From contig JAZSQL010000014.1 of the NCBI GenBank assembly GCA_045537965.1, forward strand, positions 4,256 through 68,255: 64,000 nt of DNA, in the 5' to 3' direction. A model generated the notes under the pieces. That model worked only from the letters and a program-made list of their open reading frames with translations, did not search any database and was not told the DNA's origin. Of the stretch, positions 1 through 64,000 are shown piece by piece; positions within the stretch are counted from its first letter, which is position 1; each line of letters begins with the position of its first letter. Source of the DNA: Alphaproteobacteria bacterium (GTDB lineage: Bacteria > Pseudomonadota > Alphaproteobacteria > RF32 > CAG-239). A program made the position numbers and the translations under genes.

Positions 1-1
1 T

Positions 2-1186
2 AATCGAATAGATGCAGTTTTGGTTTTTTATCCAATGAATTTGGATGTAATTGGTAAATATGCAATTGATCAATATTTGATGCGAGGTGGAAATGTTATT
101 GTGATGTTGGATTCTTTTGCAGAAGAAAGATTTAAAGAAAAAGAAGATTTTTTTGGGTACAATAGTGGATTGAAGGATTTTTTAGCAAATGTTGGTGTTG
201 ATTATTTAGAAAATATTGTTGTTGGTGATAATGAAAATGGTCGTAGTATTGTATTAGATGGCAATTTGGTGCAATATCCGTTTAAGATACTTGTTAAAGG
301 TGATAATATAAAAAAACATAATGTTATGGCGGGAGTTAATCAGTTATTTGTGAATCATAGTGGCTTTTTTGATTTTAAAAAAGTAGATAATATTGAAACA
401 AATGTTTTGTTTGCAACAAGTGAACAGAGTGGAGTTATATTAGCAAAAAATATTGCAGATATCAGTTATGATAATTTGATAAAAAATTATGAGACGACAG
501 AATATGTGTATCCTTTGGCTTTGATGTTAGAAGGAAAATTTAAATCTCTTTATACAGAACCTCTTTATGAAACAGATACTGCTTTGCAACAAATGCCTCC
601 ATTTTTAAGTATTCCATTGAAAAAAGCAAAATTGGCACTGATTGCTGATGTTGATATGATGTCAGAAATTTTTTGGAATGCAAATGCTGATGGAAAAACT
701 GAAGGATATAGTATTGTTTATAGTTCTGATAATTTTAAATTTTTACGCAATTTAGTTGATTATATGACAGAAAGTGGTTTTATTGGTATTGCGAATAAAA
801 GATTGGTTAATGGATATAATAGTTTATCTAAAGTATTTTTTAATATAGCTACAGCTCTTTATGCTAAACAAAAAAGAAATATTGAAGAAAAACTAGTTGA
901 AATTAGGCATAATATTTTATTGCGACAAGAGCAATATGGCGTAAATGTAGTATCAGTAAAACAAGTTAAAGATATAGAACGTCTGCGTAGAGAAGAACTT
1001 GATGTTATGCAACAACTAAGAAAAATAACTTATCAAACTAAGGAAGCGTATGATAGTTATTTGGTGTTTTTTGCAGTTTTGATGATAGGTGTTTTTCCCT
1101 TGTTGCTTACGGTTTTAATATGGGGAATATATTATATTTACAGTCGTTGGGTTAAGCGTCTAGCGGAGGATGTGATAAATGAATAG
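2..1186 (+). CDS. GldG-like auxiliary component of an ABC-type transport system (5' end lies outside the window)
   Basis: The frame is open from nt 2, so the track start at 20 is only an internal TTG. A large soluble region is followed by one C-terminal TM helix (VFFAVLMIGVFPLLLTVLIWGIYYIY). It overlaps by 8 nt a DUF4340-like gene, the usual partner of GldG-type proteins. The family call rests on architecture, not an alignment. Confidence 0.45.
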   Translation, partial: NRIDAVLVFYPMNLDVIGKYAIDQYLMRGGNVIVMLDSFAEERFKEKEDFFGYNSGLKDFLANVGVDYLENIVVGDNENGRSIVLDGNLVQYPFKILVKGDNIKKHNVMAGVNQLFVNHSGFFDFKKVDNIETNVLFATSEQSGVILAKNIADISYDNLIKNYETTEYVYPLALMLEGKFKSLYTEPLYETDTALQQMPPFLSIPLKKAKLALIADVDMMSEIFWNANADGKTEGYSIVYSSDNFKFLRNLVDYMTESGFIGIANKRLVNGYNSLSKVFFNIATALYAKQKRNIEEKLVEIRHNILLRQEQYGVNVVSVKQVKDIERLRREELDVMQQLRKITYQTKEAYDSYLVFFAVLMIGVFPLLLTVLIWGIYYIYSRWVKRLAEDVINE

Positions 1187-2147
1187 GTATTATCTGAAAG
1201 TAGTATTAATTGGTTCGTTTTTACTTTTGAGTATAGCTTTGCTTTTGGTATATGGAATGTTATGGTATAATGGTAGCAAATTGCAAGGAAAATTAGTTTT
1301 TGCTAATAGTTATAATAATGGAGAAAAGGTTGATAAAATAAATATTATTACGGCAGAAGATAAAGTTAAATTGGAATTAGAAGATAATTATTGGTTAGTC
1401 AAGGGTAAGGGGAAATATTATGCTGATTTTAGTATGGTACATAATTTCCTTACGTCAATTAATAATAGTTCGTATTTGATGAAAGTGCCTTTTAATAAAG
1501 AATTGCTTGATAATAAATATTTAAATAACCCTAATGAACAAAAAGAGAATTCGGGTATGTTAGTTCAGATATTTGCTGATAATGTTTTATTAGATGAAAT
1601 TATAATAGGACTTCCAGATGAAGATAAAAAATATTATTTTGCTAGAAATATTGATGATGGCAGTATTTGGATGATAGATGGTAATTTTAAATTACCAATT
1701 ATGGAAAAAGATTGGTTGTTGCATCCAGTATTTTCTGTTTCTCAAAAAAGTTTAGAAAGTGTAGAAATTAAAAATGTAGTGGTACAAAGAGAAGATGAAT
1801 ATAAAGATTTCCTTGATGAAAAAGGATATAAAGTAAATGTAAATCCTATTATTGATATTTTAAGTTTTGTAGAAATACAAGATGCGGTAAAAGCAGATAA
1901 AGCGGATTTTGAAAATTTTGATATTAAAGAAATATATGCAACTACTTTTTATGGACTTAAAGTTAATTTGACTTTGTATTATAATGACAAAAATGATATA
2001 TGGTTTAGTATAAAATTATTGACCACACCTCTACCAATGAAGATTGTTAATGATTATATCAAAGATAACAGTTTCTTGTACGATGATTGGTATTTTAAAG
2101 CTTCATCGGAACAGGGACATGTTTTGCGTGATTTTCGTTTGATGTAA
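1179..2147 (+). CDS. DUF4340-like N-terminally anchored protein
   Basis: N-terminal TM helix (VVLIGSFLLLSIALLLVYGMLWY) followed by a ~290-aa soluble domain. Overlaps the upstream GldG-like gene (ATG inside its last codons). Confidence 0.4.
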   Translation: MNRYYLKVVLIGSFLLLSIALLLVYGMLWYNGSKLQGKLVFANSYNNGEKVDKINIITAEDKVKLELEDNYWLVKGKGKYYADFSMVHNFLTSINNSSYLMKVPFNKELLDNKYLNNPNEQKENSGMLVQIFADNVLLDEIIIGLPDEDKKYYFARNIDDGSIWMIDGNFKLPIMEKDWLLHPVFSVSQKSLESVEIKNVVVQREDEYKDFLDEKGYKVNVNPIIDILSFVEIQDAVKADKADFENFDIKEIYATTFYGLKVNLTLYYNDKNDIWFSIKLLTTPLPMKIVNDYIKDNSFLYDDWYFKASSEQGHVLRDFRLM

Positions 2148-2162
2148 TTTATTAAGAGGTTT

Positions 2163-3554
2163 ATGGTAAATATAGGTGCAATAAGTCCAGAATTTGTTGC
2201 TAATATTTCTAGTAATATTTTTATTCAGGTAACGAAGTCTGGTAAGATTTTGTTTTTTAATACCAAAGCAAATTGTGTTTTGGGAAAAGTTGTTGTTGGT
2301 TGTAATTTAGAAGAAATAATCCCTAAAAGTAGTAGTTGTATTTTGTTGCAAAATATTAAAATATCTTTTTATCATCAATATCCTCATCATTTTTATTGGG
2401 GTTTTAAAAATAGGTTTTATTTGGTATATGTTTATCCCCAAGATAGCAGTGTTTGGTTATGTTTTGATGATATAACAGAAAAAAGACAATTAGCTCATCT
2501 TTTGCATATGAATAATCAAAGAACTCTGTTTGCCGAGAGGTTGGCAAAGTTGGGGTATTGGGAACTTGATATTGAAACAAAGAGATTTTATTGGTCTGAT
2601 GAAGTATATAATATATTTGGTATTACAGAAAAAGATAAAACTTATAAAAAAAATCTGATTAGAGAATTTGTTCATCCTAATGATTTGGCACTGTATAAAC
2701 AAAAGTTGAAAGAACTTGTAAGTATAGGTAATGAAGTTGATGGTATTATTAGAATATTGACGGCTGATAATATTACAAAATATTGTAAATTTGTTGCAGG
2801 GTTTATTTATGAAAATGGAGAACCTAAAATAGCTGGAATATTTCAGGATATTAGTATGTTAATAGGAGAGCAAAAACAGCTTAAACAAGCCAAAACAAAG
2901 GCTGATAAATTGAATGCTGAAAAATCTTATTTTTTGGCTCAGGCTAGTCATGATATTAGACAGCCGCTACAGGCAATCAATTTATTTGCAGAGGGTTTGA
3001 AATCAGCTCCTTTAGAAAAATATCCCGAAATAGCGGATAACATTTTGATAGTTAGTCGTAATTTGAATGTATTGTTAAATAATGTGTTAGATATATCTAA
3101 ACTTGATGCTGGTGGAATTTGTTTTAATCCAACAGAATTTGATCTAGGAAAATTGCTTGCTAAATTTTGTGATGAATATGGGATTATTATGCAAGAAACA
3201 GAAATTTCTTTGGCTTGTAATATAAAGAATGTAATTGTTAGACAAGATGTAGTTTTGTTGGAAAGAATTATAAGAAATCTTTTAAGTAATGCCATTAAAT
3301 ATGCGAAAAGTAAAATAAAAATAGGAAATAGTAAAAATTGTTTTTGGATTATAGATGATGGTTGCGGTATAGATAAAAACAATAAGAAACATATATTTGA
3401 ACCGTTTTATCAATGTAACACATTAAGAGATAGAGCAATTGGCGGAACAGGTTTGGGACTTAATATCGTTAAAAAAATTGCAACAGCGATAGGTGCTGAT
3501 ATAAAAGTAAAATCAAAATTAAATTCATACACAATATTTAAGGTGTGTCTATAA
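2163..3554 (+). CDS. Soluble PAS-domain sensor histidine kinase (orphan, no adjacent response regulator)
   Basis: H-box SHDIRQPLQAINLF, N-box LLSNAIKYA, G-boxes IIDDGCGI and GGTGLGLNIVKKIA. PAS-like segment LGYWELDIETKRFYWSDEVYNIFGI. No TM helix. Confidence 0.85.
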   Translation: MVNIGAISPEFVANISSNIFIQVTKSGKILFFNTKANCVLGKVVVGCNLEEIIPKSSSCILLQNIKISFYHQYPHHFYWGFKNRFYLVYVYPQDSSVWLCFDDITEKRQLAHLLHMNNQRTLFAERLAKLGYWELDIETKRFYWSDEVYNIFGITEKDKTYKKNLIREFVHPNDLALYKQKLKELVSIGNEVDGIIRILTADNITKYCKFVAGFIYENGEPKIAGIFQDISMLIGEQKQLKQAKTKADKLNAEKSYFLAQASHDIRQPLQAINLFAEGLKSAPLEKYPEIADNILIVSRNLNVLLNNVLDISKLDAGGICFNPTEFDLGKLLAKFCDEYGIIMQETEISLACNIKNVIVRQDVVLLERIIRNLLSNAIKYAKSKIKIGNSKNCFWIIDDGCGIDKNNKKHIFEPFYQCNTLRDRAIGGTGLGLNIVKKIATAIGADIKVKSKLNSYTIFKVCL

Positions 3555-3642
3555 GTTCTAGTATATCTTATTTAAAGCATTTGCAATTGTTTTATTTTTG
3601 ACATAAAATACGGTCTGATTTTAATAATTTGACGGTGTATTT

Positions 3643-5406
3643 ATGTTTAAGAAACTAAAAGCTAAACTAAAAAATAATAATATGATTCACAATTATTCTA
3701 AGATGTGGAAATATGTTAAGCCATATTGGGGAAGAGCTTTGTTAGCTATGCTCATAACAATTCCAATTGGTGCGATGGACGCAGTAATTGCGTGGGCACT
3801 AAAACCCTATATGGATGTGGTTATGATTGAAAAGGGTGCTAGCTATACTGCTTATATACCGTTGATGATTGTTTTATTTACACTTATTCAAAGTGCTTTT
3901 AATTATTCTGCGACGTATCTTAATACTTGGGTTGGGCAAAAAGTTTCAATAGGTTTAAAGACTGATTTGTATCATAAATTATTACGTTATGATGCAGGTT
4001 TTTTTGATAAACGTAATTCAGGGGAAATTGTTTATCGTTTTAATGGTGATGTTGATACTAGTTGTAATGGTTTATTGACAAACCTTAAGCTTTTTACAAC
4101 AAGGTTGTTTTCATCTTTATCGTTAATAGCTGTGCTTTTTTATAATTCATGGCAGTTGGCTGTTGTGGCTGTAGTTGTTTTGTTTGGAGCATTATATCCA
4201 TTGACAACAGTTAAGCGCAAAATAAAACCTTTAGTATCAAAGTCAGTTTTTTCGGGATCGTCTGTCGTTACTCATTTTAATGAAACGTTTAGTGGTAATA
4301 GGATTATAGCGTCTTATAATTTGTATGATTATCAGTTGGGAAAGTTTAGAACTACGTTGCATGAGTGTTTTCGTCTTGGAATTAAGATGATACAAAGAAC
4401 GGGTATTATGTCACCGATGATGCATTTTATAGTTTCGATTGGTATTGCTGTTGTTATTTGGTTGGGAAGTTATCTTATTGTAACTCATACTATTACTCCT
4501 GGAAACTTTGTTTCGTTTATTGCTGCGTTAATTATGTTGTACACGCCAATAAAGGCTATAGGCAACAATTATAATGCGGTACAAATGGCTTTGTTAGCAA
4601 TGGATCGTGTTTTTGAGCTTTTGGATGGTAAGTCTGAAATTGCTAGTAAACGTGGGGCTCAAAAGATGAATGGGTTAAAAAAAGGAATTGAGTATAAAAA
4701 CGTTTGTTTTGAGTATGAAAAAGATAAGCCTGTATTAAAAAATATTGATTTGAAAATAAAGAAAGGTGAAACAATAGCCTTTGTTGGTAACTCTGGTGGT
4801 GGAAAATCAACAATGGTTAATTTGTTGCCTCGTTTTTATGATGTTAAAGGTGGAGAGCTTTTGTTTGATGGTGTAAATATTAAAGATTTGGATTTAGATT
4901 CATTGCGTAATAATATTGCAATTGTTTTTCAAGATAATTTTTTGTTTGCAGGGACGATTAGAGACAATATTATGCTTGGTAAATTAGATGCGACTGAACA
5001 AGAAGTTAATTTGGCTGTAAAGAATGCTTGTTTAGAAGAATTTGTGGCTGGATTAGAAAAAGGATTAGATACACCTATTGGTGAAAGAGGAGCATTGTTA
5101 TCTGGTGGTCAAAAGCAAAGAATTGCTATAGCTAGAGCTTTTTTGAAAAATGCACCTATTGTTATTTTGGATGAAGCGACATCTGCCTTAGATAATAAAT
5201 CAGAAGCAGTAGTTCAACAAGCAGTTGAAAATTTGATGAAGGATAGAACAGTATTTATTATTGCACATAGGTTATCTACGGTTAGAAATGCTGATAAGAT
5301 AGTTGTTATCAATTATGGTGAATTAGCTGAAATGGGGACGCATGAAGAGTTGTTAAATAAGAAAGATTCTATATATGCTTCCTTGTATCAGTCGCAGTTA
5401 AAATAA
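3643..5406 (+). CDS. ABC exporter, fused permease-ATPase (MsbA/lipid flippase-like)
   Basis: Hydrophobic N-terminal half. Walker A GNSGGGKST, ABC signature LSGGQKQRIAIARA, Walker B VILDEATSALD, H-loop IIAHRLST. Confidence 0.85.
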   Translation: MFKKLKAKLKNNNMIHNYSKMWKYVKPYWGRALLAMLITIPIGAMDAVIAWALKPYMDVVMIEKGASYTAYIPLMIVLFTLIQSAFNYSATYLNTWVGQKVSIGLKTDLYHKLLRYDAGFFDKRNSGEIVYRFNGDVDTSCNGLLTNLKLFTTRLFSSLSLIAVLFYNSWQLAVVAVVVLFGALYPLTTVKRKIKPLVSKSVFSGSSVVTHFNETFSGNRIIASYNLYDYQLGKFRTTLHECFRLGIKMIQRTGIMSPMMHFIVSIGIAVVIWLGSYLIVTHTITPGNFVSFIAALIMLYTPIKAIGNNYNAVQMALLAMDRVFELLDGKSEIASKRGAQKMNGLKKGIEYKNVCFEYEKDKPVLKNIDLKIKKGETIAFVGNSGGGKSTMVNLLPRFYDVKGGELLFDGVNIKDLDLDSLRNNIAIVFQDNFLFAGTIRDNIMLGKLDATEQEVNLAVKNACLEEFVAGLEKGLDTPIGERGALLSGGQKQRIAIARAFLKNAPIVILDEATSALDNKSEAVVQQAVENLMKDRTVFIIAHRLSTVRNADKIVVINYGELAEMGTHEELLNKKDSIYASLYQSQLK

Positions 5407-5421
5407 GATAGAAAGCTAAAA

Positions 5422-5450
5422 GGTTTATCTAAAAAAGGTAAACCTTTTTT
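5422..5450 (+). terminator. Rho-independent terminator after the ABC exporter
   Basis: GGTTTATCT / AGGTAAACC 9-bp stem (one G-U pair), 5-nt A loop, then TTTTTT (5445-5450). Confidence 0.75.
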
Positions 5451-5506
5451 AATAAATGAGATATACAATATAAAATTGTGGTGTTTTTTTATAAGAGGGA
5501 TAGTAA

Positions 5507-8101
5507 ATGGCAAATAAAGAGGTAAAAACAGTTAAAGATTTAGAAGTCCTGATAAAGAAAGTGAAAGAAGCTCAGAAGATTTTTGCAACTTTTGATCAGG
5601 AGAAAATTAATAAGATTTTTAAGGCCGCAGCAACTGCTGCAGATAAGGCTCGTATTCCTTTGGCAAAAATGGCTGCAGCGGATACAGGTATGGGTATTGT
5701 TGAAGATAAGATAATTAAAAATCATTTTGCTGCAGAGTATATCTATAATAAATATAAGAATGAGAAAACCTGTGGTATTATAAAAACAGATAAGACCAAT
5801 GGAATTAAAATAGTGGCTGAGCCTTTAGGGGTTGTAGCTGGGGTTATACCAACAACTAATCCAACATCAACAGCTATATTTAAATCGTTAATTTGTTTAA
5901 AAACTAGAAATGCTATTATCTTTTCGCCTCATCCAAGAGCTAAAAAATCAACAATTGAAGCTGCTAAAGTAATTTATGAAGCGGCTGTTAAAGCGGGAGC
6001 TCCAGAAAATATTATTGGTTGGATTGATGAGCCATCGTTAGAGTTGACAGATTTGTTGATGAAACATCCTGATGTACATGGAATTTTAGCAACAGGCGGT
6101 CCAGGTATGGTTAAGGCAGCATATTCTTCTGGTAAGCCTGCGTTAGGTGTTGGAGCAGGTAATACCCCTGCTGTTATTGATGAAACTGCAGATATTGAAA
6201 TGGCTGTTTCATATATATTAATGTCAAAAACTTTTGATAATGGTATGATTTGTGCGTCTGAACAATCAGTTATTGCAGTTAAGTCTGTTTATGAAAAAGT
6301 AAAACAAGAATTTGTACGCAGAGGTGCATATTTGTTGACAGCTAAAGAAGCTGATAAATTGGCAAAAATTATTCTTACGCCAAAAGGTGTTAATGCAGAA
6401 ATAGTTGGACAGCCTGCAACAAAAATAGCTAAGATGGCTGGGATTGTAGTTCCTGAAACAGCTAAAATTTTATTAGCAGAACAAACTTCAACAGATATTA
6501 CAAATCCCTTTGCTCATGAAAAATTATCTCCTATTTTGACGTTATATAAGGCTGATGATTTTGAGGGTGCTGTTGATAAGGCTTTGGTCTTAGTGGAACT
6601 TGGAGGAATGGGGCATACTTCGGTTTTGTATACTGATACTAGAAAGCAAGATAGAGTAGATTATTTTGCTAAGAAGCTTCCTACAGGACGTTTGTTAATT
6701 AATTCTCCTTCATCGCAAGGTGGTATTGGTGATTTGTTTAACTTTAAATTAGAACCGTCTTTGACTTTAGGATGTGGTTCTTGGGGTGGTAATTCGGTTA
6801 GTGAAAATGTTGGAGTTAAACACTTATTGAATTATAAGACAGTTGCTGAGAGGAGAGAAAATATGTTATGGTTTAGAGTACCACCAAAAATTTATTTTAA
6901 ACGTGGGGCGACAGATATTGCTTTGCGTGAGTTAGAAGGTAAGAAGAGAGCCTTTATTGTGACAGATCGTTATTTGTTTGATTCTGGTATGGTCAATGCT
7001 ATAACTAACGTCTTAGAAGATATGGATATTGAATATCAAATCTTTTTTGATGTTAAGCCAGATCCAACTGTTGCAACAATTAATGAAGCCTTGATGATGG
7101 TTAATGTGTTTAAACCTGATGTGTTTATTTCTTTTGGTGGTGGTTCGCCAATGGATGCGGCCAAGATTATGTGGCTTAAATATGAAAAGCCTGAGATTGA
7201 ATTTGAAGATGTAGCTATGCGTTTTATGGATATTAGAAAACGTATTTGTACAATTGGCGAGTTGGGTAAAAAAGCTTTGATGGTTGCTATTCCTACAACA
7301 TCAGGTACTGGTTCAGAAGTTACGCCATTTGCAGTTATTACCGATGATGAAAGTCATGTGAAATATGCTATTGCTGATTATGCTTTGACACCTAATATGG
7401 CTATTATTGATGCAAACTTCGTTGATAATATGCCAAAAGGTTTGACATCAGCTGGTGGTATCGATGCTTTGGTGCATGCTATCGAGGCTTATGTTTCAGT
7501 AATGGCTACAAACTTTACAAACTCAACAGCTTTAGAAGCTATTAAGCAAGTGTTTAGATATTTGCCAAGAGCTTATAAAGATGGAGCTAACGATCCTAAA
7601 GCTAGAGAAAAAATGCATCATGCAGCAACAATTGCCGGTATGGCGTTTGCAAACTCGTTTTTGGGTTTGTGTCATTCTATGGCTCATAAACTTGGAGCAG
7701 CATTTAATATTCCACATGGAATTGCTAATGCTTTGTTAATTAGCCAAATAATTAAATATAATGCAACTGATTGTCCACGCAAGCAAGCTATATTTCCTCA
7801 ATATAAAATGCCTGAAGCTAAAAGACGTTATGCGCAAATTGCCAGTAACTTAAAGCTTAAAGGTAAAACTGATGATGAAAAAGTTGTTTCTTTGATAGAG
7901 GCAATTGAGGAATTGAAAAAAGAAGTTGAAATTCCTTCGTCAATCAAAGATTTGGGAATTAGTAAAAAAGATTTTGAGGCTAAGTTAGATTGGTTAGTTG
8001 AAAATGCTTTTGATGATCAGTGTACAGGTGCTAACCCTGTGTATCCGTTAATGGAAGATATTAGAAAAATTTATCTTGATGCTTACAATGGAAAGATATA
8101 A
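5507..8101 (+). CDS. adhE: Bifunctional acetaldehyde-CoA / alcohol dehydrogenase
   Basis: 864 aa. N-terminal aldehyde dehydrogenase half (ATGGPGMVKAAYSSGKPALGVGAGN, catalytic-region MICASEQS) fused to an iron-type ADH half (GGGSPMDAAK, HxxxH region HSMAHKLGAAFNIPHG). RBS AGAGGGA upstream. Confidence 0.95.
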   Translation: MANKEVKTVKDLEVLIKKVKEAQKIFATFDQEKINKIFKAAATAADKARIPLAKMAAADTGMGIVEDKIIKNHFAAEYIYNKYKNEKTCGIIKTDKTNGIKIVAEPLGVVAGVIPTTNPTSTAIFKSLICLKTRNAIIFSPHPRAKKSTIEAAKVIYEAAVKAGAPENIIGWIDEPSLELTDLLMKHPDVHGILATGGPGMVKAAYSSGKPALGVGAGNTPAVIDETADIEMAVSYILMSKTFDNGMICASEQSVIAVKSVYEKVKQEFVRRGAYLLTAKEADKLAKIILTPKGVNAEIVGQPATKIAKMAGIVVPETAKILLAEQTSTDITNPFAHEKLSPILTLYKADDFEGAVDKALVLVELGGMGHTSVLYTDTRKQDRVDYFAKKLPTGRLLINSPSSQGGIGDLFNFKLEPSLTLGCGSWGGNSVSENVGVKHLLNYKTVAERRENMLWFRVPPKIYFKRGATDIALRELEGKKRAFIVTDRYLFDSGMVNAITNVLEDMDIEYQIFFDVKPDPTVATINEALMMVNVFKPDVFISFGGGSPMDAAKIMWLKYEKPEIEFEDVAMRFMDIRKRICTIGELGKKALMVAIPTTSGTGSEVTPFAVITDDESHVKYAIADYALTPNMAIIDANFVDNMPKGLTSAGGIDALVHAIEAYVSVMATNFTNSTALEAIKQVFRYLPRAYKDGANDPKAREKMHHAATIAGMAFANSFLGLCHSMAHKLGAAFNIPHGIANALLISQIIKYNATDCPRKQAIFPQYKMPEAKRRYAQIASNLKLKGKTDDEKVVSLIEAIEELKKEVEIPSSIKDLGISKKDFEAKLDWLVENAFDDQCTGANPVYPLMEDIRKIYLDAYNGKI

Positions 8102-8138
8102 GCTAATGTAAAATTAATCCATTGTATTGGAGGGGAAA

Positions 8139-8381
8139 ATGTCAAAAAAGATACAAGTTTGTATGGGAAGTTCTTGTTTTGCAAGAGGCAATAATAAGAA
8201 TTTGCAAGTTATTACAAAGTATCTTAAAGACAATAATTTAGACGCAGAGATTGAACTGTGTGGATTGAGATGTTGTAATCTCTGCTCTAAAGGTCCTAAT
8301 TTGACCATTGATGGTAAAGAATATGATAATGTTGATACAGGAACACTTATTGATATTTTGGATAAGACTTTTAAGGAGTAA
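8139..8381 (+). CDS. Thioredoxin-like [2Fe-2S] ferredoxin (HfsA / NuoE-fold-like small subunit)
   Basis: Cys pattern CMGSSC ... CCNLC (Cx4C ... Cx3C). ATG at 8139 is preceded by GGAGGGG, so the track TTG at 8127 is probably not the start. Ends 3 nt before the HydS-like gene. Confidence 0.7.
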   Translation: MSKKIQVCMGSSCFARGNNKNLQVITKYLKDNNLDAEIELCGLRCCNLCSKGPNLTIDGKEYDNVDTGTLIDILDKTFKE

Positions 8382-8384
8382 TTA

Positions 8385-10145
8385 ATGTCTAGCCGAGAGC
8401 ATCCTCTTTTTACGATTAAAAACAACTGTCAGGATTGTTATAAATGTGTAAGGCAATGTCCTGTAAAAGCAATTAAAATTGAAGAAAATTCAGCACAAAT
8501 AGTGCCAGAGCTTTGTGTTGCTTGTGGTAAATGTTATAAAATATGTCCAGTAAGAGCAAAACAAGATAGAGATGATGTTACTCGGGCAAAAAATATGTTG
8601 GCAATGGGTGAAAAAGTTTATGTTTCATTGGCACCGTCGTGGATTGCTGAATTTGATAATGTTACAAAAGAACAATTATTGACAGCAATTGAGAAGTTAG
8701 GTTTTGCGGGAGTTAGTGAAACAGCTCTTGGAGCTGAAGAAGTTTCTGCTCATGTGGCGGAATTTTTGAGCGATAAAAAAACAGGAGTTTTTTTATCAAC
8801 AGCATGTCCTGCATTTGTTGAGTATATTAGGAAATATAGACCAGAATTAACCAAGAATTTAACTCCTGTTATGTCTCCAGTTTTAGCGCATAGCAAAATT
8901 ATGCGCGCTAAATTAGGCGAAGATATTAAAATAGTATTTGTTGGTCCATGTATTGCTAAAAAATTTGAAGCTGACAGAAATGCTGATTTGCTAAATTTAA
9001 GTATTTCCTTTAGGGATTTGCGTAGGTGGTTAAGAGAATCTGGTATTAATTATCATAATATTGAACCTAAAAATAAGATTGATTTTGTTTGCAAACGAGC
9101 TGAAGAGGGGCGGTATTATCCTATTGAAGGTGGTATGATTGAAACGATAACGCATTATAATAAAACAAAAGATGTTTATATGATGCAACTTACAGGTTTG
9201 GAAAATATTCAAAGAGAATTATCCGATATTGATGGTACCAACCCAGAAAAAGCTGTATTTATAGAATGTTTGGCTTGTGAGGGGGGGTGTGTTAATGGTC
9301 CTTGTACTCGTTCGCATAAATCTGGCTTTGAAAAAAGAGCTAGAGTTATAAAAGATGTTAAGCTTGGTGAAAATACAGGTAATCGAGAATATAGTTATGA
9401 TATTGATTGTAGCTATGATAATGCTCCAGTTGAACAGAAAAAATATGATGAAGATCAAATAAAAAGAGTGTTAGCATTATTGGGTAAGCACACTATTGAA
9501 GATGAAATAAATTGTAATGCTTGCGGATATGACAATTGTCGCAATTTTGCTAGAGCTATTTTGGAAGGAAAAGCTGAAATTGATATGTGTGTTTCACATA
9601 TTAAACACCAAGCTCAACGAAAAGCCAATGCTTTGTTAAAGTGTATTCCTTCACCAATTGTTATTGTTAATTCTAATTTATCAATTATTGAATATAATGA
9701 ACAATTTTTACAAGCTTTTTGGAATGATGAAGAACACGGCGATATTTATGACAGTAATAATTTAATAGGAGCTAATTTGCGTGATTTTGTTAGCTTTACT
9801 AACCTATTTTCAGCATCGCTAGAGTTAGGTGAAGATGTTAAACGTGAAAATGTGCATCATGATGAAAGGGTTTTTGATGTTATGGTGTTTAATATTGAGC
9901 AAAAACAAGTTGTTGGCGGTGTAATTACTGATGTTACTAAGGTGGAAATTAAGCGTGAAAAAATTGCTGAAAAAGCTAAGGAAGTTATTGAGAAAAACTT
10001 AGCAACAGTTCAGCAAATAGCGTGTACTTTGGGTGAGCATATGGCAGAAACCGAAGTTTTGTTGCGTTCAATTGCTAAAGATTATTCAGTAGGTGAAAGT
10101 GATAGACCAAATATTACTATTCGTAATAAAAGGGATAGTAAATAA
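8385..10145 (+). CDS. Sensory-type [FeFe]-hydrogenase-like protein with C-terminal PAS domain (HydS / HfsB-like, group C)
   Basis: Two ferredoxin motifs (CQDCYKCVRQCP, CVACGKCYKICP). H-domain motifs are LSTACPAF (Ala where catalytic enzymes have the first Cys of TSCCP), VGPCIAKKFE and ECLACEGGCVNGP. Extra Cys motif CNACGYDNCRNFARAILEGKAEIDMC (Cx2Cx4Cx16C). The C-terminal ~170 aa is PAS-like (IPSPIVIVNSNLSIIEYNEQF...). Confidence 0.8.
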   Translation: MSSREHPLFTIKNNCQDCYKCVRQCPVKAIKIEENSAQIVPELCVACGKCYKICPVRAKQDRDDVTRAKNMLAMGEKVYVSLAPSWIAEFDNVTKEQLLTAIEKLGFAGVSETALGAEEVSAHVAEFLSDKKTGVFLSTACPAFVEYIRKYRPELTKNLTPVMSPVLAHSKIMRAKLGEDIKIVFVGPCIAKKFEADRNADLLNLSISFRDLRRWLRESGINYHNIEPKNKIDFVCKRAEEGRYYPIEGGMIETITHYNKTKDVYMMQLTGLENIQRELSDIDGTNPEKAVFIECLACEGGCVNGPCTRSHKSGFEKRARVIKDVKLGENTGNREYSYDIDCSYDNAPVEQKKYDEDQIKRVLALLGKHTIEDEINCNACGYDNCRNFARAILEGKAEIDMCVSHIKHQAQRKANALLKCIPSPIVIVNSNLSIIEYNEQFLQAFWNDEEHGDIYDSNNLIGANLRDFVSFTNLFSASLELGEDVKRENVHHDERVFDVMVFNIEQKQVVGGVITDVTKVEIKREKIAEKAKEVIEKNLATVQQIACTLGEHMAETEVLLRSIAKDYSVGESDRPNITIRNKRDSK

Positions 10146-11321
10146 ATGACTGATTCTTTGTTTATTGAAATAGGTTCGCATCAAGAACATAAGCATAGCG
10201 AAAGTTGTTTTGGTGATGCTATTGTTTCTAAAAAGTTGCCAGAAGAACAAAGAATAATATCAGTTTTGTCTGATGGTTTAGGTAGTGGTGTAAAAGCTAA
10301 TATTTTGTCATCTATGACAACAAGAATGGCTATGAAATTTATTGAAAGTGATCTAGACTTAGTTCGTTCTGCAGAAGTTATGATGCAAGCATTGCCAGTG
10401 TGTCAGGTTAGAAAGATTAGCTATGCAACTTTTTCCATTGTAGATGCGATGTTAGAAGGAAAAACTCGTGTTTATGAAATGGACAATCCTGCGTGTTTTA
10501 TAATGCGTAATTTTGAGCAGATGACTCTACCTCATCATGAAATTACAGCAGATAATTGGAAAGACAGAATTATCAATGTTTATCAGTTTTTAGCGAAAGA
10601 AGAAGATAGAATCATTATAATGTCTGATGGGGTAACACAGGCTGGTTTGGGTAATCCAAAATATCCTTTAGGGTGGCAAAGAGAAGGTGTTTGGAAATTT
10701 ATTGAAAATCAAGTTCGGCGTCATCCTCATATTTCTGCTAGCGCATTAGCGGAGGCAATTGTTCATGAGGCTTTGTCTAAAGAACCAGAGGGTAAAGCTG
10801 GTGATGATATTAGTTGTACGGTAATATATTTTAGAAAACCTAGGAAACTTTTGCTGCTTAGTGGACCGCCATTTGATGAGGAAAAAGATAAAGAAATTGC
10901 TGAAATGATAGATTATTATGATGGTAAAACGGCAATTTGTGGTGGAACAACGGCAAATATCATTGAAAGAGAATTGTGTCTTAAATGTGAGATGGATAAA
11001 ACAACTTTTGATCCTAACATTCCGATGGCATCAATAATGCCTGGGATTGATTTGGTTACGGAAGGTATTCTTACATTAACAGATGTTTATCGTATGTTAA
11101 AAGAAGGTGTTGACGAAGATAAAGATAATGCAGCTGTAAGATTAGCAAATTTGTTGCTTGATTCTGATAAGATAGATTTTGTTATTGGAACAAAAATTAA
11201 TGAAGCACATCAGGATCCTAATTTACCAATGGAGCTTGACATTCGTAGAAATATTGTTAAAAAGATTTTTAGATTATTACAAAGCAAATTCTTAAAAGAG
11301 ATAAGCGTAAAATATGTTTAA
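10146..11321 (+). CDS. PP2C / SpoIIE-family serine phosphatase (HfsC-like)
   Basis: SVLSDGLGSGVKANILS and IIIMSDGVTQAG metal-binding Asp motifs, plus GDDISCTVIYF. Its start codon abuts the HydS-like stop (TAAATG). The C-terminal ~150 aa is an extra domain of unknown role. Confidence 0.8.
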   Translation: MTDSLFIEIGSHQEHKHSESCFGDAIVSKKLPEEQRIISVLSDGLGSGVKANILSSMTTRMAMKFIESDLDLVRSAEVMMQALPVCQVRKISYATFSIVDAMLEGKTRVYEMDNPACFIMRNFEQMTLPHHEITADNWKDRIINVYQFLAKEEDRIIIMSDGVTQAGLGNPKYPLGWQREGVWKFIENQVRRHPHISASALAEAIVHEALSKEPEGKAGDDISCTVIYFRKPRKLLLLSGPPFDEEKDKEIAEMIDYYDGKTAICGGTTANIIERELCLKCEMDKTTFDPNIPMASIMPGIDLVTEGILTLTDVYRMLKEGVDEDKDNAAVRLANLLLDSDKIDFVIGTKINEAHQDPNLPMELDIRRNIVKKIFRLLQSKFLKEISVKYV

Positions 11322-11341
11322 TTTTAAAAGGACAAAAACAA

Positions 11342-11617
11342 ATGGAAAAGATAAAAGTTAAACTTTGTGCAGGTACCGCTTGTTTTGTTATGGGGGCACC
11401 TCAAGTTCAAGCTTTGGAGTTTTCTGCTCCAGAGGATATAGCTGACAAAATAGAGATTACAGAGGTTAGATGCATGAATCACTGTAATCAGGGACGTAAT
11501 TATAATAAAGGTCCATTTGTGGAAGTAAATGGTGAGTTGATTGAAGAAGCTACTTTTGAAAAAGTTGTGGCCAAAATTAGAGAGTTGATTGCTAAAGAGG
11601 AAAATGAACAGTGCTAA
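11342..11617 (+). CDS. Thioredoxin-like [2Fe-2S] ferredoxin, paralogue of 8139-8381
   Basis: CAGTAC ... CMNHC (Cx4C ... Cx3C) and GPFVEVNGE, as in the first copy (GPNLTIDGK). Overlaps the next gene by 7 nt. Confidence 0.7.
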   Translation: MEKIKVKLCAGTACFVMGAPQVQALEFSAPEDIADKIEITEVRCMNHCNQGRNYNKGPFVEVNGELIEEATFEKVVAKIRELIAKEENEQC

Positions 11618-13062
11618 TACCTAAGAATTATGCTAACCAAATGCGTACTAGAATTTTGGTTAAGGTTGTTGAAAGTTTTTATAAGGATAGATTTGAAACT
11701 GCGGATGAAATTCCAATAGATTTGCGTCCCAAGGATTATGATTCTAGTCGTTGTTGTATTTATAAAGATAGAGCTATTTTGAAATATCGTTTAATGGCTG
11801 CTATGGGAATTGCACCACATGAAGAAGTTAGCGAAGTTACAACTTTGCGTGAATATGGAAAAGAAGCTTTAAAACGTCAAAATCATGCTAAAAGTTGTTT
11901 ATCGGTAATTGATATTGCTTGTTCTGCTTGTGTTAAATCACAATATATGGTTACAGATGCTTGTCGAGGCTGTTTTGCTCGTCCATGTGTTATGAATTGT
12001 CCTAAACAGGCGATTTCATTTGTTAATGGAAAATCACATATTGATCCAGATTTGTGTGTGTCATGTGGAAAATGTATGGAGGTTTGTCCCTATCATGCTA
12101 TTGTTAAATTACCAGTTCCTTGTGAAGAGGCTTGTCCTGTAGGAGCTATTAAAAAAGATGAGCATGGTGTGGAACATATTGATGAAGAAACTTGTATTTC
12201 TTGCGGGAAATGTTTGCAGTCATGTCCTTTTGGGGCGATTGTGGAACGTTCGCAATTGGTTGATGTTTTGAATCTTATTCATAATAGCGATAAAAAGGTT
12301 GTAGCAATGTTGGCTCCAGCAATTGTTGGACAATTTCCTTTCGAACTCAACCAAGTTGTTGGCGCTTTGAAAAAAGCAGGTTTTGCTGATGTTGTTGAGG
12401 TTGCAGCTGGAGCAGATATTACATCAACAAATGAGTCGGCAGAATTTATTGAAAGAATGGAAGAGGGGGCTAATTTTATGACAACTTCTTGTTGTCCTGC
12501 ATATTTTAGAGCAGCCCAAGTTCATATTCCAGAACTTAAGCCTTTTGTTTCTCATACTAAAACACCAATGTATTATACAGCTGAAATGCTCAAAAAAGAG
12601 CAACCTGATTGTATTTCAGTGTTTGTTGGTCCTTGTTTGGCTAAGCGTACAGAAGCTGAATATGATCCTAATGTTGATTATGTTTTAACATTTGAAGAAA
12701 TAGGTGCGATGTTTGTTGGTGCAGGAATCGAAATAGGTGATTGTGAACCAATGGAATTTGCTAAAGTTTCTTCGGCTCAAGCTCGTAAATACCCATTATC
12801 TGGTGGTGTTGCAGCTGCGGTAGGTAATTTGGTTGAAGGTAAGGTTGATTTTAGACCAGAAAGAATCGATGGTTTGAGTAAAGAAAATATCAAATTACTG
12901 AAGCGTTATGCAACCAAAGGTTGTGAAAACAATATGATTGAAGTTATGTGTTGTGAGGGTGGTTGTATTGCTGGTCCTGGATGCATATCTTTAGCTAAAA
13001 AAGCAGCACGTCAGGTCGAGACTTATGTTGATAAAGGTCAAAACCAAAAAGATATGAAATAA
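11611..13062 (+). CDS. [FeFe]-hydrogenase, multi-ferredoxin-domain monomeric type (group-B-like)
   Basis: Several 4Fe-4S motifs (CSACV...CRGCFARPCVMNCP, CVSCGKCMEVCP, CEEACP, CISCGKCLQSCP). H-cluster motifs are TTSCCPAY (both Cys retained), VGPCLAKRTE and EVMCCEGGCIAGPGC. Start is GTG at 11611 or the ATG at codon 11. Confidence 0.8.
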   Translation: MLIPKNYANQMRTRILVKVVESFYKDRFETADEIPIDLRPKDYDSSRCCIYKDRAILKYRLMAAMGIAPHEEVSEVTTLREYGKEALKRQNHAKSCLSVIDIACSACVKSQYMVTDACRGCFARPCVMNCPKQAISFVNGKSHIDPDLCVSCGKCMEVCPYHAIVKLPVPCEEACPVGAIKKDEHGVEHIDEETCISCGKCLQSCPFGAIVERSQLVDVLNLIHNSDKKVVAMLAPAIVGQFPFELNQVVGALKKAGFADVVEVAAGADITSTNESAEFIERMEEGANFMTTSCCPAYFRAAQVHIPELKPFVSHTKTPMYYTAEMLKKEQPDCISVFVGPCLAKRTEAEYDPNVDYVLTFEEIGAMFVGAGIEIGDCEPMEFAKVSSAQARKYPLSGGVAAAVGNLVEGKVDFRPERIDGLSKENIKLLKRYATKGCENNMIEVMCCEGGCIAGPGCISLAKKAARQVETYVDKGQNQKDMK

Positions 13063-13080
13063 ATTTGTTTTATAAATAAT

Positions 13081-13117
13081 AAAGCCTCTCTGAAAAAAAG
13101 AGAGGCTTTATTATTTT
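13081..13117. terminator. Bidirectional intrinsic terminator between the hydrogenase gene and proS
   Basis: Perfect 11-bp stem AAAGCCTCTCT / AGAGAGGCTTT with a 7-nt loop. T-rich tail on the + strand, A-rich leader giving a U-tail on the - strand. Confidence 0.8.
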
Positions 13118-13122
13118 GCTAA

Positions 13123-14640
13123 CTAATAGCTTCTAGCGTAGATAACATCTAAAGTTGCTGGTTTGCCTGTAAGCAAGCATTCTCCTGTTGTACCTGATTG
13201 ATCAAATGGAATACAACGAATGGTGATTTTCATTGATTTCAATATTTCTTCGGTTGTTTCATCGCCACACCATTTACCACGAACAAAAGCAACTTTGCCT
13301 TGTTTGCCATCTTCAATCCATTCGTTAGAATTGGCAAAATATTCAGCAAAAGATTCTTTGGTTGTAATATCGTTTCTAATGTTAGCATCCATACGGTCTT
13401 TTGCCCTTTGGAACATTGTTGCTTGAATATCTTCGAGATATTTAGCAGCATTATTTACAAATTCATCGCGAGCAATTATTTTTTTGCCTTCAGGAGTATT
13501 GATATAGATACGAGTTTTAACCATCAAATTGTTACCATCTGCATCACGCTTACCAACTTCTAGAATTATAGGAGCTCCTTTACGTGTCCATTCCCAGAAT
13601 TTGTCAACAGATGCTTTGTCTCGTTTATCCAATTTAACACGTATTTTTTCGCCAAACGGCATTTGTTTTTGTAAATCAGATTGCAAAGATTTGATGTATT
13701 GCATTACTGCATCAGTATCTGCAACATTTTTAATAACAGGTACAATCACAATTTGATATGGAGCTATCTTTGGAGGGGTAACCATTCCTTCGTCATCGGC
13801 ATGAGTCATAATAACGCCACCAATTAGACGAGTTGAAACACCCCAAGATGTAGTATAAGCATATTCTTGTTGGTTGTTTTTGTTTACAAACGAAATATTT
13901 GCAGATTTAGCAAAGTTTTGACCTAAGAAATGAGATGTACCTGCTTGCAATGCTTTGCCATCTTGCATCATTGCTTCAATACAATAGGTGTCAACGGCTC
14001 CTGGAAATTTATCATATTCTGGTTTGCGTCCAATGATTACAGGCATAGCTAAAGTTTCTTCGCTTAGTTCGCGATATGCTTCAAGCATTAATTTAGTTTC
14101 TTCTTCGGCTTCTTGATATGTCGAGTGAGCTGTATGTCCTTCTTGCCACAAAAATTCACGAGTGCGCAAGAAAAGACGAGGGCGCATTTCCCAACGGACA
14201 ACGTTTGCCCATTGGTTAATCAAAACAGGTAGGTCACGATATGATTTTACCCATTTAGAAAAAGAATCGGCAATAATTGTTTCAGAAGTTGGACGAACAA
14301 TCAAAGGTTCATCAAGTTCAGAAGAAGGTTTTAATTTGCCATTTTCTGATGCCAAGCGAGAATGGGTAACAACGGCCATTTCTTTGGCAAAACCATCAAC
14401 GTGTTCAGCCTCTTTTTGAAAAAATGAAAGCGGAATAAACATTGGAAAATAGCAGTTTTCATGGTCGGTTGATTTTATTTTTTCATCAAATACATCGCGT
14501 ATGCGTTCCCAAATTCCATATCCCCAAGGTTTTATAACCATACAACCTGGAGATGAAGAGTTTTCAGCCATATCTGATTCTGCTACAACGCATTGATACC
14601 ACTCTGGGTAATTATCTTTTCTAAGTTTTTTGATAGTCAT
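13123..14640 (-). CDS. proS: Prolyl-tRNA synthetase, archaeal/eukaryote-like type
   Basis: N-terminus YPEWYQCVVAESDMAE...GCMVIKPWGYGIWERI, class II core, no long INS insertion. C-terminal domain ends ...LDVIYARSY. The start is moved to the ATG at 14640 (MTIKKL), which has an AGGA RBS; the track start at 14697 has none. Confidence 0.9.
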   Translation of the reverse strand: MTIKKLRKDNYPEWYQCVVAESDMAENSSSPGCMVIKPWGYGIWERIRDVFDEKIKSTDHENCYFPMFIPLSFFQKEAEHVDGFAKEMAVVTHSRLASENGKLKPSSELDEPLIVRPTSETIIADSFSKWVKSYRDLPVLINQWANVVRWEMRPRLFLRTREFLWQEGHTAHSTYQEAEEETKLMLEAYRELSEETLAMPVIIGRKPEYDKFPGAVDTYCIEAMMQDGKALQAGTSHFLGQNFAKSANISFVNKNNQQEYAYTTSWGVSTRLIGGVIMTHADDEGMVTPPKIAPYQIVIVPVIKNVADTDAVMQYIKSLQSDLQKQMPFGEKIRVKLDKRDKASVDKFWEWTRKGAPIILEVGKRDADGNNLMVKTRIYINTPEGKKIIARDEFVNNAAKYLEDIQATMFQRAKDRMDANIRNDITTKESFAEYFANSNEWIEDGKQGKVAFVRGKWCGDETTEEILKSMKITIRCIPFDQSGTTGECLLTGKPATLDVIYARSY

Positions 14641-14749
14641 TTGTTTATTCCTTTTCATAACGTAATGAAATGCCCACACCCCCATTGGTGCAGGCATGCA
14701 GATAGAAATATAGCATATATTTTAATTTTGTGAAGTTTTTTCTTTAAGA

Positions 14750-15013
14750 TTAATCATTATGGTCTTTTTTATGTTTTTTATGCATTTTTTTACATTTTTT
14801 ACAACAATGTTTTATTTTTTTACAATCACACTCGTGTTTGTCAATTTTTTCTTTAATATCGTTTTTGGTTTCTTTAAAATCTTTAGAAATATCAGCTTCA
14901 ATTTTAGCAGGAATATCGTGAGATGTTGTGTTTTTGCGTTGAGCGTTGGCTGCACCAGATATGATCATTAATGCTGTTGGTAATAAAAATAGAAAAGCTA
15001 AATATTTTCGCAT
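14750..15013 (-). CDS. Small secreted Lys/His/Cys-rich protein
   Basis: Signal peptide MRKYLAFLFLLPTALMIISGAANA. Charged mature part ends HECDCKKIKHCCKKCKKMHKKHKKDHND. The ATG at 15013 is preceded by AAAGGAAAG. Confidence 0.55.
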   Translation of the reverse strand: MRKYLAFLFLLPTALMIISGAANAQRKNTTSHDIPAKIEADISKDFKETKNDIKEKIDKHECDCKKIKHCCKKCKKMHKKHKKDHND

Positions 15014-15203
15014 AATCTTTCCTTTCTTTTGGTATGATATCATAGAATAAATATTACTAAATTGTGAATTTCCAAGTATAGTACGCAAAATATTCTTGCT
15101 AATATAAAAAGAGTGTATTAGACTACAGAATGCGATGGGCTACTGTCGCAAGAACCAAAAGGGTTCGGTGATTAACCTGTTTTTAAGTGAAGGATATTTC
15201 GAG

Positions 15204-15437
15204 ATGGCAACAGGAACAGTTAAATGGTTTAATAAGAAAAAAGGTTATGGTTTTATTACTCCTGATGAGGGCGGAAATGATGTGTTTGTGCACATTACTG
15301 CTGTTAAAGAAGCTGGTATGTATACTTTAAGGGAAAATGCAAAAGTCAGCTATGAACTCAAAACAGAAAGAGAAAAAACTGTTGCCGGTAGTTTGAAATT
15401 GGTTGAAGAAGCTGTAGCAGAGACTGTTGAAGCTTAA
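15204..15437 (+). CDS. cspA: Cold-shock domain protein
   Basis: [33 protein letters not shown] (RNP1/RNP2 motifs). A long 5' leader contains the hairpin GAACCAAAAGGGTTC. Confidence 0.9.
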
Positions 15438-15468
15438 TTTGGTTTTGAACTCGTTCTCGTAAAACATT

Positions 15469-15501
15469 AAAAGCCTCGTTTAATCAAGACGAGGCTTTTT
15501 T
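15469..15501. terminator. Bidirectional terminator between csp and rubrerythrin
   Basis: AAAGCCTCGT / ACGAGGCTTT stem, 9-nt loop, then TTTTTT (15496-15501). A-run on the other side. Confidence 0.8.
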
Positions 15502-15516
15502 AACTGAACAAATTAA

Positions 15517-16056
15517 TTAAAATTGTTCTTGCAATTCAAAGAAATATGCTTGTGGATGATCACAAACAGGGCATTTTGCAGGAGCGTTAGCTGCTTCGAT
15601 ACGACAACCACAGTTTGCACATTCCCAAACAACTTTGGTTGGACGAGTAAACACAGTACCTTCTGTGATAGCTTTTAATAGTGCTTGATAGCGTTCTTCG
15701 TGACCTTTTTCAATTTTGGCAACCATATCGAATAATGCAGCAATTTTAGTGAAGCCTTCTTCTTTGGCTTCTTTGGCCATACGAGCATACATGTCTGTCC
15801 ATTCATAATTTTCACCAGCAGCTGCATCTTTTAAGTTTTCCATTGTTGATGGAACTTCGCCACCATGAAGAAGTTTAAACCAAATTTTGGCATGTTCTTT
15901 TTCGTTGTTAGCGGTTTCTTCAAACTTAGATGCGATAATATTATAACCTTCTTTTTTTGCTTTAGAAGCATAATAGGTATATTTGTTGCGGGCCATAGAT
16001 TCGCCAGCAAAGGCATCCATGAGATTTTTTTCAGTTTTTGAACCTTTTAGTTCCAT
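15517..16056 (-). CDS. rbr: Rubrerythrin
   Basis: N-terminal ferritin-like di-iron domain ([35 protein letters not shown]). C-terminal rubredoxin-like CANCG...CPVCDHP. Confidence 0.9.
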
Positions 16057-16194
16057 TTTTTTACTCCTAATTAAGTTATTATCTAAGGTAATTTTTATTT
16101 GTTATTTTACTATTGTCAATCAAAAATGTTGAAATTTACTAATTGATATGTTAGGCTTTGGCATCTTTCGGCTATAAATGAGGAGAATAAGATT

Positions 16195-17043
16195 ATGGAT
16201 CAAAAAGTTATTAAAATTGGTAATTTTGAAATCGGTAATAGATTACCTTTTTCATTACTTTGTGGACCTTGTCAAATTGAAAGTAAACAGCATGCTATTG
16301 ATATTTGTGGTGCGATGTCTGAAATTACAAAAGATTTGGGAATTAATTATGTGTTTAAAGCTTCGTTTGATAAAGCGAATCGTTCCTCAATTACAGGAGC
16401 TAGAGGTGTCGGTTTTGAAAAAGGAATGGAAACTTTTGATGAAATTAAAAAATTATATAATAACATTCCTATTGTTACGGATGTGCATGAAGCAGGGCAG
16501 TGTACAGAAGTTGCTAAGCATGTAGATGTTTTGCAAATTCCTGCTTTCTTATGTCGTCAAACAGATTTGGTGGTAGCTGCTGCTAAAACAGGAAAAGTGG
16601 TTAATATCAAAAAAGGACAATTTTTAGCCCCTGAAGATATGAAAAATGCTGTTCAAAAATGTGTTGATGCAGGAAATAATAATGTTTGTTTAACAGAACG
16701 AGGAACATCGTTTGGTTATCATACTTTGGTTGTTGATATGACTGGTTTTCCTACAATGGTTAAGACGACAGGTTGTCCAGTTATTTTTGATGCAACACAT
16801 TCTGTACAAAAACCTGGAGGGCTTGGAACTGCGACTGGTGGTAATCGTGAAATGGCGCCTGTTTTAGCTCGTGCGGCAATCGCTGCTGGGGTTGGTGGTT
16901 TGTTTATTGAAACACACGAAAATCCTGACAAAGCTTTATCTGATGGTCCGAACACCATAGCTTTGAAAGATATGAAGTCTATGTTGGCTTATCTTAAAGA
17001 ATATGATGCAATTACAAAATCTAAAATTGCTGATTTTTATTAA
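16195..17043 (+). CDS. kdsA: 3-deoxy-8-phosphooctulonate (KDO-8-P) synthase
   Basis: 282 aa. LLCGPCQIES, FKASFDKANRSS, LQIPAFLCRQTDL and FDATHSVQ match the KdsA family pattern. Confidence 0.9.
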   Translation: MDQKVIKIGNFEIGNRLPFSLLCGPCQIESKQHAIDICGAMSEITKDLGINYVFKASFDKANRSSITGARGVGFEKGMETFDEIKKLYNNIPIVTDVHEAGQCTEVAKHVDVLQIPAFLCRQTDLVVAAAKTGKVVNIKKGQFLAPEDMKNAVQKCVDAGNNNVCLTERGTSFGYHTLVVDMTGFPTMVKTTGCPVIFDATHSVQKPGGLGTATGGNREMAPVLARAAIAAGVGGLFIETHENPDKALSDGPNTIALKDMKSMLAYLKEYDAITKSKIADFY

Positions 17044-17062
17044 TCTTGTAGTTGTATAATTG

Positions 17063-17099
17063 AAAAAAGCTCTAGATTGTGTTTATCTAGAGCTTTTTT
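17063..17099 (+). terminator. Terminator after kdsA
   Basis: GCTCTAGAT / ATCTAGAGC perfect 9-bp stem, 7-nt loop, TTTTTT tail. Confidence 0.8.
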
Positions 17100-17136
17100 A
17101 TTGACCTTAGTGGCTTGAAATTATAGGCTTATTCTC

Positions 17137-17871
17137 ATGAAGTTTACTGATGAAGGATATATAATAAACTGCCGAAAACATGGCGAAAAATCTTTGATAT
17201 TGACTGTGTTGTGTAAAGAATACGGTAAGGTTTGTGGTTATGTTAAATCTGGAATAAATAAAAAAACTTTGGCTAATTTTCAACTTGGTAATTTAGTCAA
17301 AATTGATGCTTGGTCTAGAGTTGATGATAACATGCTTTTGTTAAAAGTTGAACTTGTAGCGCCTTATGCAGTTAATTTTTTAAATTCAGCAGATAAATTA
17401 ATAGCCCTTTCATCTTTCTGTGCTCTTAGTAATTTATGTTTACCAGAGTTACAATCTTTGGATAGATTTTATTATTTGGTTGAGAGCTTTATTAATCTTA
17501 TAAATGAAGATAATTGGCTAACACATTATTCTTTATATGAATTTTTCTTGTTGGATTTTTTGGGTGTGGGTATTGATTTGAGTGAATGTTCAGCCACAGG
17601 AACAAATGAAAATTTGGAATATGTGTCACCAAAAACAGCAAAGGCTGTATGCAAAGATGCTGGTTTTCCTTATAGAGATAGATTGTTTAAGTTTCCTCAT
17701 TTTGTAGTTAATCATAACTTTGATGCTTCAATGGATGAAGTGTTGGATTTATTGGTAATGACAGGATTTTTCCTCAATAAAAACTTTTTTGCAATTCACA
17801 ACTTGAAATTTCCAGATTGTCGTGCTAATTTGGCAGAAATTGTAGAAAAATATAGGAATAGCAATGCCTGA
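17137..17871 (+). CDS. recO: DNA repair protein RecO
   Basis: N-terminal OB-fold pattern [35 protein letters not shown] and a RecO-sized product (244 aa). Overlaps parC by 8 nt. Confidence 0.7.
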
Positions 17872-20086
17872 AATGGAAGAAAAAATAAAAACAGTTGGTT
17901 TAGCTGAAGAACTTAGTAGTCGTTATTTATCTTATGCAATGTCAACCATTGTGTCGCGCTCATTGCCAGATGTTAGAGATGGTTTGAAGCCTGTGCATCG
18001 TAGGTTGATGTACGCTATGCGACAATTGCATTTGGATCCTAAGTCAGGGTTTAAAAAGTGTGCTCGTGTTGTTGGTGATGTTATCGGTAAATATCACCCC
18101 CATGGTGATAGCTCTGTTTATGGGGCTATGTGTCGTTTGGCTCAGGATTTTTCGGTTAGATATCCATTGGTAGATGGGCAGGGTAATTTTGGCAATATTG
18201 ATGGCGATAGTCCAGCTGCAATGCGTTATACTGAAGCAAGGTTGACAGAATATGCTATTGCATTGATGGAAGGTTTAAATGAAGATGCTGTCGATTTTAG
18301 AGATACTTATGATGGAGAAGAGCAAGAACCTGTAGTTATGCCTGGTGCTGTGCCTAATTTGTTATGTAATGGTTCAAATGGTATTGCTGTGGGTATGGCC
18401 ACAAATATTCCTCCTCATAATTTGGCGGAAGTTTGTGATGCGCTTTTGTTAATGATTGATAAGCCTGATTCTACAATTGAAAGTTTAGTTCGTAAGATTA
18501 AAGGACCTGATTTTCCAACAGGTGGAATTATTGTAGATAAATTTGCAACAATCTTAGATGCGTATACTACAGGTAAAGGTAATTTTAGAATTCGTGCTAA
18601 ATGGGAAAAAGAAGATCTTGGTATGGGACAATATCAGATTGTGATTACAGAAATTCCATATCAGGTAGTGAAATCTAAATTGATAGAGCGAATAGCTCTG
18701 TTGTTGCAAGAGAAAAAAGTTCCTTTATTGAATGATGTTAGAGATGAGTCTGCTCAAGATGTGCGTATTGTGTTAGAACCCAAAAATCGCAATGTTGATG
18801 CTAACATGTTGATGGAGCTTTTATTTAAAAATACCGAATTAGAGTCCAAATTCAATATGAATATGAATGTGCTAGATTCTGATGGTGTCCCTAGAGTTAT
18901 GAGTATTGCAGAAGTTTTGCGTGAATATCTAAACCATCGTATAAAAGTTTTAGAGAGACGTACAAATCATCGATTGCAAAAAATCATTAATAGATTAGAG
19001 ATATTATCTGGTTATTTGGTGGCGTATCTTAATTTGGATGAGATAATTAGGATTATTCGTGAAGAAGATGAGCCTAAAGTTAAGATGATGCAGACCTTTT
19101 CATTAAGCGAAATTCAAGCAGAATCTATTTTGAATATGAAATTAAGAAATCTGCGCAAATTAGAAGAAGCTGATATTAGAAAAGAATTTGATGATTTAAC
19201 ATCTGAAAAAGCTCAATTAGACTCTTTAATGGCTGATGAAAATTTACGTTGGCAAAAAGTAGCTGAGGAAATCAAAATTATTAAAGAAAAGTTTGGTAAG
19301 AAAACAGCTCTGGGTCGTAGACGTACAGAATTTGCTGAAGTAGACCTTGATAATATAGATATTTCGATAGAAGCACTGGTTGAAAAGGAGCCGATTACTG
19401 TTATTTTATCACAAAAAGGATGGATACGTTGTATGAAGGGCTATGTACCTTTAAATGATGAGTTCAAGTTTAAAGATGATGACAATTTATTATTGGTAAT
19501 TCATGCACAAACGACTGATAAAATTATATTGTTTGATACTGCAGGAAAGTTCTTTAATATTAATGCTTGCGATATTCCTTCAGGACGAGGTTTTGGGCAA
19601 CCTTTAAGGCTTATGATAGATTTAGGTAATAATGATACAATTACAGATATGTTTGTGTTTGAACCTAAAGCAAGTTATGTAGTTGCTTCTAATAAAGGAT
19701 ATGGTTTTATTGTTGATGAAAATCATATTATAGCTCAGACAAGGCAAGGACGAAAGATTATGAATGTTGCCGAAGGTGAGCATACAATGTTTTGTCGAAA
19801 AGTTACAGGAGATATGATTGCTCTTGTTGGTGATAATCGTAAGATTTTAGTCTTTAAAATGGAAGAGATTCCAACGATTGCAAGAGGACATGGTGTTTGT
19901 TTGCAAAAGTATAAAGATGGTGGTCTAAGTGATATGCAAATATTTAATGAGGTGGATGGATTTTGCTATAATAGGTCTGGTGGTGTCAGTGTTGAAAAGG
20001 ACTTAATGACATGGCTTGGGCATAGAGCTCAGATTGGTAAATTGGCACCTTTTGGATTTTCGAAAAACAACAAATTTTTGAAGTAA
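17864..20086 (+). CDS. parC: DNA topoisomerase IV subunit A
   Basis: [49 protein letters not shown], active-site [10 protein letters not shown]. The 740-aa length and absence of a GyrA box favour ParC over GyrA. Confidence 0.85.
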
Positions 20087-20088
20087 AA

Positions 20089-20268
20089 ATGTCTGAAATT
20101 TTGTTTGAATATGTTAGGCAAGGAAATTTGGTAAAAGTTACAGCTATTGAAGTTGAGACTAAAACAGAGGCAGTGGTCGTAGTTCCAATGGGGTTGTCTG
20201 AGAAAGAAATGCAAATGCGAGCTATGCAAAAACTTTTGTATGTTATGCGGAAAAAAGAGGATAACTAA
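20089..20268 (+). CDS. Small conserved-looking protein (59 aa), absent from the ORF track
   Basis: ATG 2 nt after the parC stop. Product MSEILFEYVRQGNLVKVTAIEVETKTEAVVVVPMGLSEKEMQMRAMQKLLYVMRKKEDN. The pattern (ILFE..G..VKVTAI...T..EV.V.P) resembles a small protein family common in Alphaproteobacteria. The overlapping 96-aa antisense ORF looks like compositional noise. Confidence 0.55.
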   Translation: MSEILFEYVRQGNLVKVTAIEVETKTEAVVVVPMGLSEKEMQMRAMQKLLYVMRKKEDN

Positions 20269-20313
20269 GTAAATAAAGCTTGTGGATAAACGAGCTTTGA
20301 TAGATGAATATAT

Positions 20314-20341
20314 TTCCAATTTTAAAAAATATGCTTATAAT
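20314..20341 (+). promoter_or_regulatory. Candidate sigma70-type promoter for the giant coiled-coil gene
   Basis: TTCCAA (20314-20319), 16-nt spacer, TATAAT (20336-20341). Followed by the stem CAGGGCTT / AAGCCTTG at about 20346-20370. Confidence 0.3.
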
Positions 20342-20398
20342 ACCTCAGGGCTTGTTTTTTAAGCCTTGGGGAATTTTTATTTATGGGGAATAATTTTG

Positions 20399-23300
20399 AT
20401 GTCTAATCGAACAGCTGATAATGGCAGTAATGTTACTGTTTTGCCGCAGTTTATGAAAGAAAATAATAACTATAATAATTCGATAGAAATAGAAGAGAAA
20501 ACATCATGGCTAAACAATAATTTACACAAATTGATGGTGGGTATTAGTGTTGTTTGGTTCGCAATTGTTTTGGTTTATATTACACAGTTTTTTGGTTGGT
20601 CTAATCTCTTTTTGATGATGCCAGATGAATTTGGTGGTTTTTTGGCAGGAGTAACTTTGCCATTGGCTATTATTTGGGTTGTTATGGCCTATATAGATAG
20701 AGGTTCCTCATTTAAGCAAGAAGCTAAGTTTTTGCGTGCTTATATGAATCAGCTTGTTTATCCAGAAGATAGTGCTCCCCAAACAGCTAAAGCTATGGCC
20801 GATGCTATTCGTTCGCAAGTGGTTGAATTGCAACAAGTTTCTAAATTGGCTCATGAACAGACATCTCAGATTAAAGATGCAATTAAAAACAATGTTGATG
20901 ATTTTGCTAAATTGGTTGGAAAACTTGATAATTATTCAACTAAAACCATCGTTGAATTGAGTGATGGTGTTAAATTTTTGATGGCTAATTTTGAAAATAT
21001 TTTAAATAAGGCTCAGACATCTAGTCAAAATTTTGCGCAAATAAATCGTGAATTTATTGATGGGGGGAATAGTATTGAAAAATCGCTAACAGCAATGTTT
21101 GATAAGCTATTGCCACGTATAAAAGAAATTAATGATATGACTGCTGTATTGAGGGAAGTTGCAACTGGTTCAGCTTTAGACATATCAAAAGCGAATGATA
21201 ATCTTAGAAGTTTTGTTGAAAAAACAGATACAACTTTTGATGATATGAAAAATATGTTGGTTGGACATACAAATTCGTTGAAACAATTGGCTGAACAAGC
21301 AATGGTAAATTGCAATTTGGCTAAGACTACAGTGGCTAAAGAAATTGCCAATATGGAAGATGTTTTGCAAAATCATAGTCAGAAAATGGCGTTAGTTTTA
21401 GAAGAAAGCGGACAAGAATTTAAAGAAAAAACAGAGATAGCTACTAAAAATGCGTTAGAAAGTATTGCTGTTATTAACCAAAATGTTAAAGAAGGGCTCG
21501 ATAGTGTTGATGGGGCTGTAGATTTACAAATTCAGAAAATTGATACAGCATTGGCTAAACATAATCGTGATTTGACCGCTTTTGTAAAAGTTTTGGATGA
21601 AAAAGCGGAAGGTGTAAATAAAAAATTTGCAGTTCATAGTGAGATAGTTGGACAAGAACTTGATAGATTGATGGTTAGAAGTTCTAATTTGGAAGATGCT
21701 TTGGCAATGCAAGTTAATAATCTTAATGGTATTTCTGATAAAGCTATAGCTTCTATCCAAGATGTTGAAAATGCCTTAGCCAATAGTGTTGTTAGCTTAG
21801 ATGAAAAAGTGTTGGCTGCAAATGGCGATATTTTGTCTTATGTTGATACTTTGAATGAAAAAGCTTCAGAATTTGAAAAAATTAGTGAAGAAAGTACTGA
21901 TAAAGTTATTGAATTGACAGATGTGTTAAATAAACGTTATGCAGATTTGCAAAAGGGTGTTGCTAGTGGAATAAACCAATTGCAACAGGTTGATAAAGAA
22001 ATTGATGAAGCAACAGAGAACTTGATGGTTCAGACTGCTCAGTCGGTTGAAAGTATTAATCAAGTTGCTTCGTTAATGCAAAAACATACTAATAGTTTGA
22101 CAGAAGCTTCATCAATTGTGGTAACACAAAGTCAGATTAGTGAAGTTTCGTTGGCACAACAACAAAAACATATTACTGATACGGCTGCTCGTGTTGAAGA
22201 AATTAAGAATGAACTTAAAAGACAAATAGATGAGTTGTCTGAGGCGTCGGGAAGTTTAGAAAAAGATGCTGTTAATGTTTTAGAGATGTTGAAATCTAAT
22301 ATTGCTAAAATGTTAGCTAGTTGTAACGAGACAATAAATAAGAGTAAAATGATTAATGATAATTTGGCTGAACAAGCAAATCAATTTGATACTTCAGCTA
22401 ATCGTACAATGACAAAAGTTACTCAGTTTGAAAATGTCTTAATTAAACAATCTCAAAACATGGAAACTTTAGCAAATAATATAAGTGAAAAAACGGATAT
22501 TATAGCTAAAACTTTAGAAGAGCATACGCAAAAGCTTGATGAAACAACAAATAATTCAGAGAGTGTTTTGGCTAAGTCAATTAATGAGTTTGAAAATAAG
22601 AGTGATGCTATTAACGAAGTTGCAAAGACTGCAGCCGAATATATTAGTAATACAATTGAAGGACTTGATGATAAGGTTTCAACTTTAAATATTTTATTCC
22701 GTCAGCAAGAGGCCGATTTTTATGCGTATTGTGAAAAGGTTTCTGAAAATACAAATCGTATGGCTGAAATTCTTAAAAAACAAATAACAGGTGTAGAAGA
22801 GGGAGCCGATAAGCTATTTGCACGACTGGTTGTTTTGGAAGAAGATACAGGACGTAAGGCTGAAACTGTAGTTGCAAACTCGCAAAAATCTATTCAAGAA
22901 TTGGCTGAAGTTGAGAAAATGTTGGCTGAAAAACATAGTTTGGCAGAGAAAACTGTTGATGACACAATAGTTAAGCTTACATCTATTGGTGATGCTGTAA
23001 AACAACATTTAGAAGAATTTGATGCTACGGTTGTTTCTATGAAAAATAATGTGGGTGAATCTTTACAAGGTTTGTCTGATGGAACGGAAAAAATGCAATC
23101 ACTTCATGATGACTTGATAAAAAATGGGGATGTTGTTTGGAAAAGACTTAGCGAACAAACTACCTATATGGAAAATATGGGTATTAAGTTGGTATCGCAG
23201 GGTGAGAATATTGCAAATATGCTAGAATTGCAAAAAAATAATATTTCTGAAGTAGTTAATACTTTAGCTACCCAAGCTCGTTTGGGTGAAGCTTCAATGG

Positions 23301-24583
23301 CTCAACAATTCAAATATTTAACCGATGCAACGGTTGATGTTGCTACAAAAATGCAGGAAATCAATGCATCATTTAAGGAAAATACTGGAAATATTTTTGA
23401 TACAACGACCAAGTTATCTTATGAATTTGATGTTTTGGGAGATAGGTTATTAAAAGCGTGTGATGCTATTAATAAAGCAGCAAAAGATTCGGTTAAGAGT
23501 ATTGATCAGACAAGTTTGAGATTAAATCAATGTAGCGAAGATTTAGATACAACGATTTATCATTCTGTTGAAAATATTAATGGTGTATTCAACGAATATG
23601 AAAAATATTTGGCAGGATTTAATACTATTACAGCAGAAACATCTACAGGTGTGGTCGAAATTAACAATTTGATTTCAGCACAGAGTAATAAAATGGTTCA
23701 AATTTCTGAAGATACTAAAAAATTGGTGGATTGTTTCAATACAGTTTTGAATGATACGTCTAATAAATTGGCTGATAGAGCAAATGATGCCTATGATAAA
23801 GTTAGAGGTTTAGGACAAGATTTGAAAAAACTTGGCATAGAGATGGATGAAGCAGCTAAACTTAGTGCTACTCATTTAGAAAAATCTGGAGATAAATTAA
23901 GAGCTACAATAAATGAAATAGCAGCCAATGCTGAGCGTATTTCTAATAGTATTTTATCTTCAGGTGATGTTTTTGTAAAACAATCACAGGCATTGACAGC
24001 TTTAGCTGATGATACAGCGGGAAAAGTTAATCAAAGTGTTAGCAACTTGGTTGATGCAGGGAAATCATTTGAGATACAAGGACAAAGTATTGTTAAAGAA
24101 AGTATTCGTTTTAATGATACTGTTAATACTCAAACTAAAATATTGAATGATAATGTTGTAAAAGCAGACAAAGCAATGAAAGGATTGTCTGTTGCATATA
24201 AAGATGTAAAAGTAGACACTTTCCTTAATGATGCAGCTAAAATTATAACATCTTTGGAAAGTGTTTCTGTTGATATAAATCGTTTGTTAAATCCCAAAGA
24301 TGAGGAAGATTTGTGGAAGAAGTTTTATAATGGCGATACTCAGGTATTTATAAGATCAATTGCTAAAAACATGAATAATTCTCAAGTTAATATGTTGCGT
24401 AAAGAATTTGAAAAAAATGAAGATCTTAGAAAACTTGTTAATACCTATATGAAGGAATTTGAAATATTGGTTGACAAATCAAAGACACATGAGCATGCAG
24501 CAGCATTGATGGCAGTTATTTCTGGAGCAGATTTAGGTAAATTGTACTATATTTTAGCTAAAGCTATGAATAAACTTAACTAA
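20399..24583 (+). CDS. Giant membrane-anchored alpha-helical / coiled-coil protein (~1394 aa)
   Basis: Two N-terminal TM helices (LMVGISVVWFAIVLVYITQFFGW, FGGFLAGVTLPLAIIWVVMAYI), then >1200 aa of Pro-free, Gln/Glu/Lys/Asn-rich helical sequence. A distinct C-terminal block follows (DLWKKFYNGDTQVFIRSIAK...GADLGKLYYILAKAM). ATG at 20399 is preferred to the track TTG at 20366. Confidence 0.6.
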   Translation: MSNRTADNGSNVTVLPQFMKENNNYNNSIEIEEKTSWLNNNLHKLMVGISVVWFAIVLVYITQFFGWSNLFLMMPDEFGGFLAGVTLPLAIIWVVMAYIDRGSSFKQEAKFLRAYMNQLVYPEDSAPQTAKAMADAIRSQVVELQQVSKLAHEQTSQIKDAIKNNVDDFAKLVGKLDNYSTKTIVELSDGVKFLMANFENILNKAQTSSQNFAQINREFIDGGNSIEKSLTAMFDKLLPRIKEINDMTAVLREVATGSALDISKANDNLRSFVEKTDTTFDDMKNMLVGHTNSLKQLAEQAMVNCNLAKTTVAKEIANMEDVLQNHSQKMALVLEESGQEFKEKTEIATKNALESIAVINQNVKEGLDSVDGAVDLQIQKIDTALAKHNRDLTAFVKVLDEKAEGVNKKFAVHSEIVGQELDRLMVRSSNLEDALAMQVNNLNGISDKAIASIQDVENALANSVVSLDEKVLAANGDILSYVDTLNEKASEFEKISEESTDKVIELTDVLNKRYADLQKGVASGINQLQQVDKEIDEATENLMVQTAQSVESINQVASLMQKHTNSLTEASSIVVTQSQISEVSLAQQQKHITDTAARVEEIKNELKRQIDELSEASGSLEKDAVNVLEMLKSNIAKMLASCNETINKSKMINDNLAEQANQFDTSANRTMTKVTQFENVLIKQSQNMETLANNISEKTDIIAKTLEEHTQKLDETTNNSESVLAKSINEFENKSDAINEVAKTAAEYISNTIEGLDDKVSTLNILFRQQEADFYAYCEKVSENTNRMAEILKKQITGVEEGADKLFARLVVLEEDTGRKAETVVANSQKSIQELAEVEKMLAEKHSLAEKTVDDTIVKLTSIGDAVKQHLEEFDATVVSMKNNVGESLQGLSDGTEKMQSLHDDLIKNGDVVWKRLSEQTTYMENMGIKLVSQGENIANMLELQKNNISEVVNTLATQARLGEASMAQQFKYLTDATVDVATKMQEINASFKENTGNIFDTTTKLSYEFDVLGDRLLKACDAINKAAKDSVKSIDQTSLRLNQCSEDLDTTIYHSVENINGVFNEYEKYLAGFNTITAETSTGVVEINNLISAQSNKMVQISEDTKKLVDCFNTVLNDTSNKLADRANDAYDKVRGLGQDLKKLGIEMDEAAKLSATHLEKSGDKLRATINEIAANAERISNSILSSGDVFVKQSQALTALADDTAGKVNQSVSNLVDAGKSFEIQGQSIVKESIRFNDTVNTQTKILNDNVVKADKAMKGLSVAYKDVKVDTFLNDAAKIITSLESVSVDINRLLNPKDEEDLWKKFYNGDTQVFIRSIAKNMNNSQVNMLRKEFEKNEDLRKLVNTYMKEFEILVDKSKTHEHAAALMAVISGADLGKLYYILAKAMNKLN

Positions 24584-24600
24584 AAATAGGAAAATGTAAC

Positions 24601-24933
24601 GTGTCGAGTAAGCCTGTTAATAATCAACTAGACCATTTGCAAAGACAAATAGCTGATGTTGTAGCAAAAATTAGGCAAAAACAACATGCTAAAAATTTTG
24701 AATTTGAGGCAGATGTTTATGAGCTTAAACTTCGTCCTTTATCAAAGGTTGAAGGTCAAGTTTATAATCTTGTTGATAATGAAGCTGCTTATTCTCTTTT
24801 GGGACAAAATATTCCAGCAGATAGTGGATATGTAACGGATGCTTATAATATAGTCAGTAGAACGGATGGAAAATCAACAGTAGTTGAGGGATTGGTTTTT
24901 GAAAATAATCGTGAATTTGATTTTAAGGTGTAG
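24601..24933 (+). CDS. Hypothetical protein (110 aa), abutting dusB
   Basis: GTG start after AGGAAAA. Its stop TAG is immediately followed by the dusB ATG. No recognisable motif. Confidence 0.4.
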   Translation: MSSKPVNNQLDHLQRQIADVVAKIRQKQHAKNFEFEADVYELKLRPLSKVEGQVYNLVDNEAAYSLLGQNIPADSGYVTDAYNIVSRTDGKSTVVEGLVFENNREFDFKV

Positions 24934-25899
24934 ATGTCAATAAATGGATTAAAAAGTAAAGTGTTTTTAGCACCAATGGCAGGTATTACAGATAAACCAA
25001 TGCGTCAGTTAGTGCATTCGCTTGGTGGTGGTAATATTGTATCTGAAATGGTGGCTATTAACGCATTGTCGAGAAAGAATCCTAAAACTTATCGTGTTGC
25101 TGATGTACGAGACGAAAATTATCCAGTTATAGTTCAATTAGTTGGAGGAATTCCGGATTTATTTGCAAATTCAGCTAAGTTTGCTGAAGAATTGGGAGCG
25201 TATTCAATTGATATAAATATGGGATGTCCAGTTAAAAAAATTGTAAACAACAAATCTGGTTCGTATCTTATGAAAGATGTTAGTTTGGCAGCTGATATTA
25301 TTAAAAAGGTTAAAGAAAATACCAATCTTCCAGTTAGTGTTAAATTTCGTAAAGGGTGGGATAATAATAGTGTTAATGCTGTTGAGTTTGCTAAGATGTG
25401 TGAGGATTGTGGAGCATCATATATAACAATTCATGGTAGAACAAGGTCTGATTTTTATTCTGGAAGTGCTGATTGGGATATTATTGCAGAAGTTAAACAA
25501 GCTGTGAAAATTCCTGTTGTTGGTAATGGCGATATTGATAGTCCTAAAAAAGCAAAGGATATGATTGATTATACTGGTGTTGATGGCGTAATGATTGGAC
25601 GAGCAACTTTGGGTAATCCATGGTTAATATCTCAGATACATAATTACTTAGAAAAAGGAATAGAACCAGAAAATATAACAATTAATATTGTAAAAGAGAC
25701 ATTAATTAACCATATAAAAAAGTTACAAGAATATTATGGTGATAGATTGGCATTAGGTTTGTCTAGGAAATATGTTTGTTGGTATTGTAAAAATTTGCGT
25801 GATGCTCGTAAATTTCGAGAAACGTATGTAAGAATTGATAATATGGAACAAGCTATGGCTGAAATTGATAAGTTTTTTGTTGATGACGTTTTAAAATAG
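24934..25899 (+). CDS. dusB: tRNA-dihydrouridine synthase B (NifR3 family)
   Basis: LAPMAGITDKPMRQL, DINMGCPVKK, ITIHGRTR, GNGDI, VDGVMIGRATLGNPW. Confidence 0.9.
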   Translation: MSINGLKSKVFLAPMAGITDKPMRQLVHSLGGGNIVSEMVAINALSRKNPKTYRVADVRDENYPVIVQLVGGIPDLFANSAKFAEELGAYSIDINMGCPVKKIVNNKSGSYLMKDVSLAADIIKKVKENTNLPVSVKFRKGWDNNSVNAVEFAKMCEDCGASYITIHGRTRSDFYSGSADWDIIAEVKQAVKIPVVGNGDIDSPKKAKDMIDYTGVDGVMIGRATLGNPWLISQIHNYLEKGIEPENITINIVKETLINHIKKLQEYYGDRLALGLSRKYVCWYCKNLRDARKFRETYVRIDNMEQAMAEIDKFFVDDVLK

Positions 25900-25912
25900 A
25901 GGAATATTTCAA

Positions 25913-27271
25913 ATGAAAATTATCGTTTGTGGTGCAGGTCAGGTGGGGAAAAGTGTTGTTAGTTATCTAGTAAAAGGAAATAATGATATTACAGTAGTTG
26001 ATGACAACATGCTCGATTTGGATGAAATTGCTAAAGAGTTTGATGTATTACCTGTTTATGGAAAGCCTTCGCATCCTGATGTTTTAGAAAAAGCTGGAGC
26101 TAAAAATTGTGATATGATTTTGGCTGTAACGGATGTTGATGAAGTAAATATGGTCGTTTGTCAATTGGCATATAGTTTGTTTGCAATTCCTAAAAAGATA
26201 GCAAGTGTTAATAGCCAAACATTTACCGATCCTTTGTGGGGCATGTTATATAATGATAAACATTTGCCTATAGATTTGTTGATATCTCCAGATATTGATA
26301 TTGCTGAACAGATCTTGAAAATTTTACAATATCCTGGTTGTGCAGGTATTTTACCTATTTTTGATAAAAAGTATTATATTATGACGCTTAATATTAATGA
26401 TAAGTGTCCTTTGTTAGGAATCCCTTTATTACAAATTGAAAAAGCAGATGAAAGTTTAAATATTGGTTTTGTAAATATTATAAGAAATGATATTAGCTTT
26501 TTGCCTGATATGTACGAAACTCTGCAAGCTGGAGATCAGATTAATATTTTGGTAAAAGCTGATGAAGTGTATAATACAATTTCGTCATTTGGTCTAGAAA
26601 AACCTGCAAATGAACGTTTGGTTATATTTGGAGGTAATGAGATATCAGAATATCTTGGCGCTGAATTTGAGGAAGATGATACTATTGTATCGTGTCGCTT
26701 AGTTGAAGAAAAATTAGATAAAGCTCGCATGTTGGCTCGAAATCTTAATCATGTTGTGGTTATTCATGGCGAAATGATGAGTGATATTATATTGAAAGAG
26801 GCTGATATAGCTTACGCTGATGCGGCTATAGCACTGACTGAAAATGATAAAGATAATTTATTGGCATCATTGTTGGCTTCAAAAAATGGTGTTGGAACAA
26901 CAATTTCTGTAATTAATACACCATCGTATAATAATTTAATGTTTAATATTACAGATAATATTTTAGTTGATAGAAGTGCTATAACAATTTCTCGTATCTT
27001 AAAAGAAATTCGCAAAGCTAAGTTACATGAAGCGTATTCTATAGCTAGAGGAATGGGAGAAATATGGGAAATTAGATTGGGTGAAGAAACAGCTTGTGGG
27101 CGTAAGAAAATTGGTGAGCTTAATTTGCCTAAAATGTGTCGTGTATTTGCATTGTTGCGAGGAGAAAATCTAATTTATCCTGATCCTACAACAAAATTAG
27201 AAATAGGGGATTTGATTTTGGCTTATGTTGATTCTGGAATGATTAAACAAGCTGAACAAATTTTTTGTTAA
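25913..27271 (+). CDS. trkA: Trk potassium uptake system NAD-binding protein
   Basis: 452 aa. MKIIVCGAGQVGKSV Rossmann motif and a second RCK half. Confidence 0.85.
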   Translation: MKIIVCGAGQVGKSVVSYLVKGNNDITVVDDNMLDLDEIAKEFDVLPVYGKPSHPDVLEKAGAKNCDMILAVTDVDEVNMVVCQLAYSLFAIPKKIASVNSQTFTDPLWGMLYNDKHLPIDLLISPDIDIAEQILKILQYPGCAGILPIFDKKYYIMTLNINDKCPLLGIPLLQIEKADESLNIGFVNIIRNDISFLPDMYETLQAGDQINILVKADEVYNTISSFGLEKPANERLVIFGGNEISEYLGAEFEEDDTIVSCRLVEEKLDKARMLARNLNHVVVIHGEMMSDIILKEADIAYADAAIALTENDKDNLLASLLASKNGVGTTISVINTPSYNNLMFNITDNILVDRSAITISRILKEIRKAKLHEAYSIARGMGEIWEIRLGEETACGRKKIGELNLPKMCRVFALLRGENLIYPDPTTKLEIGDLILAYVDSGMIKQAEQIFC

Positions 27272-27277
27272 AAATCT

Positions 27278-27307
27278 TTGACAGTATAAAAAAAATGTTA
27301 TTAGAAT
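27278..27307 (+). promoter_or_regulatory. Candidate promoter for hfq
   Basis: TTGACA (27278-27283), 18-nt spacer, TAGAAT (27302-27307), about 40 nt upstream of the hfq ATG. Confidence 0.4.
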
Positions 27308-27348
27308 GTAATTATGACAAAATAATAAATTAATAAGGATGAAGACCG

Positions 27349-27552
27349 ATGAGTGAAAATAATAATTTTTTAGAAAAAATAAAAAACGAGAAGATTTCGG
27401 TTACTGTTTTTTTGGTGAATGGTGTTAAATTACAAGGTATTATTACTTCGTTTGATGATACAACGTTGTTGTTGCGTAGGGATGGACATACTCAGTTAAT
27501 TTATAAGCATGCTATTTCTACAATTATGCCAGGCGAATCTGTTGAGATATAA
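27349..27552 (+). CDS. hfq: RNA chaperone Hfq
   Basis: Sm1/Sm2 pattern [44 protein letters not shown]. Confidence 0.95.
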
Positions 27553-27559
27553 GTAAAAA

Positions 27560-28846
27560 TTGTCATTTATTGAATTAGATAATATAAGATTGACTAAAGC
27601 TGCTGTTGTTTTTCCAGATATTTTTGGGCAGAAGATTTCTTTGTCATCTGAAGCTAGGCTAGAAGAGGCAGTTGGTTTAGCTTTGGCTATTAATTTAGAC
27701 GTTAGCTATAAAGAAATTGTCAAGATAAGAAATGTTAAACCTGCAACATTAGTTGGGCAGGGTGTTATTGATAAACTTTTAGAAATAATCAAAAATTTGG
27801 AAATTGAGTTGATTATTTTTGATACTTCACTAACTCCAATTCAACAACGTAATTTGGAAAAAAAACTGCAAGTAAAAGTTATTGATAGGACAGCTCTTAT
27901 TTTAGAAATTTTTGGAGAAAGAGCTAATACTAAGGAAGGCAAGCTTCAAGTAGAGTTAGCTCATTTAACTTATCAAAGAAGTCGTTTAGTACGCAGTTGG
28001 ACACATTTAGAACGCCAAAGAGGAGGTGCTGGTTTTTTAGGAGGTCCTGGAGAAACACAGATTGAATTGGATAGGCGTATTATTGATGATAAAATTTTGC
28101 GTATAAAACAAAGTCTTGATAAAGTTAAGCTAACTAGACGTATTCAGAGATCTGCTCGTAAACGAGTTCCTTATTCTTCGGTTGCTTTTGTAGGATATAC
28201 AAACGCAGGTAAATCAACCTTATTTAATAAGTTATCAAATAGTGATGTGTTTGCTAAAGATTTGCTTTTTGCAACACTAGATCCTGCTATGAGAAAAATT
28301 AAGCTACCATCAGGAAAGGAAGTTATATTATCAGATACAGTTGGATTTATATCTGATTTGCCGCATGAACTTATCATGTCTTTTAGAGCAACATTGGAAG
28401 AAGTTTTATCTGCTGATTTGGTCGTTCATATAAGAGATATTGCTTCCGAGAGCTCAAAAGAACAAAGAAATGATGTATTAAATGTTCTTGAAAACTTGGG
28501 GTTTAACGATTTTGAAAATTCTCCAAATTATTTAGAAGTGTTTAATAAGATAGATTTACTTGATAATAGTAAGAAGAATGATTTGTTAAATACAACAAAA
28601 CCTGATATTGCAATTGTGTCGGCAACAACAGGAGAAGGATGTGATAAATTACTTCAGATAATTGATGATAAACTATCGAAAGAATTTGAAGTTATGGAAT
28701 TAGATGTTGATATTGCAGATGGCAAAAAAATGGCTTGGATTTATAATAATACAACTGTGATAGATAAAAAGCTTTTTGATGATTTTGTAAAATTTAAAAT
28801 AAAGCTAAATCAAGCAGATAAAGGAAGACTAGAAAATATGCAGTAA
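27560..28846 (+). CDS. hflX: GTPase HflX
   Basis: HflX N-domain (IFDTSLTPIQQRNLEKKL, ALILEIFGERA, LQVELAHLTY), G1 GYTNAGKST, G3 DTVGF, G4 NKID. TTG start. Confidence 0.9.
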   Translation: MSFIELDNIRLTKAAVVFPDIFGQKISLSSEARLEEAVGLALAINLDVSYKEIVKIRNVKPATLVGQGVIDKLLEIIKNLEIELIIFDTSLTPIQQRNLEKKLQVKVIDRTALILEIFGERANTKEGKLQVELAHLTYQRSRLVRSWTHLERQRGGAGFLGGPGETQIELDRRIIDDKILRIKQSLDKVKLTRRIQRSARKRVPYSSVAFVGYTNAGKSTLFNKLSNSDVFAKDLLFATLDPAMRKIKLPSGKEVILSDTVGFISDLPHELIMSFRATLEEVLSADLVVHIRDIASESSKEQRNDVLNVLENLGFNDFENSPNYLEVFNKIDLLDNSKKNDLLNTTKPDIAIVSATTGEGCDKLLQIIDDKLSKEFEVMELDVDIADGKKMAWIYNNTTVIDKKLFDDFVKFKIKLNQADKGRLENMQ

Positions 28847-28909
28847 TTTTATGAAAAAAGTTCTTGCTTTTATAAAATTATTGGAGTAGATATTATTCCG
28901 TTGTTAGAG

Positions 28910-28986
28910 CGGGACTTAGCTCAGCCTGGTAGAGCGCTTGCTTTGGGAGCAAGATGTCGGAGGTTCGAATCCTCTAGTCCCGACCA
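28910..28986 (+). tRNA. tRNA-Pro (anticodon UGG), CCA encoded
   Basis: Folded by hand. Acceptor CGGGACT / AGTCCCG, D-arm AGCT...GAGC, anticodon arm CTTGC-TTTGGGA-GCAAG, T-arm GGAGG-TTCGAAT-CCTCT, discriminator A, then CCA. Confidence 0.9.
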
Positions 28987-28991
28987 ATATC

Positions 28992-29022
28992 AAAAAGCGG
29001 AAGACAAGACTTCCGCTTTTTT
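28992..29022 (+). terminator. Terminator after tRNA-Pro
   Basis: GCGGAAG / CTTCCGC 7-bp stem, 6-nt loop, TTTTTT tail. Confidence 0.8.
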
Positions 29023-29042
29023 GATAATTTGCAGGGATTAAA

Positions 29043-29357
29043 ATGAGATTATTCCAACGTAAAAAAGAAGATTTTATTTGTGAAAACTGTCAAACAAAAG
29101 TTAATGGCAATGGTTATACTAATCATTGTCCTGAATGCTTATATTCTAAACATGTGGATATTAATCCTGGAGATAGAGCTGAGGAATGTGGAGGGTTGAT
29201 GGAACCTGTTGATTTAGAATTAAAAGATGGAAAATATATTATAGTTCATCGTTGTCAAAAATGTGGTTTTGTTAGACGTAATAAAGTATGTGATGATGAT
29301 AATTTTGAAAAAGTGTTAGAATTATCTAAACTTAAAGTAAATAAATTAAAAGGATAA
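29043..29357 (+). CDS. RNHCP-domain zinc-ribbon protein
   Basis: CENCQ...TNHCPECLYSKHVD...HRCQKCG, the Cys/His pattern of the RNHCP family. Confidence 0.65.
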   Translation: MRLFQRKKEDFICENCQTKVNGNGYTNHCPECLYSKHVDINPGDRAEECGGLMEPVDLELKDGKYIIVHRCQKCGFVRRNKVCDDDNFEKVLELSKLKVNKLKG

Positions 29358-29360
29358 GTA

Positions 29361-29390
29361 AAACCGCTAGCTTTGAATACTAGCGGTTTT
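29361..29390. terminator. Bidirectional terminator (RNHCP gene / hsp20)
   Basis: AAACCGCTAG / CTAGCGGTTT stem, 9-nt loop, T-run after and A-run before. Confidence 0.75.
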
Positions 29391-29397
29391 AATTTTA

Positions 29398-29910
29398 CTA
29401 TTGTTTGGTTACTTTTTGTTTTGTTGTTTTTTTAGGTGCTTTTTTAGTTTGCTTATTGATATTAATTTTTTGGCGTTTTCCATGTTCAATATTTGATTTG
29501 GGAAGAGTTACTGTTAAAATACCATTGTTATAATCTGCAAAAGCTTTATCATAGTCTAAATCCCATGGAAGAGGAATTGTACGACTTACTCTACCGTAAG
29601 ATATTTCTGAAAAATAGCCACCATTAGTTGATAATTCAGTATTTTCGTGCTTTTTCTCGCCACTGATAGTTAGATATCCGTTGGTTGATATTTCTAATTC
29701 GATATCATTTTCATTTACGCCAGGGATTTCCGCTGTCACTAAAACATTTTTTTTGTTTTCAGAAACCTCAATTTTAGGTTCCATACGGTGAAGGTCATTT
29801 TGACGAGGAATGTCTAGCAGGTTTAATAAAGTTGAGAAAAAATTGCGCTCTTGAGGACGAGCTACATTTGGTGTTGCTTGTTTGTTGGTAGTGCTTACTT
29901 GATTTTGCAT
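29398..29910 (-). CDS. Hsp20 / alpha-crystallin small heat-shock protein with Lys-rich tail
   Basis: Alpha-crystallin core (VLVTAEIPGVNENDIELEI...ISYGRVSRTIPLP...GILTVTLPK). C-terminal KQTKKAPKKTTKQKVTKQ. Confidence 0.85.
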   Translation of the reverse strand: MQNQVSTTNKQATPNVARPQERNFFSTLLNLLDIPRQNDLHRMEPKIEVSENKKNVLVTAEIPGVNENDIELEISTNGYLTISGEKKHENTELSTNGGYFSEISYGRVSRTIPLPWDLDYDKAFADYNNGILTVTLPKSNIEHGKRQKININKQTKKAPKKTTKQKVTKQ

Positions 29911-29984
29911 AATAAAACTCCTTGAAAATGTTTATCCAGTTTGCAGATAATCAGTATCAAGGAGTTTTCAAGCAGATAAAAGGT

Positions 29985-31016
29985 TTATTTAAGGTTAATG
30001 CCTTTTTGTTTGCAGCGATTGTTCCATTTTAGTTTAGCATAAACTTGCATATCTGTAATGGTATCAGTTTCATCAACTATTTCTTTGCCAAGGATTGTTT
30101 CGATAATGTCTTCTAATGTTATAATACCAATCCAATTACCTACTTGGTCTACAACTAAAGACATATGGTTGTGATCTTCTAACATTGCAGATAAAACGTC
30201 TTGAAGTCTAGCTTCTGGTGCAAATGAACGCATATCGCAAGAAAATTTTTCAACTTTATCGTTGTCATTTCCTTTGAAAGAGCTAGATTTGTGGATATAG
30301 CCTTTGAATATTTGTTTTTTCTCATCAATGATTGGGAAACGAGAAAAAGGTGAGGTGGTAATAAATTTATCAAAATCTTTAATTTTCATACCAGGTTTGA
30401 CAGTATGTACGACAGTACGAGGTGTCATAATATCTTTTACGTCAATCTGTTTTAAATTCATGGTATTGACAATTAAACGATATTCAACATCATCAACAAC
30501 TTGAGATGCTTGTCCTATTTTGGCAAGAGCTTTGATTTCTTCTTTAGTATTAGAACAGTCATTATTGCATGTAAACCAACGGGTAATTAAAGTAGACATC
30601 CAAATAAAAGGTTTCATTACAATTATCATAATTTGTAAAGTGGGTACCACAGATGAAACTAGTTGTTTCCAGTATTTAGCGCCAATTGATTTGGGTAATA
30701 TTTCCGATGTAGTTAAAATTAATATGGTCATTATTCCGCTGGCAATACCAACATAAGCTTGTCCATATAATGCAGCGACTTGAGCACCAACTCCTGTTGC
30801 ACCAACTGTATGAGCAATAGTATTGAGCGACAATATAGCTGCAAGTGGTTCGTCAATATTTTCCTTAAAATTGGATAACTTAGTAAATAACTTAGGATTT
30901 TTGTCTTCTAGCTGAGCAATATAGCTAGGAACAATAGAAAGAAGGGCTGCCTCTAGTATTGAACATAAAAAAGAAACAGCAATTGCCATAGTGGCAAAAA
31001 ACAATAAATTAAACAT
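29985..31016 (-). CDS. CNNM/DUF21 transmembrane protein with CBS pair (CorB/TlyC-like, no CorC_HlyC domain)
   Basis: DUF21 N-terminus MFNLLFFATMAIAVSFLCSILEAALLSI, then a CBS pair (IMTPRTVVHTV..., ...NWIGIITLEDIIETILG). ATG at 31016 has an AAGGAC RBS; the track start at 31058 has none. Confidence 0.75.
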   Translation of the reverse strand: MFNLLFFATMAIAVSFLCSILEAALLSIVPSYIAQLEDKNPKLFTKLSNFKENIDEPLAAILSLNTIAHTVGATGVGAQVAALYGQAYVGIASGIMTILILTTSEILPKSIGAKYWKQLVSSVVPTLQIMIIVMKPFIWMSTLITRWFTCNNDCSNTKEEIKALAKIGQASQVVDDVEYRLIVNTMNLKQIDVKDIMTPRTVVHTVKPGMKIKDFDKFITTSPFSRFPIIDEKKQIFKGYIHKSSSFKGNDNDKVEKFSCDMRSFAPEARLQDVLSAMLEDHNHMSLVVDQVGNWIGIITLEDIIETILGKEIVDETDTITDMQVYAKLKWNNRCKQKGINLK

Positions 31017-31175
31017 TTTGTCCTTATATTTTGTTAATATTAGATTTGTTGATAACATTATTTTTTGTAAAAATAAAGCATTATTGTCAAGTTTTAAGTT
31101 TTTTATTAATAGCCCTAGTTTTTGTAAAACTTTATATTATATGTTGCACAAACAAATTATATTGGGAGAAAGAAC

Positions 31176-32483
31176 GTGTTGGGCGAAGGTGAAGCAATTG
31201 TTTATAACATTAATAAAGATTATCGAATTGTAAGACTAAAAGGAAATAAATGTTCTTTGTTTTTTAAGAATAAACAAAACCAACTTTTAGCTTCGTTAGA
31301 AGGGTGTCAGGATATTTTTAGTAATATTTTAGTGGCAAATGATATTGAGTTATCAAGTTTGGAAAAGGGATATTTGTTGTCATTTATTAGGGCTAAAAAA
31401 TATTCAATTTCAAAAGAAGTTGCTGAGGTTTTAGAAGTATCCATTATAAAATATATGGATGGAAGAGAAGAATATTTATCTGAAAAACAATTAAAACGAC
31501 GAATTGCTAATGGTATTGATTTTGCTAGTGTTTATGTGGGAAAATTAAATTCTTATAGCATACATATTCCTAGCGATGCAAAGGATTGTTCTTATAATTT
31601 GTCAAAAGCAGGAGTTGCTAAAATTGTTGTTGGAGAAAATTGCAATATTAGTATTGATTTACGTGATAATCAGTCGATTGAAAATTTAGTTATTGGTGAA
31701 AAATTTTCAGGAAGCATTAATTTATCTCGTTCAACAATTGAAAGCATTTTTGTGGCAAATAATTGCCAATGTAATTTGCATATAACTGATTCTAAAAAAT
31801 GTTTTAATTTGCAAATAGCTGATATTTATAGTGGTAATTTAAATATTAGTAATAGTTGTATGTATGCCTTGAATATTGGTTATTATTCTTATGCTGATAT
31901 TGTACTAACGAATAATCTTATAAAAAAAGAAATAGCAATAGATGATTCTTTTAGAGGTAATTTATATGCGTCTAATCAAAGTGTTGAAACGATTAAGATA
32001 GGAAATGATTGTAAAGGAAAATTAAAAATTAATAATCATAGTACCTATATGGGAATCGGTAAAATAATTATAGCAGATGACTTTGCTGGAAATTTGAATT
32101 TGGCTGGTGATGATAGTGTTGTTTCTTTGGAAGTAGGAAGAAAAAATAATGGAAATATAGATGCTTCGTTTACAGGAAATTTACATAAATTAAAAATTGG
32201 AAAATATTATAGTGGAAATATTATATTGGATAATTCCTTGATTGAAAATATTGTTGTTGCGTATGGTGCAAGTGGAAATATTGATATTAAAAATTGTAAA
32301 AACTTGAAACTAATTGAAGCTACAATAGATAATAGTTTGGTGGTTGATGCTGATATTCCTCCTTGTGATATAAAAACAGCTAATGGAAGTATTTATTATA
32401 GCTATGGTCATGATTATGAAATGTTAAGTAATGTTCCATTATACAAAAAAATATATCGTAATATTTATAATCGTTTTATGTAG
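31176..32483 (+). CDS. Orphan repeat protein, predicted beta-solenoid (about 12 units of ~20 aa)
   Basis: From about residue 140 there are units such as LVIGEKFSGSINLSRSTIES, LQIADIYSGNLNISNSCMYA, IAIDDSFRGNLYASNQSVET, IIIADDFAGNLNLAGDDSVVS, LKIGKYYSGNIILDNSLIEN and IVVAYGASGNIDIKNCKNLKL. GTG start 7 nt after GGGAG. No signal peptide. Confidence 0.5.
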   Translation: MLGEGEAIVYNINKDYRIVRLKGNKCSLFFKNKQNQLLASLEGCQDIFSNILVANDIELSSLEKGYLLSFIRAKKYSISKEVAEVLEVSIIKYMDGREEYLSEKQLKRRIANGIDFASVYVGKLNSYSIHIPSDAKDCSYNLSKAGVAKIVVGENCNISIDLRDNQSIENLVIGEKFSGSINLSRSTIESIFVANNCQCNLHITDSKKCFNLQIADIYSGNLNISNSCMYALNIGYYSYADIVLTNNLIKKEIAIDDSFRGNLYASNQSVETIKIGNDCKGKLKINNHSTYMGIGKIIIADDFAGNLNLAGDDSVVSLEVGRKNNGNIDASFTGNLHKLKIGKYYSGNIILDNSLIENIVVAYGASGNIDIKNCKNLKLIEATIDNSLVVDADIPPCDIKTANGSIYYSYGHDYEMLSNVPLYKKIYRNIYNRFM

Positions 32484-32581
32484 ATAAAAATGTTACGTTT
32501 TTGTTACAAAAATGTTGTTTTTTTCGATAAACTATGCTATATTATAATTATAAAGTAAACCTTCAGTGTGTGGAGGATATT

Positions 32582-32947
32582 ATGATGAAGATTAGCAAAG
32601 AGAAGAGCTTGAGTTTCTTAAACGAAATGCAGAAGCCTATTTCTTCGAAAGAGCAGATATTTAATGCTTTGTTTGAAGTTTGTGGAATGGGGGAAAATGT
32701 CAATACCAAGCATATTTTCTTTCAGGAGGTAATAATAAAGTTTAATGCGTCTAAGGCTATGGCTGTTATTGCAAACAAGATGCCGTATGAAACAGAAAGC
32801 CACTATGTTGATATTGCTATATATGCTTATATAAATGCAGGATTTAAAATGAATGAGTTTGATAAAGATTTGAAAGAGTTTAAAAAGAAACTTGACTTTA
32901 TATGTACCCCGCTTACAGAAGAAATCCCGTCTTTTGTAAGTGCTTAA
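32582..32947 (+). CDS. Hypothetical protein (121 aa)
   Basis: ATG at 32582 is preceded by GGAGGA, with TATAAT at 32543-32548. A strong terminator follows. Confidence 0.4.
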   Translation: MMKISKEKSLSFLNEMQKPISSKEQIFNALFEVCGMGENVNTKHIFFQEVIIKFNASKAMAVIANKMPYETESHYVDIAIYAYINAGFKMNEFDKDLKEFKKKLDFICTPLTEEIPSFVSA

Positions 32948-32951
32948 CCAG

Positions 32952-32987
32952 AAGACCCGCTGTTTTCTCCTTTTCAGCGGGTCTTTT
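32952..32987. terminator. Bidirectional terminator
   Basis: AAGACCCGCTG / CAGCGGGTCTT 11-bp stem, 12-nt loop, TTTT tail. Confidence 0.75.
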
Positions 32988-32989
32988 AT

Positions 32990-33607
32990 TTATTGATTAT
33001 CAATAAAACGTTGAATTGCAGTAAATACTTTTTGATAATATTTGTTACCATGAGGGCAGAAGTCATTTATTGAAATGTTGCGCTCTTCTGTTTTATATCC
33101 ATTAGATAGACGTTTTATTCCTTTTATGGTGATAGTTTTGACATCTTCAAAAAATAAATCTAATAAATCTTGGATATCCGCTTCAAAAACACCATCAACT
33201 TCTTTAGGATATAATTTTAGATCAGATATTTTTCGTTGAGTTTTGTATAAATAGGTAGGACAAAATTCACGATTGTGATAAGGGATATCAAATACAAGTG
33301 TATGTGTGAACATTTTGTTTAAAACATCTTCTTTTAGCACTAGTCCAAGTTCCTTCTCAAGTTCTCGCAAACAGCCTTGTTTAGCAGTTTCGCCAACTTG
33401 AATATGACCAGTGCATGATACATCGAAGAAGTTAGGGTATAGTTGTTTTTCGCTTCCTCTTAATTGAAGCCATATGTTACCATCTTCAGATATAATCCAA
33501 CAATGTGCAGCCTTGTGCCACATACCTTCTTGATGGGCCTGATTTTTGGTAGCAACTCCAAGTAAATTCATTTCAGAATCATATATATCAATTAATTCTT
33601 CATCCAT
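32990..33607 (-). CDS. NUDIX hydrolase (Idi/YfcD-like)
   Basis: Nudix box GHIQVGETAKQGCLRELEKELGL. N-terminal EELIDIYD...G...HQEGMWHKAAHCWI pattern. Confidence 0.75.
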   Translation of the reverse strand: MDEELIDIYDSEMNLLGVATKNQAHQEGMWHKAAHCWIISEDGNIWLQLRGSEKQLYPNFFDVSCTGHIQVGETAKQGCLRELEKELGLVLKEDVLNKMFTHTLVFDIPYHNREFCPTYLYKTQRKISDLKLYPKEVDGVFEADIQDLLDLFFEDVKTITIKGIKRLSNGYKTEERNISINDFCPHGNKYYQKVFTAIQRFIDNQ

Positions 33608-35371
33608 TTATTTTTTTCCTAAAGCCTTAAAAATATATCCATCTACGGGGATGTTATTTTCTTTACGTAAAACTAAATGCTCTTTATAAATATCATAAAA
33701 TCCATTTTTCTGCAATAAATTTTCTATATAAATATGGTTGTGCTTAAAACGTCCAGTAGACTGAATTTGATATTTATCAATTTGATCTGTTGTTTCTATT
33801 GTAAAAATTATATTTTTGCTTGAACATAACGAAAATAGTTTTTCTAAATCGCCAATATAACAAAAAACATCTGAAGCTATAATCCAATCAAAATCTGAAC
33901 GTGTATTCAAAAAATCAATAACATCGGCTTTTATCAATTCTGAATATATGTTTTTTTCAGCTGCTTTTGCTAACATTTTAGCAGACAAATCAACACCTAT
34001 GAGATGATTCGAAGCATTTTTAATAGCCATACCAACAAACCCCGAACCACACCCCAAATCCACAATACGATTTTCCAAAGCTCCCGCAATTCTTCTGATA
34101 GCCAACGGAGCTGAATAATCCAAATTTTGCATAACCACCTCGTAATTATCAGCAAAATTGTCAAACAACTGTTCAGTAAAAATTTGATTATCGACAATGT
34201 TTTCTCCTTCAAGTGCAGAAACAGCATAGCTTGCAAACAAATTGTTGGGATGTGTTTTTTTCCAATTATGAGCTATTTTTAATGCTTTTTCTTTATCTTG
34301 ATTATTAATTAAAACTAGTGTTTCCCAAATGTTGATAGAGGCTGCAACAAGGTCTGGTTTTAAGGATAATGCATTAAAAAACAATCCTAATGCTTCGTCA
34401 TAATCTTCTAGTTGTTTTAGAACGCCTCCCAAGTTGTTGCTTATATCAGCAGATTTTGGGGAAATTATTGTAGCTTTGCGATATTCTTCTAGAGCTTCGA
34501 CTAATCGATTTTGGCGATGAAGCATTTCAGCATAGTTGCTATGAGTAGCAAAATTTTTATTATCTAATTCTATTAATCTTTTGTAATGATTTTCAGCCTC
34601 TATAAAATTGTTGTTACGACTTAAAATATCTGCAAGGCATAATCTGGCATCAAAATTATTAGCATTAATTGATATTGCATCTGTAAAGTAGAGTTTAGCT
34701 TGTTCTTCTTGATTTAGGGATAAAAAACAAAGTCCTTGTAGATATTTTATTGTGTCAGAGTTAGGAGCTAGCTCTGCTGATTTATTGGCAAAGAATAGAG
34801 CTGTAGAAAAGTCATTTTGGTTATATTTTAACCAAGCTAAATCATACCAAAGGAGTGGAAAATTGGGGTTTTCTTCAGATATAGTAAGCAAGTCTTTTTC
34901 AGCCTTGTTAATATCATCAATACGAAAGCTATTGGCTAAATTTATCTTAGCTATAATATAATTACTATCCATTTGAATAGCAAATTGCCAGTGTTGGCGA
35001 GCTTGTTTAATATCGTTTAGCTCTTCGTAAATGCAGGCTATTTCATTATGAGCTTCTTTAACTGATGGTGCTAGTTTTAAAACTTGAAAAAAATTGGTAA
35101 GAGCATCAGAAAATTGTTTGATTGCTTTGAGTGAAAAAGCCAGATTAAAAAAATACGAAGGATTATCTTTGCTTTCACGAATTGCTGCAGAAAAGTAAGA
35201 ACAGGCTTCTTCGTGTATACCTTTAGCTTGAGCAATAAGTCCTAAAAGGTTTAATATATCGGGATTGTTTGGGGCAGTTTCTGCAATTTGACGAGCTATA
35301 AGTTCTGCTTTATCAAAATCTTTATTGTCAAAGCAAGTAAGAGCCTCATGAAATAAGTCGTTGTATGACAT
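33608..35371 (-). CDS. TPR-repeat protein fused to a class I SAM-dependent methyltransferase
   Basis: About 10 TPR-like units in the first ~390 aa. C-terminal methyltransferase motif I VDLGCGSGFVGMAI and post-I DLSAKML. Its stop abuts the NUDIX ATG (TAAATG). Confidence 0.75.
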   Translation of the reverse strand: MSYNDLFHEALTCFDNKDFDKAELIARQIAETAPNNPDILNLLGLIAQAKGIHEEACSYFSAAIRESKDNPSYFFNLAFSLKAIKQFSDALTNFFQVLKLAPSVKEAHNEIACIYEELNDIKQARQHWQFAIQMDSNYIIAKINLANSFRIDDINKAEKDLLTISEENPNFPLLWYDLAWLKYNQNDFSTALFFANKSAELAPNSDTIKYLQGLCFLSLNQEEQAKLYFTDAISINANNFDARLCLADILSRNNNFIEAENHYKRLIELDNKNFATHSNYAEMLHRQNRLVEALEEYRKATIISPKSADISNNLGGVLKQLEDYDEALGLFFNALSLKPDLVAASINIWETLVLINNQDKEKALKIAHNWKKTHPNNLFASYAVSALEGENIVDNQIFTEQLFDNFADNYEVVMQNLDYSAPLAIRRIAGALENRIVDLGCGSGFVGMAIKNASNHLIGVDLSAKMLAKAAEKNIYSELIKADVIDFLNTRSDFDWIIASDVFCYIGDLEKLFSLCSSKNIIFTIETTDQIDKYQIQSTGRFKHNHIYIENLLQKNGFYDIYKEHLVLRKENNIPVDGYIFKALGKK

Positions 35372-35579
35372 TTTGTCTTTATATCCTCCGTTGCATATTT
35401 TATAGCAAATAAGATGTTAAAAATCTAGTAAAATTATAAAAAAAAGCTTGATTTTAGAATAATTTTATTATAAATTGGGCGCACTTCTGAGAATGAAGGC
35501 GGTTGTAACCGTCTCGTTTGGTGTGAAAGCACTAAAACTATCGGGACAATAATCTTAATTAATAAAAGGAAATTAGAAA

Positions 35580-36191
35580 ATGAAAAGTATTGTTTGCGCA
35601 AAAAAGAAAAAAGAACGCCAATATGGTGTGATTTGGGGTGCTCCAAATGCATCTGTTGCAAAGAGAGAATATGCTCCAGGTCAACATGGTCAAAGAAGAA
35701 AAAAACCTACTGATTATGGTGTTCAGTTGTCTGCTAAACAAAAATTGAAAACATATTATGGTAATGTTTCTGAAAAACAATTCCACAAATATTATGTAGA
35801 AGCTATTCGTCGTTCTGGTGACGCTGCTGAAAACTTGATTGGTATTTTGGAATCTCGTTTGGATAATATCGTTTACAAAGCTAAATTTGTACCAACTATT
35901 TTTGCTGCTCGTCAGTTTGTAAACCATGGACATGTTACTGTTAATGGTAAAAAGGTTAATATTCCTTCATATATGTTAAAAGCTGGTGATGTTATTGAGG
36001 TTAGAGCAAAATCTAAGCAATTGCCTATTGTTATAGCTGCTTTAGAATCTACATCTCGTGATGTTCCTGCTTATGTTGAGTTGGATGCAAAGAAAGCTGT
36101 TGCTAAGTTTGCTTTTGTTCCTAAGTTTGAAGATGTGCCTTATGCATCTGTTATGGAACCAAATCAGGTTATCGAGTTCTACTCAAGATAA
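35580..36191 (+). CDS. rpsD: 30S ribosomal protein S4
   Basis: [32 protein letters not shown] and the S4 domain [42 protein letters not shown]. Confidence 0.95.
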
Positions 36192-36213
36192 TAACTTTAA
36201 TTGCTTTAGTGAT

Positions 36214-36254
36214 AAAATCCTCAGAAGTTGTGCAAACTCTGAGGATTTTGTTTT
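36214..36254 (+). terminator. Terminator after rpsD
   Basis: AATCCTCAGA / TCTGAGGATT 10-bp stem, 12-nt loop, TTTTGTTTT tail. Confidence 0.75.
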
Positions 36255-36322
36255 AAAAAAGATAAATATCAGATAATATTAGTTATCTTTTGCAATGTTA
36301 TATTGAATATGAGGATAGAAAT

Positions 36323-38986
36323 ATGGATGATATTCATCTGGAAGACCCGCGTAAATTTTCTGCTAAACAGATAAAAAAATCGGTGGAAGAAGCTAAATAT
36401 AAACGTACATTTTGGCAATATTGGTTTGATTTGATTGTAAAAACAATCTTGCTTGCAACAATAATATCGCTTGATTTTACGCTGTTTGCAAATGCAGGTA
36501 GTTATAATTTGTTTTCTTCTTCAACGTGGCTTAATACAGAAGCTCAGTATATTTATATTGCTATTGTTGCATTCAGCTTTCTTTTCATGTTTATAGCTTC
36601 ATTCTTTAGGGCGTTAGAAAATTTTATTTTGTCTTTATCTTTTGCTGTATTGGGTGTCGCACTGATTAACCAATTTGCTACTTTTGAAAAAAAATCGGCT
36701 CTTTTGATTCTTTTTAATGGTGTATTTAGTGATAGTGTTAACACTATTATTTATGAATATTCGTCATGGATTGTTGGTGCCGCTATTTTTGTTTTGTCTT
36801 GGATTTTGTTAAAATTGTTAAGCCGTCAATTTATGCTTTATTTTACCTTATTGTTTGTTGCTCTTTTAGGGTGGGTTTTCAGTGAGGCGTATTTAAATAA
36901 TAACACACAATATTTTAGAGATATGGCATCGATACCGACGCTTAAAAATAAAGATAAAGGTAAAAATTTAGTGTTTTTGTCATTTAATAATTTGACTACA
37001 CCTGATAATCTCAGAAATATGTATTATAAATCAAAACAGCATCCAAACATTCAAGGAAGTTTTTATAATGCTTTGGGATTTTATACTAAAAACAATTTTA
37101 TCCTATACCCAAATGCAGCAGTTAATAACCCTGAACAGCCTTTTTATAATTTGATAGCTTCGTACAATCCTAATAGCAAGGATAACATTTCTGATTTGGT
37201 TTTATCTTCATCTGTAAGGGGTGGGTATTTTGATTTTACAGCTTTGCAGAACGATAGATTGTATATGGCCAAAAGCTCATTGTATGATATGTTAAAAAAA
37301 GATGGTTATTTTATAAATGTTTATCAGACTCGTGATATAGATACTTGTTATGTCAATGGAAAGTTGGTTGCAACTTCGTGTAAAGAAAAGGTAAATTTGC
37401 CAATAAGTTTTAATAATGGATATTATTCAACTACACAAAAAGTTATCCTGTTAACATCTCAATGGCTTAAATCAACAGGAATTGTATCGTCAATGAATCC
37501 CGTTTTGGCAATGCTGAAGTATGTTTATCCTAATCCAGATGTTATAGCTTTACCTTTTGAGGTAGACAAACTTTATACTGTCAATTCGTTCAAGGTTTTT
37601 GACCAAATTATAGATAGCATTGATAGAAACAATGGAAATCAAGCGTACTTTGCTGTTATTGACCTACCTTCAGAAACTTATGTTTATGATGAGTTCTGCA
37701 AGATAAAAGATATGAGCCAATGGCAATCTGAAAACATGTTGGAATTTGCTAGAACTCCAGTAGATAAACGTCGCAGTTCTTATGCTGATCAGGTTAGTTG
37801 TTTGTATGGTTCTTTGGAAAAATTTGTTCAGCAGTTAGATAAAGGAGGACATCTTGAGGATACAACCATTGTTATCCAAGGTATTAATAATCCTCTAGGT
37901 CTAGCAAGTAACGACAGAGATTTTTATCGTAAAATTCAAGAGAAATCACATGTAGCTTTGGCAATAAAGCCAGCAAAGGCATCCAAACCAAAAGTTGATT
38001 ATAGTGTATGTGATGTAACAGATATTTTGGATTCTTATTTTATTGGGCGTAAACCTTGTAAAGATTTTGGTAAAATTAAGACTACTGATAAAATAATGAA
38101 AGCTGTTAAAAACACTGTTGAACAAGATAAGTATAAAAAGCACGAAATAACAGCTGCTCAAAATAATTTTAACCAATGGTTTACAGCTTGGAAATCGCAA
38201 AATGAATTTGGAAATATGGAGGTTTTATCATTTAGTGAAGATAGTAAGCCTAATAATGAACCAGAAAAAATTGAAGAAGATATAAAGGTTGTTGCTGAGA
38301 GCAAAGTAACAGAAACTATCGTTGAAGACGTTCCTGAAGTTAAGATGGAATCAATTAGAGTGGCTAGTGATAATGAAGAAACTGCTAAAAATAGTGATAT
38401 TGAGGATGTAAAAGAAGATATTGTTAAAGAAACAGATAGCAAAATAGTAGTTGATAATTTGCCTAAAGAGAATGCTAACACTGATGAAGCTCCAATAGAA
38501 ACAAAAACTGGAACGGAAGAGCTTGTTGAAGAGCTTACTTTTGAAAAGGTTAAAGTGTTGGAAGATCCAGTTGTAGACAATGATATCACAGTACCAGACA
38601 TTGAACTTGAAGATATTACAGAAGCTGAAGATAAACCTGAAAGTGATGTGAATATTGTAGAAGAAGTAGTTCCTGATGTTGTAGTAGAAGAAGTTGACGA
38701 TGAGCAGCAATTGAGTGATGCTGATATTGCTATAGCTAGGGCCAAACAACGATTGGCAGATAAATTAGCGAAGGAAAAAGCTGAGAATAATTCGCCAAAA
38801 ACTGTTGATGATTTAGTGGGGCAGGTACCAAATGAAGCTTTGCGCAATGTTTTAGAAGCTCCTGTTGTAGAAGGACAGAAACTTTCTCCTGAGGAATTAA
38901 AAAGGCAATATAGAGAGGCTCTTAAAAAAGCAAATCAAGCTAGTAAAGCAGATATAAATATTGAAGTAAAAGTAATTGAAAGATAA
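36323..38986 (+). CDS. Large polytopic membrane protein with extracytoplasmic domain and ~250-aa acidic tail (function unknown)
   Basis: About five TM helices in the first ~200 aa, a ~430-aa soluble middle domain, then a Glu/Asp/Val/Lys-rich low-complexity C-terminus. ATG at 36323 is 7 nt after GAGGA. The 5-TM-plus-large-domain architecture recalls EptA/LtaS-type enzymes, but I could not find their catalytic motifs. Confidence 0.5.
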   Translation: MDDIHLEDPRKFSAKQIKKSVEEAKYKRTFWQYWFDLIVKTILLATIISLDFTLFANAGSYNLFSSSTWLNTEAQYIYIAIVAFSFLFMFIASFFRALENFILSLSFAVLGVALINQFATFEKKSALLILFNGVFSDSVNTIIYEYSSWIVGAAIFVLSWILLKLLSRQFMLYFTLLFVALLGWVFSEAYLNNNTQYFRDMASIPTLKNKDKGKNLVFLSFNNLTTPDNLRNMYYKSKQHPNIQGSFYNALGFYTKNNFILYPNAAVNNPEQPFYNLIASYNPNSKDNISDLVLSSSVRGGYFDFTALQNDRLYMAKSSLYDMLKKDGYFINVYQTRDIDTCYVNGKLVATSCKEKVNLPISFNNGYYSTTQKVILLTSQWLKSTGIVSSMNPVLAMLKYVYPNPDVIALPFEVDKLYTVNSFKVFDQIIDSIDRNNGNQAYFAVIDLPSETYVYDEFCKIKDMSQWQSENMLEFARTPVDKRRSSYADQVSCLYGSLEKFVQQLDKGGHLEDTTIVIQGINNPLGLASNDRDFYRKIQEKSHVALAIKPAKASKPKVDYSVCDVTDILDSYFIGRKPCKDFGKIKTTDKIMKAVKNTVEQDKYKKHEITAAQNNFNQWFTAWKSQNEFGNMEVLSFSEDSKPNNEPEKIEEDIKVVAESKVTETIVEDVPEVKMESIRVASDNEETAKNSDIEDVKEDIVKETDSKIVVDNLPKENANTDEAPIETKTGTEELVEELTFEKVKVLEDPVVDNDITVPDIELEDITEAEDKPESDVNIVEEVVPDVVVEEVDDEQQLSDADIAIARAKQRLADKLAKEKAENNSPKTVDDLVGQVPNEALRNVLEAPVVEGQKLSPEELKRQYREALKKANQASKADINIEVKVIER

Positions 38987-39004
38987 TTTCTGGGGAAAAT
39001 TATA

Positions 39005-40045
39005 GTGCTTGAACAAAAAAATTTAGCAAGCAATTCGTTGTTAAAAAAAAAGATTAGAGTTTTTTTTAGTAATAAACGAGCAAAGGTTTCTTTGCTTTTG
39101 TTTGCAGTGCTATTTGTTTTAAGTTTGTTTTCTGAATTAATAGCCAATGATAAACCGTTAGCTATTGAGTATGATGGAAATTGGTATTTTCCTATTTTTA
39201 AGAATTATACAGAACAGACTTTTGATGGTGACTTTCCGACACCAGCTGATTATAAAGATCCTTATATTGTAAGCAATATCAAGAAAAAGGGCAACCTGTG
39301 GTTTACATTAATACCTTTTTCTTTTAATACAGTTGATTATAAATTAGATAAATCAACTCCGTCGGCACCAGACAAAATACATTGGCTTGGAACAGATGAT
39401 GAGGGAAGAGATATATTAGCAAGAATTTTATATGGCTTACGTTTATCTGTTATATTTGCCTTTATACTTACAACCATATCTTCTTTTATAGGAATTATGA
39501 TTGGAGCTACTCAAGGTTATTTTGGTGGTAAAGTAGATATTATTATTCAACGTATTTTAGAAATATGGGAATCATTACCACAACTTTTTATTTTGATTAT
39601 TGTTGCAAGTGTTTTTGCTCCAGGTTTTTGGACATTACTTATAATTATGCTATTTTTTAATTGGCCTGCGTTAGTTGGTGTGGTGCGGGCTGAGTTCTTG
39701 AGGGTAAGAAATTTTGAATTTGTTAAAGCGGCCAAAGCTTTGGGCGTTAGCAATATTCGTATTATGTTCAGACATATATTGCCCAATGCATTGGTGGCTT
39801 CGATAACTTTTATTCCTTTTATATTATCAGAATCTATAGTTGCTTTAACAGCTCTTGATTTTTTGGGACTAGGTTTATCTTATGAATACCCATCATTAGG
39901 TGATTTGGTTCGACAAGGAAAAGATAATCTACAAGCACCATGGATTGGGGTTTCGATATTTATTGTTTTAGCATCTTTATTAACGATGCTTATATTTATA
40001 GGTGAGGGAATTCGCGATGCTTTTGATAGTAGGAGAAATCGTTAA
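39005..40045 (+). CDS. yejE: Peptide/microcin-C-type ABC importer permease
   Basis: Matches the YejE pattern along its length as I remember it (SELIANDKPL...YDGNWYFP, HWLGTDDEGRDILARILYG, LVGVVRAEFLRVRNFEFVKAAKALGVS, LQAPWIG). GTG start. Confidence 0.85.
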   Translation: MLEQKNLASNSLLKKKIRVFFSNKRAKVSLLLFAVLFVLSLFSELIANDKPLAIEYDGNWYFPIFKNYTEQTFDGDFPTPADYKDPYIVSNIKKKGNLWFTLIPFSFNTVDYKLDKSTPSAPDKIHWLGTDDEGRDILARILYGLRLSVIFAFILTTISSFIGIMIGATQGYFGGKVDIIIQRILEIWESLPQLFILIIVASVFAPGFWTLLIIMLFFNWPALVGVVRAEFLRVRNFEFVKAAKALGVSNIRIMFRHILPNALVASITFIPFILSESIVALTALDFLGLGLSYEYPSLGDLVRQGKDNLQAPWIGVSIFIVLASLLTMLIFIGEGIRDAFDSRRNR

Positions 40046-41712
40046 TGCCTTTATTGGAAGTTCGTAATTTAGGAATAGGATTTAATCATTCAGATGGCTA
40101 TAAATATAAGGTAGTTAAAAAGATAGATTTTGATTTAAATAGTGGTGAAGTTCTAGGAATAGTTGGTGAATCTGGTTCAGGAAAATCTATAACAGCTCTT
40201 TCTATATTAGGCTTATTACCATATCCCAAAGCCTTTCATACAAAAAATAGTTCTATAAAATTCAAAGGCATAGAATTAATTGACAATCCTAATATTCAAC
40301 AATTTCGAGGCAACAAATTTGGATTTGTATTTCAAGAACCAATGTCTAGCTTAAATCCGTTGCATACTATTGGTAAACAAATTGCTGAAACCTTGATTTT
40401 ACATCAAAAAATGAGTTTTAAGCAAGCTAAGATAGAGGCTATTAGATTATTAAAATTAACAGGAATTAAAGATGCTGAAAATAGGTTTAATGCATATCCA
40501 TATGAATTATCTGGTGGTCAAAGACAAAGAGTTATGATAGCAATAGCTATTGCTAATAAGCCAGATATCTTAATTGCAGATGAACCAACAACAGCTCTTG
40601 ACGTTACTGTAGCAACACAAATTTTGGATTTGTTACTAAAATTAAAAAATGAATTAGGAATGTCAATTATTTTTATAAGTCATGATTTAAATGTTATACG
40701 CAAGATATCTAACCGTGTACTTGTGATGAGAAGTGGTAAAATTGTTGAGCAAGGTACAACGGAAGATATATTTAAACATCCAAGGGATAGTTACACCAAA
40801 ACTTTAATATATTCATATAGTGTTTTGAAAAAGAATAATTACTCTTGGAAGGATTATTTAATTGAAGCACGAAATGTTATGGTTAAATATCCCATTGTTA
40901 AAGATTTTTGGGGAAGAGTTAAGGAATATTTGTTTGCGGTTAACAGTATATCTATAAAATTAAAAAGAGGAATGACACTTGGAATAGTTGGTGAATCTGG
41001 TTCAGGAAAAACAACTCTAGCTATGGCCTTGGCAGGTCTCATTGATTATGATGGAGAAGTTTTACTAAATAAACAAGATATAAACTCAATAAAAAACAAA
41101 GAATTACGAAAAAAAATTCAAATAGTTTTTCAAGATCCGTATAATTCTCTTAATCCTCGTATGAATGTAAGAGAAATTATAGAAGAAGGGCTTAGAGTTC
41201 ATTTTAAAAATATGACAAAAGCTCAATGGTTGGATAAAATAAAGGAAACATTATATGAGGTTGGATTAAAAGATGATGTTTTAGATAAATATCCACATGA
41301 ATTTTCAGGTGGTCAAAGACAGCGAATTGCTATAGCTAGAGCGTTAGTGGTTGAACCAGATTTATTAATTCTAGATGAGCCAACATCAGCTTTAGACGTA
41401 ACAATTGCAGCACAAATACTTAAATTGTTGCATAAAATACAATGCAATAGAAAGATATCTTATTTGTTTATATCGCATGATTTTAGAGCGATTAGGGCGT
41501 TAGCTGATGATATCGCCGTTATGAAAGATGGAAAAATTGTTGAGATAAATGTGGCTAGTAAAATTTTTGAAATGGCTAAAAATCCTTATACTAAAAAACT
41601 CATTTACGCTGCAAATATAGGAAAAAGTAATGATAAATCAACGTATAAAAAACATTATAAAAATGTTAGGAAAATTCAAAGATCTGAAACGAAGCGGATG
41701 GTTAATGAATAA
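40045..41712 (+). CDS. yejF: Peptide ABC importer, duplicated ATPase
   Basis: Two ABC cassettes (GESGSGKS twice, LSGGQRQR / FSGGQRQR, ADEPTTALD / LDEPTSALD). Its start overlaps the yejE stop (TAATG). Confidence 0.85.
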   Translation: MPLLEVRNLGIGFNHSDGYKYKVVKKIDFDLNSGEVLGIVGESGSGKSITALSILGLLPYPKAFHTKNSSIKFKGIELIDNPNIQQFRGNKFGFVFQEPMSSLNPLHTIGKQIAETLILHQKMSFKQAKIEAIRLLKLTGIKDAENRFNAYPYELSGGQRQRVMIAIAIANKPDILIADEPTTALDVTVATQILDLLLKLKNELGMSIIFISHDLNVIRKISNRVLVMRSGKIVEQGTTEDIFKHPRDSYTKTLIYSYSVLKKNNYSWKDYLIEARNVMVKYPIVKDFWGRVKEYLFAVNSISIKLKRGMTLGIVGESGSGKTTLAMALAGLIDYDGEVLLNKQDINSIKNKELRKKIQIVFQDPYNSLNPRMNVREIIEEGLRVHFKNMTKAQWLDKIKETLYEVGLKDDVLDKYPHEFSGGQRQRIAIARALVVEPDLLILDEPTSALDVTIAAQILKLLHKIQCNRKISYLFISHDFRAIRALADDIAVMKDGKIVEINVASKIFEMAKNPYTKKLIYAANIGKSNDKSTYKKHYKNVRKIQRSETKRMVNE

Positions 41713-42187
41713 TATAGAAGATCCAGAATCTGATGCTGAGCACAGTTTTGGGGTCGCTTTGTTGGTTATGATGTTTACACCTGAAAGTTTAGATAGGCAA
41801 AAATGTTTAGAATTGGCCTTAGTTCATGATTTAGCAGAAATTTATGCTGGTGATTTTACGCCTTTTGACGATATAACACCAGAGCAAAAAGATAAATTAG
41901 AAAAAGAAGCTGCTGCAAGACTAGCTAGTGAGACTGGTTGGCAAAATTTATGTAATTTGGTAGAAGAATATAATGATAAGATGACACTAGAGGCTAAATT
42001 TGTAGGTCTTATTGATAAACTTGAAACAACCATGACGGCTCGTTATTATGAAGATAACGAACGGGCGAGTAGGGTGCTCATTGACGAATTTGCTGCATAT
42101 GCAAATCGTTATGCTGAAAAATATGATGATAAAGAACTGTCTCAGATAAAAAATATTATAAAAAATATAAAGGATTATTCTTCATAA
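41630..42187 (+). CDS. HD-domain phosphohydrolase (YfbR-like 5'-nucleotidase family)
   Basis: LKRSGW...ESDAEHSF, LVHDLAEIYAGD, IDKLE. The start is 41630 or the ATG at 41663. Either start overlaps the yejF 3' end by 50-83 nt. Confidence 0.7.
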   Translation: MINQRIKNIIKMLGKFKDLKRSGWLMNNIEDPESDAEHSFGVALLVMMFTPESLDRQKCLELALVHDLAEIYAGDFTPFDDITPEQKDKLEKEAAARLASETGWQNLCNLVEEYNDKMTLEAKFVGLIDKLETTMTARYYEDNERASRVLIDEFAAYANRYAEKYDDKELSQIKNIIKNIKDYSS

Positions 42188-42957
42188 CTCTGTAAAATAT
42201 TTAATGACATTTGCATATCTTCTGGATAACCAGTATGAGGTGTAAGAGAAAATATAGTTCCGCTATCAGCTATTTTATCAGCTAATATATTTTCATAGTC
42301 AACGTTCCCTTCACCGATAACGACAAAGCGTTTTAATTCTGCATCATAGTCTTTGATATGAAAATACGAACAATTATTAATTAAATCTTGAAGTTCTTGA
42401 GGATTAAAGTTGTCTTCCATAGCAACTATTGCTCCAAGATCCAGTAATGGAAAAATATTAGAGAAATTATATATTTCTAAAAGTTTGTGCATTTTTGAAA
42501 TGGTATCTATATTACATAATCCATCATTTTCTAACAATAAGGTGATGCCTCTTTCTAGCGCCATTTGGCTGTATATGTCTAATTTTTTACCTAATTCTTC
42601 TAAAGATATGTCGCTTTGATTATAGGAATAAATACGAATACTTGGAGCGCCAAATATGTCGGCAATATCCATAAGTTTTACGAAGTATTCTTCTTCATTT
42701 TCAACCTGTTGCATCATTATATTAAAGTCTTTTTTGTTTGATGACCATTTTAAAAAAGGAGAAGATATGCAAGATACCAAAATACCATTTGAGGATATTT
42801 TTGTTGATATTTGAGATAGCTCCTCAAAAGAAAAATCTGTAATATTTTTACCTATAATTTTATGTAATTCTATATATTTTAGACCATTTTTTTTGGCAAA
42901 AGACAATGCCTCATCAATATTTTCAGAAAACTCATCATTTATAAAACTTATTTCCAT
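42175..42957 (-). CDS. Sugar-phosphate isomerase/epimerase (xylose isomerase-like TIM barrel)
   Basis: 260 aa with alternating beta-alpha pattern (LKYIELH..., IRIYS..., LLLEND...). A family-level call only. Confidence 0.5.
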   Translation of the reverse strand: MEISFINDEFSENIDEALSFAKKNGLKYIELHKIIGKNITDFSFEELSQISTKISSNGILVSCISSPFLKWSSNKKDFNIMMQQVENEEEYFVKLMDIADIFGAPSIRIYSYNQSDISLEELGKKLDIYSQMALERGITLLLENDGLCNIDTISKMHKLLEIYNFSNIFPLLDLGAIVAMEDNFNPQELQDLINNCSYFHIKDYDAELKRFVVIGEGNVDYENILADKIADSGTIFSLTPHTGYPEDMQMSLNILQSYEE

Positions 42958-42960
42958 TTT

Positions 42961-43438
42961 CTATTCCTTATTTATTTTTGCAAAAATTTTTTCGTTATAA
43001 TATGTACCATATTTGTACAGAGCATCTTTTAACAACCCTTCATATATATAATTATTACGTTCTGCAACACGAGAAGAGGCCGTATTTTCTTCTTCGACAA
43101 TTATACTCTTCAGCCAACCAATAACCTATATCGGCACTATTATTTTTACAATCAATATTATGAATATCTATTGAGCCAATAGCCTTACCAGTTGCTTTAA
43201 GTACGATAGAGTAGGCATAGTTTTCGTTGCTTTGCCATAAATTAGTGAACATATCTGTTGCAGATGTACAATCATCAATGGAATTGGTTTTATCAACCCA
43301 AAGGAGATATCGGCGCAAAAATTGACGATTTTTATCTGTCTCAGACCAAAGGTCTGCATCAAAGTTATGATTTATACGTGCATGTAGCTCTATAATATCA
43401 TCTTCAATTAATTCAGGCATTTTAGAAGCATCTAACAT
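42961..43438 (-). pseudogene. Decayed RimJ/RimL-type GNAT acetyltransferase (frameshift plus loss of the acetyl-CoA loop)
   Basis: The N-terminal frame reads ...YSIVLKATGKAIGSIDIHNID...ADIGYWLAEEY, then runs into NCRRRKYGLFSCCRT-stop. A different frame continues ENTASSRVAERNNYIYEGLLKDALYKYGTYYNEKIFAKINKE-stop (stop at 42961-42963). This is a typical GNAT C-terminus. The Q/RxxGxG/A segment expected between the two parts is missing. Confidence 0.6.
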
Positions 43439-43610
43439 TTTTTCTCCAACTGTATTGTAAATTTATTGTATTTTTCGTCAAAACAGTATAACTATTTGAT
43501 TAAAAATAATAAAATTACTTGACTATAAACATGAGGGAATAGTACCTTTACTTATAAATGTATTTGTCGCATAATATATGTTATGTATAACACGCTTATA
43601 GATATGACTA

Positions 43611-44555
43611 TTATTTACCACAATTACCTTTTTTAGTAACAATCATCGCTTTAAGAATATCTTTATTTTCTGGTGATACAAGATACATTCCTGAACTTTT
43701 ACGAAACGCAGTGTAGTATGAATTTGTTTCTCTCAATTGTTCTGCAGAAGCATTTCGTTCAATCATATTCTGACATACATTTTCCCATGTGGCTTGAATA
43801 TAATTTAGGGAATCTTTACTTAGATAATCGTCACGAGAACGAACAATAGCCTGAACTATTTCTCTACTTGTTTGCTCTCGATCTGGATTATTTATTTTGT
43901 CTGTATCGTAATAATTTTCGAACATACGATTATAAACACTTACTTTATCTGCAACACCTTCGCGATACATGCGTGAAACAATATCTGGTAAAAGATTATA
44001 AGCTACATCATGTGGTGGCATGGTAACGGGAAAGCCAATTCCTAAACCTTTTATTTGTTCTTCTCTGCGAGCAAACATTGAAACTTCACTTAAGTAGCGA
44101 TGTACCCCTAGTGCTACACATTCAACACGATATCCTGCTTCTTTAGCTTCTAATAATGTTCCCATTTTCCAATCATTAGGGCTAGATAATATGCTATCTA
44201 TCTGAAGATTGTAGCCAGCGTTAAAAGTATCTGTAACTAGTTTTTGTCTAGCCCAAGACATATCATTTTTAGTTATAAATGGATAGTTGACAGGATCATT
44301 TTTTAATAATTCGCTAGCGTATGGGAGTAAACTTCTTATATCGTCCCCACCAAATTTGACAGGCTCGGGGTCTAACATTTGAGCATATTTAACAGAAGCT
44401 GTCGTTTTTCCTGCTCCTGGCTGTCCTGTTAAAAGTACAAATACAGGTTTATCACTCTTTTGTTTTCCTTCCAAAAAGAGTGGTTTTACAACTTTATCAT
44501 ACCATTCCTGGCGTTCTTCATCATTTAATCCATATTTTTTTACTGTTGCGTCCAT
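43611..44555 (-). CDS. Zeta-toxin-family P-loop kinase
   Basis: PVFVLLTGQPGAGKTTAS Walker A, GGDDIRSLLPY, LQIDSILSS, EAGYRVECVALGVHRYLSEVSMFARREE. This is the zeta/PezT domain order. Confidence 0.75.
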   Translation of the reverse strand: MDATVKKYGLNDEERQEWYDKVVKPLFLEGKQKSDKPVFVLLTGQPGAGKTTASVKYAQMLDPEPVKFGGDDIRSLLPYASELLKNDPVNYPFITKNDMSWARQKLVTDTFNAGYNLQIDSILSSPNDWKMGTLLEAKEAGYRVECVALGVHRYLSEVSMFARREEQIKGLGIGFPVTMPPHDVAYNLLPDIVSRMYREGVADKVSVYNRMFENYYDTDKINNPDREQTSREIVQAIVRSRDDYLSKDSLNYIQATWENVCQNMIERNASAEQLRETNSYYTAFRKSSGMYLVSPENKDILKAMIVTKKGNCGK

Positions 44556-44788
44556 GGTGTTTTTCCTTCAAGCTTTTGTAAAATTGGTTTGTATAACGTA
44601 TTGGCTTTAATAATAAGTTCTTTTCTTAATAAATGGCGCATATCGTATTTTATTTGGCGCATTTTCCTTATATAATCATCTTTATCTTGTGGATTTTTAA
44701 GCATGAGCTTAGAATATTCTCGATAGAGTGAAAGCATTATAAAATGAGCCATTTCAACATTAGCTATTTGTTGTTCATTTTCAATCAT
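44540..44788 (-). CDS. Small helical protein, candidate cognate antitoxin or partner of the zeta-like kinase
   Basis: 82-89 aa depending on the start (ATG at 44809, 44794 or 44788). The 44788 start forms an ATGA overlap with the upstream stop. Its 3' end overlaps the zeta-like start by 16 nt. Confidence 0.45.
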   Translation of the reverse strand: MIENEQQIANVEMAHFIMLSLYREYSKLMLKNPQDKDDYIRKMRQIKYDMRHLLRKELIIKANTLYKPILQKLEGKTPWTQQ

Positions 44789-45369
44789 AGCCATTCTACT
44801 ATTGACCATTTGCCCTCCTCTTTTTTTATGTGTAAAATTGCACCGTTTTTAATATCTGTTTGGCATTGTCCTAAAGCAACCAATGTTTGAGCAAGCATAA
44901 TTCCATGTGATGATACTGCTATGGTGGTGTATTTTGGATTGTTTGCCCACTGCTCTAATCCTTCAAAAATACGCTCTCTAACTTCTTTGCGAGTTTCACC
45001 TCCTGGATAACAAACGTCTTCAAATTCGTTACCAGGAGTATGCATTTTATTGAAAATATCGGTATATTCATCACGAATTTTGGTATAGTGCATCCCTTCA
45101 ACAACACCAACATTAACTTCAATAAAATGATTGTCTGTTTCTATAGGAAGTTCTAGTGACTTGTTTGCGAGCTCTGCTGTTTGCATAGCTCTTTTAAGTG
45201 GAGATGTAACAATAATTTCAACTCCTTTATCTTTTAGGCGTTCACCAACAGTTAGAGCCTGTTCTTTTCCTAAGTCAGTTAAAACAGAATCATTTGTTTG
45301 TCCTTGAGTGCGTCCCTCAACATTATACGAACTTTGTCCGTGACGAAATATATAAAAATCTTTTCTCAT
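44785..45369 (-). CDS. Histidine phosphatase family protein (phosphoglycerate mutase-like)
   Basis: FYIFRHGQSSYN catalytic RHG motif, TSPLKRAMQTA, VSSHG. Confidence 0.8.
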   Translation of the reverse strand: MRKDFYIFRHGQSSYNVEGRTQGQTNDSVLTDLGKEQALTVGERLKDKGVEIIVTSPLKRAMQTAELANKSLELPIETDNHFIEVNVGVVEGMHYTKIRDEYTDIFNKMHTPGNEFEDVCYPGGETRKEVRERIFEGLEQWANNPKYTTIAVSSHGIMLAQTLVALGQCQTDIKNGAILHIKKEEGKWSIVEWL

Positions 45370-46286
45370 TTCAATATAGCTCCAAATTCTTTTTTAATTA
45401 TTTTATGAATAAGATTGCCTACATGACCAAATTCTGGCACTACTGCTAATTTTGAATTAGGCAATGCTTTTTTGATATCATAAGCTCCTTTAAATGGACA
45501 AATCAAATCAAGTCGATTATGTACCATTATAACCTCAATATTTTTTATTTTATCAATACTGTCTAATATCTCGTTGTTTCCTAAAAATAAATTGTTTGCC
45601 GAATAATGCATATATATACGATGCGACGCTAATTCTTCATCTGAAATGCAATCAAACTCTGAAAATTTTGGTTCCATACTACCGCAAATACGCTCGTACC
45701 ACCCTAATCTATTTACTGCTTTGAGCTGATTATTTATGTTGTTAGATTGGATTAACTTGTTGTAATAAGTGTTTATTTTTCCATTAGATTCTTTTTTTAA
45801 TTCATCTACAAATTCAGGATATATGTATTTTGCCCCATCGAATTCCCAATCAAGAAATTCTTTATTAGCTAGAAATATTTGTGAAAGCAAAAGTTTGCTT
45901 ACTTTTTGAGGATTTTGTTCAGCCCATAAAAGAGCTAAGGTAGATCCCCAAGATGCTCCTCTAATAATAATTTTTTGTTTTATTTTTAAGTATTCTAACA
46001 ATCTTGAAGCATCGTCTAATAGGTCTTGAGTTGTATTATTTTGAGTTGTGCCAAGAGGAAGTGAACGACCACATCCACGTTGATCAAACATTATTACACG
46101 ATATTTACGTAAATTCGCAAAACGAGCTCTCTCAGGTTTAAAGCGCCCTCCTGGTCCACCATTAAAGACTAATATAGGTATACCTTTGGGATTGCCAAAT
46201 TCAGCAAAAGCGACTAGATGTCCGTCTTTTTCAGGTAAAAAGCCGCTATTAAAAGCCTTAGGAATGAACCACTTATGCCAAAACAT
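45366..46286 (-). CDS. pip: Alpha/beta hydrolase, proline iminopeptidase-like
   Basis: NGGPGG oxyanion motif, DQRGCGRS, nucleophile elbow GASWGSTLAL, C-terminal GH. Confidence 0.7.
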   Translation of the reverse strand: MFWHKWFIPKAFNSGFLPEKDGHLVAFAEFGNPKGIPILVFNGGPGGRFKPERARFANLRKYRVIMFDQRGCGRSLPLGTTQNNTTQDLLDDASRLLEYLKIKQKIIIRGASWGSTLALLWAEQNPQKVSKLLLSQIFLANKEFLDWEFDGAKYIYPEFVDELKKESNGKINTYYNKLIQSNNINNQLKAVNRLGWYERICGSMEPKFSEFDCISDEELASHRIYMHYSANNLFLGNNEILDSIDKIKNIEVIMVHNRLDLICPFKGAYDIKKALPNSKLAVVPEFGHVGNLIHKIIKKEFGAILK

Positions 46287-46819
46287 TATTTATTTCCTCT
46301 TGGTTTGCAACCACAATATTCTTGATTGTACAGGTTAAGCTCTTTTATTAACTGGTAGCGCAGTTCTTGAAGTCCACCTTTACGTCCTTCTATTTCAAGG
46401 TATGGCATCCCTGCTCTTTGCGCTTCTGAGTAAGCAACCTCATTTACTTGACTTAGATCTTTGTAGCGTGATACACCTAATACACTAGCTACTGCATCAA
46501 ATCCATGTTCTTTAGCATATTCAAAGGTCTTGCGTAGACGCATTGCAAAACAAATTGAACAACGTTTTCCCCTTTCTGGAAGATTCTCAAGACCTTCAGT
46601 AAGCTTATACCACAATTTATTGTCATATTCAAGCTCTATAAATTCTACATTATATTTTTGGCACAATTTTTTATTTTCATCACATCTTTTACGATATTCT
46701 TCATAAGGAACTATATTAGGATTATAAAATAAAACGGCAAAATCTTCATCTGCCTCAGACAAAGTCTTAATAACCGCACAAGAACATGGCGCACAACAAG
46801 ATAACAACAAAAAGCGCAT
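46286..46819 (-). CDS. queH: Epoxyqueuosine reductase QueH (DUF208)
   Basis: MRFLLLSCCAPCSCAVI, KRCSICFAMRL, EYCGC. The start is moved to the ATG at 46819, which has an AAAGGAA RBS. Confidence 0.8.
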   Translation of the reverse strand: MRFLLLSCCAPCSCAVIKTLSEADEDFAVLFYNPNIVPYEEYRKRCDENKKLCQKYNVEFIELEYDNKLWYKLTEGLENLPERGKRCSICFAMRLRKTFEYAKEHGFDAVASVLGVSRYKDLSQVNEVAYSEAQRAGMPYLEIEGRKGGLQELRYQLIKELNLYNQEYCGCKPRGNK

Positions 46820-46893
46820 TTTGCTTGATTCCTTTTTGATTGTCATTATAAATAATAGAAAAATATGGGCAAATTATATTTGAAAGTTATCAG

Positions 46894-47610
46894 ATGAATA
46901 TCTATAAAAACATAGTTATTTTAACGGGTGCAGGCATATCAGCAGAATCTGGCTTAGCAACATTTAGATCATCTAATGGTTTGTGGAATAATCATAAGGT
47001 TGAAGATGTTGCAACAGTAGAAGGATTCGCTAAAAATCCTGCTTATGTGCATGATTTTTATAATGAATTAAAACTAGAGCTAGCAAAAGCCAAACCTAAT
47101 AATGCCCATTTAGCAATTACAAAATTGCAAAAAGAATATCCTGCTAATATTAGTGTGGTTACTCAAAATGTTGATACATTACATGAAAAGGCTAAAAATA
47201 AGAATATTTTTCACATTCATGGACAGATAAATCAAGCTGTTTGTCTTAATTGCGGACATATATTAGAAACTTTTGACGATGTTGGTATATTTACGACTTG
47301 TAATAAATGTAATACTCAAGGAATGATGAAACCTAACATCGTATTTTTTGGTGAAAATTTGCTTTATATGGATGAAGTTGAAAAACTGCTTACCACATGT
47401 GATTTATTTTTATCTATTGGAACCTCTGGTGTTGTATTTCCTGCAGCTTCATTTGTTCAGACAGCAAAATATTATGGGGCTAAGACTTATGAATTTAACC
47501 TAGAAACCACATCAAATAATATCTATTTTGATAAGCATGTAACAGGACCTGCAGGAACTACTCTTCCTGCTTTTGTAGATGATATGATAAAGAGCTTAAA
47601 TAAAAACTAG
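46894..47610 (+). CDS. cobB: NAD-dependent protein deacylase, Sir2 family
   Basis: TGAGISAESGLATFRSSNGLW, QNVDTLHEKA, Zn ribbon CLNCGH...CNKC, GTSGVVFPAA. Confidence 0.85.
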   Translation: MNIYKNIVILTGAGISAESGLATFRSSNGLWNNHKVEDVATVEGFAKNPAYVHDFYNELKLELAKAKPNNAHLAITKLQKEYPANISVVTQNVDTLHEKAKNKNIFHIHGQINQAVCLNCGHILETFDDVGIFTTCNKCNTQGMMKPNIVFFGENLLYMDEVEKLLTTCDLFLSIGTSGVVFPAASFVQTAKYYGAKTYEFNLETTSNNIYFDKHVTGPAGTTLPAFVDDMIKSLNKN

Positions 47611-48815
47611 CGACGCTTGCCTGATATAAGGTGTTTAATAAGCATTTTAATCATTGATAAAAACCAAGATATAATGGTTTTTCTTTCACCAGATTTGAGT
47701 GAACACCAAAATTCTATAATGCAATTTTGTTTTATTTCTTCTTTATCCGCCTCTGTTTCTTGCTGAGGTATATTTAAATGTTTTGTTTTTGTACGATAAG
47801 GTAATAATATATCATTTATTTGTTTGTCTGTAACATAAGCGCCATGAACACGTTTTAATGTTCCATCACCAGCTAAAAACAATGCATCACCACGTCCAAT
47901 TAAATTTTCGGCACCTGTAGCATCTAAAATAGTTCTAGAATCAGCCCCTGATGCAACTTTATAAGATATTCTTGTTGGAAAATTAGCTTTTAGGACACCA
48001 GTAACAACATCTACGGAGGGACGCTGGGTTGCCATAATCAAATGAATGCCTGCTGCACGAGCTTTTTGAGCCAATCGTTGAACATAAGATGATATATTTT
48101 TATTGGTTGATATCAAATCGGCAAATTCATCTATAATACAAACTATATAAGGTATTTTTTCTGATGTATTACCGTTATATTCTTTGATGTTTTTAACAAG
48201 ATTTTCAGCAAATAGATTGTAGCGATATTCCATTTCTTTAACTAAGGATTCTAAAACAAAATCAGCATCTTTGGTTTCAGTAATAACGGGATATAGCATA
48301 AATTTTTGATTGTTGTATACTGTAAATTCTATCCTTTTAGGATCTATCATTACCAACTTTAATTCTTCAGGAGTTTTTTTGGCAATTAATGATAACACAA
48401 AAGTATTAAGTCCAACAGATTTTCCTGAACCTGTTGTTCCTGCAACTAATAAGTGAGGCATTTTGGCTAAATCGGCAAATTGTGGCGTTCCTGCAATATC
48501 AACACCTAAACAAATTGGTAACTCACCTTTAACATTAGCAAATTCTGAAGATGAAAGTATTGTTTGAAAATCTATTGTATCAAAAGTATCTTTAGGGTAT
48601 TCGAAACCAAGTTCTTTACTGTCATCAATTGTTTCTACACGAAGAGAAGAAACTCCTAATTCTCTAGCTATATCCTCTAAAGAATTAACAATATTCTTAA
48701 GTTTTGTACCAGATTGAGGCAAAAATCTGGCTCGATAAACTAGTGGTCCGATATCTATTCCTTGAAAACTTCCTTTAATATCATAATGAGATAGGATTTC
48801 TTCTAAATTATGCAT
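47607..48815 (-). CDS. FtsK/SpoIIIE-family DNA translocase, motor domain only
   Basis: Alpha/beta motor motifs (LPICLGVDIAG, HLLVAGTTGSGKSVGLN, IVCIIDEFADL, IHLIMATQRPSVDVVTG, RISYKVAS..DSRTILD..GAE.LIGRGD). No N-terminal TM region or linker, and no recognisable gamma wHTH. ATG at 48815 (MHNLEEIL) follows GAGAGG. Confidence 0.75.
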   Translation of the reverse strand: MHNLEEILSHYDIKGSFQGIDIGPLVYRARFLPQSGTKLKNIVNSLEDIARELGVSSLRVETIDDSKELGFEYPKDTFDTIDFQTILSSSEFANVKGELPICLGVDIAGTPQFADLAKMPHLLVAGTTGSGKSVGLNTFVLSLIAKKTPEELKLVMIDPKRIEFTVYNNQKFMLYPVITETKDADFVLESLVKEMEYRYNLFAENLVKNIKEYNGNTSEKIPYIVCIIDEFADLISTNKNISSYVQRLAQKARAAGIHLIMATQRPSVDVVTGVLKANFPTRISYKVASGADSRTILDATGAENLIGRGDALFLAGDGTLKRVHGAYVTDKQINDILLPYRTKTKHLNIPQQETEADKEEIKQNCIIEFWCSLKSGERKTIISWFLSMIKMLIKHLISGKRR

Positions 48816-48926
48816 ATAACCTCTCAGATAATTAATTGATATAATAAGCAAGCTTTTTGGCTTTACTTTAGAAATTTAAAGAATTAAATAGCTAAAGTCA
48901 AAGTAAAAAATAGTATGGTGAAATAA

Positions 48927-50318
48927 ATGATTAAAGATTTAACAAGAGGAACCCCTCTTAAGTTAATAGTTCAGTTTGCTTTTCCAATCCTAATAGGTAA
49001 TATTTTTCAGCAATTTTTTCAGATTTCAGATATTTTAATTGTAGGAAGGTTGCTTGGAGTTGAGGCTTTAGCTGCTGTTGGGGCCTCTGCTCCGATATTT
49101 TTTATGTTTTTGATGATTGCTTTTGGTTTTACAGCAGGTTTGACTATTATAACGGCGCAAAAATTTGGTGCTAGAAATGTTACTGGAATTAAATCTTCGG
49201 TATTTCACTCTACGTTAGCGGCTCTTATTTTAGGAACACTTGTAGCTATTTTATTAGTATTTTTCTTAAAACCAATTTTAAAATTGATGAACGTGCCAAG
49301 TGAAATTTTAGACCAATCATATATTTTTATGTTAATTTTAGGAATAGCAATAATACCTATTGTTTTTTATAATCTGCTTTCTGGATTTATAAGAGCTTTA
49401 GGTGATTCTAAAACCCCACTTTATTTTTTAATTTTTTCTTCTATTTTGAATATAATGCTTAATTTTGTGTTTATATATTATTTCAAATGGGGAGTTGCTG
49501 GTTCAGCCTGTGGAACTTTTGCTTCGGTTGTTGTTAGTGCAATAGCATGCATTTGGTTTATAAAAAAAAGAATTCCATTACTTCAACTAACGTTTAATGA
49601 TTGTAAATATAATCACCAATTTATGATGGAACATTTGCGGGTTGCGGTACCAATGGCTTTGCAATTTTCAATTTTAGCTCTTAGTATGATGATTGTGCAA
49701 AGTGTTTGTAATTCTTTTGGAACAGAAGTTATTGCTGGATTTACAGCAGCAATGCGAATTGAACAAATTTCAACCCAGCCATTATTTGCTTTTGGCATTG
49801 CTTTTGCCACATATGTAGCACAAAATTATGGTGCAGCTCTTATCAAAAGAATTAGACAAGGTGTTCGACAATGTTTGGTTGCTTGTTTATTTTTAAGCAT
49901 TGCTATATCATTAGCTGTAAGATTTTTTGGTACTAATTGGGTTTCTATATTTATTGATGGTAAAGAACCAAGAATTATTAGCATAGGACAGCAATATTTA
50001 ATGATAAGTAGTTATTTTTATTTCTTTTTATCGTGTATATTTATTGTTAGAAATGCTCTACAGGGAATGGGAAAAACCAAGTTTCCGCTGATATCTGGTT
50101 TTATTGAATTGATTATGAGATCTGTGGCTGTAATTTATTTGTCTCATAAGATTGGATATACTGGAGTTTTTTGGGCAGGACCTATAGCTTGGTTTGGAGG
50201 AGCTATTGTTGTCTTGATTGGATATTGGTGGGTTATAAAAAGATTAAAGCCTCGTGATATGAAAGAAATCTTCTTAAAAAAACAACAAATACAAGTTCAA
50301 GAATCAGCTATTAATTAA
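48927..50318 (+). CDS. MATE-family efflux transporter
   Basis: 463 aa, 12 hydrophobic segments. N-terminal PLKLIVQFAFPILIGNIFQQFFQISDILIVGRLLG is typical of MATE proteins. Confidence 0.85.
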   Translation: MIKDLTRGTPLKLIVQFAFPILIGNIFQQFFQISDILIVGRLLGVEALAAVGASAPIFFMFLMIAFGFTAGLTIITAQKFGARNVTGIKSSVFHSTLAALILGTLVAILLVFFLKPILKLMNVPSEILDQSYIFMLILGIAIIPIVFYNLLSGFIRALGDSKTPLYFLIFSSILNIMLNFVFIYYFKWGVAGSACGTFASVVVSAIACIWFIKKRIPLLQLTFNDCKYNHQFMMEHLRVAVPMALQFSILALSMMIVQSVCNSFGTEVIAGFTAAMRIEQISTQPLFAFGIAFATYVAQNYGAALIKRIRQGVRQCLVACLFLSIAISLAVRFFGTNWVSIFIDGKEPRIISIGQQYLMISSYFYFFLSCIFIVRNALQGMGKTKFPLISGFIELIMRSVAVIYLSHKIGYTGVFWAGPIAWFGGAIVVLIGYWWVIKRLKPRDMKEIFLKKQQIQVQESAIN

Positions 50319-50361
50319 AAAAACAACCTCTTTTCTATAAAAAAGAAAGAGGTTGTTTTTT
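50317..50361. terminator. Bidirectional terminator (MATE gene / OMP gene)
   Basis: ACAACCTCTTT / AAAGAGGTTGT 11-bp stem flanked by an A-run and a T-run. Confidence 0.8.
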
Positions 50362-50375
50362 ATAAATAACTTTTA

Positions 50376-50939
50376 TTAGAAAGTGTATCTTAAACCTGCA
50401 GTAACCTCAGCAGCATGATTTAGGCTTTTAGCACCAATGTATGAATAACGACCTACAACACGAGCTGAAATATGGTCATTGAAGTTATACATAGCGCCAC
50501 CACCAATACGATAACCTATACGGTTTGCGCTTTTACCACCTTCGCCATCTCCTTTGAAATAGTAGTTAGCAGCACCAATAGTTGCTAAAAGATCATATTT
50601 TCCTTCGCATCCTAAAGGTTGGTATCCATACAAATCAATACCATAAGCATCTACACGAGTTTTTAACTTCTCGCCTGCTGCCAGGTCTTTGGTACGTTTA
50701 CCACTCCACTGTCCGAACATTTCAACGCCTACTTTATCCATTCTAGTACCCATATTAAATACACCAGAATTGTAAGATTTTTTTGCTTCACCTAATGAAC
50801 CACTGAAATCATAAGAGGTAAAAGCATAATCAGCACCGATATAATATTTAGCATCTTTTACAGCATCTCTCCATCCAGCCAATGCACTAGTTGAACAAAG
50901 GACACATGCTACACCTGCAAGTAATAATGTTTTTTTCAT
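50376..50939 (-). CDS. Small outer-membrane beta-barrel protein (Omp25/OmpA-like barrel family)
   Basis: Signal peptide MKKTLLLAGVACVLCSTSALA, alternating amphipathic strands, C-terminal ...AGLRYTF. Confidence 0.75.
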   Translation of the reverse strand: MKKTLLLAGVACVLCSTSALAGWRDAVKDAKYYIGADYAFTSYDFSGSLGEAKKSYNSGVFNMGTRMDKVGVEMFGQWSGKRTKDLAAGEKLKTRVDAYGIDLYGYQPLGCEGKYDLLATIGAANYYFKGDGEGGKSANRIGYRIGGGAMYNFNDHISARVVGRYSYIGAKSLNHAAEVTAGLRYTF

Positions 50940-51110
50940 TGTATTTAAACTCCATTTATAAATAGGTTTATTTTTAATGATAGTCCTTTTAAAGTAAACC
51001 GCATTAATTTGAGACCGGTTTATGCAAATTAGATAATATGGATAAAAACAATTTAAAGGGGATTAAGTGTTTTTTTACGCAACTAATCTAATATAGAGAT
51101 AATTTATATT

Positions 51111-51785
51111 ATGAAAGGCTTTGAAAATATGATATTTTGTCCTCCTGAAAAAAATTGTAAAAATTGTCCTAGATTGGTCGATTTTAGGTGTGAGAATATA
51201 GAAAAATTTCCGTCATATTATAATGCTCCTGTTCCTTCTTTTGGTAATCTTAATGCTGAAGTATTAATAGTGGGCTTGGCTCCTGGACTTAATGGTGCAA
51301 ATCAAACAGGACGTCCCTTTACTAATGACTATGCTGGCGATATCTTATACCCTATTCTTAAATCTTGTGGTTTTGCAACAGGAAATTATGGTAAAATAGC
51401 AAATGATGGTTTTGAATTGAAAAATGTTAGAATTACTAATTCTGTTAGATGTGTACCCCCGCAAAATAAAGTAACTGGAGATGAAGTTAAAACCTGTGGT
51501 TGTTTTTTAATTAATGAAATTGCTAATATGCCTAATCTTAAAGTAATTCTTACTTTAGGTGGTGTTGCTCATAATGCTGTTTTAGGTGTGTTAGGATATA
51601 AAAAAACAGCTTTCAAGTTTGCCCATGGAGCACAACATTTATTATATAAACATAATATTATAATGTTAAATTCCTATCATACATCTAGGTATAATATTAA
51701 TACAGGTGTTTTGACCTATGATATGTTTGCAAATATTGTACAAAATTTGCAAAAAATACTATTGACAGAATCCCCTAAAAAATGA
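51111..51785 (+). CDS. Uracil-DNA glycosylase, family 5 (UdgB)-like
   Basis: GLAPGLNGANQTGRPFTNDYAGDILY (GLAP motif rather than family-4 GEAPG), SYHTSRYNINTG, N-terminal Cys cluster CKNCPRL. Confidence 0.7.
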   Translation: MKGFENMIFCPPEKNCKNCPRLVDFRCENIEKFPSYYNAPVPSFGNLNAEVLIVGLAPGLNGANQTGRPFTNDYAGDILYPILKSCGFATGNYGKIANDGFELKNVRITNSVRCVPPQNKVTGDEVKTCGCFLINEIANMPNLKVILTLGGVAHNAVLGVLGYKKTAFKFAHGAQHLLYKHNIIMLNSYHTSRYNINTGVLTYDMFANIVQNLQKILLTESPKK

Positions 51786-51842
51786 TATATAATTGAATTG
51801 TTAATAACCAATTATTATTAAATTAAATTAAATTAAAAAAAT

Positions 51843-52223
51843 ATGAAAAAGTTAACAACACAACCAGTCTATGCCTATGGTGCAGAGACTGTTTTGGAAA
51901 AAGATTTAAAAAAGACATTATTTCAAAACCGCTCTTACTGTATAAAAAGAGCTGTTGAAGCAGGATATTCTTTCATTATAGAATACCATCCAAATGGTAA
52001 TAAAACCTTAATTGGATGGAACATAGATTTGATGAGAAAAAAGGACATATTAGAAAGATATTGGAATAATGGAGACAAAATGTCATTGTTAAGAGCATAT
52101 CCAAGAACTAATTTATGGATAATTGCTCCGATAGAGGATCATCATCCTCTATTGATACCAATTGACAAAAAAGTCATCACATCATTCAAAAAAGTGATGT
52201 TGCATGATTTGTTAGAAGCATGA
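51843..52223 (+). CDS. Hypothetical protein (126 aa)
   Basis: ORF only; no motif recognised. Confidence 0.35.
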   Translation: MKKLTTQPVYAYGAETVLEKDLKKTLFQNRSYCIKRAVEAGYSFIIEYHPNGNKTLIGWNIDLMRKKDILERYWNNGDKMSLLRAYPRTNLWIIAPIEDHHPLLIPIDKKVITSFKKVMLHDLLEA

Positions 52224-52264
52224 AAAAAAGAACCTAAATTGTACCATAATGCAATTTAGGTTCT
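52223..52264. terminator. Terminator, mainly for the minus-strand rnf operon
   Basis: AGAACCTAAATTG / CAATTTAGGTTCT 13-bp stem. The A7 run at 52223-52229 gives a U-tail on the minus-strand transcript. Confidence 0.75.
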
Positions 52265-52285
52265 AAATCTTTTAAATATTTTTGC

Positions 52286-52861
52286 TTAATAAGATATTCC
52301 AGCAAATCCCATAAACGCCATCGAAAGTAACGCTGCTGTAATTAGTACAATAGGTGTTCCCCTTAATGCTTTAGGAATATCTGTACGTTCTAAACGTTCT
52401 CGAATACCTGCAAAAATTACAATTGCTAAAGTAAATCCCATTGCAGAAGCTAATGTATAGCAAACACCAGCTAGTAAAGTGTAATTCTTTTGAATTGTAA
52501 GAATTGCAATACCTAAAACAGCACAGTTAGTAGTAATAAGTGGAAGAAAAATTCCTAAAGACTGATACAAAACTGGAGAACTTTTTTTTATGATAATCTC
52601 AACCATTTGTACTAATGATGCTATTACTAAAATAAACGTAACAGTAGTCATAAATTTAAGGTTGTATGGCTGTAGGAATGTGTAGTAAATCAAAAAGGTT
52701 ACAATAGTTGCAAGAGTCATAACAAACATTACAGCTAGTCCCATTCCAATAGCTGTTGATAATTTTTTAGACACACCTAAGAAAGGACATATTCCTAAAA
52801 ATTGTGATAATATTATATTATTAACAAATATCGCTGTAATAAAAATCATTATATAGGCCAT
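52286..52861 (-). CDS. rnfA: Rnf complex subunit A
   Basis: 191-aa polytopic protein (NNIILSQFLGICPFLGVS, LPLITTNCAVLG). Confidence 0.9.
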   Translation of the reverse strand: MAYIMIFITAIFVNNIILSQFLGICPFLGVSKKLSTAIGMGLAVMFVMTLATIVTFLIYYTFLQPYNLKFMTTVTFILVIASLVQMVEIIIKKSSPVLYQSLGIFLPLITTNCAVLGIAILTIQKNYTLLAGVCYTLASAMGFTLAIVIFAGIRERLERTDIPKALRGTPIVLITAALLSMAFMGFAGISY

Positions 52862-52863
52862 GA

Positions 52864-53460
52864 TTATCTTACTCCTCTTAATTTGTTAACTGTAATAATA
52901 ATGCTAGCTAGAGCAAGAAAAGCTCCTGGAGGCATAATAAATAACAACATAGTATCAGCATTTTCAGCAACAAAAGACCAGCCAAATAGAGAACCATTAC
53001 CTAACATTTCTCTTACTGCCCCTAATATTGTAAGAGCCAATGTAAAACCAATTCCCATACCTATCGCATCTAATAAAGATTGAAATATTGAATTTTTTGA
53101 AGCAAAAGCCTCTGCTCTACCTAAAATTATGCAATTAACAACAATCAATGGAATGTAGATTCCTAAAGCAGAATATAAGGAAGGAACATAAGCTTGCATT
53201 AACATTTCTAAAACAGTTACAAATGATGCTATAATTACAATAAAGCTTGGTATTCTTACTATATCAGGGATTAAATTTTTTATTGCAGATATAGCCATAT
53301 TTGACATCATAAGAACAAACATCGTAGCTAATCCCATACCTACTCCATTAATAGCTGAAGTCGTCACACCCAATGTTGGGCACATTCCCAACAACATAAC
53401 AAAAATCGGGTTTTCTCTTATTATACCTCGAGTTAGGTTATTTATAGATTCTCTATTCAT
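52864..53460 (-). CDS. rnfE: Rnf complex subunit E
   Basis: NPIFVMLLGMCPTLGVTT, IPLIVVNCIILGRAEAFA. Start taken at the ATG at 53460 (MNRESI), just after the rnfG stop. Confidence 0.9.
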   Translation of the reverse strand: MNRESINNLTRGIIRENPIFVMLLGMCPTLGVTTSAINGVGMGLATMFVLMMSNMAISAIKNLIPDIVRIPSFIVIIASFVTVLEMLMQAYVPSLYSALGIYIPLIVVNCIILGRAEAFASKNSIFQSLLDAIGMGIGFTLALTILGAVREMLGNGSLFGWSFVAENADTMLLFIMPPGAFLALASIIITVNKLRGVR

Positions 53461-53461
53461 T

Positions 53462-54043
53462 TTATTTCCCCGAATTAAAATTATTAAATGCATCAAAAGC
53501 GCGTTCAATTGCCCTTAAGACAGCTCTGGAGCTTATAGTTGCGGCAGTTACAGCATCAACATCTCCGCCATCTTGTTTTACTTTCAATATTTGTCTTTGC
53601 GGATAAAAACCTTCTAGTTGTTCTTTAAATTTAGGCTCATCAATTTTACTTCCTAGTCCAGGAGTTTCGTTTGATGAGATTATTTTGAAGCTTTTTATAG
53701 AGCCATCAACATTAAAACCAATCATTAATTCAATGCGTCCACCAAATCCTGTATTGGTATAGCTCTTAATGGCGACAGAATTCAGGTGACCATTTTTACG
53801 AGCAGGATACATCGTTAATTTATGCTTTTTGCTTTTAGTAAAAATAGTCATTTTTTCAGCAAAGGGGTTATTATCAAATTCGCCTGTAACTTGTGCAATA
53901 GCTTGAAGTTCATTACCATCTTTAGCTTTTTTTATTGGTTCTAGAGTAATGTTATGAACATATCCCAAAATAAAAGCTGAGAAAGCCGCTATGACAACAA
54001 GTGTTATTACTGGAAAAAGAATATCTTTTATTTTATCGGACAT
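53462..54043 (-). CDS. rnfG: Rnf complex subunit G (FMN-binding)
   Basis: N-terminal TM helix, ETPGLGSKI, flavinylation-region DAVTAATISSRAV. Confidence 0.85.
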   Translation of the reverse strand: MSDKIKDILFPVITLVVIAAFSAFILGYVHNITLEPIKKAKDGNELQAIAQVTGEFDNNPFAEKMTIFTKSKKHKLTMYPARKNGHLNSVAIKSYTNTGFGGRIELMIGFNVDGSIKSFKIISSNETPGLGSKIDEPKFKEQLEGFYPQRQILKVKQDGGDVDAVTAATISSRAVLRAIERAFDAFNNFNSGK

Positions 54044-55035
54044 TATCTTTTCTCCCCATAATAACGCTGAACTGCAAATTTATCAATTAATGGCACAAGA
54101 GCATTCATAATTAAAATAGCAAATGAAACACCTTCTGGATAAGCACTAAAGGACCTTATAATAACAGTTAAAGCACCACAACCTATCGCAAAAATTATTT
54201 GACCTTTAATTGTCATAGGTGATGTTGTATAGTCTGTTGCCATAAAAATAGCACCTAACATCAAACCACCTGATAAAACGTGGGCTAAAGGTAAATATTT
54301 GATATCACCCGTAGTATAATATAAAATAGCAGTTAATGCTGCAACAGTTGCTATATAATAAAAAGGAATATGCCAACTAATAACTTTGCGCCAAAGCATA
54401 TATCCTAACCCTAACAACAAGGCAAACGCTGAAATCTCGCCTATACAACCACCAATATTACCGACAAACATATCAAAATAACTAGGAAGTTCGTTAATAG
54501 AGTATCTATCTGCGGCAACTAATTCTCCTTCAGGAGCAATACTTTTTAACATTCTTAATGTTGTAGCTCCTGTTTGTCCATCTGGACTAACTAGCTGTAG
54601 GAAATGAGGTGTTGGCCAAACAGTCATTTGAACAGGAAAAGATATAAATAAAAATACTCGCCCAACCAAAGCAGGGTTAAAAATATTTTTACCCAACCCG
54701 CCAAAACACATTTTGGCAACTATAATTGCCATAAAACAACCAACAAGTATCATCCAACTTGGCATACTTGACGGAAGGTTATAGGCCAGAAGTAGCCCAG
54801 TTATAACAGCAGAAAAATCATTTATTGAATTTTTGACCTTTAACCAATATCTACAAGCTAAAAATTCAAATAACACACACCCTAAAACCGATACAACAAT
54901 AACTCTTAATGCTTCTAGTCCAAAAAATATTATTGCGAACAAAGCTGCTGGAATTAATGCTATTACCACATCTAACATTATAGACTTAGTATTGCGACGA
55001 GTTTGAATATGAGGATTAGTAGATATTTTTAACAT
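54043..55035 (-). CDS. rnfD: Rnf complex subunit D
   Basis: NqrB/RnfD pattern (NPALVGRVFLFISFP, DGQTGATTL flavinylation motif). Start taken at the ATG at 55035 to remove a 146-nt overlap with rnfC. Confidence 0.9.
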   Translation of the reverse strand: MLKISTNPHIQTRRNTKSIMLDVVIALIPAALFAIIFFGLEALRVIVVSVLGCVLFEFLACRYWLKVKNSINDFSAVITGLLLAYNLPSSMPSWMILVGCFMAIIVAKMCFGGLGKNIFNPALVGRVFLFISFPVQMTVWPTPHFLQLVSPDGQTGATTLRMLKSIAPEGELVAADRYSINELPSYFDMFVGNIGGCIGEISAFALLLGLGYMLWRKVISWHIPFYYIATVAALTAILYYTTGDIKYLPLAHVLSGGLMLGAIFMATDYTTSPMTIKGQIIFAIGCGALTVIIRSFSAYPEGVSFAILIMNALVPLIDKFAVQRYYGEKR

Positions 55036-55042
55036 TGTTAGT

Positions 55043-56371
55043 TCACTTTTTTCTAATTTCTTGTTTAGCAATTTTACAATAATCAAGTAGTGGAATATTT
55101 GCAGGACAAGTATAGGCACAGCAACCACACTCAATACAATCACCAGCGTGTAGTTTGCGAAGTTCATCAGAAGTTCCATTATAAACAACAGCTTCTTTTA
55201 TAGCAAAAGGACGCAACCCTGCTGGACATACGGTAGCGCATTTACCGCAACGAATACAACTTGAAGCTTCTTCTTTGATAAATTTTTCTTCCCTAAATAG
55301 TAAAATTCCTGATGTTAGCTTAGTTGTAGGTGCCGAGGTATTGACAATTGCATTACCCATCATTGGACCACCTAAAATAATTTTAGCAACATCATCTGTC
55401 AAGCCACCTGCTTTATCTATCAGATATGATATTGGGGTTCCAACTCTAACTCGGTAGTTGCAAGGATGAGCTATACCATCGCCAGATATGGTTAAAATGC
55501 GTTCGAACAATGGTTTGTTTTTTAATACAGCTTCATAAACAGCAAAAACAGTTCCAACATTTTGAACAATACAACCAATATCTATTGGTAATTTACCCGA
55601 AGGAAGCTCTTGACCTGTAATTGCTTTAATTAATTGTTTTTCACCACCTTGAGGATATTTTGTTTTGCAAACTTTGATATTCACACCAATATATAATTTA
55701 GACAAACGGGTTAGTATTTCTATAGCATGAGGTTTGTTTTCATCTACAGCTATTATAGCATTTTGAATACCTAAAGCACGATTTATAACTCTTGCTCCCA
55801 TAATAATTTCTTCAGCATGTTCGACCATAAGACGATCATCTGCGGTTAAAAATGGTTCACATTCAATGCCGTTGACAATTAATATATCAGCTTTTTTGCC
55901 TTCTGGAACAGATGTTTTAATGGGTGTTGGGTACCCTGCTCCACCCATACCAACAATTCCAGCTTGGCGTACCTTTTCAACAATTTCTTCTGGTGTAAAA
56001 TTTATTTCTTTAATAACTTTTGAAGTTCTATCAATACTTGATTCCCATTCATCACCTTCAACCTTTATGGTTATCATTTTCTCTTCATAGCCTGTTGATC
56101 CTGCAACGTCTTCTATTTTTAGAACTTCTCCAGAAACAGAGGAATGAACATCTGATGATACTATACCATCGGCATCGGCTAACAAAGTACCAACTTTTAC
56201 TTTGTCTCCCTTATTTACCATGATTTTGGCAGGAGAACCTATGTGTTGCTTAACTGGTATGCATACTACATCTGGAAGTCCAGCATCTTCTATTGGGCAA
56301 TTAGAAGTTAGCTTACATTTATCGGGATGAATCCCCCCCATAGAAAAACTAAACTTTTTAACCACGAACAT
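55043..56371 (-). CDS. rnfC: Rnf complex subunit C
   Basis: FSMGGIHP N-terminus, GIVGMGGAGYPT, two 4Fe-4S motifs (CIRCGKCATVCP, CIECGCCAYTCP). The start is ambiguous: ATG at 56371, or GTG at 56365 seven nt after AGGAG. Confidence 0.9.
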   Translation of the reverse strand: MFVVKKFSFSMGGIHPDKCKLTSNCPIEDAGLPDVVCIPVKQHIGSPAKIMVNKGDKVKVGTLLADADGIVSSDVHSSVSGEVLKIEDVAGSTGYEEKMITIKVEGDEWESSIDRTSKVIKEINFTPEEIVEKVRQAGIVGMGGAGYPTPIKTSVPEGKKADILIVNGIECEPFLTADDRLMVEHAEEIIMGARVINRALGIQNAIIAVDENKPHAIEILTRLSKLYIGVNIKVCKTKYPQGGEKQLIKAITGQELPSGKLPIDIGCIVQNVGTVFAVYEAVLKNKPLFERILTISGDGIAHPCNYRVRVGTPISYLIDKAGGLTDDVAKIILGGPMMGNAIVNTSAPTTKLTSGILLFREEKFIKEEASSCIRCGKCATVCPAGLRPFAIKEAVVYNGTSDELRKLHAGDCIECGCCAYTCPANIPLLDYCKIAKQEIRKK

Positions 56372-57188
56372 TCTCCTTGTAGACAATGGCACCAGTAGGA
56401 CAATTTTGTGCCAATTCCGCACCGTATTTTTCAGCATCTATATCTGCTGGAATATATGATAAATTGTTATCAATTTTGATTTGCTCATTTATTTTGTTAC
56501 ATTTCATACAAGCAATGCAAGCTGCTTTACAATTTTTTCTGGCAGTTGCACCTTTCTGTTTATTACGACACGCAACATATACTATTCCGCCATTAACGCT
56601 TAGTGGGCGAATTTCAAAAAGACCTCTAGGACATACTTTAACACAGGCTCCACAAGAAACACATTTACGAGAATCAATCTCTGGCAACCCTGTTTCTTCG
56701 TTTAATGATAAAGCACCAAATTTGCAAGATTTAATACAATCGCTAAGCCTTAAACAACCATCAGGACAACCACTTTGACCTGATGATATTCGGTTAGCAA
56801 CACGACAAGAACTTACAGCATCATAAACAACTTTTGCTGGAGCATTTTGACAACTTCCTCGACACAACAATACAGCTGTAGTTGGTGCTTTTTCAGTTGT
56901 TTCAAAACCTTTTATTTCAGCAATTTTTTGCATAACCGCATGACCACCAACAGGACAATAATAGTTAGCAAAAGTGTCAGCATCGGCTTTTGCACAAGCA
57001 GAAGCAAAATCGGCACAACCTGCCTTACCACAGCCACCACAATTAGCTTGAGGAAGTACGTCTACAATTTTTACCGTTGTTTCATCTGTTTCTACCATAA
57101 ATTTTTTGGAAACAAAGTACAAAACAAACGATGCAACAAGGGCCGTTCCACCCAAAATCATAATGTTTAACAATATCAGGTTAGTCAT
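56358..57188 (-). CDS. rnfB: Rnf complex subunit B
   Basis: N-terminal TM helix, CGGCGKAGCADFA, then several ferredoxin-type Cys motifs (CVSCGACVKVCP, CIACMKC). Confidence 0.9.
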   Translation of the reverse strand: MTNLILLNIMILGGTALVASFVLYFVSKKFMVETDETTVKIVDVLPQANCGGCGKAGCADFASACAKADADTFANYYCPVGGHAVMQKIAEIKGFETTEKAPTTAVLLCRGSCQNAPAKVVYDAVSSCRVANRISSGQSGCPDGCLRLSDCIKSCKFGALSLNEETGLPEIDSRKCVSCGACVKVCPRGLFEIRPLSVNGGIVYVACRNKQKGATARKNCKAACIACMKCNKINEQIKIDNNLSYIPADIDAEKYGAELAQNCPTGAIVYKENVRG

Positions 57189-57612
57189 TTTTTATTGCGT
57201 CCTTTTTTGATATTTTAAACTTAAAGTCTGATTTTATCTTATTTCGGCACAAGAATACTCCAAAATAATAAGGAATCAAGATAATTATAGCAGATATACC
57301 GCTAATAAAATCATTATAACCTAGCGATAAGCTTGTTATTAGGGTTAGTAAAAGTAAAACAAGAGGAACAACATAACTGAAAATAACAGCTTTAAAACCT
57401 TGCTTAGTATTCATTACAATATTCACTTCTTCTCCAATCACTAGTTTTTGGTTATTTTTGTTGTGCAATTGGATAACTCGTTCCTTTACCTCATTTAATG
57501 AGCAATAATTTTTAACACTACAGCTTGAACAAGCAGAACAACTTTTTATTTTTAAGCTTATGATATCTTTATTAATTGCTGTAATTGTTGCTGATTTAGT
57601 TATATTTTCCAT
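57181..57612 (-). CDS. RseC/MucC-family (SoxR-reducing system) membrane protein
   Basis: N-terminal Cys motif CSACSSCSVKNYC followed by two TM helices. Overlaps rnfB by 8 nt. Confidence 0.7.
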   Translation of the reverse strand: MENITKSATITAINKDIISLKIKSCSACSSCSVKNYCSLNEVKERVIQLHNKNNQKLVIGEEVNIVMNTKQGFKAVIFSYVVPLVLLLLTLITSLSLGYNDFISGISAIIILIPYYFGVFLCRNKIKSDFKFKISKKDAIKND

Positions 57613-57616
57613 TTTG

Positions 57617-58618
57617 CTATTCTCCTAAAAAAGCTTTAGCATTATTTGAGTAATGAATATTTAACTCTTTATCAAAAATGATTACTTTTAAATTATTGTT
57701 ATTAGCATATTTCATTCCAGCTTTCAGTCCCATAGCAACAATGGCTGTTGCGTGAGCATCAGCATACATACAAGAATCATGAAAAACACTTGCTGATAAA
57801 ACATCTGTCTGAATAGGATATCCTGTTTTGGGCGATATAGTATGGGCATATATTTTCCCATTTTTTTGATAAAAATTACGATAGTTACCTGATGTTGCAA
57901 CGGCAATATTACTTAAAGATAAAATGAGCGAATTTTCGGATGAACCAACAATAGGCTTGTTTATACCTATATTCCAAGTATTATTATTTTCTAAACGAGA
58001 GCCTTTAGCTTTTATTTCACCTCCTATTTCAACAAGATAATTGTTATATCCTTCTTTATTCAAAATTTGAGCAATTGCATCAACAGCATATCCTTTAGCA
58101 ATTGCAGATAAATTTATTTCTATATTAGGACGTGTTTTCTTAACTTTTTGAAAAGAACTATCAAACTTTAGCTTAGCAAAACCAGTATTAACCAGAGCTT
58201 TTTTTATTTGCCTATCGCTTGGATTTTGTGGCTTTATTGTACCAAATCCCCATAATTCAATTAATTTGCCTATTGTTGGATCAAACCAACCATTAGACAA
58301 CTTCCATACTTTGTGCGATGCTTGTAATACTTTAGCAAAATCATCTGATAACAAATGCCATTTTTGTGATTTTGTTTTATTAAAATTTGATATTTCACTA
58401 TCTTCTCTAAAAACAGACATTTGTTGGTTTATATCTTCAAGTTTTGATTCTATTTTGCTTTTCAAGTCTTTGTTTTTATTATTGGTGCGTATTTTGATAT
58501 TGTAATAAGTTCCAAAAACATCACCTTTGATTATTTGATAATGTGGAGAATTTTTATATATTATTACGCTAATGATTATAATACATAGCAATATTGAAAT
58601 ATATTGAAAAATACGCAT
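57617..58618 (-). CDS. apbE: FAD:protein FMN transferase
   Basis: ApbE pattern (GDVFGTYYNI, SAIAKGYAVD, VEIGGEI, VATSGNY, HTISPKTGYP, ADAHATA). ATG at 58618 gives a signal/anchor MRIFQYISILLCIIIISVIIY. Confidence 0.85.
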   Translation of the reverse strand: MRIFQYISILLCIIIISVIIYKNSPHYQIIKGDVFGTYYNIKIRTNNKNKDLKSKIESKLEDINQQMSVFREDSEISNFNKTKSQKWHLLSDDFAKVLQASHKVWKLSNGWFDPTIGKLIELWGFGTIKPQNPSDRQIKKALVNTGFAKLKFDSSFQKVKKTRPNIEINLSAIAKGYAVDAIAQILNKEGYNNYLVEIGGEIKAKGSRLENNNTWNIGINKPIVGSSENSLILSLSNIAVATSGNYRNFYQKNGKIYAHTISPKTGYPIQTDVLSASVFHDSCMYADAHATAIVAMGLKAGMKYANNNNLKVIIFDKELNIHYSNNAKAFLGE

Positions 58619-58730
58619 ATTTATACCTGTATAATTACAAAGTTGCTTTTTACAAAAAACAAAAAGTGTTTTATAGTTAAGCGCATATAAAGTCAATAAT
58701 CTAATTTTTAATAGCTATAAGGATACTAGC

Positions 58731-59432
58731 ATGATTGAAATGTTTATAAATAAAATCAAACAGTTAATTAAAGAATATAAATCTTCTGAATTTTGCAAAA
58801 ATACTAAATGTATAAAAGATAAGTGGATGAAAAAAATTGATATTTGGGGTAAAGAATTATCCAAGAGTGGAATAAATGCCAATATGGTAAGTATATTTGG
58901 ATTTGTTATTGGTATGATGGCTATTAACTTTTTGGCTATGAACATGTATTTTGAAGCATTGGTTTGTATATTAGTAAATCGCTTTTGTGATGTGTTGGAT
59001 GGAGCTGTTGCTAGAGTTGAAGGAATTACAACTTTTGGTGTGTTTTTAGATGCTTGCCTTGACTTTGTATTTTATGCGGGAGTTATATTTGGCTTTGCCT
59101 TGGCTGATCCTTATGAAAATGCTACAGCTGCTTGTTTCCTTCTTTTTGGCTTTACGGCTTCGGCATCGGCTATGCTTGCTTATGGAATTGTTAGCCATAA
59201 TAAAGATGGTAATAATTCGATAAAAGAACTCAATACTCTAGAATCGCCTTTTTATTTAGGTGGAATTGCACAAGGATTTGAAACTGTCTGTGCTTTTGTA
59301 TTACTTTGTATTATGCCTTTTGCATTTTTACCAATTGCTATTGCTTTGGGATGTTGGTGCTTGTTAAAAGCATTGGTTGTTATATCTTCGGCTTATTATA
59401 GATTAGTTATATTGCAGAAAAGCAAAAAATAA
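58731..59432 (+). CDS. CDP-alcohol phosphatidyltransferase family protein
   Basis: Signature DVLDGAVARVEGITTFGVFLDACLD (D-x2-DG-x2-AR...G-x3-D-x3-D). Polytopic. Confidence 0.75.
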   Translation: MIEMFINKIKQLIKEYKSSEFCKNTKCIKDKWMKKIDIWGKELSKSGINANMVSIFGFVIGMMAINFLAMNMYFEALVCILVNRFCDVLDGAVARVEGITTFGVFLDACLDFVFYAGVIFGFALADPYENATAACFLLFGFTASASAMLAYGIVSHNKDGNNSIKELNTLESPFYLGGIAQGFETVCAFVLLCIMPFAFLPIAIALGCWCLLKALVVISSAYYRLVILQKSKK

Positions 59433-60946
59433 TGAAATTTGTAAAGCTTTTTTGTTTGCTTGTAGTTTTATGGTGTTCATCGGCAAAGGCTGAGCAGATA
59501 GTTGAGCTTGATTATTTTACAAGATATAATAACAATAAGTTACTTGAAGTAATTTTACAGTTTAATATTAAATCTGGATGGCATATTTTTGCTCCTTATC
59601 AGCAAGAATTCGGTTCCCCTTTAAAAATCGTTTGGCAGGATATTGATGAAAACAATATATTGGAGGAAAGTTTTAGTCGAACGAAACGATTTGATTTAGA
59701 TGATTTTTCTTTTGATGGATATGACAAAAAAGCTTTTTATAAAACAACCATAAAAACCCAAAAGCAAAATAGCAAACTAAAAATAAGTTGGTTGGCATGT
59801 GCTGAAGAATGTGTTCCTGAAAATATAGAGATAGATATAGCTCATAAAACAAATAGTAATTTTGAGCAAAAGCTAGAAGAAATTGCAGATTATTTTATTA
59901 GTTTAGATTTTAAATTAAAACAAAAACTGTTGCTAATGTTGTTTTTGGCTTTTGCTGGAGGTATTATTTTAAATCTGATGCCATGTGTTTTTCCTATTTT
60001 GAGTATTAAGATTATATCTTTGGCACAAATGGAAAACGATAAAAGAGGCATTGAAGCGACTTTTTATAGTTTTGGGGTGGTTATTTCAATGCTAGCTATA
60101 GCAGGAATTTTATTTATATTACGACAATTTGATGCAACTATTGGTTGGGGTTTTCAACTACAATCGCCCTATTTTGTGCTAATTATGTTATTTTTATTTA
60201 TAATTCTTACTCTAATGATGCTTGATGTCATAAATATTAATAACAGTTGGAGTAGTAAAATTGCTTTTTTGCGTTTTAATAATCCTAAAACAAATGCTTT
60301 TATGACAGGATTTTTGGCTGTTTTGATTGCTAGTCCTTGTACAGCACCGTTTATGGGAGCCGCAATTGCCTATGCAGTTATGTCGCCCGTTTACTACTAT
60401 TTTCCTGTGTTTTTATTTTTGGGTTTAGGATATGCTTTTCCTTTTGCCATAATAGCTTGGAATCCTCTTAAACTGCGCCGAATTTTGCCAAAACCAGGAA
60501 AATGGATGAATATTTTGAAAAAAGTTTTAAGTATTCCCCTTATTTTTACGTGTATTTGGTTAATTTGGGTATTGCTAGCTCAACAAGGTGTTGTGGTTTC
60601 TGGACAAAATCTTAAATGGAATGATTTTTCAACTGACAAAGTAGAACAAGCTTTAAAAAATGAGCAACCTGTATTTATTGATTTTACTGCTAAGTGGTGT
60701 ATTACCTGCTTAGTAAACAAAAGAGTTGCTTTACAATCTGATGAATTTGCAAACTTGGTAAAAAATAAGAATATTTTATTGTTGCGGGCTGATGCTACCA
60801 ACCAAGATAAAGATGTCGGAAAGGCTCTTAATTCTTATGGAAGAGCTAGCGTTCCTTTATATGTATATTATGATGGCAAATCTGATGACTATTTAATTTT
60901 ACCCCAGATTATAACCCCTAGTATTTTATCAGAATATTTAGATTAA
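59432..60946 (+). CDS. dsbD: Thiol:disulfide interchange protein DsbD-type (TM core plus C-terminal thioredoxin)
   Basis: Signal peptide, N-terminal domain, TM Cys motifs LMPCVFPILS and ASPCTAPF, C-terminal FTAKWCITC thioredoxin motif. TAATG overlap with the upstream gene. Confidence 0.8.
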   Translation: MKFVKLFCLLVVLWCSSAKAEQIVELDYFTRYNNNKLLEVILQFNIKSGWHIFAPYQQEFGSPLKIVWQDIDENNILEESFSRTKRFDLDDFSFDGYDKKAFYKTTIKTQKQNSKLKISWLACAEECVPENIEIDIAHKTNSNFEQKLEEIADYFISLDFKLKQKLLLMLFLAFAGGIILNLMPCVFPILSIKIISLAQMENDKRGIEATFYSFGVVISMLAIAGILFILRQFDATIGWGFQLQSPYFVLIMLFLFIILTLMMLDVININNSWSSKIAFLRFNNPKTNAFMTGFLAVLIASPCTAPFMGAAIAYAVMSPVYYYFPVFLFLGLGYAFPFAIIAWNPLKLRRILPKPGKWMNILKKVLSIPLIFTCIWLIWVLLAQQGVVVSGQNLKWNDFSTDKVEQALKNEQPVFIDFTAKWCITCLVNKRVALQSDEFANLVKNKNILLLRADATNQDKDVGKALNSYGRASVPLYVYYDGKSDDYLILPQIITPSILSEYLD

Positions 60947-60953
60947 TATTAAA

Positions 60954-63005
60954 CTAACGTGTTCTTGTATTGGCATTATTCATCAAGTTTGTTACTCTAT
61001 TTACAGCTTTACTATACGCTTCTCTCTCTGGCTCTCTTTGAGCTGCTAATTCATAATTTTGTTTTGCTCGATTCAAGTTTCCTTTAGCTTCATAAGCCAT
61101 ACCTGCATTATAATTAGCAGGAGCATATTGTTCTGTTTCGCCTGTTTTTAGGATTTCTTGGCATTCAGCAATACATTTATCATATTCTTTTAAATGGTAA
61201 TAAGTTATTGCTAAATCATTGTGAATATCAGCACCATTATACCCCGCATCAATCATTGCTTGGAAATCATTGCGAGCTTTGTCATAATATTTGTTATTAT
61301 ATGCGGCTAACGCTGCATTGTACATACTGTCAGCAGTATATCTTGTCTCAGCCGCTGCAAAATTTAATGTTCTCCCACCACAGTAAATATCAATACCGTT
61401 TTCTTCGGCTATTTGATCTACGGTTTTTCCGCCTTTACAAACATAATTGCATATACATTGGGAGGTTTGGCTTGCTTCAACCAGACTTCCTTGAGCAAGA
61501 CCTTTTTGCATTAACGTGCATTGTTCTATAGGTAATTGGGTTACAGAAGTAACATAACTTTTATTACCCTTTGAATTAACACTTTCTTTGATTAAAAACA
61601 TCCCCATTTTATTGGCATAATCATCAAGATTAAGGTATAACAATGCTTCATGAGTATGACGTCTTAAGATACCATCATTATAAGAAGAATTTTCTGGTTT
61701 TAGACTCATTAGATAATCTGCACATTTGATAGAATCTTGATAATTTTCTTTAACAAATCTGCACAAGGCACGACCATTAGTCTCATTATTATACATACAG
61801 GTAGCTATTGCGGCAAATTCGCAAATATTAAGTTCAGCTCCTTGTAACAAATTACACATATTTTTGTATACTCGTCCGTTTTCACGACTACGAAACCAAC
61901 CATCAGCTATTGCGCTTGCTTGTTGACCTGTTACTGTATAATTAGGGTGCTTTTGTAGGTAGCTTTTAGTTAATATCCATTTAGAACTTGTTGGATCACC
62001 ATTTTCAGGATACCAATAACTTCCAATACCAATTGTATTGCTTATTTTTTTACCATTATCAGAATAACCTTCTTTGACAAAAACTTCAGTTGGTAGCATT
62101 GACTCAATTATCAAGGGAAAAGCAGCATCATATAATTGTTGAAAACTTTGTTCGTCAGTTATTTTATATTTTTTAGATAGTGCTTCATTTTCATTATTAT
62201 CAACAATTTGAGATATTATGTTTTTATCTCCAATTGATAGTTCTCCCCCATTTTTCATAAGTTTAATTCCGCCATAAGAAGCAGCTATAATCATTCCTTT
62301 ATACAAACCTTTTTTAATATAAGGCAACGCTTTATCATCAATCCATTTTTTCTTTTTAGGATCAATAGATATTCGATGTTTTTTATCTAGTATTGTATAT
62401 CCTAAAGCAAAAGGTGATGTGATGGTACCTATGGCGGCATTAGTAGCTTGTTTCGTTGTCCATTTTAAAGCTTTACATACTGCCTTGCATATTTTACGAG
62501 TTGTATATACAAGGTGTTTTTTTGTACATTCATTAAAATGTTTACGGCTTAACGAAACTTTTGCTTGAGCTTCAGGATATTCTTTATTTAGGCGAGCTGT
62601 CTTGATTATTGCGTCTTTATAGCGCTTTACTGCTTGTTCGTAAACTTTGGCAAAAATTGCACTATCAGACATTTTCTTTTGAGCATATTTGAACGGAACA
62701 ACCAAATGAATATTTTGTTTTTGAAGAATATCTAAATCTATTTCACGACATATAATGGGATTATCTTTATTTCTTTCGCGCTTGTTGTGGCGATCATATT
62801 TTTCTGGCTCACAATCTTGGAAAGAAAATAAATCATCAACAAATGCATCTATGTCGCCATTATAACTAACTGGAACTACAAGGCTTTTACCTCCCTCCAG
62901 ATTCAATTTCACAAGCTCCTTACCTTGTTTTTTGTATTCATCTAAAATATATTTGCTGTATTTTTGTTCCATTGTTTTTTGACCTGTCTTATTGATTTTA
63001 TACAT
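60954..63005 (-). CDS. Large orphan protein with a lysozyme (GH24)-like central region and C-terminal TPR repeats
   Basis: VKEGYSDNGKKISNTIGIGSY (E..D..TIGIG), TVTGQQASAIADGWF, ICEFAAIATCMYNNETNG and GILRRHTHEALLY follow the order of GH24 muramidase motifs. The last ~120 aa are TPR-like (YDKARNDFQAMI..., AITYYHLKEYDKCIAECQEIL, AGMAYEAKGNLNRAKQNYELA). The start is uncertain. Confidence 0.4.
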   Translation of the reverse strand: MYKINKTGQKTMEQKYSKYILDEYKKQGKELVKLNLEGGKSLVVPVSYNGDIDAFVDDLFSFQDCEPEKYDRHNKRERNKDNPIICREIDLDILQKQNIHLVVPFKYAQKKMSDSAIFAKVYEQAVKRYKDAIIKTARLNKEYPEAQAKVSLSRKHFNECTKKHLVYTTRKICKAVCKALKWTTKQATNAAIGTITSPFALGYTILDKKHRISIDPKKKKWIDDKALPYIKKGLYKGMIIAASYGGIKLMKNGGELSIGDKNIISQIVDNNENEALSKKYKITDEQSFQQLYDAAFPLIIESMLPTEVFVKEGYSDNGKKISNTIGIGSYWYPENGDPTSSKWILTKSYLQKHPNYTVTGQQASAIADGWFRSRENGRVYKNMCNLLQGAELNICEFAAIATCMYNNETNGRALCRFVKENYQDSIKCADYLMSLKPENSSYNDGILRRHTHEALLYLNLDDYANKMGMFLIKESVNSKGNKSYVTSVTQLPIEQCTLMQKGLAQGSLVEASQTSQCICNYVCKGGKTVDQIAEENGIDIYCGGRTLNFAAAETRYTADSMYNAALAAYNNKYYDKARNDFQAMIDAGYNGADIHNDLAITYYHLKEYDKCIAECQEILKTGETEQYAPANYNAGMAYEAKGNLNRAKQNYELAAQREPEREAYSKAVNRVTNLMNNANTRTR

Positions 63006-63257
63006 TTATAGTACCATAAAATCAATTTTTTGCAAATATTTTTTAGACAAAAAGACAAAATGTATTATAAGTAACCCACATAAATTCAATCGATTGATTG
63101 ACTTTTAAAATTTATAGGTATAATATTTCTATCTGTTTTATAGTTTCCTTTAGGATACTAGGTTACATAAAAGTGCATACTTTACATAGCCTTTAAAATA
63201 ATATTTATTTACGGATGATGAGGGTTATGTTGTGCATCTATACTTAGGAACTTATTA

Positions 63258-64000
63258 ATGTTTGATAAAGTAATGTATTTGGATTTTGAAGAACCAATTT
63301 ACAAATTGGATAACAAGATTCAAGAATTAAAAGCTTGTTGTGATGATAAGCTGGCTAAAGATTTTAATAAAGAGATAGCAGATCTTGAACGTAAAACACA
63401 AAAACTTTTGGCTGAAACATATAGTAACCTCACTCCTTGGCAAAAGGTTTGTGTAGCAAGACATGCTGAACGTCCTCACAGTATTGACTATATTAATGCC
63501 CTAGTAGATAATTTTATGCCTATAGCTGGTGATAAGAATTTTGGTGATGATGAGGCTATTATCGGCGGACTTGGATTCTTTAGAGGGCAGTCGGTTATGA
63601 TTATTGCCCAAGAAAAAGGTAGTGATTTAGAAAGTCGTTTACGTCATGGTTTTGGTATGCCAAAACCTGAAGGATATCGTAAAGCTAAAAGATTGATGGA
63701 TCTAGCAAACCGTTTTAACATACCTATCATCGCCCTTATTGATACAGCGGGGGCTTTTCCTGGTATTGAGGGCGAAGAACGTGGACAAGCTGAAGCAATA
63801 GCATCTTGTATTATGGAAGGCTTTTTACTTAATGTTCCATACATATCTTTGGTTATTGGTGAAGGTGGTTCTGGTGGTGCAATTGCATTAGCTACAGCAA
63901 ATAGAATTTTGATGCTTGAACATTCGATTTATTCCGTAATTTCACCTGAAGGATGCGCTTCTATCTTGTGGCGTGATGGAACAGAGGTTAAAAAAGCAGC
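63258..64000 (+). CDS. accA: Acetyl-CoA carboxylase carboxyltransferase alpha subunit (3' end outside the window)
   Basis: Not in the ORF track because the frame is open to the window edge. YLDFEEPIYKLDNKIQEL, ARHAERPHSIDYI, GFGMPKPEGYRKAKRLMDLA, IDTAGAFPGIEGEERGQAEAIA, IGEGGSGGA. Start is the ATG at 63258 or 63273. Confidence 0.9.
   Translation, partial: MFDKVMYLDFEEPIYKLDNKIQELKACCDDKLAKDFNKEIADLERKTQKLLAETYSNLTPWQKVCVARHAERPHSIDYINALVDNFMPIAGDKNFGDDEAIIGGLGFFRGQSVMIIAQEKGSDLESRLRHGFGMPKPEGYRKAKRLMDLANRFNIPIIALIDTAGAFPGIEGEERGQAEAIASCIMEGFLLNVPYISLVIGEGGSGGAIALATANRILMLEHSIYSVISPEGCASILWRDGTEVKKA

What the first reader, a model, noticed from the sequence alone, without database searches (positions are those of the whole stretch)
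5507..13117. adhE appears co-transcribed with a sensory hydrogenase, a PP2C phosphatase and a second hydrogenase
Six same-strand genes are packed with junctions of +37, +3, 0, +20 and -7 nt. The only convincing terminators are at 5422-5450 (upstream) and 13081-13117 (downstream). HydS/HfsB-type sensors are known in Firmicutes to sit next to a hydrogenase (Ruminococcus albus hydS-hydA2). They also influence ethanol formation (Thermoanaerobacterium hfs mutants). Here the alcohol dehydrogenase, the putative H2 sensor, its phosphatase and an H2-producing enzyme are colinear in an unrelated chassis. That would make a compact switch choosing between the two electron sinks, H2 and ethanol.
Basis: partly seen in the sequence, partly recalled or inferred. 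Interest (0 to 1): 0.75.

Follow-up and report, generated by a model that had tools for sequence, protein, structure and literature searches.

The report
adhE fused to hydrogen-sensor hydrogenase operon
A gut alphaproteobacterium carries its ethanol-forming enzyme gene in one tight six-gene block with a putative hydrogen sensor, its phosphatase and a hydrogen-producing enzyme; the same kind of cluster is already published for Ruminococcus albus, so this is a new example in a new lineage, not a new principle.

Summary
Six + strand genes (5507-13062) have exactly the reported junctions and lie between two real terminator hairpins. They encode AdhE, a small 2Fe-2S protein, a HydS/HfsB-type sensory [FeFe]-hydrogenase (proton-relay Cys replaced by Ala, extra 4-Cys cluster, weak PAS), a SpoIIE-type PP2C phosphatase, a second small 2Fe-2S protein and a group B [FeFe]-hydrogenase.

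The five-gene core is conserved across all 29 alphaproteobacterial loci with enough sequence to judge and across most of 51 Bacteroidota loci. adhE sits upstream in only one genus-level clade (13/13 loci). In that clade the strong fdxA promoter seen in adhE-less relatives is missing, which argues for an operon fusion. No RNA data were available.

Alcohol dehydrogenase genes joined the module independently in Bacteroidota: AdhE inserted internally in 5 loci and a stand-alone Fe-ADH in 13, often with nfnAB, rex and a sigma-54 activator.

The concept is published. In R. albus 7, adhE, a ferredoxin-only hydrogenase, a sensory hydrogenase and a phosphatase form one co-regulated cluster (PMC6776011). 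In C. thermocellum, adhE lies two locus tags from hfs. Co-transcription implies co-induction of both sinks at high H2, not an either/or choice.

Verdict: new member of a known kind, moderate interest.

The parts
5418..5448 (+). Intrinsic terminator hairpin of the upstream ABC-exporter gene (3643-5406). It marks the 5' boundary of the unit.
   Evidence: -13.2 kcal/mol, z = -3.6, 13-bp stem followed by a T-run; compensatory stem changes across L001-L013.
5449..5506 (+). Conserved promoter/leader region of adhE. It holds a TTTTAATAA block, a TAnAAT box (TACAAT at 5464-5469), TTGTGG at 5476-5481 and the ribosome-binding site GAGGGA at 5495-5500.
   Evidence: alignment of 12 related loci; sequence. 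The match to the sigma-70 consensus is only moderate (8-11 of 12). The promoter is inferred, not mapped.
5507..8101 (+). adhE, the bifunctional acetaldehyde-CoA/alcohol dehydrogenase (864 aa).
   Evidence: NF010378, 1384.7 bits against a cut-off of 951. Aldedh, Fe-ADH and ADH_Fe_C domains.
8139..8381 (+). fdxA, a thioredoxin-like [2Fe-2S] ferredoxin (80 aa, Cys8/13/45/49). Its stop codon is 3 nt from the hydS start.
   Evidence: PF01257, 37.4 bits. Cys positions; conserved directly upstream of hydS in nearly all 80 loci.
8385..10145 (+). hydS, a HydS/HfsB-type putative sensory [FeFe]-hydrogenase (586 aa). Sub-features: N-terminal 2x[4Fe-4S] at 8418-8558; H-domain at 8610-9302 with STACP at 8796-8810 (Ala140 replaces the proton-relay Cys); C-terminal 4-Cys cluster domain at 9507-9593; PAS-like region at 9648-9938.
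   Evidence: PF02906, PF04060 and PAS_9 at 21.7 bits (cut-off 27); alignment to HydA1 (8a6t) and CpI; invariant residues. PAS families hit in 13 of 23 relatives.
10146..11321 (+). pp2c (HfsC-like), a SpoIIE/RsbU-type PPM Ser/Thr phosphatase domain (10146-10835) plus a conserved alpha/beta C-terminal domain of unknown function (10839-11318). There is no gap after the hydS stop codon.
   Evidence: PF07228; invariant G23-D24, D43-G44, D161-G162, D220-D221; model pLDDT 87; 3pu9 TM 0.78, and SpoIIE; no PDB or Pfam match for the C-terminal domain.
11342..11617 (+). fdxB, a second thioredoxin-like [2Fe-2S] ferredoxin (91 aa, Cys9/14/44/48). It overlaps the hydB start by 7 nt.
   Evidence: PF01257, 28 bits. 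Cys positions; junction sequence.
11611..13062 (+). hydB (HfsD-like), a group B monomeric [FeFe]-hydrogenase (483 aa) with the canonical TSCCP motif (12484-12498).
   Evidence: TIGR04105, 541.1 bits against a cut-off of 450, full length; motifs.
13074..13116 (+). Strong intrinsic terminator hairpin, shared with the convergent prolyl-tRNA synthetase gene (13123-14697, - strand). It marks the 3' boundary of the unit.
   Evidence: -26.5 kcal/mol, z = -8.0, followed by TTATTTT; downstream gene identity.

Best explanation
The six genes most likely form one operon: adhE-fdxA-hydS-pp2c-fdxB-hydB. An hfs-type module has been fused behind the adhE promoter in one genus-level clade of gut Alphaproteobacteria. 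The module consists of a sensory [FeFe]-hydrogenase, a PP2C phosphatase and a group B ferredoxin-dependent hydrogenase, each hydrogenase-like protein with its own small 2Fe-2S partner.

Proposed working:
- Transcription starts in the conserved 58-nt region after the upstream terminator and runs 7.6 kb to the hairpin at 13074-13116.
- AdhE (the NADH sink) and HydB (the reduced-ferredoxin sink) are therefore made together, along with their sensor. This matches the 'high-H2 fermentation mode' described for R. albus.
- HydS has an H-cluster site but lacks the proton-relay cysteine. It would report H2 (or the ferredoxin/H2 redox poise) through its extra 4-Cys cluster and PAS-like domain to the PP2C phosphatase.
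- The phosphatase dephosphorylates a phosphoprotein that is not encoded in the cluster. This would feed back on expression or on enzyme activity.

Shown here: gene identities, junctions, boundary terminators, active-site motifs and conservation patterns. Inferred: the single transcript, H2 sensing, the direction of signalling and the phosphatase target.
For: Gene identities and junctions.

Boundaries: flanking terminators are real, and nothing comparable lies inside.

Operon fusion: adhE-less alphaproteobacterial relatives have a positionally conserved TTGCC(T/A)-17-TATA(A/C)T promoter 56-74 nt upstream of fdxA. It scores 10-12 of 12 in 13 of 16 loci. The adhE-linked clade shows only background-level matches (8-9 of 12, at scattered positions) and a gap of 37-58 nt.

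Linkage: kept in 13/13 loci of the clade.

Independent recruitment in Bacteroidota:
- AdhE is inserted 18-25 nt after fdxB in 5 loci.
- A stand-alone Fe-ADH lies near the module in 13 loci: 12 upstream on the same strand and 1 downstream. nfnAB lies upstream in 9 loci. A Rex-like ORF lies directly upstream of fdxA in 6 Bacteroidota loci, in one alphaproteobacterial locus and in Williamwhitmania.

Sensor features: Ala140 aligns with the first Cys of TSCCP, the SACP consensus is kept across the family, and C377/C380/C385/C402 are invariant. PAS families are hit in 13 of 23 relatives.

Phosphatase: catalytic Asp motifs are invariant and the fold is SpoIIE-like.

Literature:
- The R. albus cluster is co-regulated 111-fold by H2 (PMC6776011).
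- Deleting hfsB raises adhE transcripts and ethanol, and this requires hfsC/hfsD (PMC5707799).
- nfnAB and hfsD are needed for high ethanol yield (PMC12288451).
Against: - No RNA evidence was available. An internal promoter within the 3' end of adhE cannot be excluded; weak 8-9 of 12 matches exist.
- The promoter inferred upstream of adhE is itself only a moderate consensus match.
- No kinase, STAS protein or other obvious phosphatase substrate lies in the cluster, and none appeared among ORFs of 150 aa or more in the 64 kb.
- The PAS hit in the window protein is below Pfam's threshold, and a PDB sequence search with the C-terminal region (HydS residues 401-586) gave nothing relevant.
- The sensory role of group C enzymes is still called 'putative' in the literature (PMC8924675).
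- The rest of the genome was not examined for an electron-bifurcating hydrogenase, which the R. albus-type model needs.
Confidence: 0.65

Rival explanations
1. Either/or switch. The cluster selects between H2 and ethanol as alternative electron sinks, turning one up as the other goes down.
For: Deleting hfsB in Thermoanaerobacterium shifts flux from H2 and acetate to ethanol (PMC5707799). In Bacteroidota loci with an internal adhE, a strong hairpin separates adhE from hydB, which could allow differential expression there.
Against: In the window, adhE and hydB share one apparent transcription unit with no internal terminator. A transcriptional choice between them is therefore not possible. In R. 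albus the two enzymes are co-induced at high H2 and co-repressed 111-fold at low H2 (PMC6776011). A post-translational choice remains possible but has no evidence here.
Confidence: 0.12
2. Adjacent but separate transcription units. adhE is monocistronic and the five hfs-like genes are read from a promoter hidden in the 3' end of adhE. The adjacency would then be a lineage-specific accident of synteny.
For: The linkage occurs in only one genus-level clade, and 16 more distant alphaproteobacterial loci lack it. Weak promoter-like matches exist near the adhE stop codon, for example TAGAAA-16-TACAAT at 8062-8089. All 13 linked loci share the same flanks, so they count as a single evolutionary event.
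Against: There is no terminator after adhE. The ancestral strong fdxA promoter is lost and the gap has shrunk to 37-58 nt. Alcohol dehydrogenase genes joined the module independently in Bacteroidota. The linkage is also reported in R. albus and, by locus tags, in C. thermocellum. This recurrence makes chance adjacency unlikely.
Confidence: 0.15
3. HydS is not an H2 sensor. It is either a redox-pool (ferredoxin/NADH) sensor or a catalytic or regulatory subunit of a heteromeric HydS-HydB hydrogenase served by the two 2Fe-2S proteins. The PP2C phosphatase would tune enzyme activity directly.
For: Each hydrogenase-like protein has its own translationally coupled 2Fe-2S partner. Rex and NfnAB are recurrent neighbours, pointing to pyridine-nucleotide/ferredoxin balance. 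Changes in AdhE activity in hfs mutants are not fully explained by transcript levels (PMC5707799).
Against: The H-cluster ligands are all kept while the proton-relay Cys is lost. This is the pattern reported for the slow-turnover putative sensors TmHydS and TamHydS (PMC8924675). In Bacteroidota, fdxB is separated from hydB by adhE and a hairpin, so an obligate fdxB-HydB pairing is doubtful.
Confidence: 0.2

Closest known systems
Ruminococcus albus 7 eight-gene cluster: ferredoxin-only hydrogenase HydA2, bifunctional alcohol/aldehyde dehydrogenase, sensory hydrogenase HydS, Ser/Thr phosphatase (PMC6776011; Zheng et al. 2014 as cited there)
   Same: [quoted passage not shown] The authors describe it as co-transcribed and H2-responsive.
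   Different: The catalytic enzyme there is group A1; here it is group B (TIGR04105). That cluster has eight genes, and a paper citing Zheng et al. mentions an adjacent Ser/Thr kinase; here there are six genes and no kinase. It is said to lie on a plasmid of a Firmicute; here the cluster is on a 246-kb contig labelled as an alphaproteobacterial MAG. Gene order there was not checked.
hfsABCD operon of Thermoanaerobacterium saccharolyticum / T. thermosaccharolyticum (PMC5707799, PMC11837493)
   Same: The order is a small first gene, a PAS-containing [FeFe]-hydrogenase (HfsB), a serine phosphatase homologue (HfsC), then a ferredoxin-linked group B hydrogenase (HfsD). There is a genetic link to adhE expression and ethanol yield.
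   Different: adhE is elsewhere in that genome (Tsac_0416). The window has a second 2Fe-2S gene (fdxB) in front of the catalytic hydrogenase. HfsA is described as not aligning well with known proteins, whereas fdxA is a clear PF01257 protein. No direct sequence comparison could be made.
Clostridium thermocellum hfs operon Clo1313_1796-1793 next to adhE Clo1313_1798
   Same: adhE and the hfs genes are near neighbours, judged from locus tags. Deleting hfsB raises ethanol.
   Different: One further gene lies between them. Strand and transcription relationships were not checked here. The authors describe the hfs structure as 'slightly different'.
Bacteroidota clusters found here: sigma-54 activator, Fe-ADH, NfnAB, Rex, fdxA, HydS, PP2C, fdxB, (AdhE), HydB
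   Same: The five-gene core has the same order as in the window (HydS about 37-43% identical), and an alcohol dehydrogenase is linked on the same strand.
   Different: The alcohol dehydrogenase sits at a different position: AdhE after fdxB, or a stand-alone Fe-ADH upstream. These clusters also carry nfnAB, rex and a GAF(-PAS) sigma-54 activator, which are absent from the window. A hairpin lies between adhE and hydB.
Regulatory [NiFe]-hydrogenase system HoxBC-HoxJ-HoxA of Ralstonia eutropha
   Same: It works on the same principle: a hydrogenase-like H2 sensor controls expression of hydrogen-metabolism genes through protein phosphorylation (as summarised in PMC5707799).
   Different: The metal centre and protein family are unrelated. 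It uses a histidine kinase and response regulator instead of PAS and PP2C. It controls H2 uptake in an aerobe, not fermentative electron sinks.

Membership tests
Group C (putative sensory, HydS/HfsB-type) [FeFe]-hydrogenase | H-domain with the cysteine ligands of the H-cluster (L1 CP, L2 PC, L3 CxxxC) | tested here: met
   PF02906 at 163.8 bits. C141-P142, P188-C189, C298 and C302 are invariant in 23 relatives. Aligned to HydA1 (8a6t) and CpI.
Group C (putative sensory, HydS/HfsB-type) [FeFe]-hydrogenase | Loss of the conserved proton-relay cysteine next to the H-cluster (TSCCP changed) | tested here: met
   The motif is S138-T139-A140-C141-P142. A140 aligns with the first Cys of TSCCP. The family consensus is SACP. 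The criterion is taken from PMC8924675.
Group C (putative sensory, HydS/HfsB-type) [FeFe]-hydrogenase | C-terminal extra 4-Cys Fe-S motif followed by a PAS domain | tested here: inconclusive
   The 4-Cys domain is clear: PF04060 at 39.9 bits, with C377/C380/C385/C402 invariant. The PAS match in the window protein is only PAS_9 at 21.7 bits, below the cut-off of 27. PAS_8 hits 13 of 23 relatives (best E = 8e-7). A PDB sequence search found no PAS match.
Group C (putative sensory, HydS/HfsB-type) [FeFe]-hydrogenase | Gene adjacency with a Ser/Thr phosphatase or kinase | tested here: met
   The PP2C gene starts immediately after the hydS stop codon. This adjacency is conserved in all 79 fetched loci that extend past hydS; L039 ends before the position.
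Group C (putative sensory, HydS/HfsB-type) [FeFe]-hydrogenase | H2 binding with very low turnover; formal HydDB subgroup assignment | not testable with these tools
   This needs maturation, spectroscopy and activity assays. The HydDB classifier was not available.
Group B [FeFe]-hydrogenase (HfsD-type) | Full-length match to the curated group B1 model, with canonical H-cluster motifs | tested here: met
   TIGR04105 at 541.1 bits against a cut-off of 450, residues 6-459 of 483. TSCCP at 292-296, GPC at 340-342, CEGGC at 448-452.
PPM/PP2C phosphatase of the SpoIIE/RsbU type | PF07228 match, metal-binding Asp motifs and PP2C fold | tested here: met
   PF07228 at 40.8 bits (cut-off 25). G23-D24, D43-G44, D161-G162 and D220-D221 are invariant across 43 sequences down to 42% identity. 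The model has pLDDT 87. Best structural hits are 3pu9 (TM 0.78) and SpoIIE 5mqh/5ucg.
PPM/PP2C phosphatase of the SpoIIE/RsbU type | A partner-switching substrate (STAS anti-anti-sigma protein and kinase) encoded nearby | tested here: not met
   No STAS domain, anti-sigma kinase or Ser/Thr kinase appeared among the cluster genes or among ORFs of 150 aa or more in the 64-kb window.
hfsABCD operon (Thermoanaerobacterium) | Gene order: small gene, PAS hydrogenase, phosphatase, group B hydrogenase | tested here: met
   The order fdxA-hydS-pp2c-(fdxB)-hydB agrees with the description in PMC11837493, except for one extra small gene.
hfsABCD operon (Thermoanaerobacterium) | Orthology of each protein to HfsA-D by direct sequence comparison | not tested
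   The Hfs sequences (ACU11594-7) could not be fetched with these tools. Shaw et al. 2009 is not held.
R. albus-type adhE / sensory hydrogenase cluster | adhE, sensory hydrogenase, phosphatase and ferredoxin-dependent hydrogenase in one cluster | tested here: met
   compared with PMC6776011.
R. albus-type adhE / sensory hydrogenase cluster | Catalytic partner is a group A1 hydrogenase, and a Ser/Thr kinase is present | tested here: not met
   HydB is group B (TIGR04105 passes; the group A models TIGR02512, NF040762 and NF040763 score far below their cut-offs). No kinase lies in the cluster.
Single operon | Same strand, short or overlapping junctions, no internal terminator, terminators at both ends | tested here: met
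Single operon | One promoter only; transcripts spanning all junctions | not testable with these tools
   The comparative loss of the fdxA promoter supports this. Only RNA data can show it.

The most novel reading that the evidence does not exclude
AdhE itself, or its filament assembly, is the direct partner or phospho-substrate of the HydS-PP2C pair, so that H2 would control ethanol flux post-translationally. Three observations fit this reading. First, adhE has twice been fused transcriptionally to the sensor half of the module: upstream of fdxA-hydS-pp2c in the alphaproteobacterial clade, and in Bacteroidota 18-25 nt after fdxB with a hairpin between it and hydB. Second, no other phosphatase substrate is encoded nearby. 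Third, changes in AdhE activity in Thermoanaerobacterium hfs mutants are not explained by transcript levels alone (PMC5707799).
Probability: 0.1. Interest if true: 0.7.

Novelty: new member of a known kind. Interest (0 to 1): 0.4.

Why it matters
How fermenters sense H2 and divide electrons between H2 and reduced organic products is still described as 'putative' in the literature. The experimental base is a few Firmicutes.

This locus shows the same module in an uncultured gut alphaproteobacterial lineage, in a minimal form: six genes, no kinase, and apparently one promoter.

The comparison also shows that alcohol dehydrogenase genes, NfnAB and Rex have joined the module repeatedly in Bacteroidota. 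That is independent genomic support for the functional link between hfs, nfnAB, alcohol dehydrogenase and ethanol that was worked out genetically in Thermoanaerobacterium.

It also names a cultured carrier of the core module, Williamwhitmania taraxaci, in which the sensor hypothesis could be tested. The gain is incremental. It widens a known system and sharpens it (co-induction rather than choice), but it does not reveal a new one.

Tried and rejected
- Exact look-up of the HydS protein found no record. The window is 95.7-99.6% identical in nucleotides to SUUZ01000002.1 but not the same assembly.
- Rfam at gathering thresholds found only one tRNA (28910-28983). No known leader or riboswitch lies in the cluster.
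- A search for Rex operators or a shared palindrome upstream of adhE and fdxA found an ACAAT-N5-ATTGT palindrome overlapping the TAnAAT box in 7 adhE-linked loci (one mismatch allowed). There is no convincing Rex box, and the palindrome is not shared with the adhE-less promoters. I rejected it as evidence.
- A 9-bp inverted repeat spans the adhE stop codon (z = -1.3). It is not conserved in relatives, so I dropped it.
- The window's PAS histidine kinase (2163-3554) is not the orthologue of the divergent hybrid kinase next to fdxA in adhE-less relatives. They share only generic ATPase similarity.
- The first PP2C model, built from a shallow alignment, was poor (pLDDT 61). A more diverse alignment fixed this. 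Fold search is dominated by the PP2C domain, however, so the C-terminal domain stays unassigned.
- A PDB sequence search with the C-terminal region (HydS residues 401-586) gave no PAS match.
- Zheng et al. 2014 and Shaw et al. 2009 are not held. Their content is cited only through papers that summarise them.
- The generic terminator scanner missed both flanking terminators. I replaced it with folding and a custom scan.

Full report
**1. The observation**

The ORF table and sequence reads confirm six + strand genes:
- adhE 5507-8101
- a small ORF 8139-8381 (called fdxA here)
- hydS 8385-10145
- pp2c 10146-11321
- a second small ORF 11342-11617 (fdxB)
- hydB 11611-13062, with a GTG start

The junctions are +37, +3, 0, +20 and -7 nt, as reported. 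Every start codon has a purine-rich ribosome-binding site 8-11 nt upstream.

The two boundary terminators are real. The hairpin at 5418-5448 folds at -13.2 kcal/mol (z = -3.6). The hairpin at 13074-13116 folds at -26.5 kcal/mol (z = -8.0). Both are followed by T-runs. The upstream hairpin shows compensatory stem changes across related genomes.

The generic scanner missed both hairpins. Its terminator-like hits over 3000-16000 are at chance level (9 found, 6.8 +/- 2.2 expected). A custom scan that tolerates AT-rich stems found nothing inside 5507-13062 comparable to the flanking hairpins. The 37-nt adhE-fdxA gap does not fold better than shuffled sequence.

One caveat applies. The four upstream genes are also on the + strand, in a region of strong positive GC skew. 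Co-orientation alone means little.

**2. What the genes are**

- **AdhE** matches the equivalog NF010378 at 1384.7 bits, against a cut-off of 951.
- **fdxA and fdxB** are thioredoxin-like [2Fe-2S] ferredoxins (PF01257). Both have the CX4C...CX3C ligand pattern.
- **HydS** has two N-terminal [4Fe-4S] motifs, an H-domain (PF02906), a C-terminal 4-Cys domain (PF04060) and a PAS_9 match below threshold.
  - Aligned to solved hydrogenases, its L1 motif reads S-T-A-C-P where catalytic enzymes have T-S-C-C-P. The proton-relay cysteine is therefore Ala140. The best-scoring CpI entry (6gly) also shows Ala at this position in the printed alignment.
  - In 23 relatives down to 36% identity, the H-cluster ligands and the four C-terminal cysteines are invariant, and the consensus keeps SACP.
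  - PAS families are detected in 13 of the 23 relatives.
  - Loss of this cysteine plus a PAS domain is how the literature defines putative sensory group C enzymes such as TmHydS, TamHydS, RaHydS and TsHfsB (PMC8924675).
- **The phosphatase** matches PF07228 (SpoIIE).
  - Its metal-binding Asp motifs are invariant across 43 sequences down to 42% identity.
  - With a diverse alignment, the model reaches pLDDT 87. Its N-terminal 230 residues superpose on SpoIIE/RsbU-type PP2C structures (3pu9, TM 0.78).
  - Residues 232-391 form a conserved alpha/beta domain with no Pfam or PDB sequence relative.
  - The two-domain protein of about 390 aa is a sizeable family: 329 clusters at 50% identity with E <= 1e-30.
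  - It is the most conserved protein of the module.
- **HydB** passes the curated group B1 model TIGR04105 (541 bits against 450) and keeps TSCCP.

The flanking genes are unrelated to hydrogen or ethanol metabolism. Upstream lie a PAS histidine kinase and an ABC exporter. Downstream lie a convergent prolyl-tRNA synthetase gene and rubrerythrin.

**3. Where it comes from, and conservation**

The closest public record is SUUZ01000002.1, labelled 'MAG: Alphaproteobacteria bacterium isolate SIG59'. It is a 246-kb contig, and its HydS is 100% identical. Nucleotide identity to the window is 95.7-99.6%.

I fetched 80 loci from one-genome-per-species collections, with up to 10 kb of flank, and searched them with the six window proteins.

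- **Core module.** The five-gene core fdxA-hydS-pp2c-fdxB-hydB is present in the same order in every alphaproteobacterial locus with enough sequence to judge (L001-L029) and in most Bacteroidota loci with enough sequence (L030-L080).
- **adhE upstream.** adhE lies directly upstream only in L001-L013, where HydS is at least 79% identical. That is 13 of 13 loci, counting the truncated L006. These loci share the same flanking genes, so they represent one event in one genus-level clade.
- **More distant relatives.** In L014-L029 (HydS 47-63% identical) no adhE appears in the fetched flanks. The upstream neighbour there is usually a divergent hybrid histidine kinase.

**4. Evidence that the operon is a fusion**

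In the adhE-less alphaproteobacterial loci, fdxA is preceded by a strong, positionally conserved sigma-70-type promoter. It reads TTGCC(T/A)-17 nt-TATA(A/C)T, lies 56-74 nt before the ATG, and matches 10-12 of 12 positions in 13 of 16 loci.

In the adhE-linked clade, the best match in the 150 nt before fdxA is 8-9 of 12, at scattered positions. That is the background level. The spacer is only 37-58 nt and is conserved only at the ribosome-binding site.

By contrast, the 58-100 nt between the upstream terminator and adhE carry conserved blocks: TTTTAATAA, a TAnAAT box and TTGTGG.

The simplest reading is that the module lost its own promoter and is now read from the adhE promoter. This is an inference from sequence; no RNA data were available.

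**5. Independent recruitment of alcohol dehydrogenases**

- **AdhE inserted internally.** Five Bacteroidota loci (L038, L041, L053, L065, L067) carry a full AdhE, 62-63% identical to the window's, between fdxB and hydB. Their HydS proteins are 60-91% identical to each other. The fdxB-adhE gap is 18-25 nt. A strong hairpin lies in the 103-327 nt between adhE and hydB.
- **Stand-alone Fe-ADH.** Thirteen Bacteroidota loci carry a 388-aa stand-alone Fe-ADH. It is on the same strand upstream of the module in 12 loci and downstream in L065.
- **NfnAB and Rex.** In nine loci, nfnA-nfnB lie directly upstream of fdxA, or of rex-fdxA. A Rex-like ORF lies directly upstream of fdxA in six Bacteroidota loci (one of them a weak 22% match), in the alphaproteobacterial locus L028 and in the cultured Williamwhitmania taraxaci.
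- **Sigma-54 activator.** A GAF(-PAS) sigma-54 activator recurs nearby.

In total, 31 of the 80 fetched loci link an alcohol dehydrogenase gene to the module, through at least three different arrangements. A given single-copy gene has roughly a 1-in-1000 chance of being the immediate neighbour of another. Repeated independent linkage is therefore not chance (inference).

**6. What is already known**

PMC6776011 reports that the largest transcriptional response of R. albus 7 to a hydrogen-consuming partner is a 111-fold down-regulation. [quoted passage not shown] The authors propose that H2 sensing induces both enzymes at high H2.

In Thermoanaerobacterium, the hfsABCD operon has the same sensor-phosphatase-group B hydrogenase composition. 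Deleting hfsB raises adhE transcripts two- to three-fold and raises ethanol yield. This effect needs hfsC and hfsD (PMC5707799; PMC11837493). nfnAB and hfsD are both required for high ethanol yield (PMC12288451).

In C. thermocellum DSM 1313, the hfs operon is Clo1313_1796-1793 and adhE is Clo1313_1798.

The window's arrangement is therefore a further instance of a described kind of system. It combines the Thermoanaerobacterium module type (group B) with the R. albus-type adhE linkage, in a different phylum.

**7. How it most likely works**

*Shown here:* one compact gene block bounded by terminators; a sensor-type H-domain; an intact PP2C catalytic site; and translational coupling within fdxA-hydS-pp2c and within fdxB-hydB.

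*Inferred:*
- A single transcript co-expresses AdhE (the NADH sink) and HydB (the reduced-ferredoxin sink) together with the sensor.
- HydS reports H2, or the redox poise set by H2, via its accessory cluster and PAS-like domain to the PP2C phosphatase.
- The phosphatase acts on a phosphoprotein encoded elsewhere. That protein adjusts expression or enzyme activity.

One promoter serves both sinks, so the unit cannot choose between H2 and ethanol by transcription. It fits the R. albus logic instead. At high H2, NADH can no longer be disposed of as H2, so AdhE and a ferredoxin-only hydrogenase are needed together.

An Rnf complex lies 40 kb away in the window (52286-57188). It offers a route between the ferredoxin and NADH pools.

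*Open points:*
- The phosphatase substrate is unknown. No kinase or STAS protein was found in the 64 kb.
- The function of the conserved C-terminal domain of the phosphatase is unknown.
- It is not known whether the genome has a bifurcating hydrogenase.
- It is not known whether an internal promoter exists.

**8. Verdict**

The operon and gene identities hold. The 'either/or switch' and the implied novelty of the co-linearity do not.
- Novelty: a new member of a known kind.
- The most useful by-products are two. One is the comparative evidence for an operon fusion. The other is the wider Bacteroidota clusters joining Fe-ADH or AdhE, NfnAB, Rex and a sigma-54 activator to the sensor module.
- Interest: 0.4.

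Noticed in passing
L030, L033, L034, L036, L039, L048, L051, L052, L057 (e.g. L048:3291-14589): Many Bacteroidota genomes carry a larger same-strand cluster: sigma-54 activator (GAF-PAS-AAA+-HTH), stand-alone Fe-ADH (388 aa), NfnA-like, NfnB-like, Rex, fdxA, HydS, PP2C, fdxB, HydB. It physically joins the genes that Thermoanaerobacterium genetics links to ethanol yield (nfnAB, alcohol dehydrogenase, hfs). I found no paper describing this cluster, but I did not search for one specifically.
   Followed up: partly
L038, L041, L053, L065, L067 (e.g. L038:12926-17436): A full-length AdhE is inserted between fdxB and hydB. The fdxB-adhE gap is 18-25 nt. A strong GC-rich hairpin lies in the 103-327 nt between adhE and hydB (with a T-run in L053). 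It may be a partial terminator that uncouples hydB from the sensor-adhE transcript.
   Followed up: partly
L028:9095-9742; L081:5327-6013 (Williamwhitmania taraxaci GCA_900096565.1): A Rex-type redox repressor gene (PF06971 + PF02629 in L028) lies 10-11 nt upstream of fdxA on the same strand, in one distant alphaproteobacterial MAG and in a cultured Bacteroidales species. The latter is a possible experimental model for the core module.
   Followed up: partly
L014-L029, 56-74 nt upstream of fdxA (e.g. L017:9676-9704): A strongly conserved sigma-70-type promoter, TTGCC(T/A)-17-TATA(A/C)T, precedes the module in adhE-less alphaproteobacterial relatives. In most of these loci a divergently transcribed hybrid histidine kinase (HisKA-HATPase-REC) is the upstream neighbour.
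   Followed up: partly
window 10839-11318 (PP2C residues 232-391): The phosphatase has a conserved alpha/beta C-terminal domain with invariant residues in a CGGTT motif (265-269; G266, G267 and T269 invariant) and an AHQDP motif (354-358). It has no Pfam match and no PDB sequence relative. The whole protein is more conserved than HydS or HydB. Its role (docking to HydS, or substrate binding) is unknown.
   Followed up: partly
window 52286-58696, - strand: An Rnf complex gene cluster (two Rnf-Nqr membrane subunits, RnfD, RnfC) and ApbE lie here. This is a ferredoxin:NAD+ oxidoreductase that could connect the two electron pools served by HydB and AdhE.
   Followed up: no
window about 42000: Cumulative GC skew rises steadily to about 42 kb, then flattens or falls. 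Gene orientation switches from mostly + to mostly - at the same place. An FtsK/SpoIIIE gene lies at 47607-48851. This could be a replication terminus or an inversion boundary.
   Followed up: no
window 20366-24583, 36290-38986, 31176-32483: Three large ORFs (1405, 898 and 435 aa) have no significant Pfam match.
   Followed up: no
window 43611-44555, - strand: A Zeta-toxin domain protein (PF06414) is encoded here. No antitoxin partner was looked for.
   Followed up: no
window 5464-5481: A palindrome, ACAAT-N5-ATTGT, overlaps the TAnAAT box upstream of adhE. With one mismatch allowed it is present in 7 of 12 related loci. It could be an operator, but it is not a Rex box.
   Followed up: partly

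Follow-up and report, generated by a model that had tools for sequence, protein, structure and literature searches.

The HydS-phosphatase gene pair described here, from an uncultured gut-type alphaproteobacterium, is a typical representative of a pair that is widespread, and it probably works as a hydrogen-sensing module of the 'group C3' kind, in which HydS and a PP2C phosphatase control a unit containing hydA and adhE. The pair lies in a 64-kb stretch of DNA, analysed as a whole and called here the window, within a unit of six genes in the order adhE / [2Fe-2S] thioredoxin-like / hydS / PP2C / [2Fe-2S] thioredoxin-like / group B1 hydA (Table 1). Judged by its sequence, this unit corresponds to the known 'group C3' or Hfs arrangement, and the pair adjoins a hydrogen-making and an ethanol-making enzyme that are probably under its control.

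Table 1. Coordinates of the six-gene unit, of the domains of its two signalling proteins and of the gene that follows
Feature	Position (nt)	Strand	Basis or remark
adhE, bifunctional aldehyde/alcohol dehydrogenase, 864 aa	5507..8101	+	Pfam Aldedh, Fe-ADH, ADH_Fe_C
Small thioredoxin-like [2Fe-2S] protein, 80 aa	8139..8381	+	PF01257 E 2e-9
HydS/HfsB-like putative H2-sensing [FeFe]-hydrogenase	8385..10145	+	586 aa; group C, M2f/C3 type
HydS N-terminal 2x[4Fe-4S] ferredoxin-like domain, aa 12-58	8418..8558	+	Fer4 matches, two CxxCxxCxxxCP motifs
HydS H-domain, aa 76-306	8610..9302	+	PF02906 (Fe_hyd_lg_C) E 7e-48, CpI alignment
HydS Cx2Cx4Cx16C motif, aa 377-402	9513..9590	+	PF04060 'FeS' E 3.4e-10
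HydS PAS domain, aa 422-518	9648..9938	+	PAS_9 E 2.5e-4, under Pfam cut-off
PP2C/SpoIIE-type Ser/Thr phosphatase domain of HfsC-like protein, aa 1-231	10146..10838	+	PF07228, AlphaFold2, Foldseek
Family-specific phosphatase C-terminal alpha/beta domain, aa 232-391	10839..11321	+	821 clusters
Second small thioredoxin-like [2Fe-2S] protein, 91 aa	11342..11617	+	PF01257 E 2e-6
Monomeric group B1 [FeFe]-hydrogenase, 483 aa, HfsD/HydA2-like	11611..13062	+	TIGR04105, PF02906
proS, convergent, closes the unit	13123-14697	-	

HydS, a putative sensory hydrogenase

The sequence supports the assignment of HydS to the group C (HydS/HfsB-type) putative sensory [FeFe]-hydrogenases, whose features are all found in it: the H-cluster cysteines, the loss of C299, the N-terminal clusters, the Cx2Cx4Cx16C motif and the PAS domain. 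The definition of the M2f subclass comprises two [4Fe-4S] clusters, an H-domain, the Cx2Cx4Cx16C motif, a PAS domain and a lost C299 (PMC8163306). The changed TSCCP motif, the Cx2Cx4Cx16C motif and the PAS domain had already been read from the open reading frame in the initial annotation, and they stand. The TSCCP motif reads TACP (aa 139-142, nt 8799-8810), and in an alignment with the Clostridium pasteurianum enzyme CpI the proton-relay Cys299 falls on Ala140, Met353 on Gly187 (within GPC) and Met497 on Leu296 (within ECLAC). The four H-cluster cysteines are nevertheless kept (C141, C189, C298 and C302, corresponding to CpI C300, C355, C499 and C503), so that HydS, as far as its residues tell, would be able to bind the H-cluster yet be without the catalytic proton relay. 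The pattern is that of the family: among 65 HydS sequences C141, C189 and C302 are conserved in all and C298 in 61, the C299 site is Ala in 56 and has lost the proton-relay Cys in 63, and the M353 site is Gly in 62. An alignment showing the full catalytic proton pathway would have spoken against the sensory reading; the Cys299 relay is indeed lost, but Glu282 and Ser319 of the CpI path appear retained, so by this alignment the loss of the pathway is incomplete and residual turnover is possible.

[quoted passage not shown] The latter is weak in the single sequence, where PAS_9 scores 21.7 bits against a Pfam cut-off of 27, but solid at the level of the family: in the C-termini of 27 diverse HydS orthologues, PAS_8 matches 21, PAS_9 17 and PAS 13. 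The PAS domain leads into a conserved C-terminal helix (approximately aa 530-575 in the alignment) with the consensus KNLxTVQxIAxLLGExxAETE.

These same features have to be weighed against the possibility that HydS is no sensor and is a catalytic or electron-transfer subunit of an Hfs-type hydrogenase composed of the thioredoxin-like proteins, HydS and HydA, with the phosphatase regulating this enzyme complex post-translationally. All the H-cluster ligands and the full Fe-S relay are kept, the unit has two conserved small [2Fe-2S] proteins, and in Thermoanaerobacterium saccharolyticum the hfs operon was originally reported as that of the main H2-evolving hydrogenase, deletion of hfsABCD lowering hydrogenase activity (PMC5707799). 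However, deletion of hfsB by itself raises this activity, and hfsD is sufficient to restore the phenotype (PMC5707799, PMC11837493); moreover, the relay cysteine is missing in all but two of the 65 family members, and a PAS domain together with an obligatory phosphatase partner speaks for signalling. We therefore consider a subunit role improbable and retain the sensory reading.

The phosphatase and its C-terminal domain

The start codon of the 391-aa phosphatase (ATG at 10146) directly follows the HydS stop codon, and this arrangement suggests that the two genes are translationally coupled. The tight pairing of the two genes extends across phyla. We compared the best 80 of at least 589 genome matches, these being the loci closest to the window phosphatase, with Firmicutes under-sampled; in 64 of them, from more than 10 phyla, both HydS and PP2C genes were called. 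There hydS lies immediately upstream of the PP2C gene in 63/64 loci, and 38 of the 63 adjacent pairs either overlap by 4 or 1 nt or meet without a gap.

That the abutting gene encodes a PP2C/SpoIIE phosphatase, as first annotated, is borne out by several kinds of evidence. The Pfam match covers aa 34-228 (E 3e-10), and the best matches in both Pfam and NCBIfam are to SpoIIE. The AlphaFold2 model (pLDDT 92.7) retrieves PP2C folds in Foldseek, led by 3PU9 (E 3e-15) and SpoIIE 5MQH (E 1e-13) and including the RsbU domain of Rv1364c, RsbX, SiaA and a stressosome-associated PP2C. Asp24, Asp43-Gly44, Asp161-Gly162 and Asp220-Asp221 are invariant in 65/65 sequences, and known PP2C motifs suggest that these aspartates are the metal-binding residues, which would thus be intact. 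By modelled fold and by aspartates, the protein is best described as a member of the SpoIIE/RsbU subfamily of PPM/PP2C phosphatases.

The remainder of the protein (aa 232-391) has neither a Pfam nor a PDB sequence match. It had been singled out as an additional domain that could supply a missing interface; the domain is there, but it is not special to this locus. By sequence searches it is a family-wide trait of HydS-linked phosphatases: its family comprises 821 clusters at 50% identity, the domain stands at the C-terminus in the full-length matches (~380-430 aa; the shorter ones look fragmentary), and the R. albus phosphatase bears it as well. AlphaFold2 predicts it with confidence (pLDDT mostly >90), and in Foldseek it is absent from every solved PP2C (TMq <=0.49). 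Its conservation exceeds that of the phosphatase domain (mean column identity 60% across phyla); it carries the motifs TGPP, CGGTTA, DLVTEG and VGTxINxAHQDPxLP, and keeps Gly266, Thr268, Glu306, Asn352 and His355 in all 65 sequences.

This domain is the basis of a second alternative, in which the pair is self-contained. The C-terminal domain would then itself be the 'missing' partner, a phosphate- or nucleotide-binding module with a possibly MGS-like fold, either gating the phosphatase by a phosphorylated metabolite or carrying out phosphotransfer, and the pair would act directly on AdhE, HydA or, where present, Rex, with no need of a dedicated kinase nearby. The constant fusion of the domain to HydS-linked phosphatases, its conservation and its invariant residues fit this idea, as do a strand-GGTTA-helix motif similar to ATGTTG, the phosphate-binding motif of methylglyoxal synthase, weak matches to the nucleotide-binding NBD_C family in 3/27 members, and neighbourhoods devoid of a conserved kinase in the 80 loci. 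Nevertheless, when the domain alignment was compared by hhalign with 13 MgsA sequences, a comparison picked by eye, the probability was just 26-32% (P 5e-4 to 7e-4; controls 0.06-0.13) over a match of 31 columns only. The domain has no Pfam match to MGS and, as said, no PDB sequence support, and it could equally be a docking surface for HydS. The likeness to methylglyoxal synthase is unproven, and a phosphate- or nucleotide-binding role for the domain seems to us doubtful, as does the self-contained unit built on it. If this reading were true, HydS-PP2C would integrate H2 and a phosphorylated metabolite on its own, or would act as a phosphotransfer enzyme; the lack of a conserved kinase beside the pair in any phylum would then be accounted for, and there would be a first handle on signalling by [FeFe] sensory hydrogenases.

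The six-gene unit and the search for signalling partners

The first gene of the unit is likely adhE, which is separated from the next gene by 25-37 nt, depending on the start chosen, and from the upstream ABC gene by an AT-rich hairpin (5418-5448) followed by a T run. For the first [2Fe-2S] protein we chose the ATG at 8139, which is preceded by an RBS-like GGAGGGG and yields a protein with 80-aa orthologues at the same position in two other loci (L001 and L003); the mechanical ORF begins with TTG at 8127. In most of the 80 loci a homologue of this first protein precedes HydS, and the second thioredoxin-like protein keeps its position in many of the loci compared. The group B1 hydrogenase has an intact TSCCP motif (TIGR04105 541 bits, cut-off 450; PF02906 E 4e-59) and is presumably the ferredoxin-dependent H2-evolving enzyme under control, with AdhE as a likely target of the regulation. 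The five-gene core is kept, with differing flanks, in alphaproteobacterial relatives at 84% and 61% identity, and AdhE adjoins HydS-PP2C in ~11/80 loci from several phyla.

In agreement with the initial annotation, no STAS, Rex or anti-sigma-type kinase gene, and likewise no Pkinase or APH/RIO kinase, was detected in Pfam scans of nearly all ORFs of the 64 kb, and tblastn of the R. albus Rex and kinase against the window gave nothing better than E = 1, with fragments of 14-19 residues. Six ORFs lie outside the Pfam scan: those at 20-1186, 1179-2147 and 3643-5406 have orthologues in locus L001, two with ABC-type Pfam families and the 321-aa one without any, and those at 35580-36191, 59432-60946 and 63258-63998 were judged by eye only. 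The question whether a kinase/STAS pair of the same operon might sit just beyond the window does not arise: the unit begins at adhE (5507) and ends at proS (13123), well inside it.

The view that a partner is missing here is another matter, and is not supported by the comparison. No kinase or STAS family recurs beside HydS-PP2C in at least 4 of the 80 loci, and the phosphatase-only layout beside a group B hydrogenase is that described as 'group C3' (PMC6163223; PMC6776011); the absence of a kinase beside the pair is normal for the family and no oddity of this genome. The expectation that such loci usually encode a Ser kinase is not supported; Rex is present in ~14/80 loci. The name given to that kinase, HfsD-like, was a misattribution: hfsABCD encodes a small protein, a HydS-PAS protein, a Ser phosphatase and a ferredoxin-linked hydrogenase, the last being HfsD, and no kinase (PMC11837493).

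These results bear on two further alternatives. (i) The phosphatase could take part in classical partner switching, acting in the manner of RsbU, RsbP or SpoIIE on a phosphorylated STAS protein, with an anti-sigma-type kinase and a sigma factor or other output elsewhere, so that the module would be the sensor arm only. Its nearest solved structures and its top family matches, listed above, come from such systems. Against this, neither the window nor, as a recurring family, the 80 loci contain a STAS or HATPase_c_2 gene, and the one kinase seen next to a module of this kind belongs to the R. albus clade and is APH/RIO-like, not anti-sigma-like. We regard partner switching as unlikely, if somewhat less so than the other alternatives. 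(ii) The sole HATPase_c protein among the Pfam-scanned ORFs is a classical PAS-HisKA-HATPase_c histidine kinase at 2163-3554. As the only kinase found in the window, and one that keeps its synteny with the adhE-hydS cluster in L001 and L006, the closest relatives, it might be taken for the signalling partner of HydS-PP2C. Yet such an enzyme phosphorylates His/Asp and not Ser/Thr, an ABC transporter gene and the terminator-like hairpin stand between it and adhE, the synteny does not extend to the 61%-identity relatives or to any other phylum among the 80 loci, and the Pfam scans found no response regulator in the window; this partnership is very hard to sustain.

Proposed mechanism and known counterparts

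The module that we favour builds on what is observed, namely the domain make-up, the active-site changes, the HydS-PP2C coupling and the recurrent hydrogenase/AdhE/Rex neighbourhood. In it, H2 would react slowly at the H-cluster of HydS and so set the redox state of its Fe-S chain, which would include the Cx2Cx4Cx16C cluster adjoining the PAS domain. Through this domain and the conserved C-terminal helix the redox signal would reach the phosphatase, presumed to be bound, and switch its activity; the phosphatase would dephosphorylate a Ser/Thr phosphoprotein encoded elsewhere in the genome and in this way adjust how strongly the ferredoxin-dependent hydrogenase and AdhE of the unit are expressed, or how active they are, so that upon H2 build-up electrons would go to ethanol rather than to H2. 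For the window HydS, we infer that it senses H2, that its PAS domain is coupled to the phosphatase, and what the target is; even in model organisms HydS has so far only been proposed to sense hydrogen and to signal by way of the phosphatase. The H2-dependent regulation of the cluster and the upward shift of adhE come from published work on relatives: the eight-gene R. albus cluster is down-regulated 111-fold when H2 is kept low (PMC6776011), and deletion of hfsB in T. saccharolyticum raises adhE transcripts two- to three-fold (PMC5707799).

The closest described counterpart is the cluster of R. albus 7 plasmid pRUMAL01, with the order Rex-AdhE-kinase-Trx-Trx-HydS-SpoIIE-HydA2. AdhE, a thioredoxin-like [2Fe-2S] protein, HydS, PP2C and a ferredoxin-type hydrogenase come in the same order in both; the two HydS proteins have an equal domain set and share 30.6% identity over 576 alignment columns, the phosphatases, which have the C-terminal domain in common, share 30% across 99% of the window protein, and HydA2 is 37% identical to the window group B1 hydrogenase. 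The differences are: (i) R. albus has Rex and an APH/RIO-like phosphotransferase, neither of which is in the window. A homologue of this kinase occurs in 0 of the 80 loci, the type being seen solely in Oscillospiraceae and Lachnospiraceae relatives, and Rex and the kinase are thus accessory features of the HydS cluster. (ii) Both thioredoxin-like genes lie upstream in R. albus, whereas in the window one lies between the phosphatase and hydA. (iii) The R. albus cluster is on a plasmid, whereas ours belongs to an alphaproteobacterial host, on a 246-kb contig with housekeeping genes.

A similar scenario is found in hfsABCD of T. saccharolyticum and Thermoanaerobacterium thermosaccharolyticum, which, compared through literature descriptions and not by sequence alignment, resembles the window unit in its HfsB, HfsC and HfsD composition, in lacking an operon kinase and in its genetic link to adhE expression. 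In contrast, adhE is not reported in the hfs operon, and HfsA is said to resemble no known protein, whereas both small proteins of the window unit are clearly thioredoxin-like [2Fe-2S] proteins. The HydS of Thermotoga maritima (M2f, group C) has the same architecture, with C299 lost and Met353 replaced by Gly (PMC8163306); Met497 is Ser there and Leu in the window protein, in which Glu282 and Ser319 appear from the alignment to be retained. A histidine-kinase-like ATPase neighbour has been reported for Tam HydS, a group D enzyme without PAS (PMC8163306).

Compared with SpoIIE, RsbU and RsbP, the window phosphatase shares the PP2C subfamily fold, the intact metal-binding aspartates and, as proposed, regulation by a separate sensory domain, but its presumed sensor is a separate Fe-S and H-cluster protein, it has an extra C-terminal domain, and neither STAS protein nor anti-sigma kinase is encoded near the pair. 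Finally, HoxBC-HoxJ-HoxA of Cupriavidus necator (Ralstonia eutropha) offers a parallel in logic, since there a crippled hydrogenase senses H2 and, by way of a partner with a PAS domain, governs the phosphorylation-dependent expression of catalytic hydrogenases (PMC5707799), although its metal centre and proteins are unrelated and its output is a histidine kinase with a response regulator instead of a PP2C phosphatase.

The six-gene unit and its HydS protein

The window, which has a G+C of ~32%, matches contig SUUZ01000002.1 of an uncultured Alphaproteobacteria MAG (isolate SIG59) at 100%. In it, HydS and its abutting phosphatase are encoded within six closely packed genes (Table), separated by gaps of no more than ~37 nt and bounded by an ABC-transporter gene and a convergent prolyl-tRNA synthetase gene. 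Because these gaps are small, and because an AT-rich hairpin with a T run separates adhE from the ABC gene, we infer that adhE is probably the start of the transcription unit. A generic promoter and terminator scan of positions 3400–13400 gave only chance-level matches, and a Rex-box search (TTGTGAA-N6-TTCACAA, up to 3 mismatches) returned 10 matches against 10.7 expected by chance, with none upstream of adhE.

Table. Location of the features discussed in the text
Feature	Position	Strand	Remark
Histidine kinase	2163-3554	+	463 aa
ABC-transporter gene	end 5406		upstream border
AT-rich hairpin + T run	5418-5448		3' of the ABC gene
adhE	5507-8101	+	first of the six genes
Thioredoxin-like [2Fe-2S] protein	8139-8381	+	
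HydS-like protein	8385-10145	+	586 aa
TACP motif of HydS	8799-8810		aa 139-142
Helical tail of HydS	9972-10109	+	aa ~530-575
SpoIIE/PP2C phosphatase	10146-11321	+	391 aa
C-terminal domain of phosphatase	10839-11318	+	residues 232-391
Second thioredoxin-like [2Fe-2S] protein	11342-11617	+	
[FeFe]-hydrogenase	11611-13062	+	483 aa; NCBIfam TIGR04105 'monomeric [FeFe] hydrogenase, B1', 541 bits (cut-off 450)
Prolyl-tRNA synthetase	13123-14697	-	convergent border
Rubrerythrin	15517-16056		
Protein without significant Pfam family	20366-24583	+	1405 aa
Protein without significant Pfam family	36290-38986	+	898 aa
Rnf cluster with RseC/MucC-like and ApbE genes	52286-58696	-	

The features ascribed to HydS in the initial annotation were all recovered. 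The TACP motif is present, and in an alignment with CpI, the Clostridium pasteurianum [FeFe]-hydrogenase, the proton-relay Cys299 is replaced by Ala140, Met353 by Gly187 and Met497 by Leu296. Among the other proton-path residues, Glu279 corresponds to a gap or His and Arg286 to Asp, while Glu282 and Ser319 are apparently kept; all four H-cluster cysteines (C141, C189, C298 and C302) are present. A structural or catalytic role of HydS within an Hfs complex seems to us quite unlikely. Across 65 HydS-PP2C pairs the C299 site is Ala in 56 and the M353 site Gly in 62, and every pair has the four C-terminal cysteines; the extra Cx2Cx4Cx16C motif lies at aa 377–402 and matches PF04060. As for the C-terminal PAS domain, the window sequence alone scores 21.7 bits (cut-off 27), but PAS_8 is matched by 21 and PAS_9 by 17 of 27 diverse orthologous C-termini, so the assignment is sound for the HydS family. 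The PAS domain is followed by a conserved helical tail (consensus KNLxTVQxIAxLLGExxAETE), in which the Val, Gln, Gly, Glu and Leu residues do not vary from phylum to phylum and are also those of R. albus; this tail may be a coupling element to the phosphatase.

The group B1 hydrogenase of the unit keeps TSCCP and the Met497-type EVMCC, with GPC replacing MPC (like HydS, it has Gly at the position of CpI Met353), and has a ~100-aa N-terminal extension ahead of its Fe-S domains.

The phosphatase and its C-terminal domain

The abutting gene had been annotated as a PP2C/SpoIIE phosphatase with an additional C-terminal domain, and both statements are borne out. Its AlphaFold2 model, built from a diverse alignment (pLDDT 92.7, pTM 0.89), matched 3PU9 in Foldseek (E 3e-15), as well as SpoIIE, the RsbU domain of Rv1364c and RsbX. 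The PP2C aspartates Asp24, Asp43, Asp161, Asp220 and Asp221 are invariant across the 65 pairs, and the enzyme is therefore expected to be active.

Pfam covers only aa 34–228 of this protein. The remainder, residues 232–391, defines a family that falls into 821 clusters at 50% identity, is found at the C-terminal end of full-length members (~380–430 aa) and is confidently folded in the model as an alpha/beta domain. Its mean column identity across phyla, 60%, exceeds the conservation of the phosphatase domain, and Gly266, Thr268, Glu306, Asn352 and His355 are invariant in the 65 pairs. Searches of 27 members against Pfam, with E values up to 5, returned scattered weak matches (NBD_C in 3/27, BcrAD_BadFG in 1/27); NCBIfam holds no model for the domain, and a profile search of the PDB gave only a chance-level match. 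With full-length phosphatase models, Foldseek against the PDB and BFVD yielded PP2C matches only, among the matches listed, and in these no solved structure covers both domains together (TMq ≤ 0.49). By eye, three motifs are collinear with methylglyoxal synthase: CGGTTANI/ATGTTGNL, KIDFVIGT/KIDVLIFF and AHQDP/PHDPD. In hhalign, the first motif alone was matched locally (probability 26–32%, P 5e-4 to 7e-4; controls P 0.06–0.13), and no match was obtained in global mode; a methylglyoxal synthase-like nature is thus a possible lead, not a finding. Such likenesses and the weak Pfam matches might suggest that the domain binds a ligand or carries out phosphotransfer, but we judge this unlikely. The representative library also contains short 'stand-alone' C-domain proteins; most of these look truncated, with an internal Met taken as the start, and they were excluded from the evidence. 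Among the clues to signalling by sensory [FeFe]-hydrogenases that are still unexplored, this highly conserved, unannotated domain is the most obvious one.

Signalling partners in the window and in related loci

The initial annotation regarded the phosphatase as the only visible signalling partner of HydS, and its observation is confirmed: Pfam scans, which covered nearly every other ORF in the 64 kb, detected no STAS protein, Rex or anti-sigma-type kinase, nor any Pkinase or APH/RIO protein, and tblastn searches of the window with the R. albus Rex and kinase found neither. The interpretation placed on it is only partly supported. The 'HfsD-like Ser kinase' said to be lacking was misattributed, because HfsD is a hydrogenase (PMC11837493); a histidine-kinase-like ATPase neighbour has been reported for Tam HydS, a PAS-less group D enzyme (PMC8163306). 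The sole HATPase_c protein in the scanned ORFs is a classical PAS-HisKA-HATPase_c histidine kinase, an orphan lying two genes upstream of adhE, and the window contains no response regulator. This kinase was rejected as the partner of HydS and the phosphatase, since its synteny with the adhE-hydS cluster does not extend beyond the closest relatives (L001, L006) and its chemistry is wrong; we consider the pairing hardly credible.

A genome scan with a 16-sequence alignment located phosphatase relatives in at least 589 species. The best 80 of these loci were analysed, from Alphaproteobacteria, Acidobacteriota, Planctomycetota, Verrucomicrobia and Lentisphaerae, Melainabacteria, Spirochaetes, Bacteroidales, Syntrophobacterales, Hydrogenedentes and one Bacillota; being the closest to the window phosphatase, they under-sample the Firmicutes. 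Among kinases and STAS proteins, no family is present in as many as four of them. Homologues of the R. albus kinase, which is APH/RIO-like, are absent from the window and from all 80 loci, its type being seen only in Oscillospiraceae and Lachnospiraceae clusters. The lone phosphatase is thus no anomaly with a 'missing' partner: a phosphatase as sole visible partner is normal for the widespread HydS-PP2C family, and the locus is therefore a further member of a known module. A dispersed partner-switching output, with the SpoIIE, RsbU and RsbX matches on one side and the lack of a recurring STAS family on the other, is conceivable but doubtful.

A simple ORF caller recovered a full-length HydS-like gene together with the phosphatase gene in 64 loci, and in 63 of these HydS directly precedes the phosphatase, with junctions overlapping by 4 nt in 21 pairs, by 1 nt in 12 and having zero gap in 5. 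Recurring neighbours in the 80 loci are Trx-like proteins, HydA-type hydrogenases or bifurcating HydB/HydC subunits, and hydrogenase maturases; AdhE is a neighbour in ~11 (at least five phyla) and Rex in 12–14. The invariant core across more than ten phyla is HydS plus the two-domain phosphatase, the R. albus kinase and Rex being accessory. Within the Alphaproteobacteria, a five-gene core is shared with relatives (84% and 61% identity) whose flanks differ.

In several loci (L067, L076, L079 and L081 from Bacteroidales; L021, L030 and L083) the place of the group B hydrogenase beside the pair is taken by a bifurcating-type HydABC, whose NuoF-like and NuoE-like subunits have 644 and 156 aa; thus, one and the same sensor pair accompanies catalytic hydrogenases of different kinds.

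Proposed function and metabolic setting

The window segment is a known HydS/Hfs module. R. albus 7 pRUMAL01 has the order Rex, AdhE, 'phosphotransferase', Trx, Trx, HydS, SpoIIE phosphatase, HydA2, with identities to the window proteins of 31% for HydS, 30% for the phosphatase and 37% for HydA2; the phosphatase match spans 99% of its length, C-terminal domain included. This eight-gene cluster is repressed 111-fold when a partner organism holds H2 low (PMC6776011). In Thermoanaerobacterium, hfsABCD encodes a small protein, a PAS-containing HydS, a Ser phosphatase and a hydrogenase linked to ferredoxin (PMC11837493), and deletion of hfsB raises adhE transcripts (PMC5707799). Group C3 and group B enzymes separated by one gene have been noted before (PMC6163223), and the M2f architecture and C299 loss were defined in PMC8163306.

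From the domain content, conservation and synteny described here, and from the physiology of H2, HydA2 and AdhE in relatives, the module most likely works in four steps: (i) H2 would determine the redox state of the Fe-S chain in HydS; (ii) the extra cluster, PAS domain and C-terminal helix would relay this state to the bound phosphatase; (iii) the phosphatase would dephosphorylate a Ser/Thr phosphoprotein; and (iv) this would tune the co-encoded group B hydrogenase and AdhE. By itself the window locus carries little weight, adding a single copy to the known group C3 HydS-phosphatase modules; the recurrence of AdhE beside the module in unrelated phyla supports a general switch between H2 and ethanol as electron sinks.

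The adhE gene directly adjoins HydS-PP2C(-HydA), upstream or downstream, in L006, L007, L012, L029, L031, L036, L041, L057, L058, L060, L085, L099 and L100, from Alphaproteobacteria, Planctomycetota, Acidobacteriota, Victivallales, Gastranaerophilales and Clostridia, which suggests that ethanol formation was coupled to the H2 sensor repeatedly or anciently.

The host is an uncultured, low-GC, fermentative alphaproteobacterium with Rnf, AdhE and a group B hydrogenase. Its Rnf cluster is complete (RnfB, C, D, G, E, A) and, together with AdhE, rubrerythrin and the two [FeFe]-hydrogenase genes, points to a strictly fermentative, ferredoxin-based metabolism. Of the two large proteins without a significant Pfam family, the 1405-aa one looks by eye like a membrane-anchored coiled coil, and the 898-aa one shows membrane segments at its N terminus and a tail that is acidic and repetitive. 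GC skew is strongly positive (0.1–0.43) up to ~42 kb, where genes are mostly on the + strand, and near zero or negative beyond, where they are mostly on the - strand; this change could reflect a replication-related strand switch or a simple gene-orientation effect.
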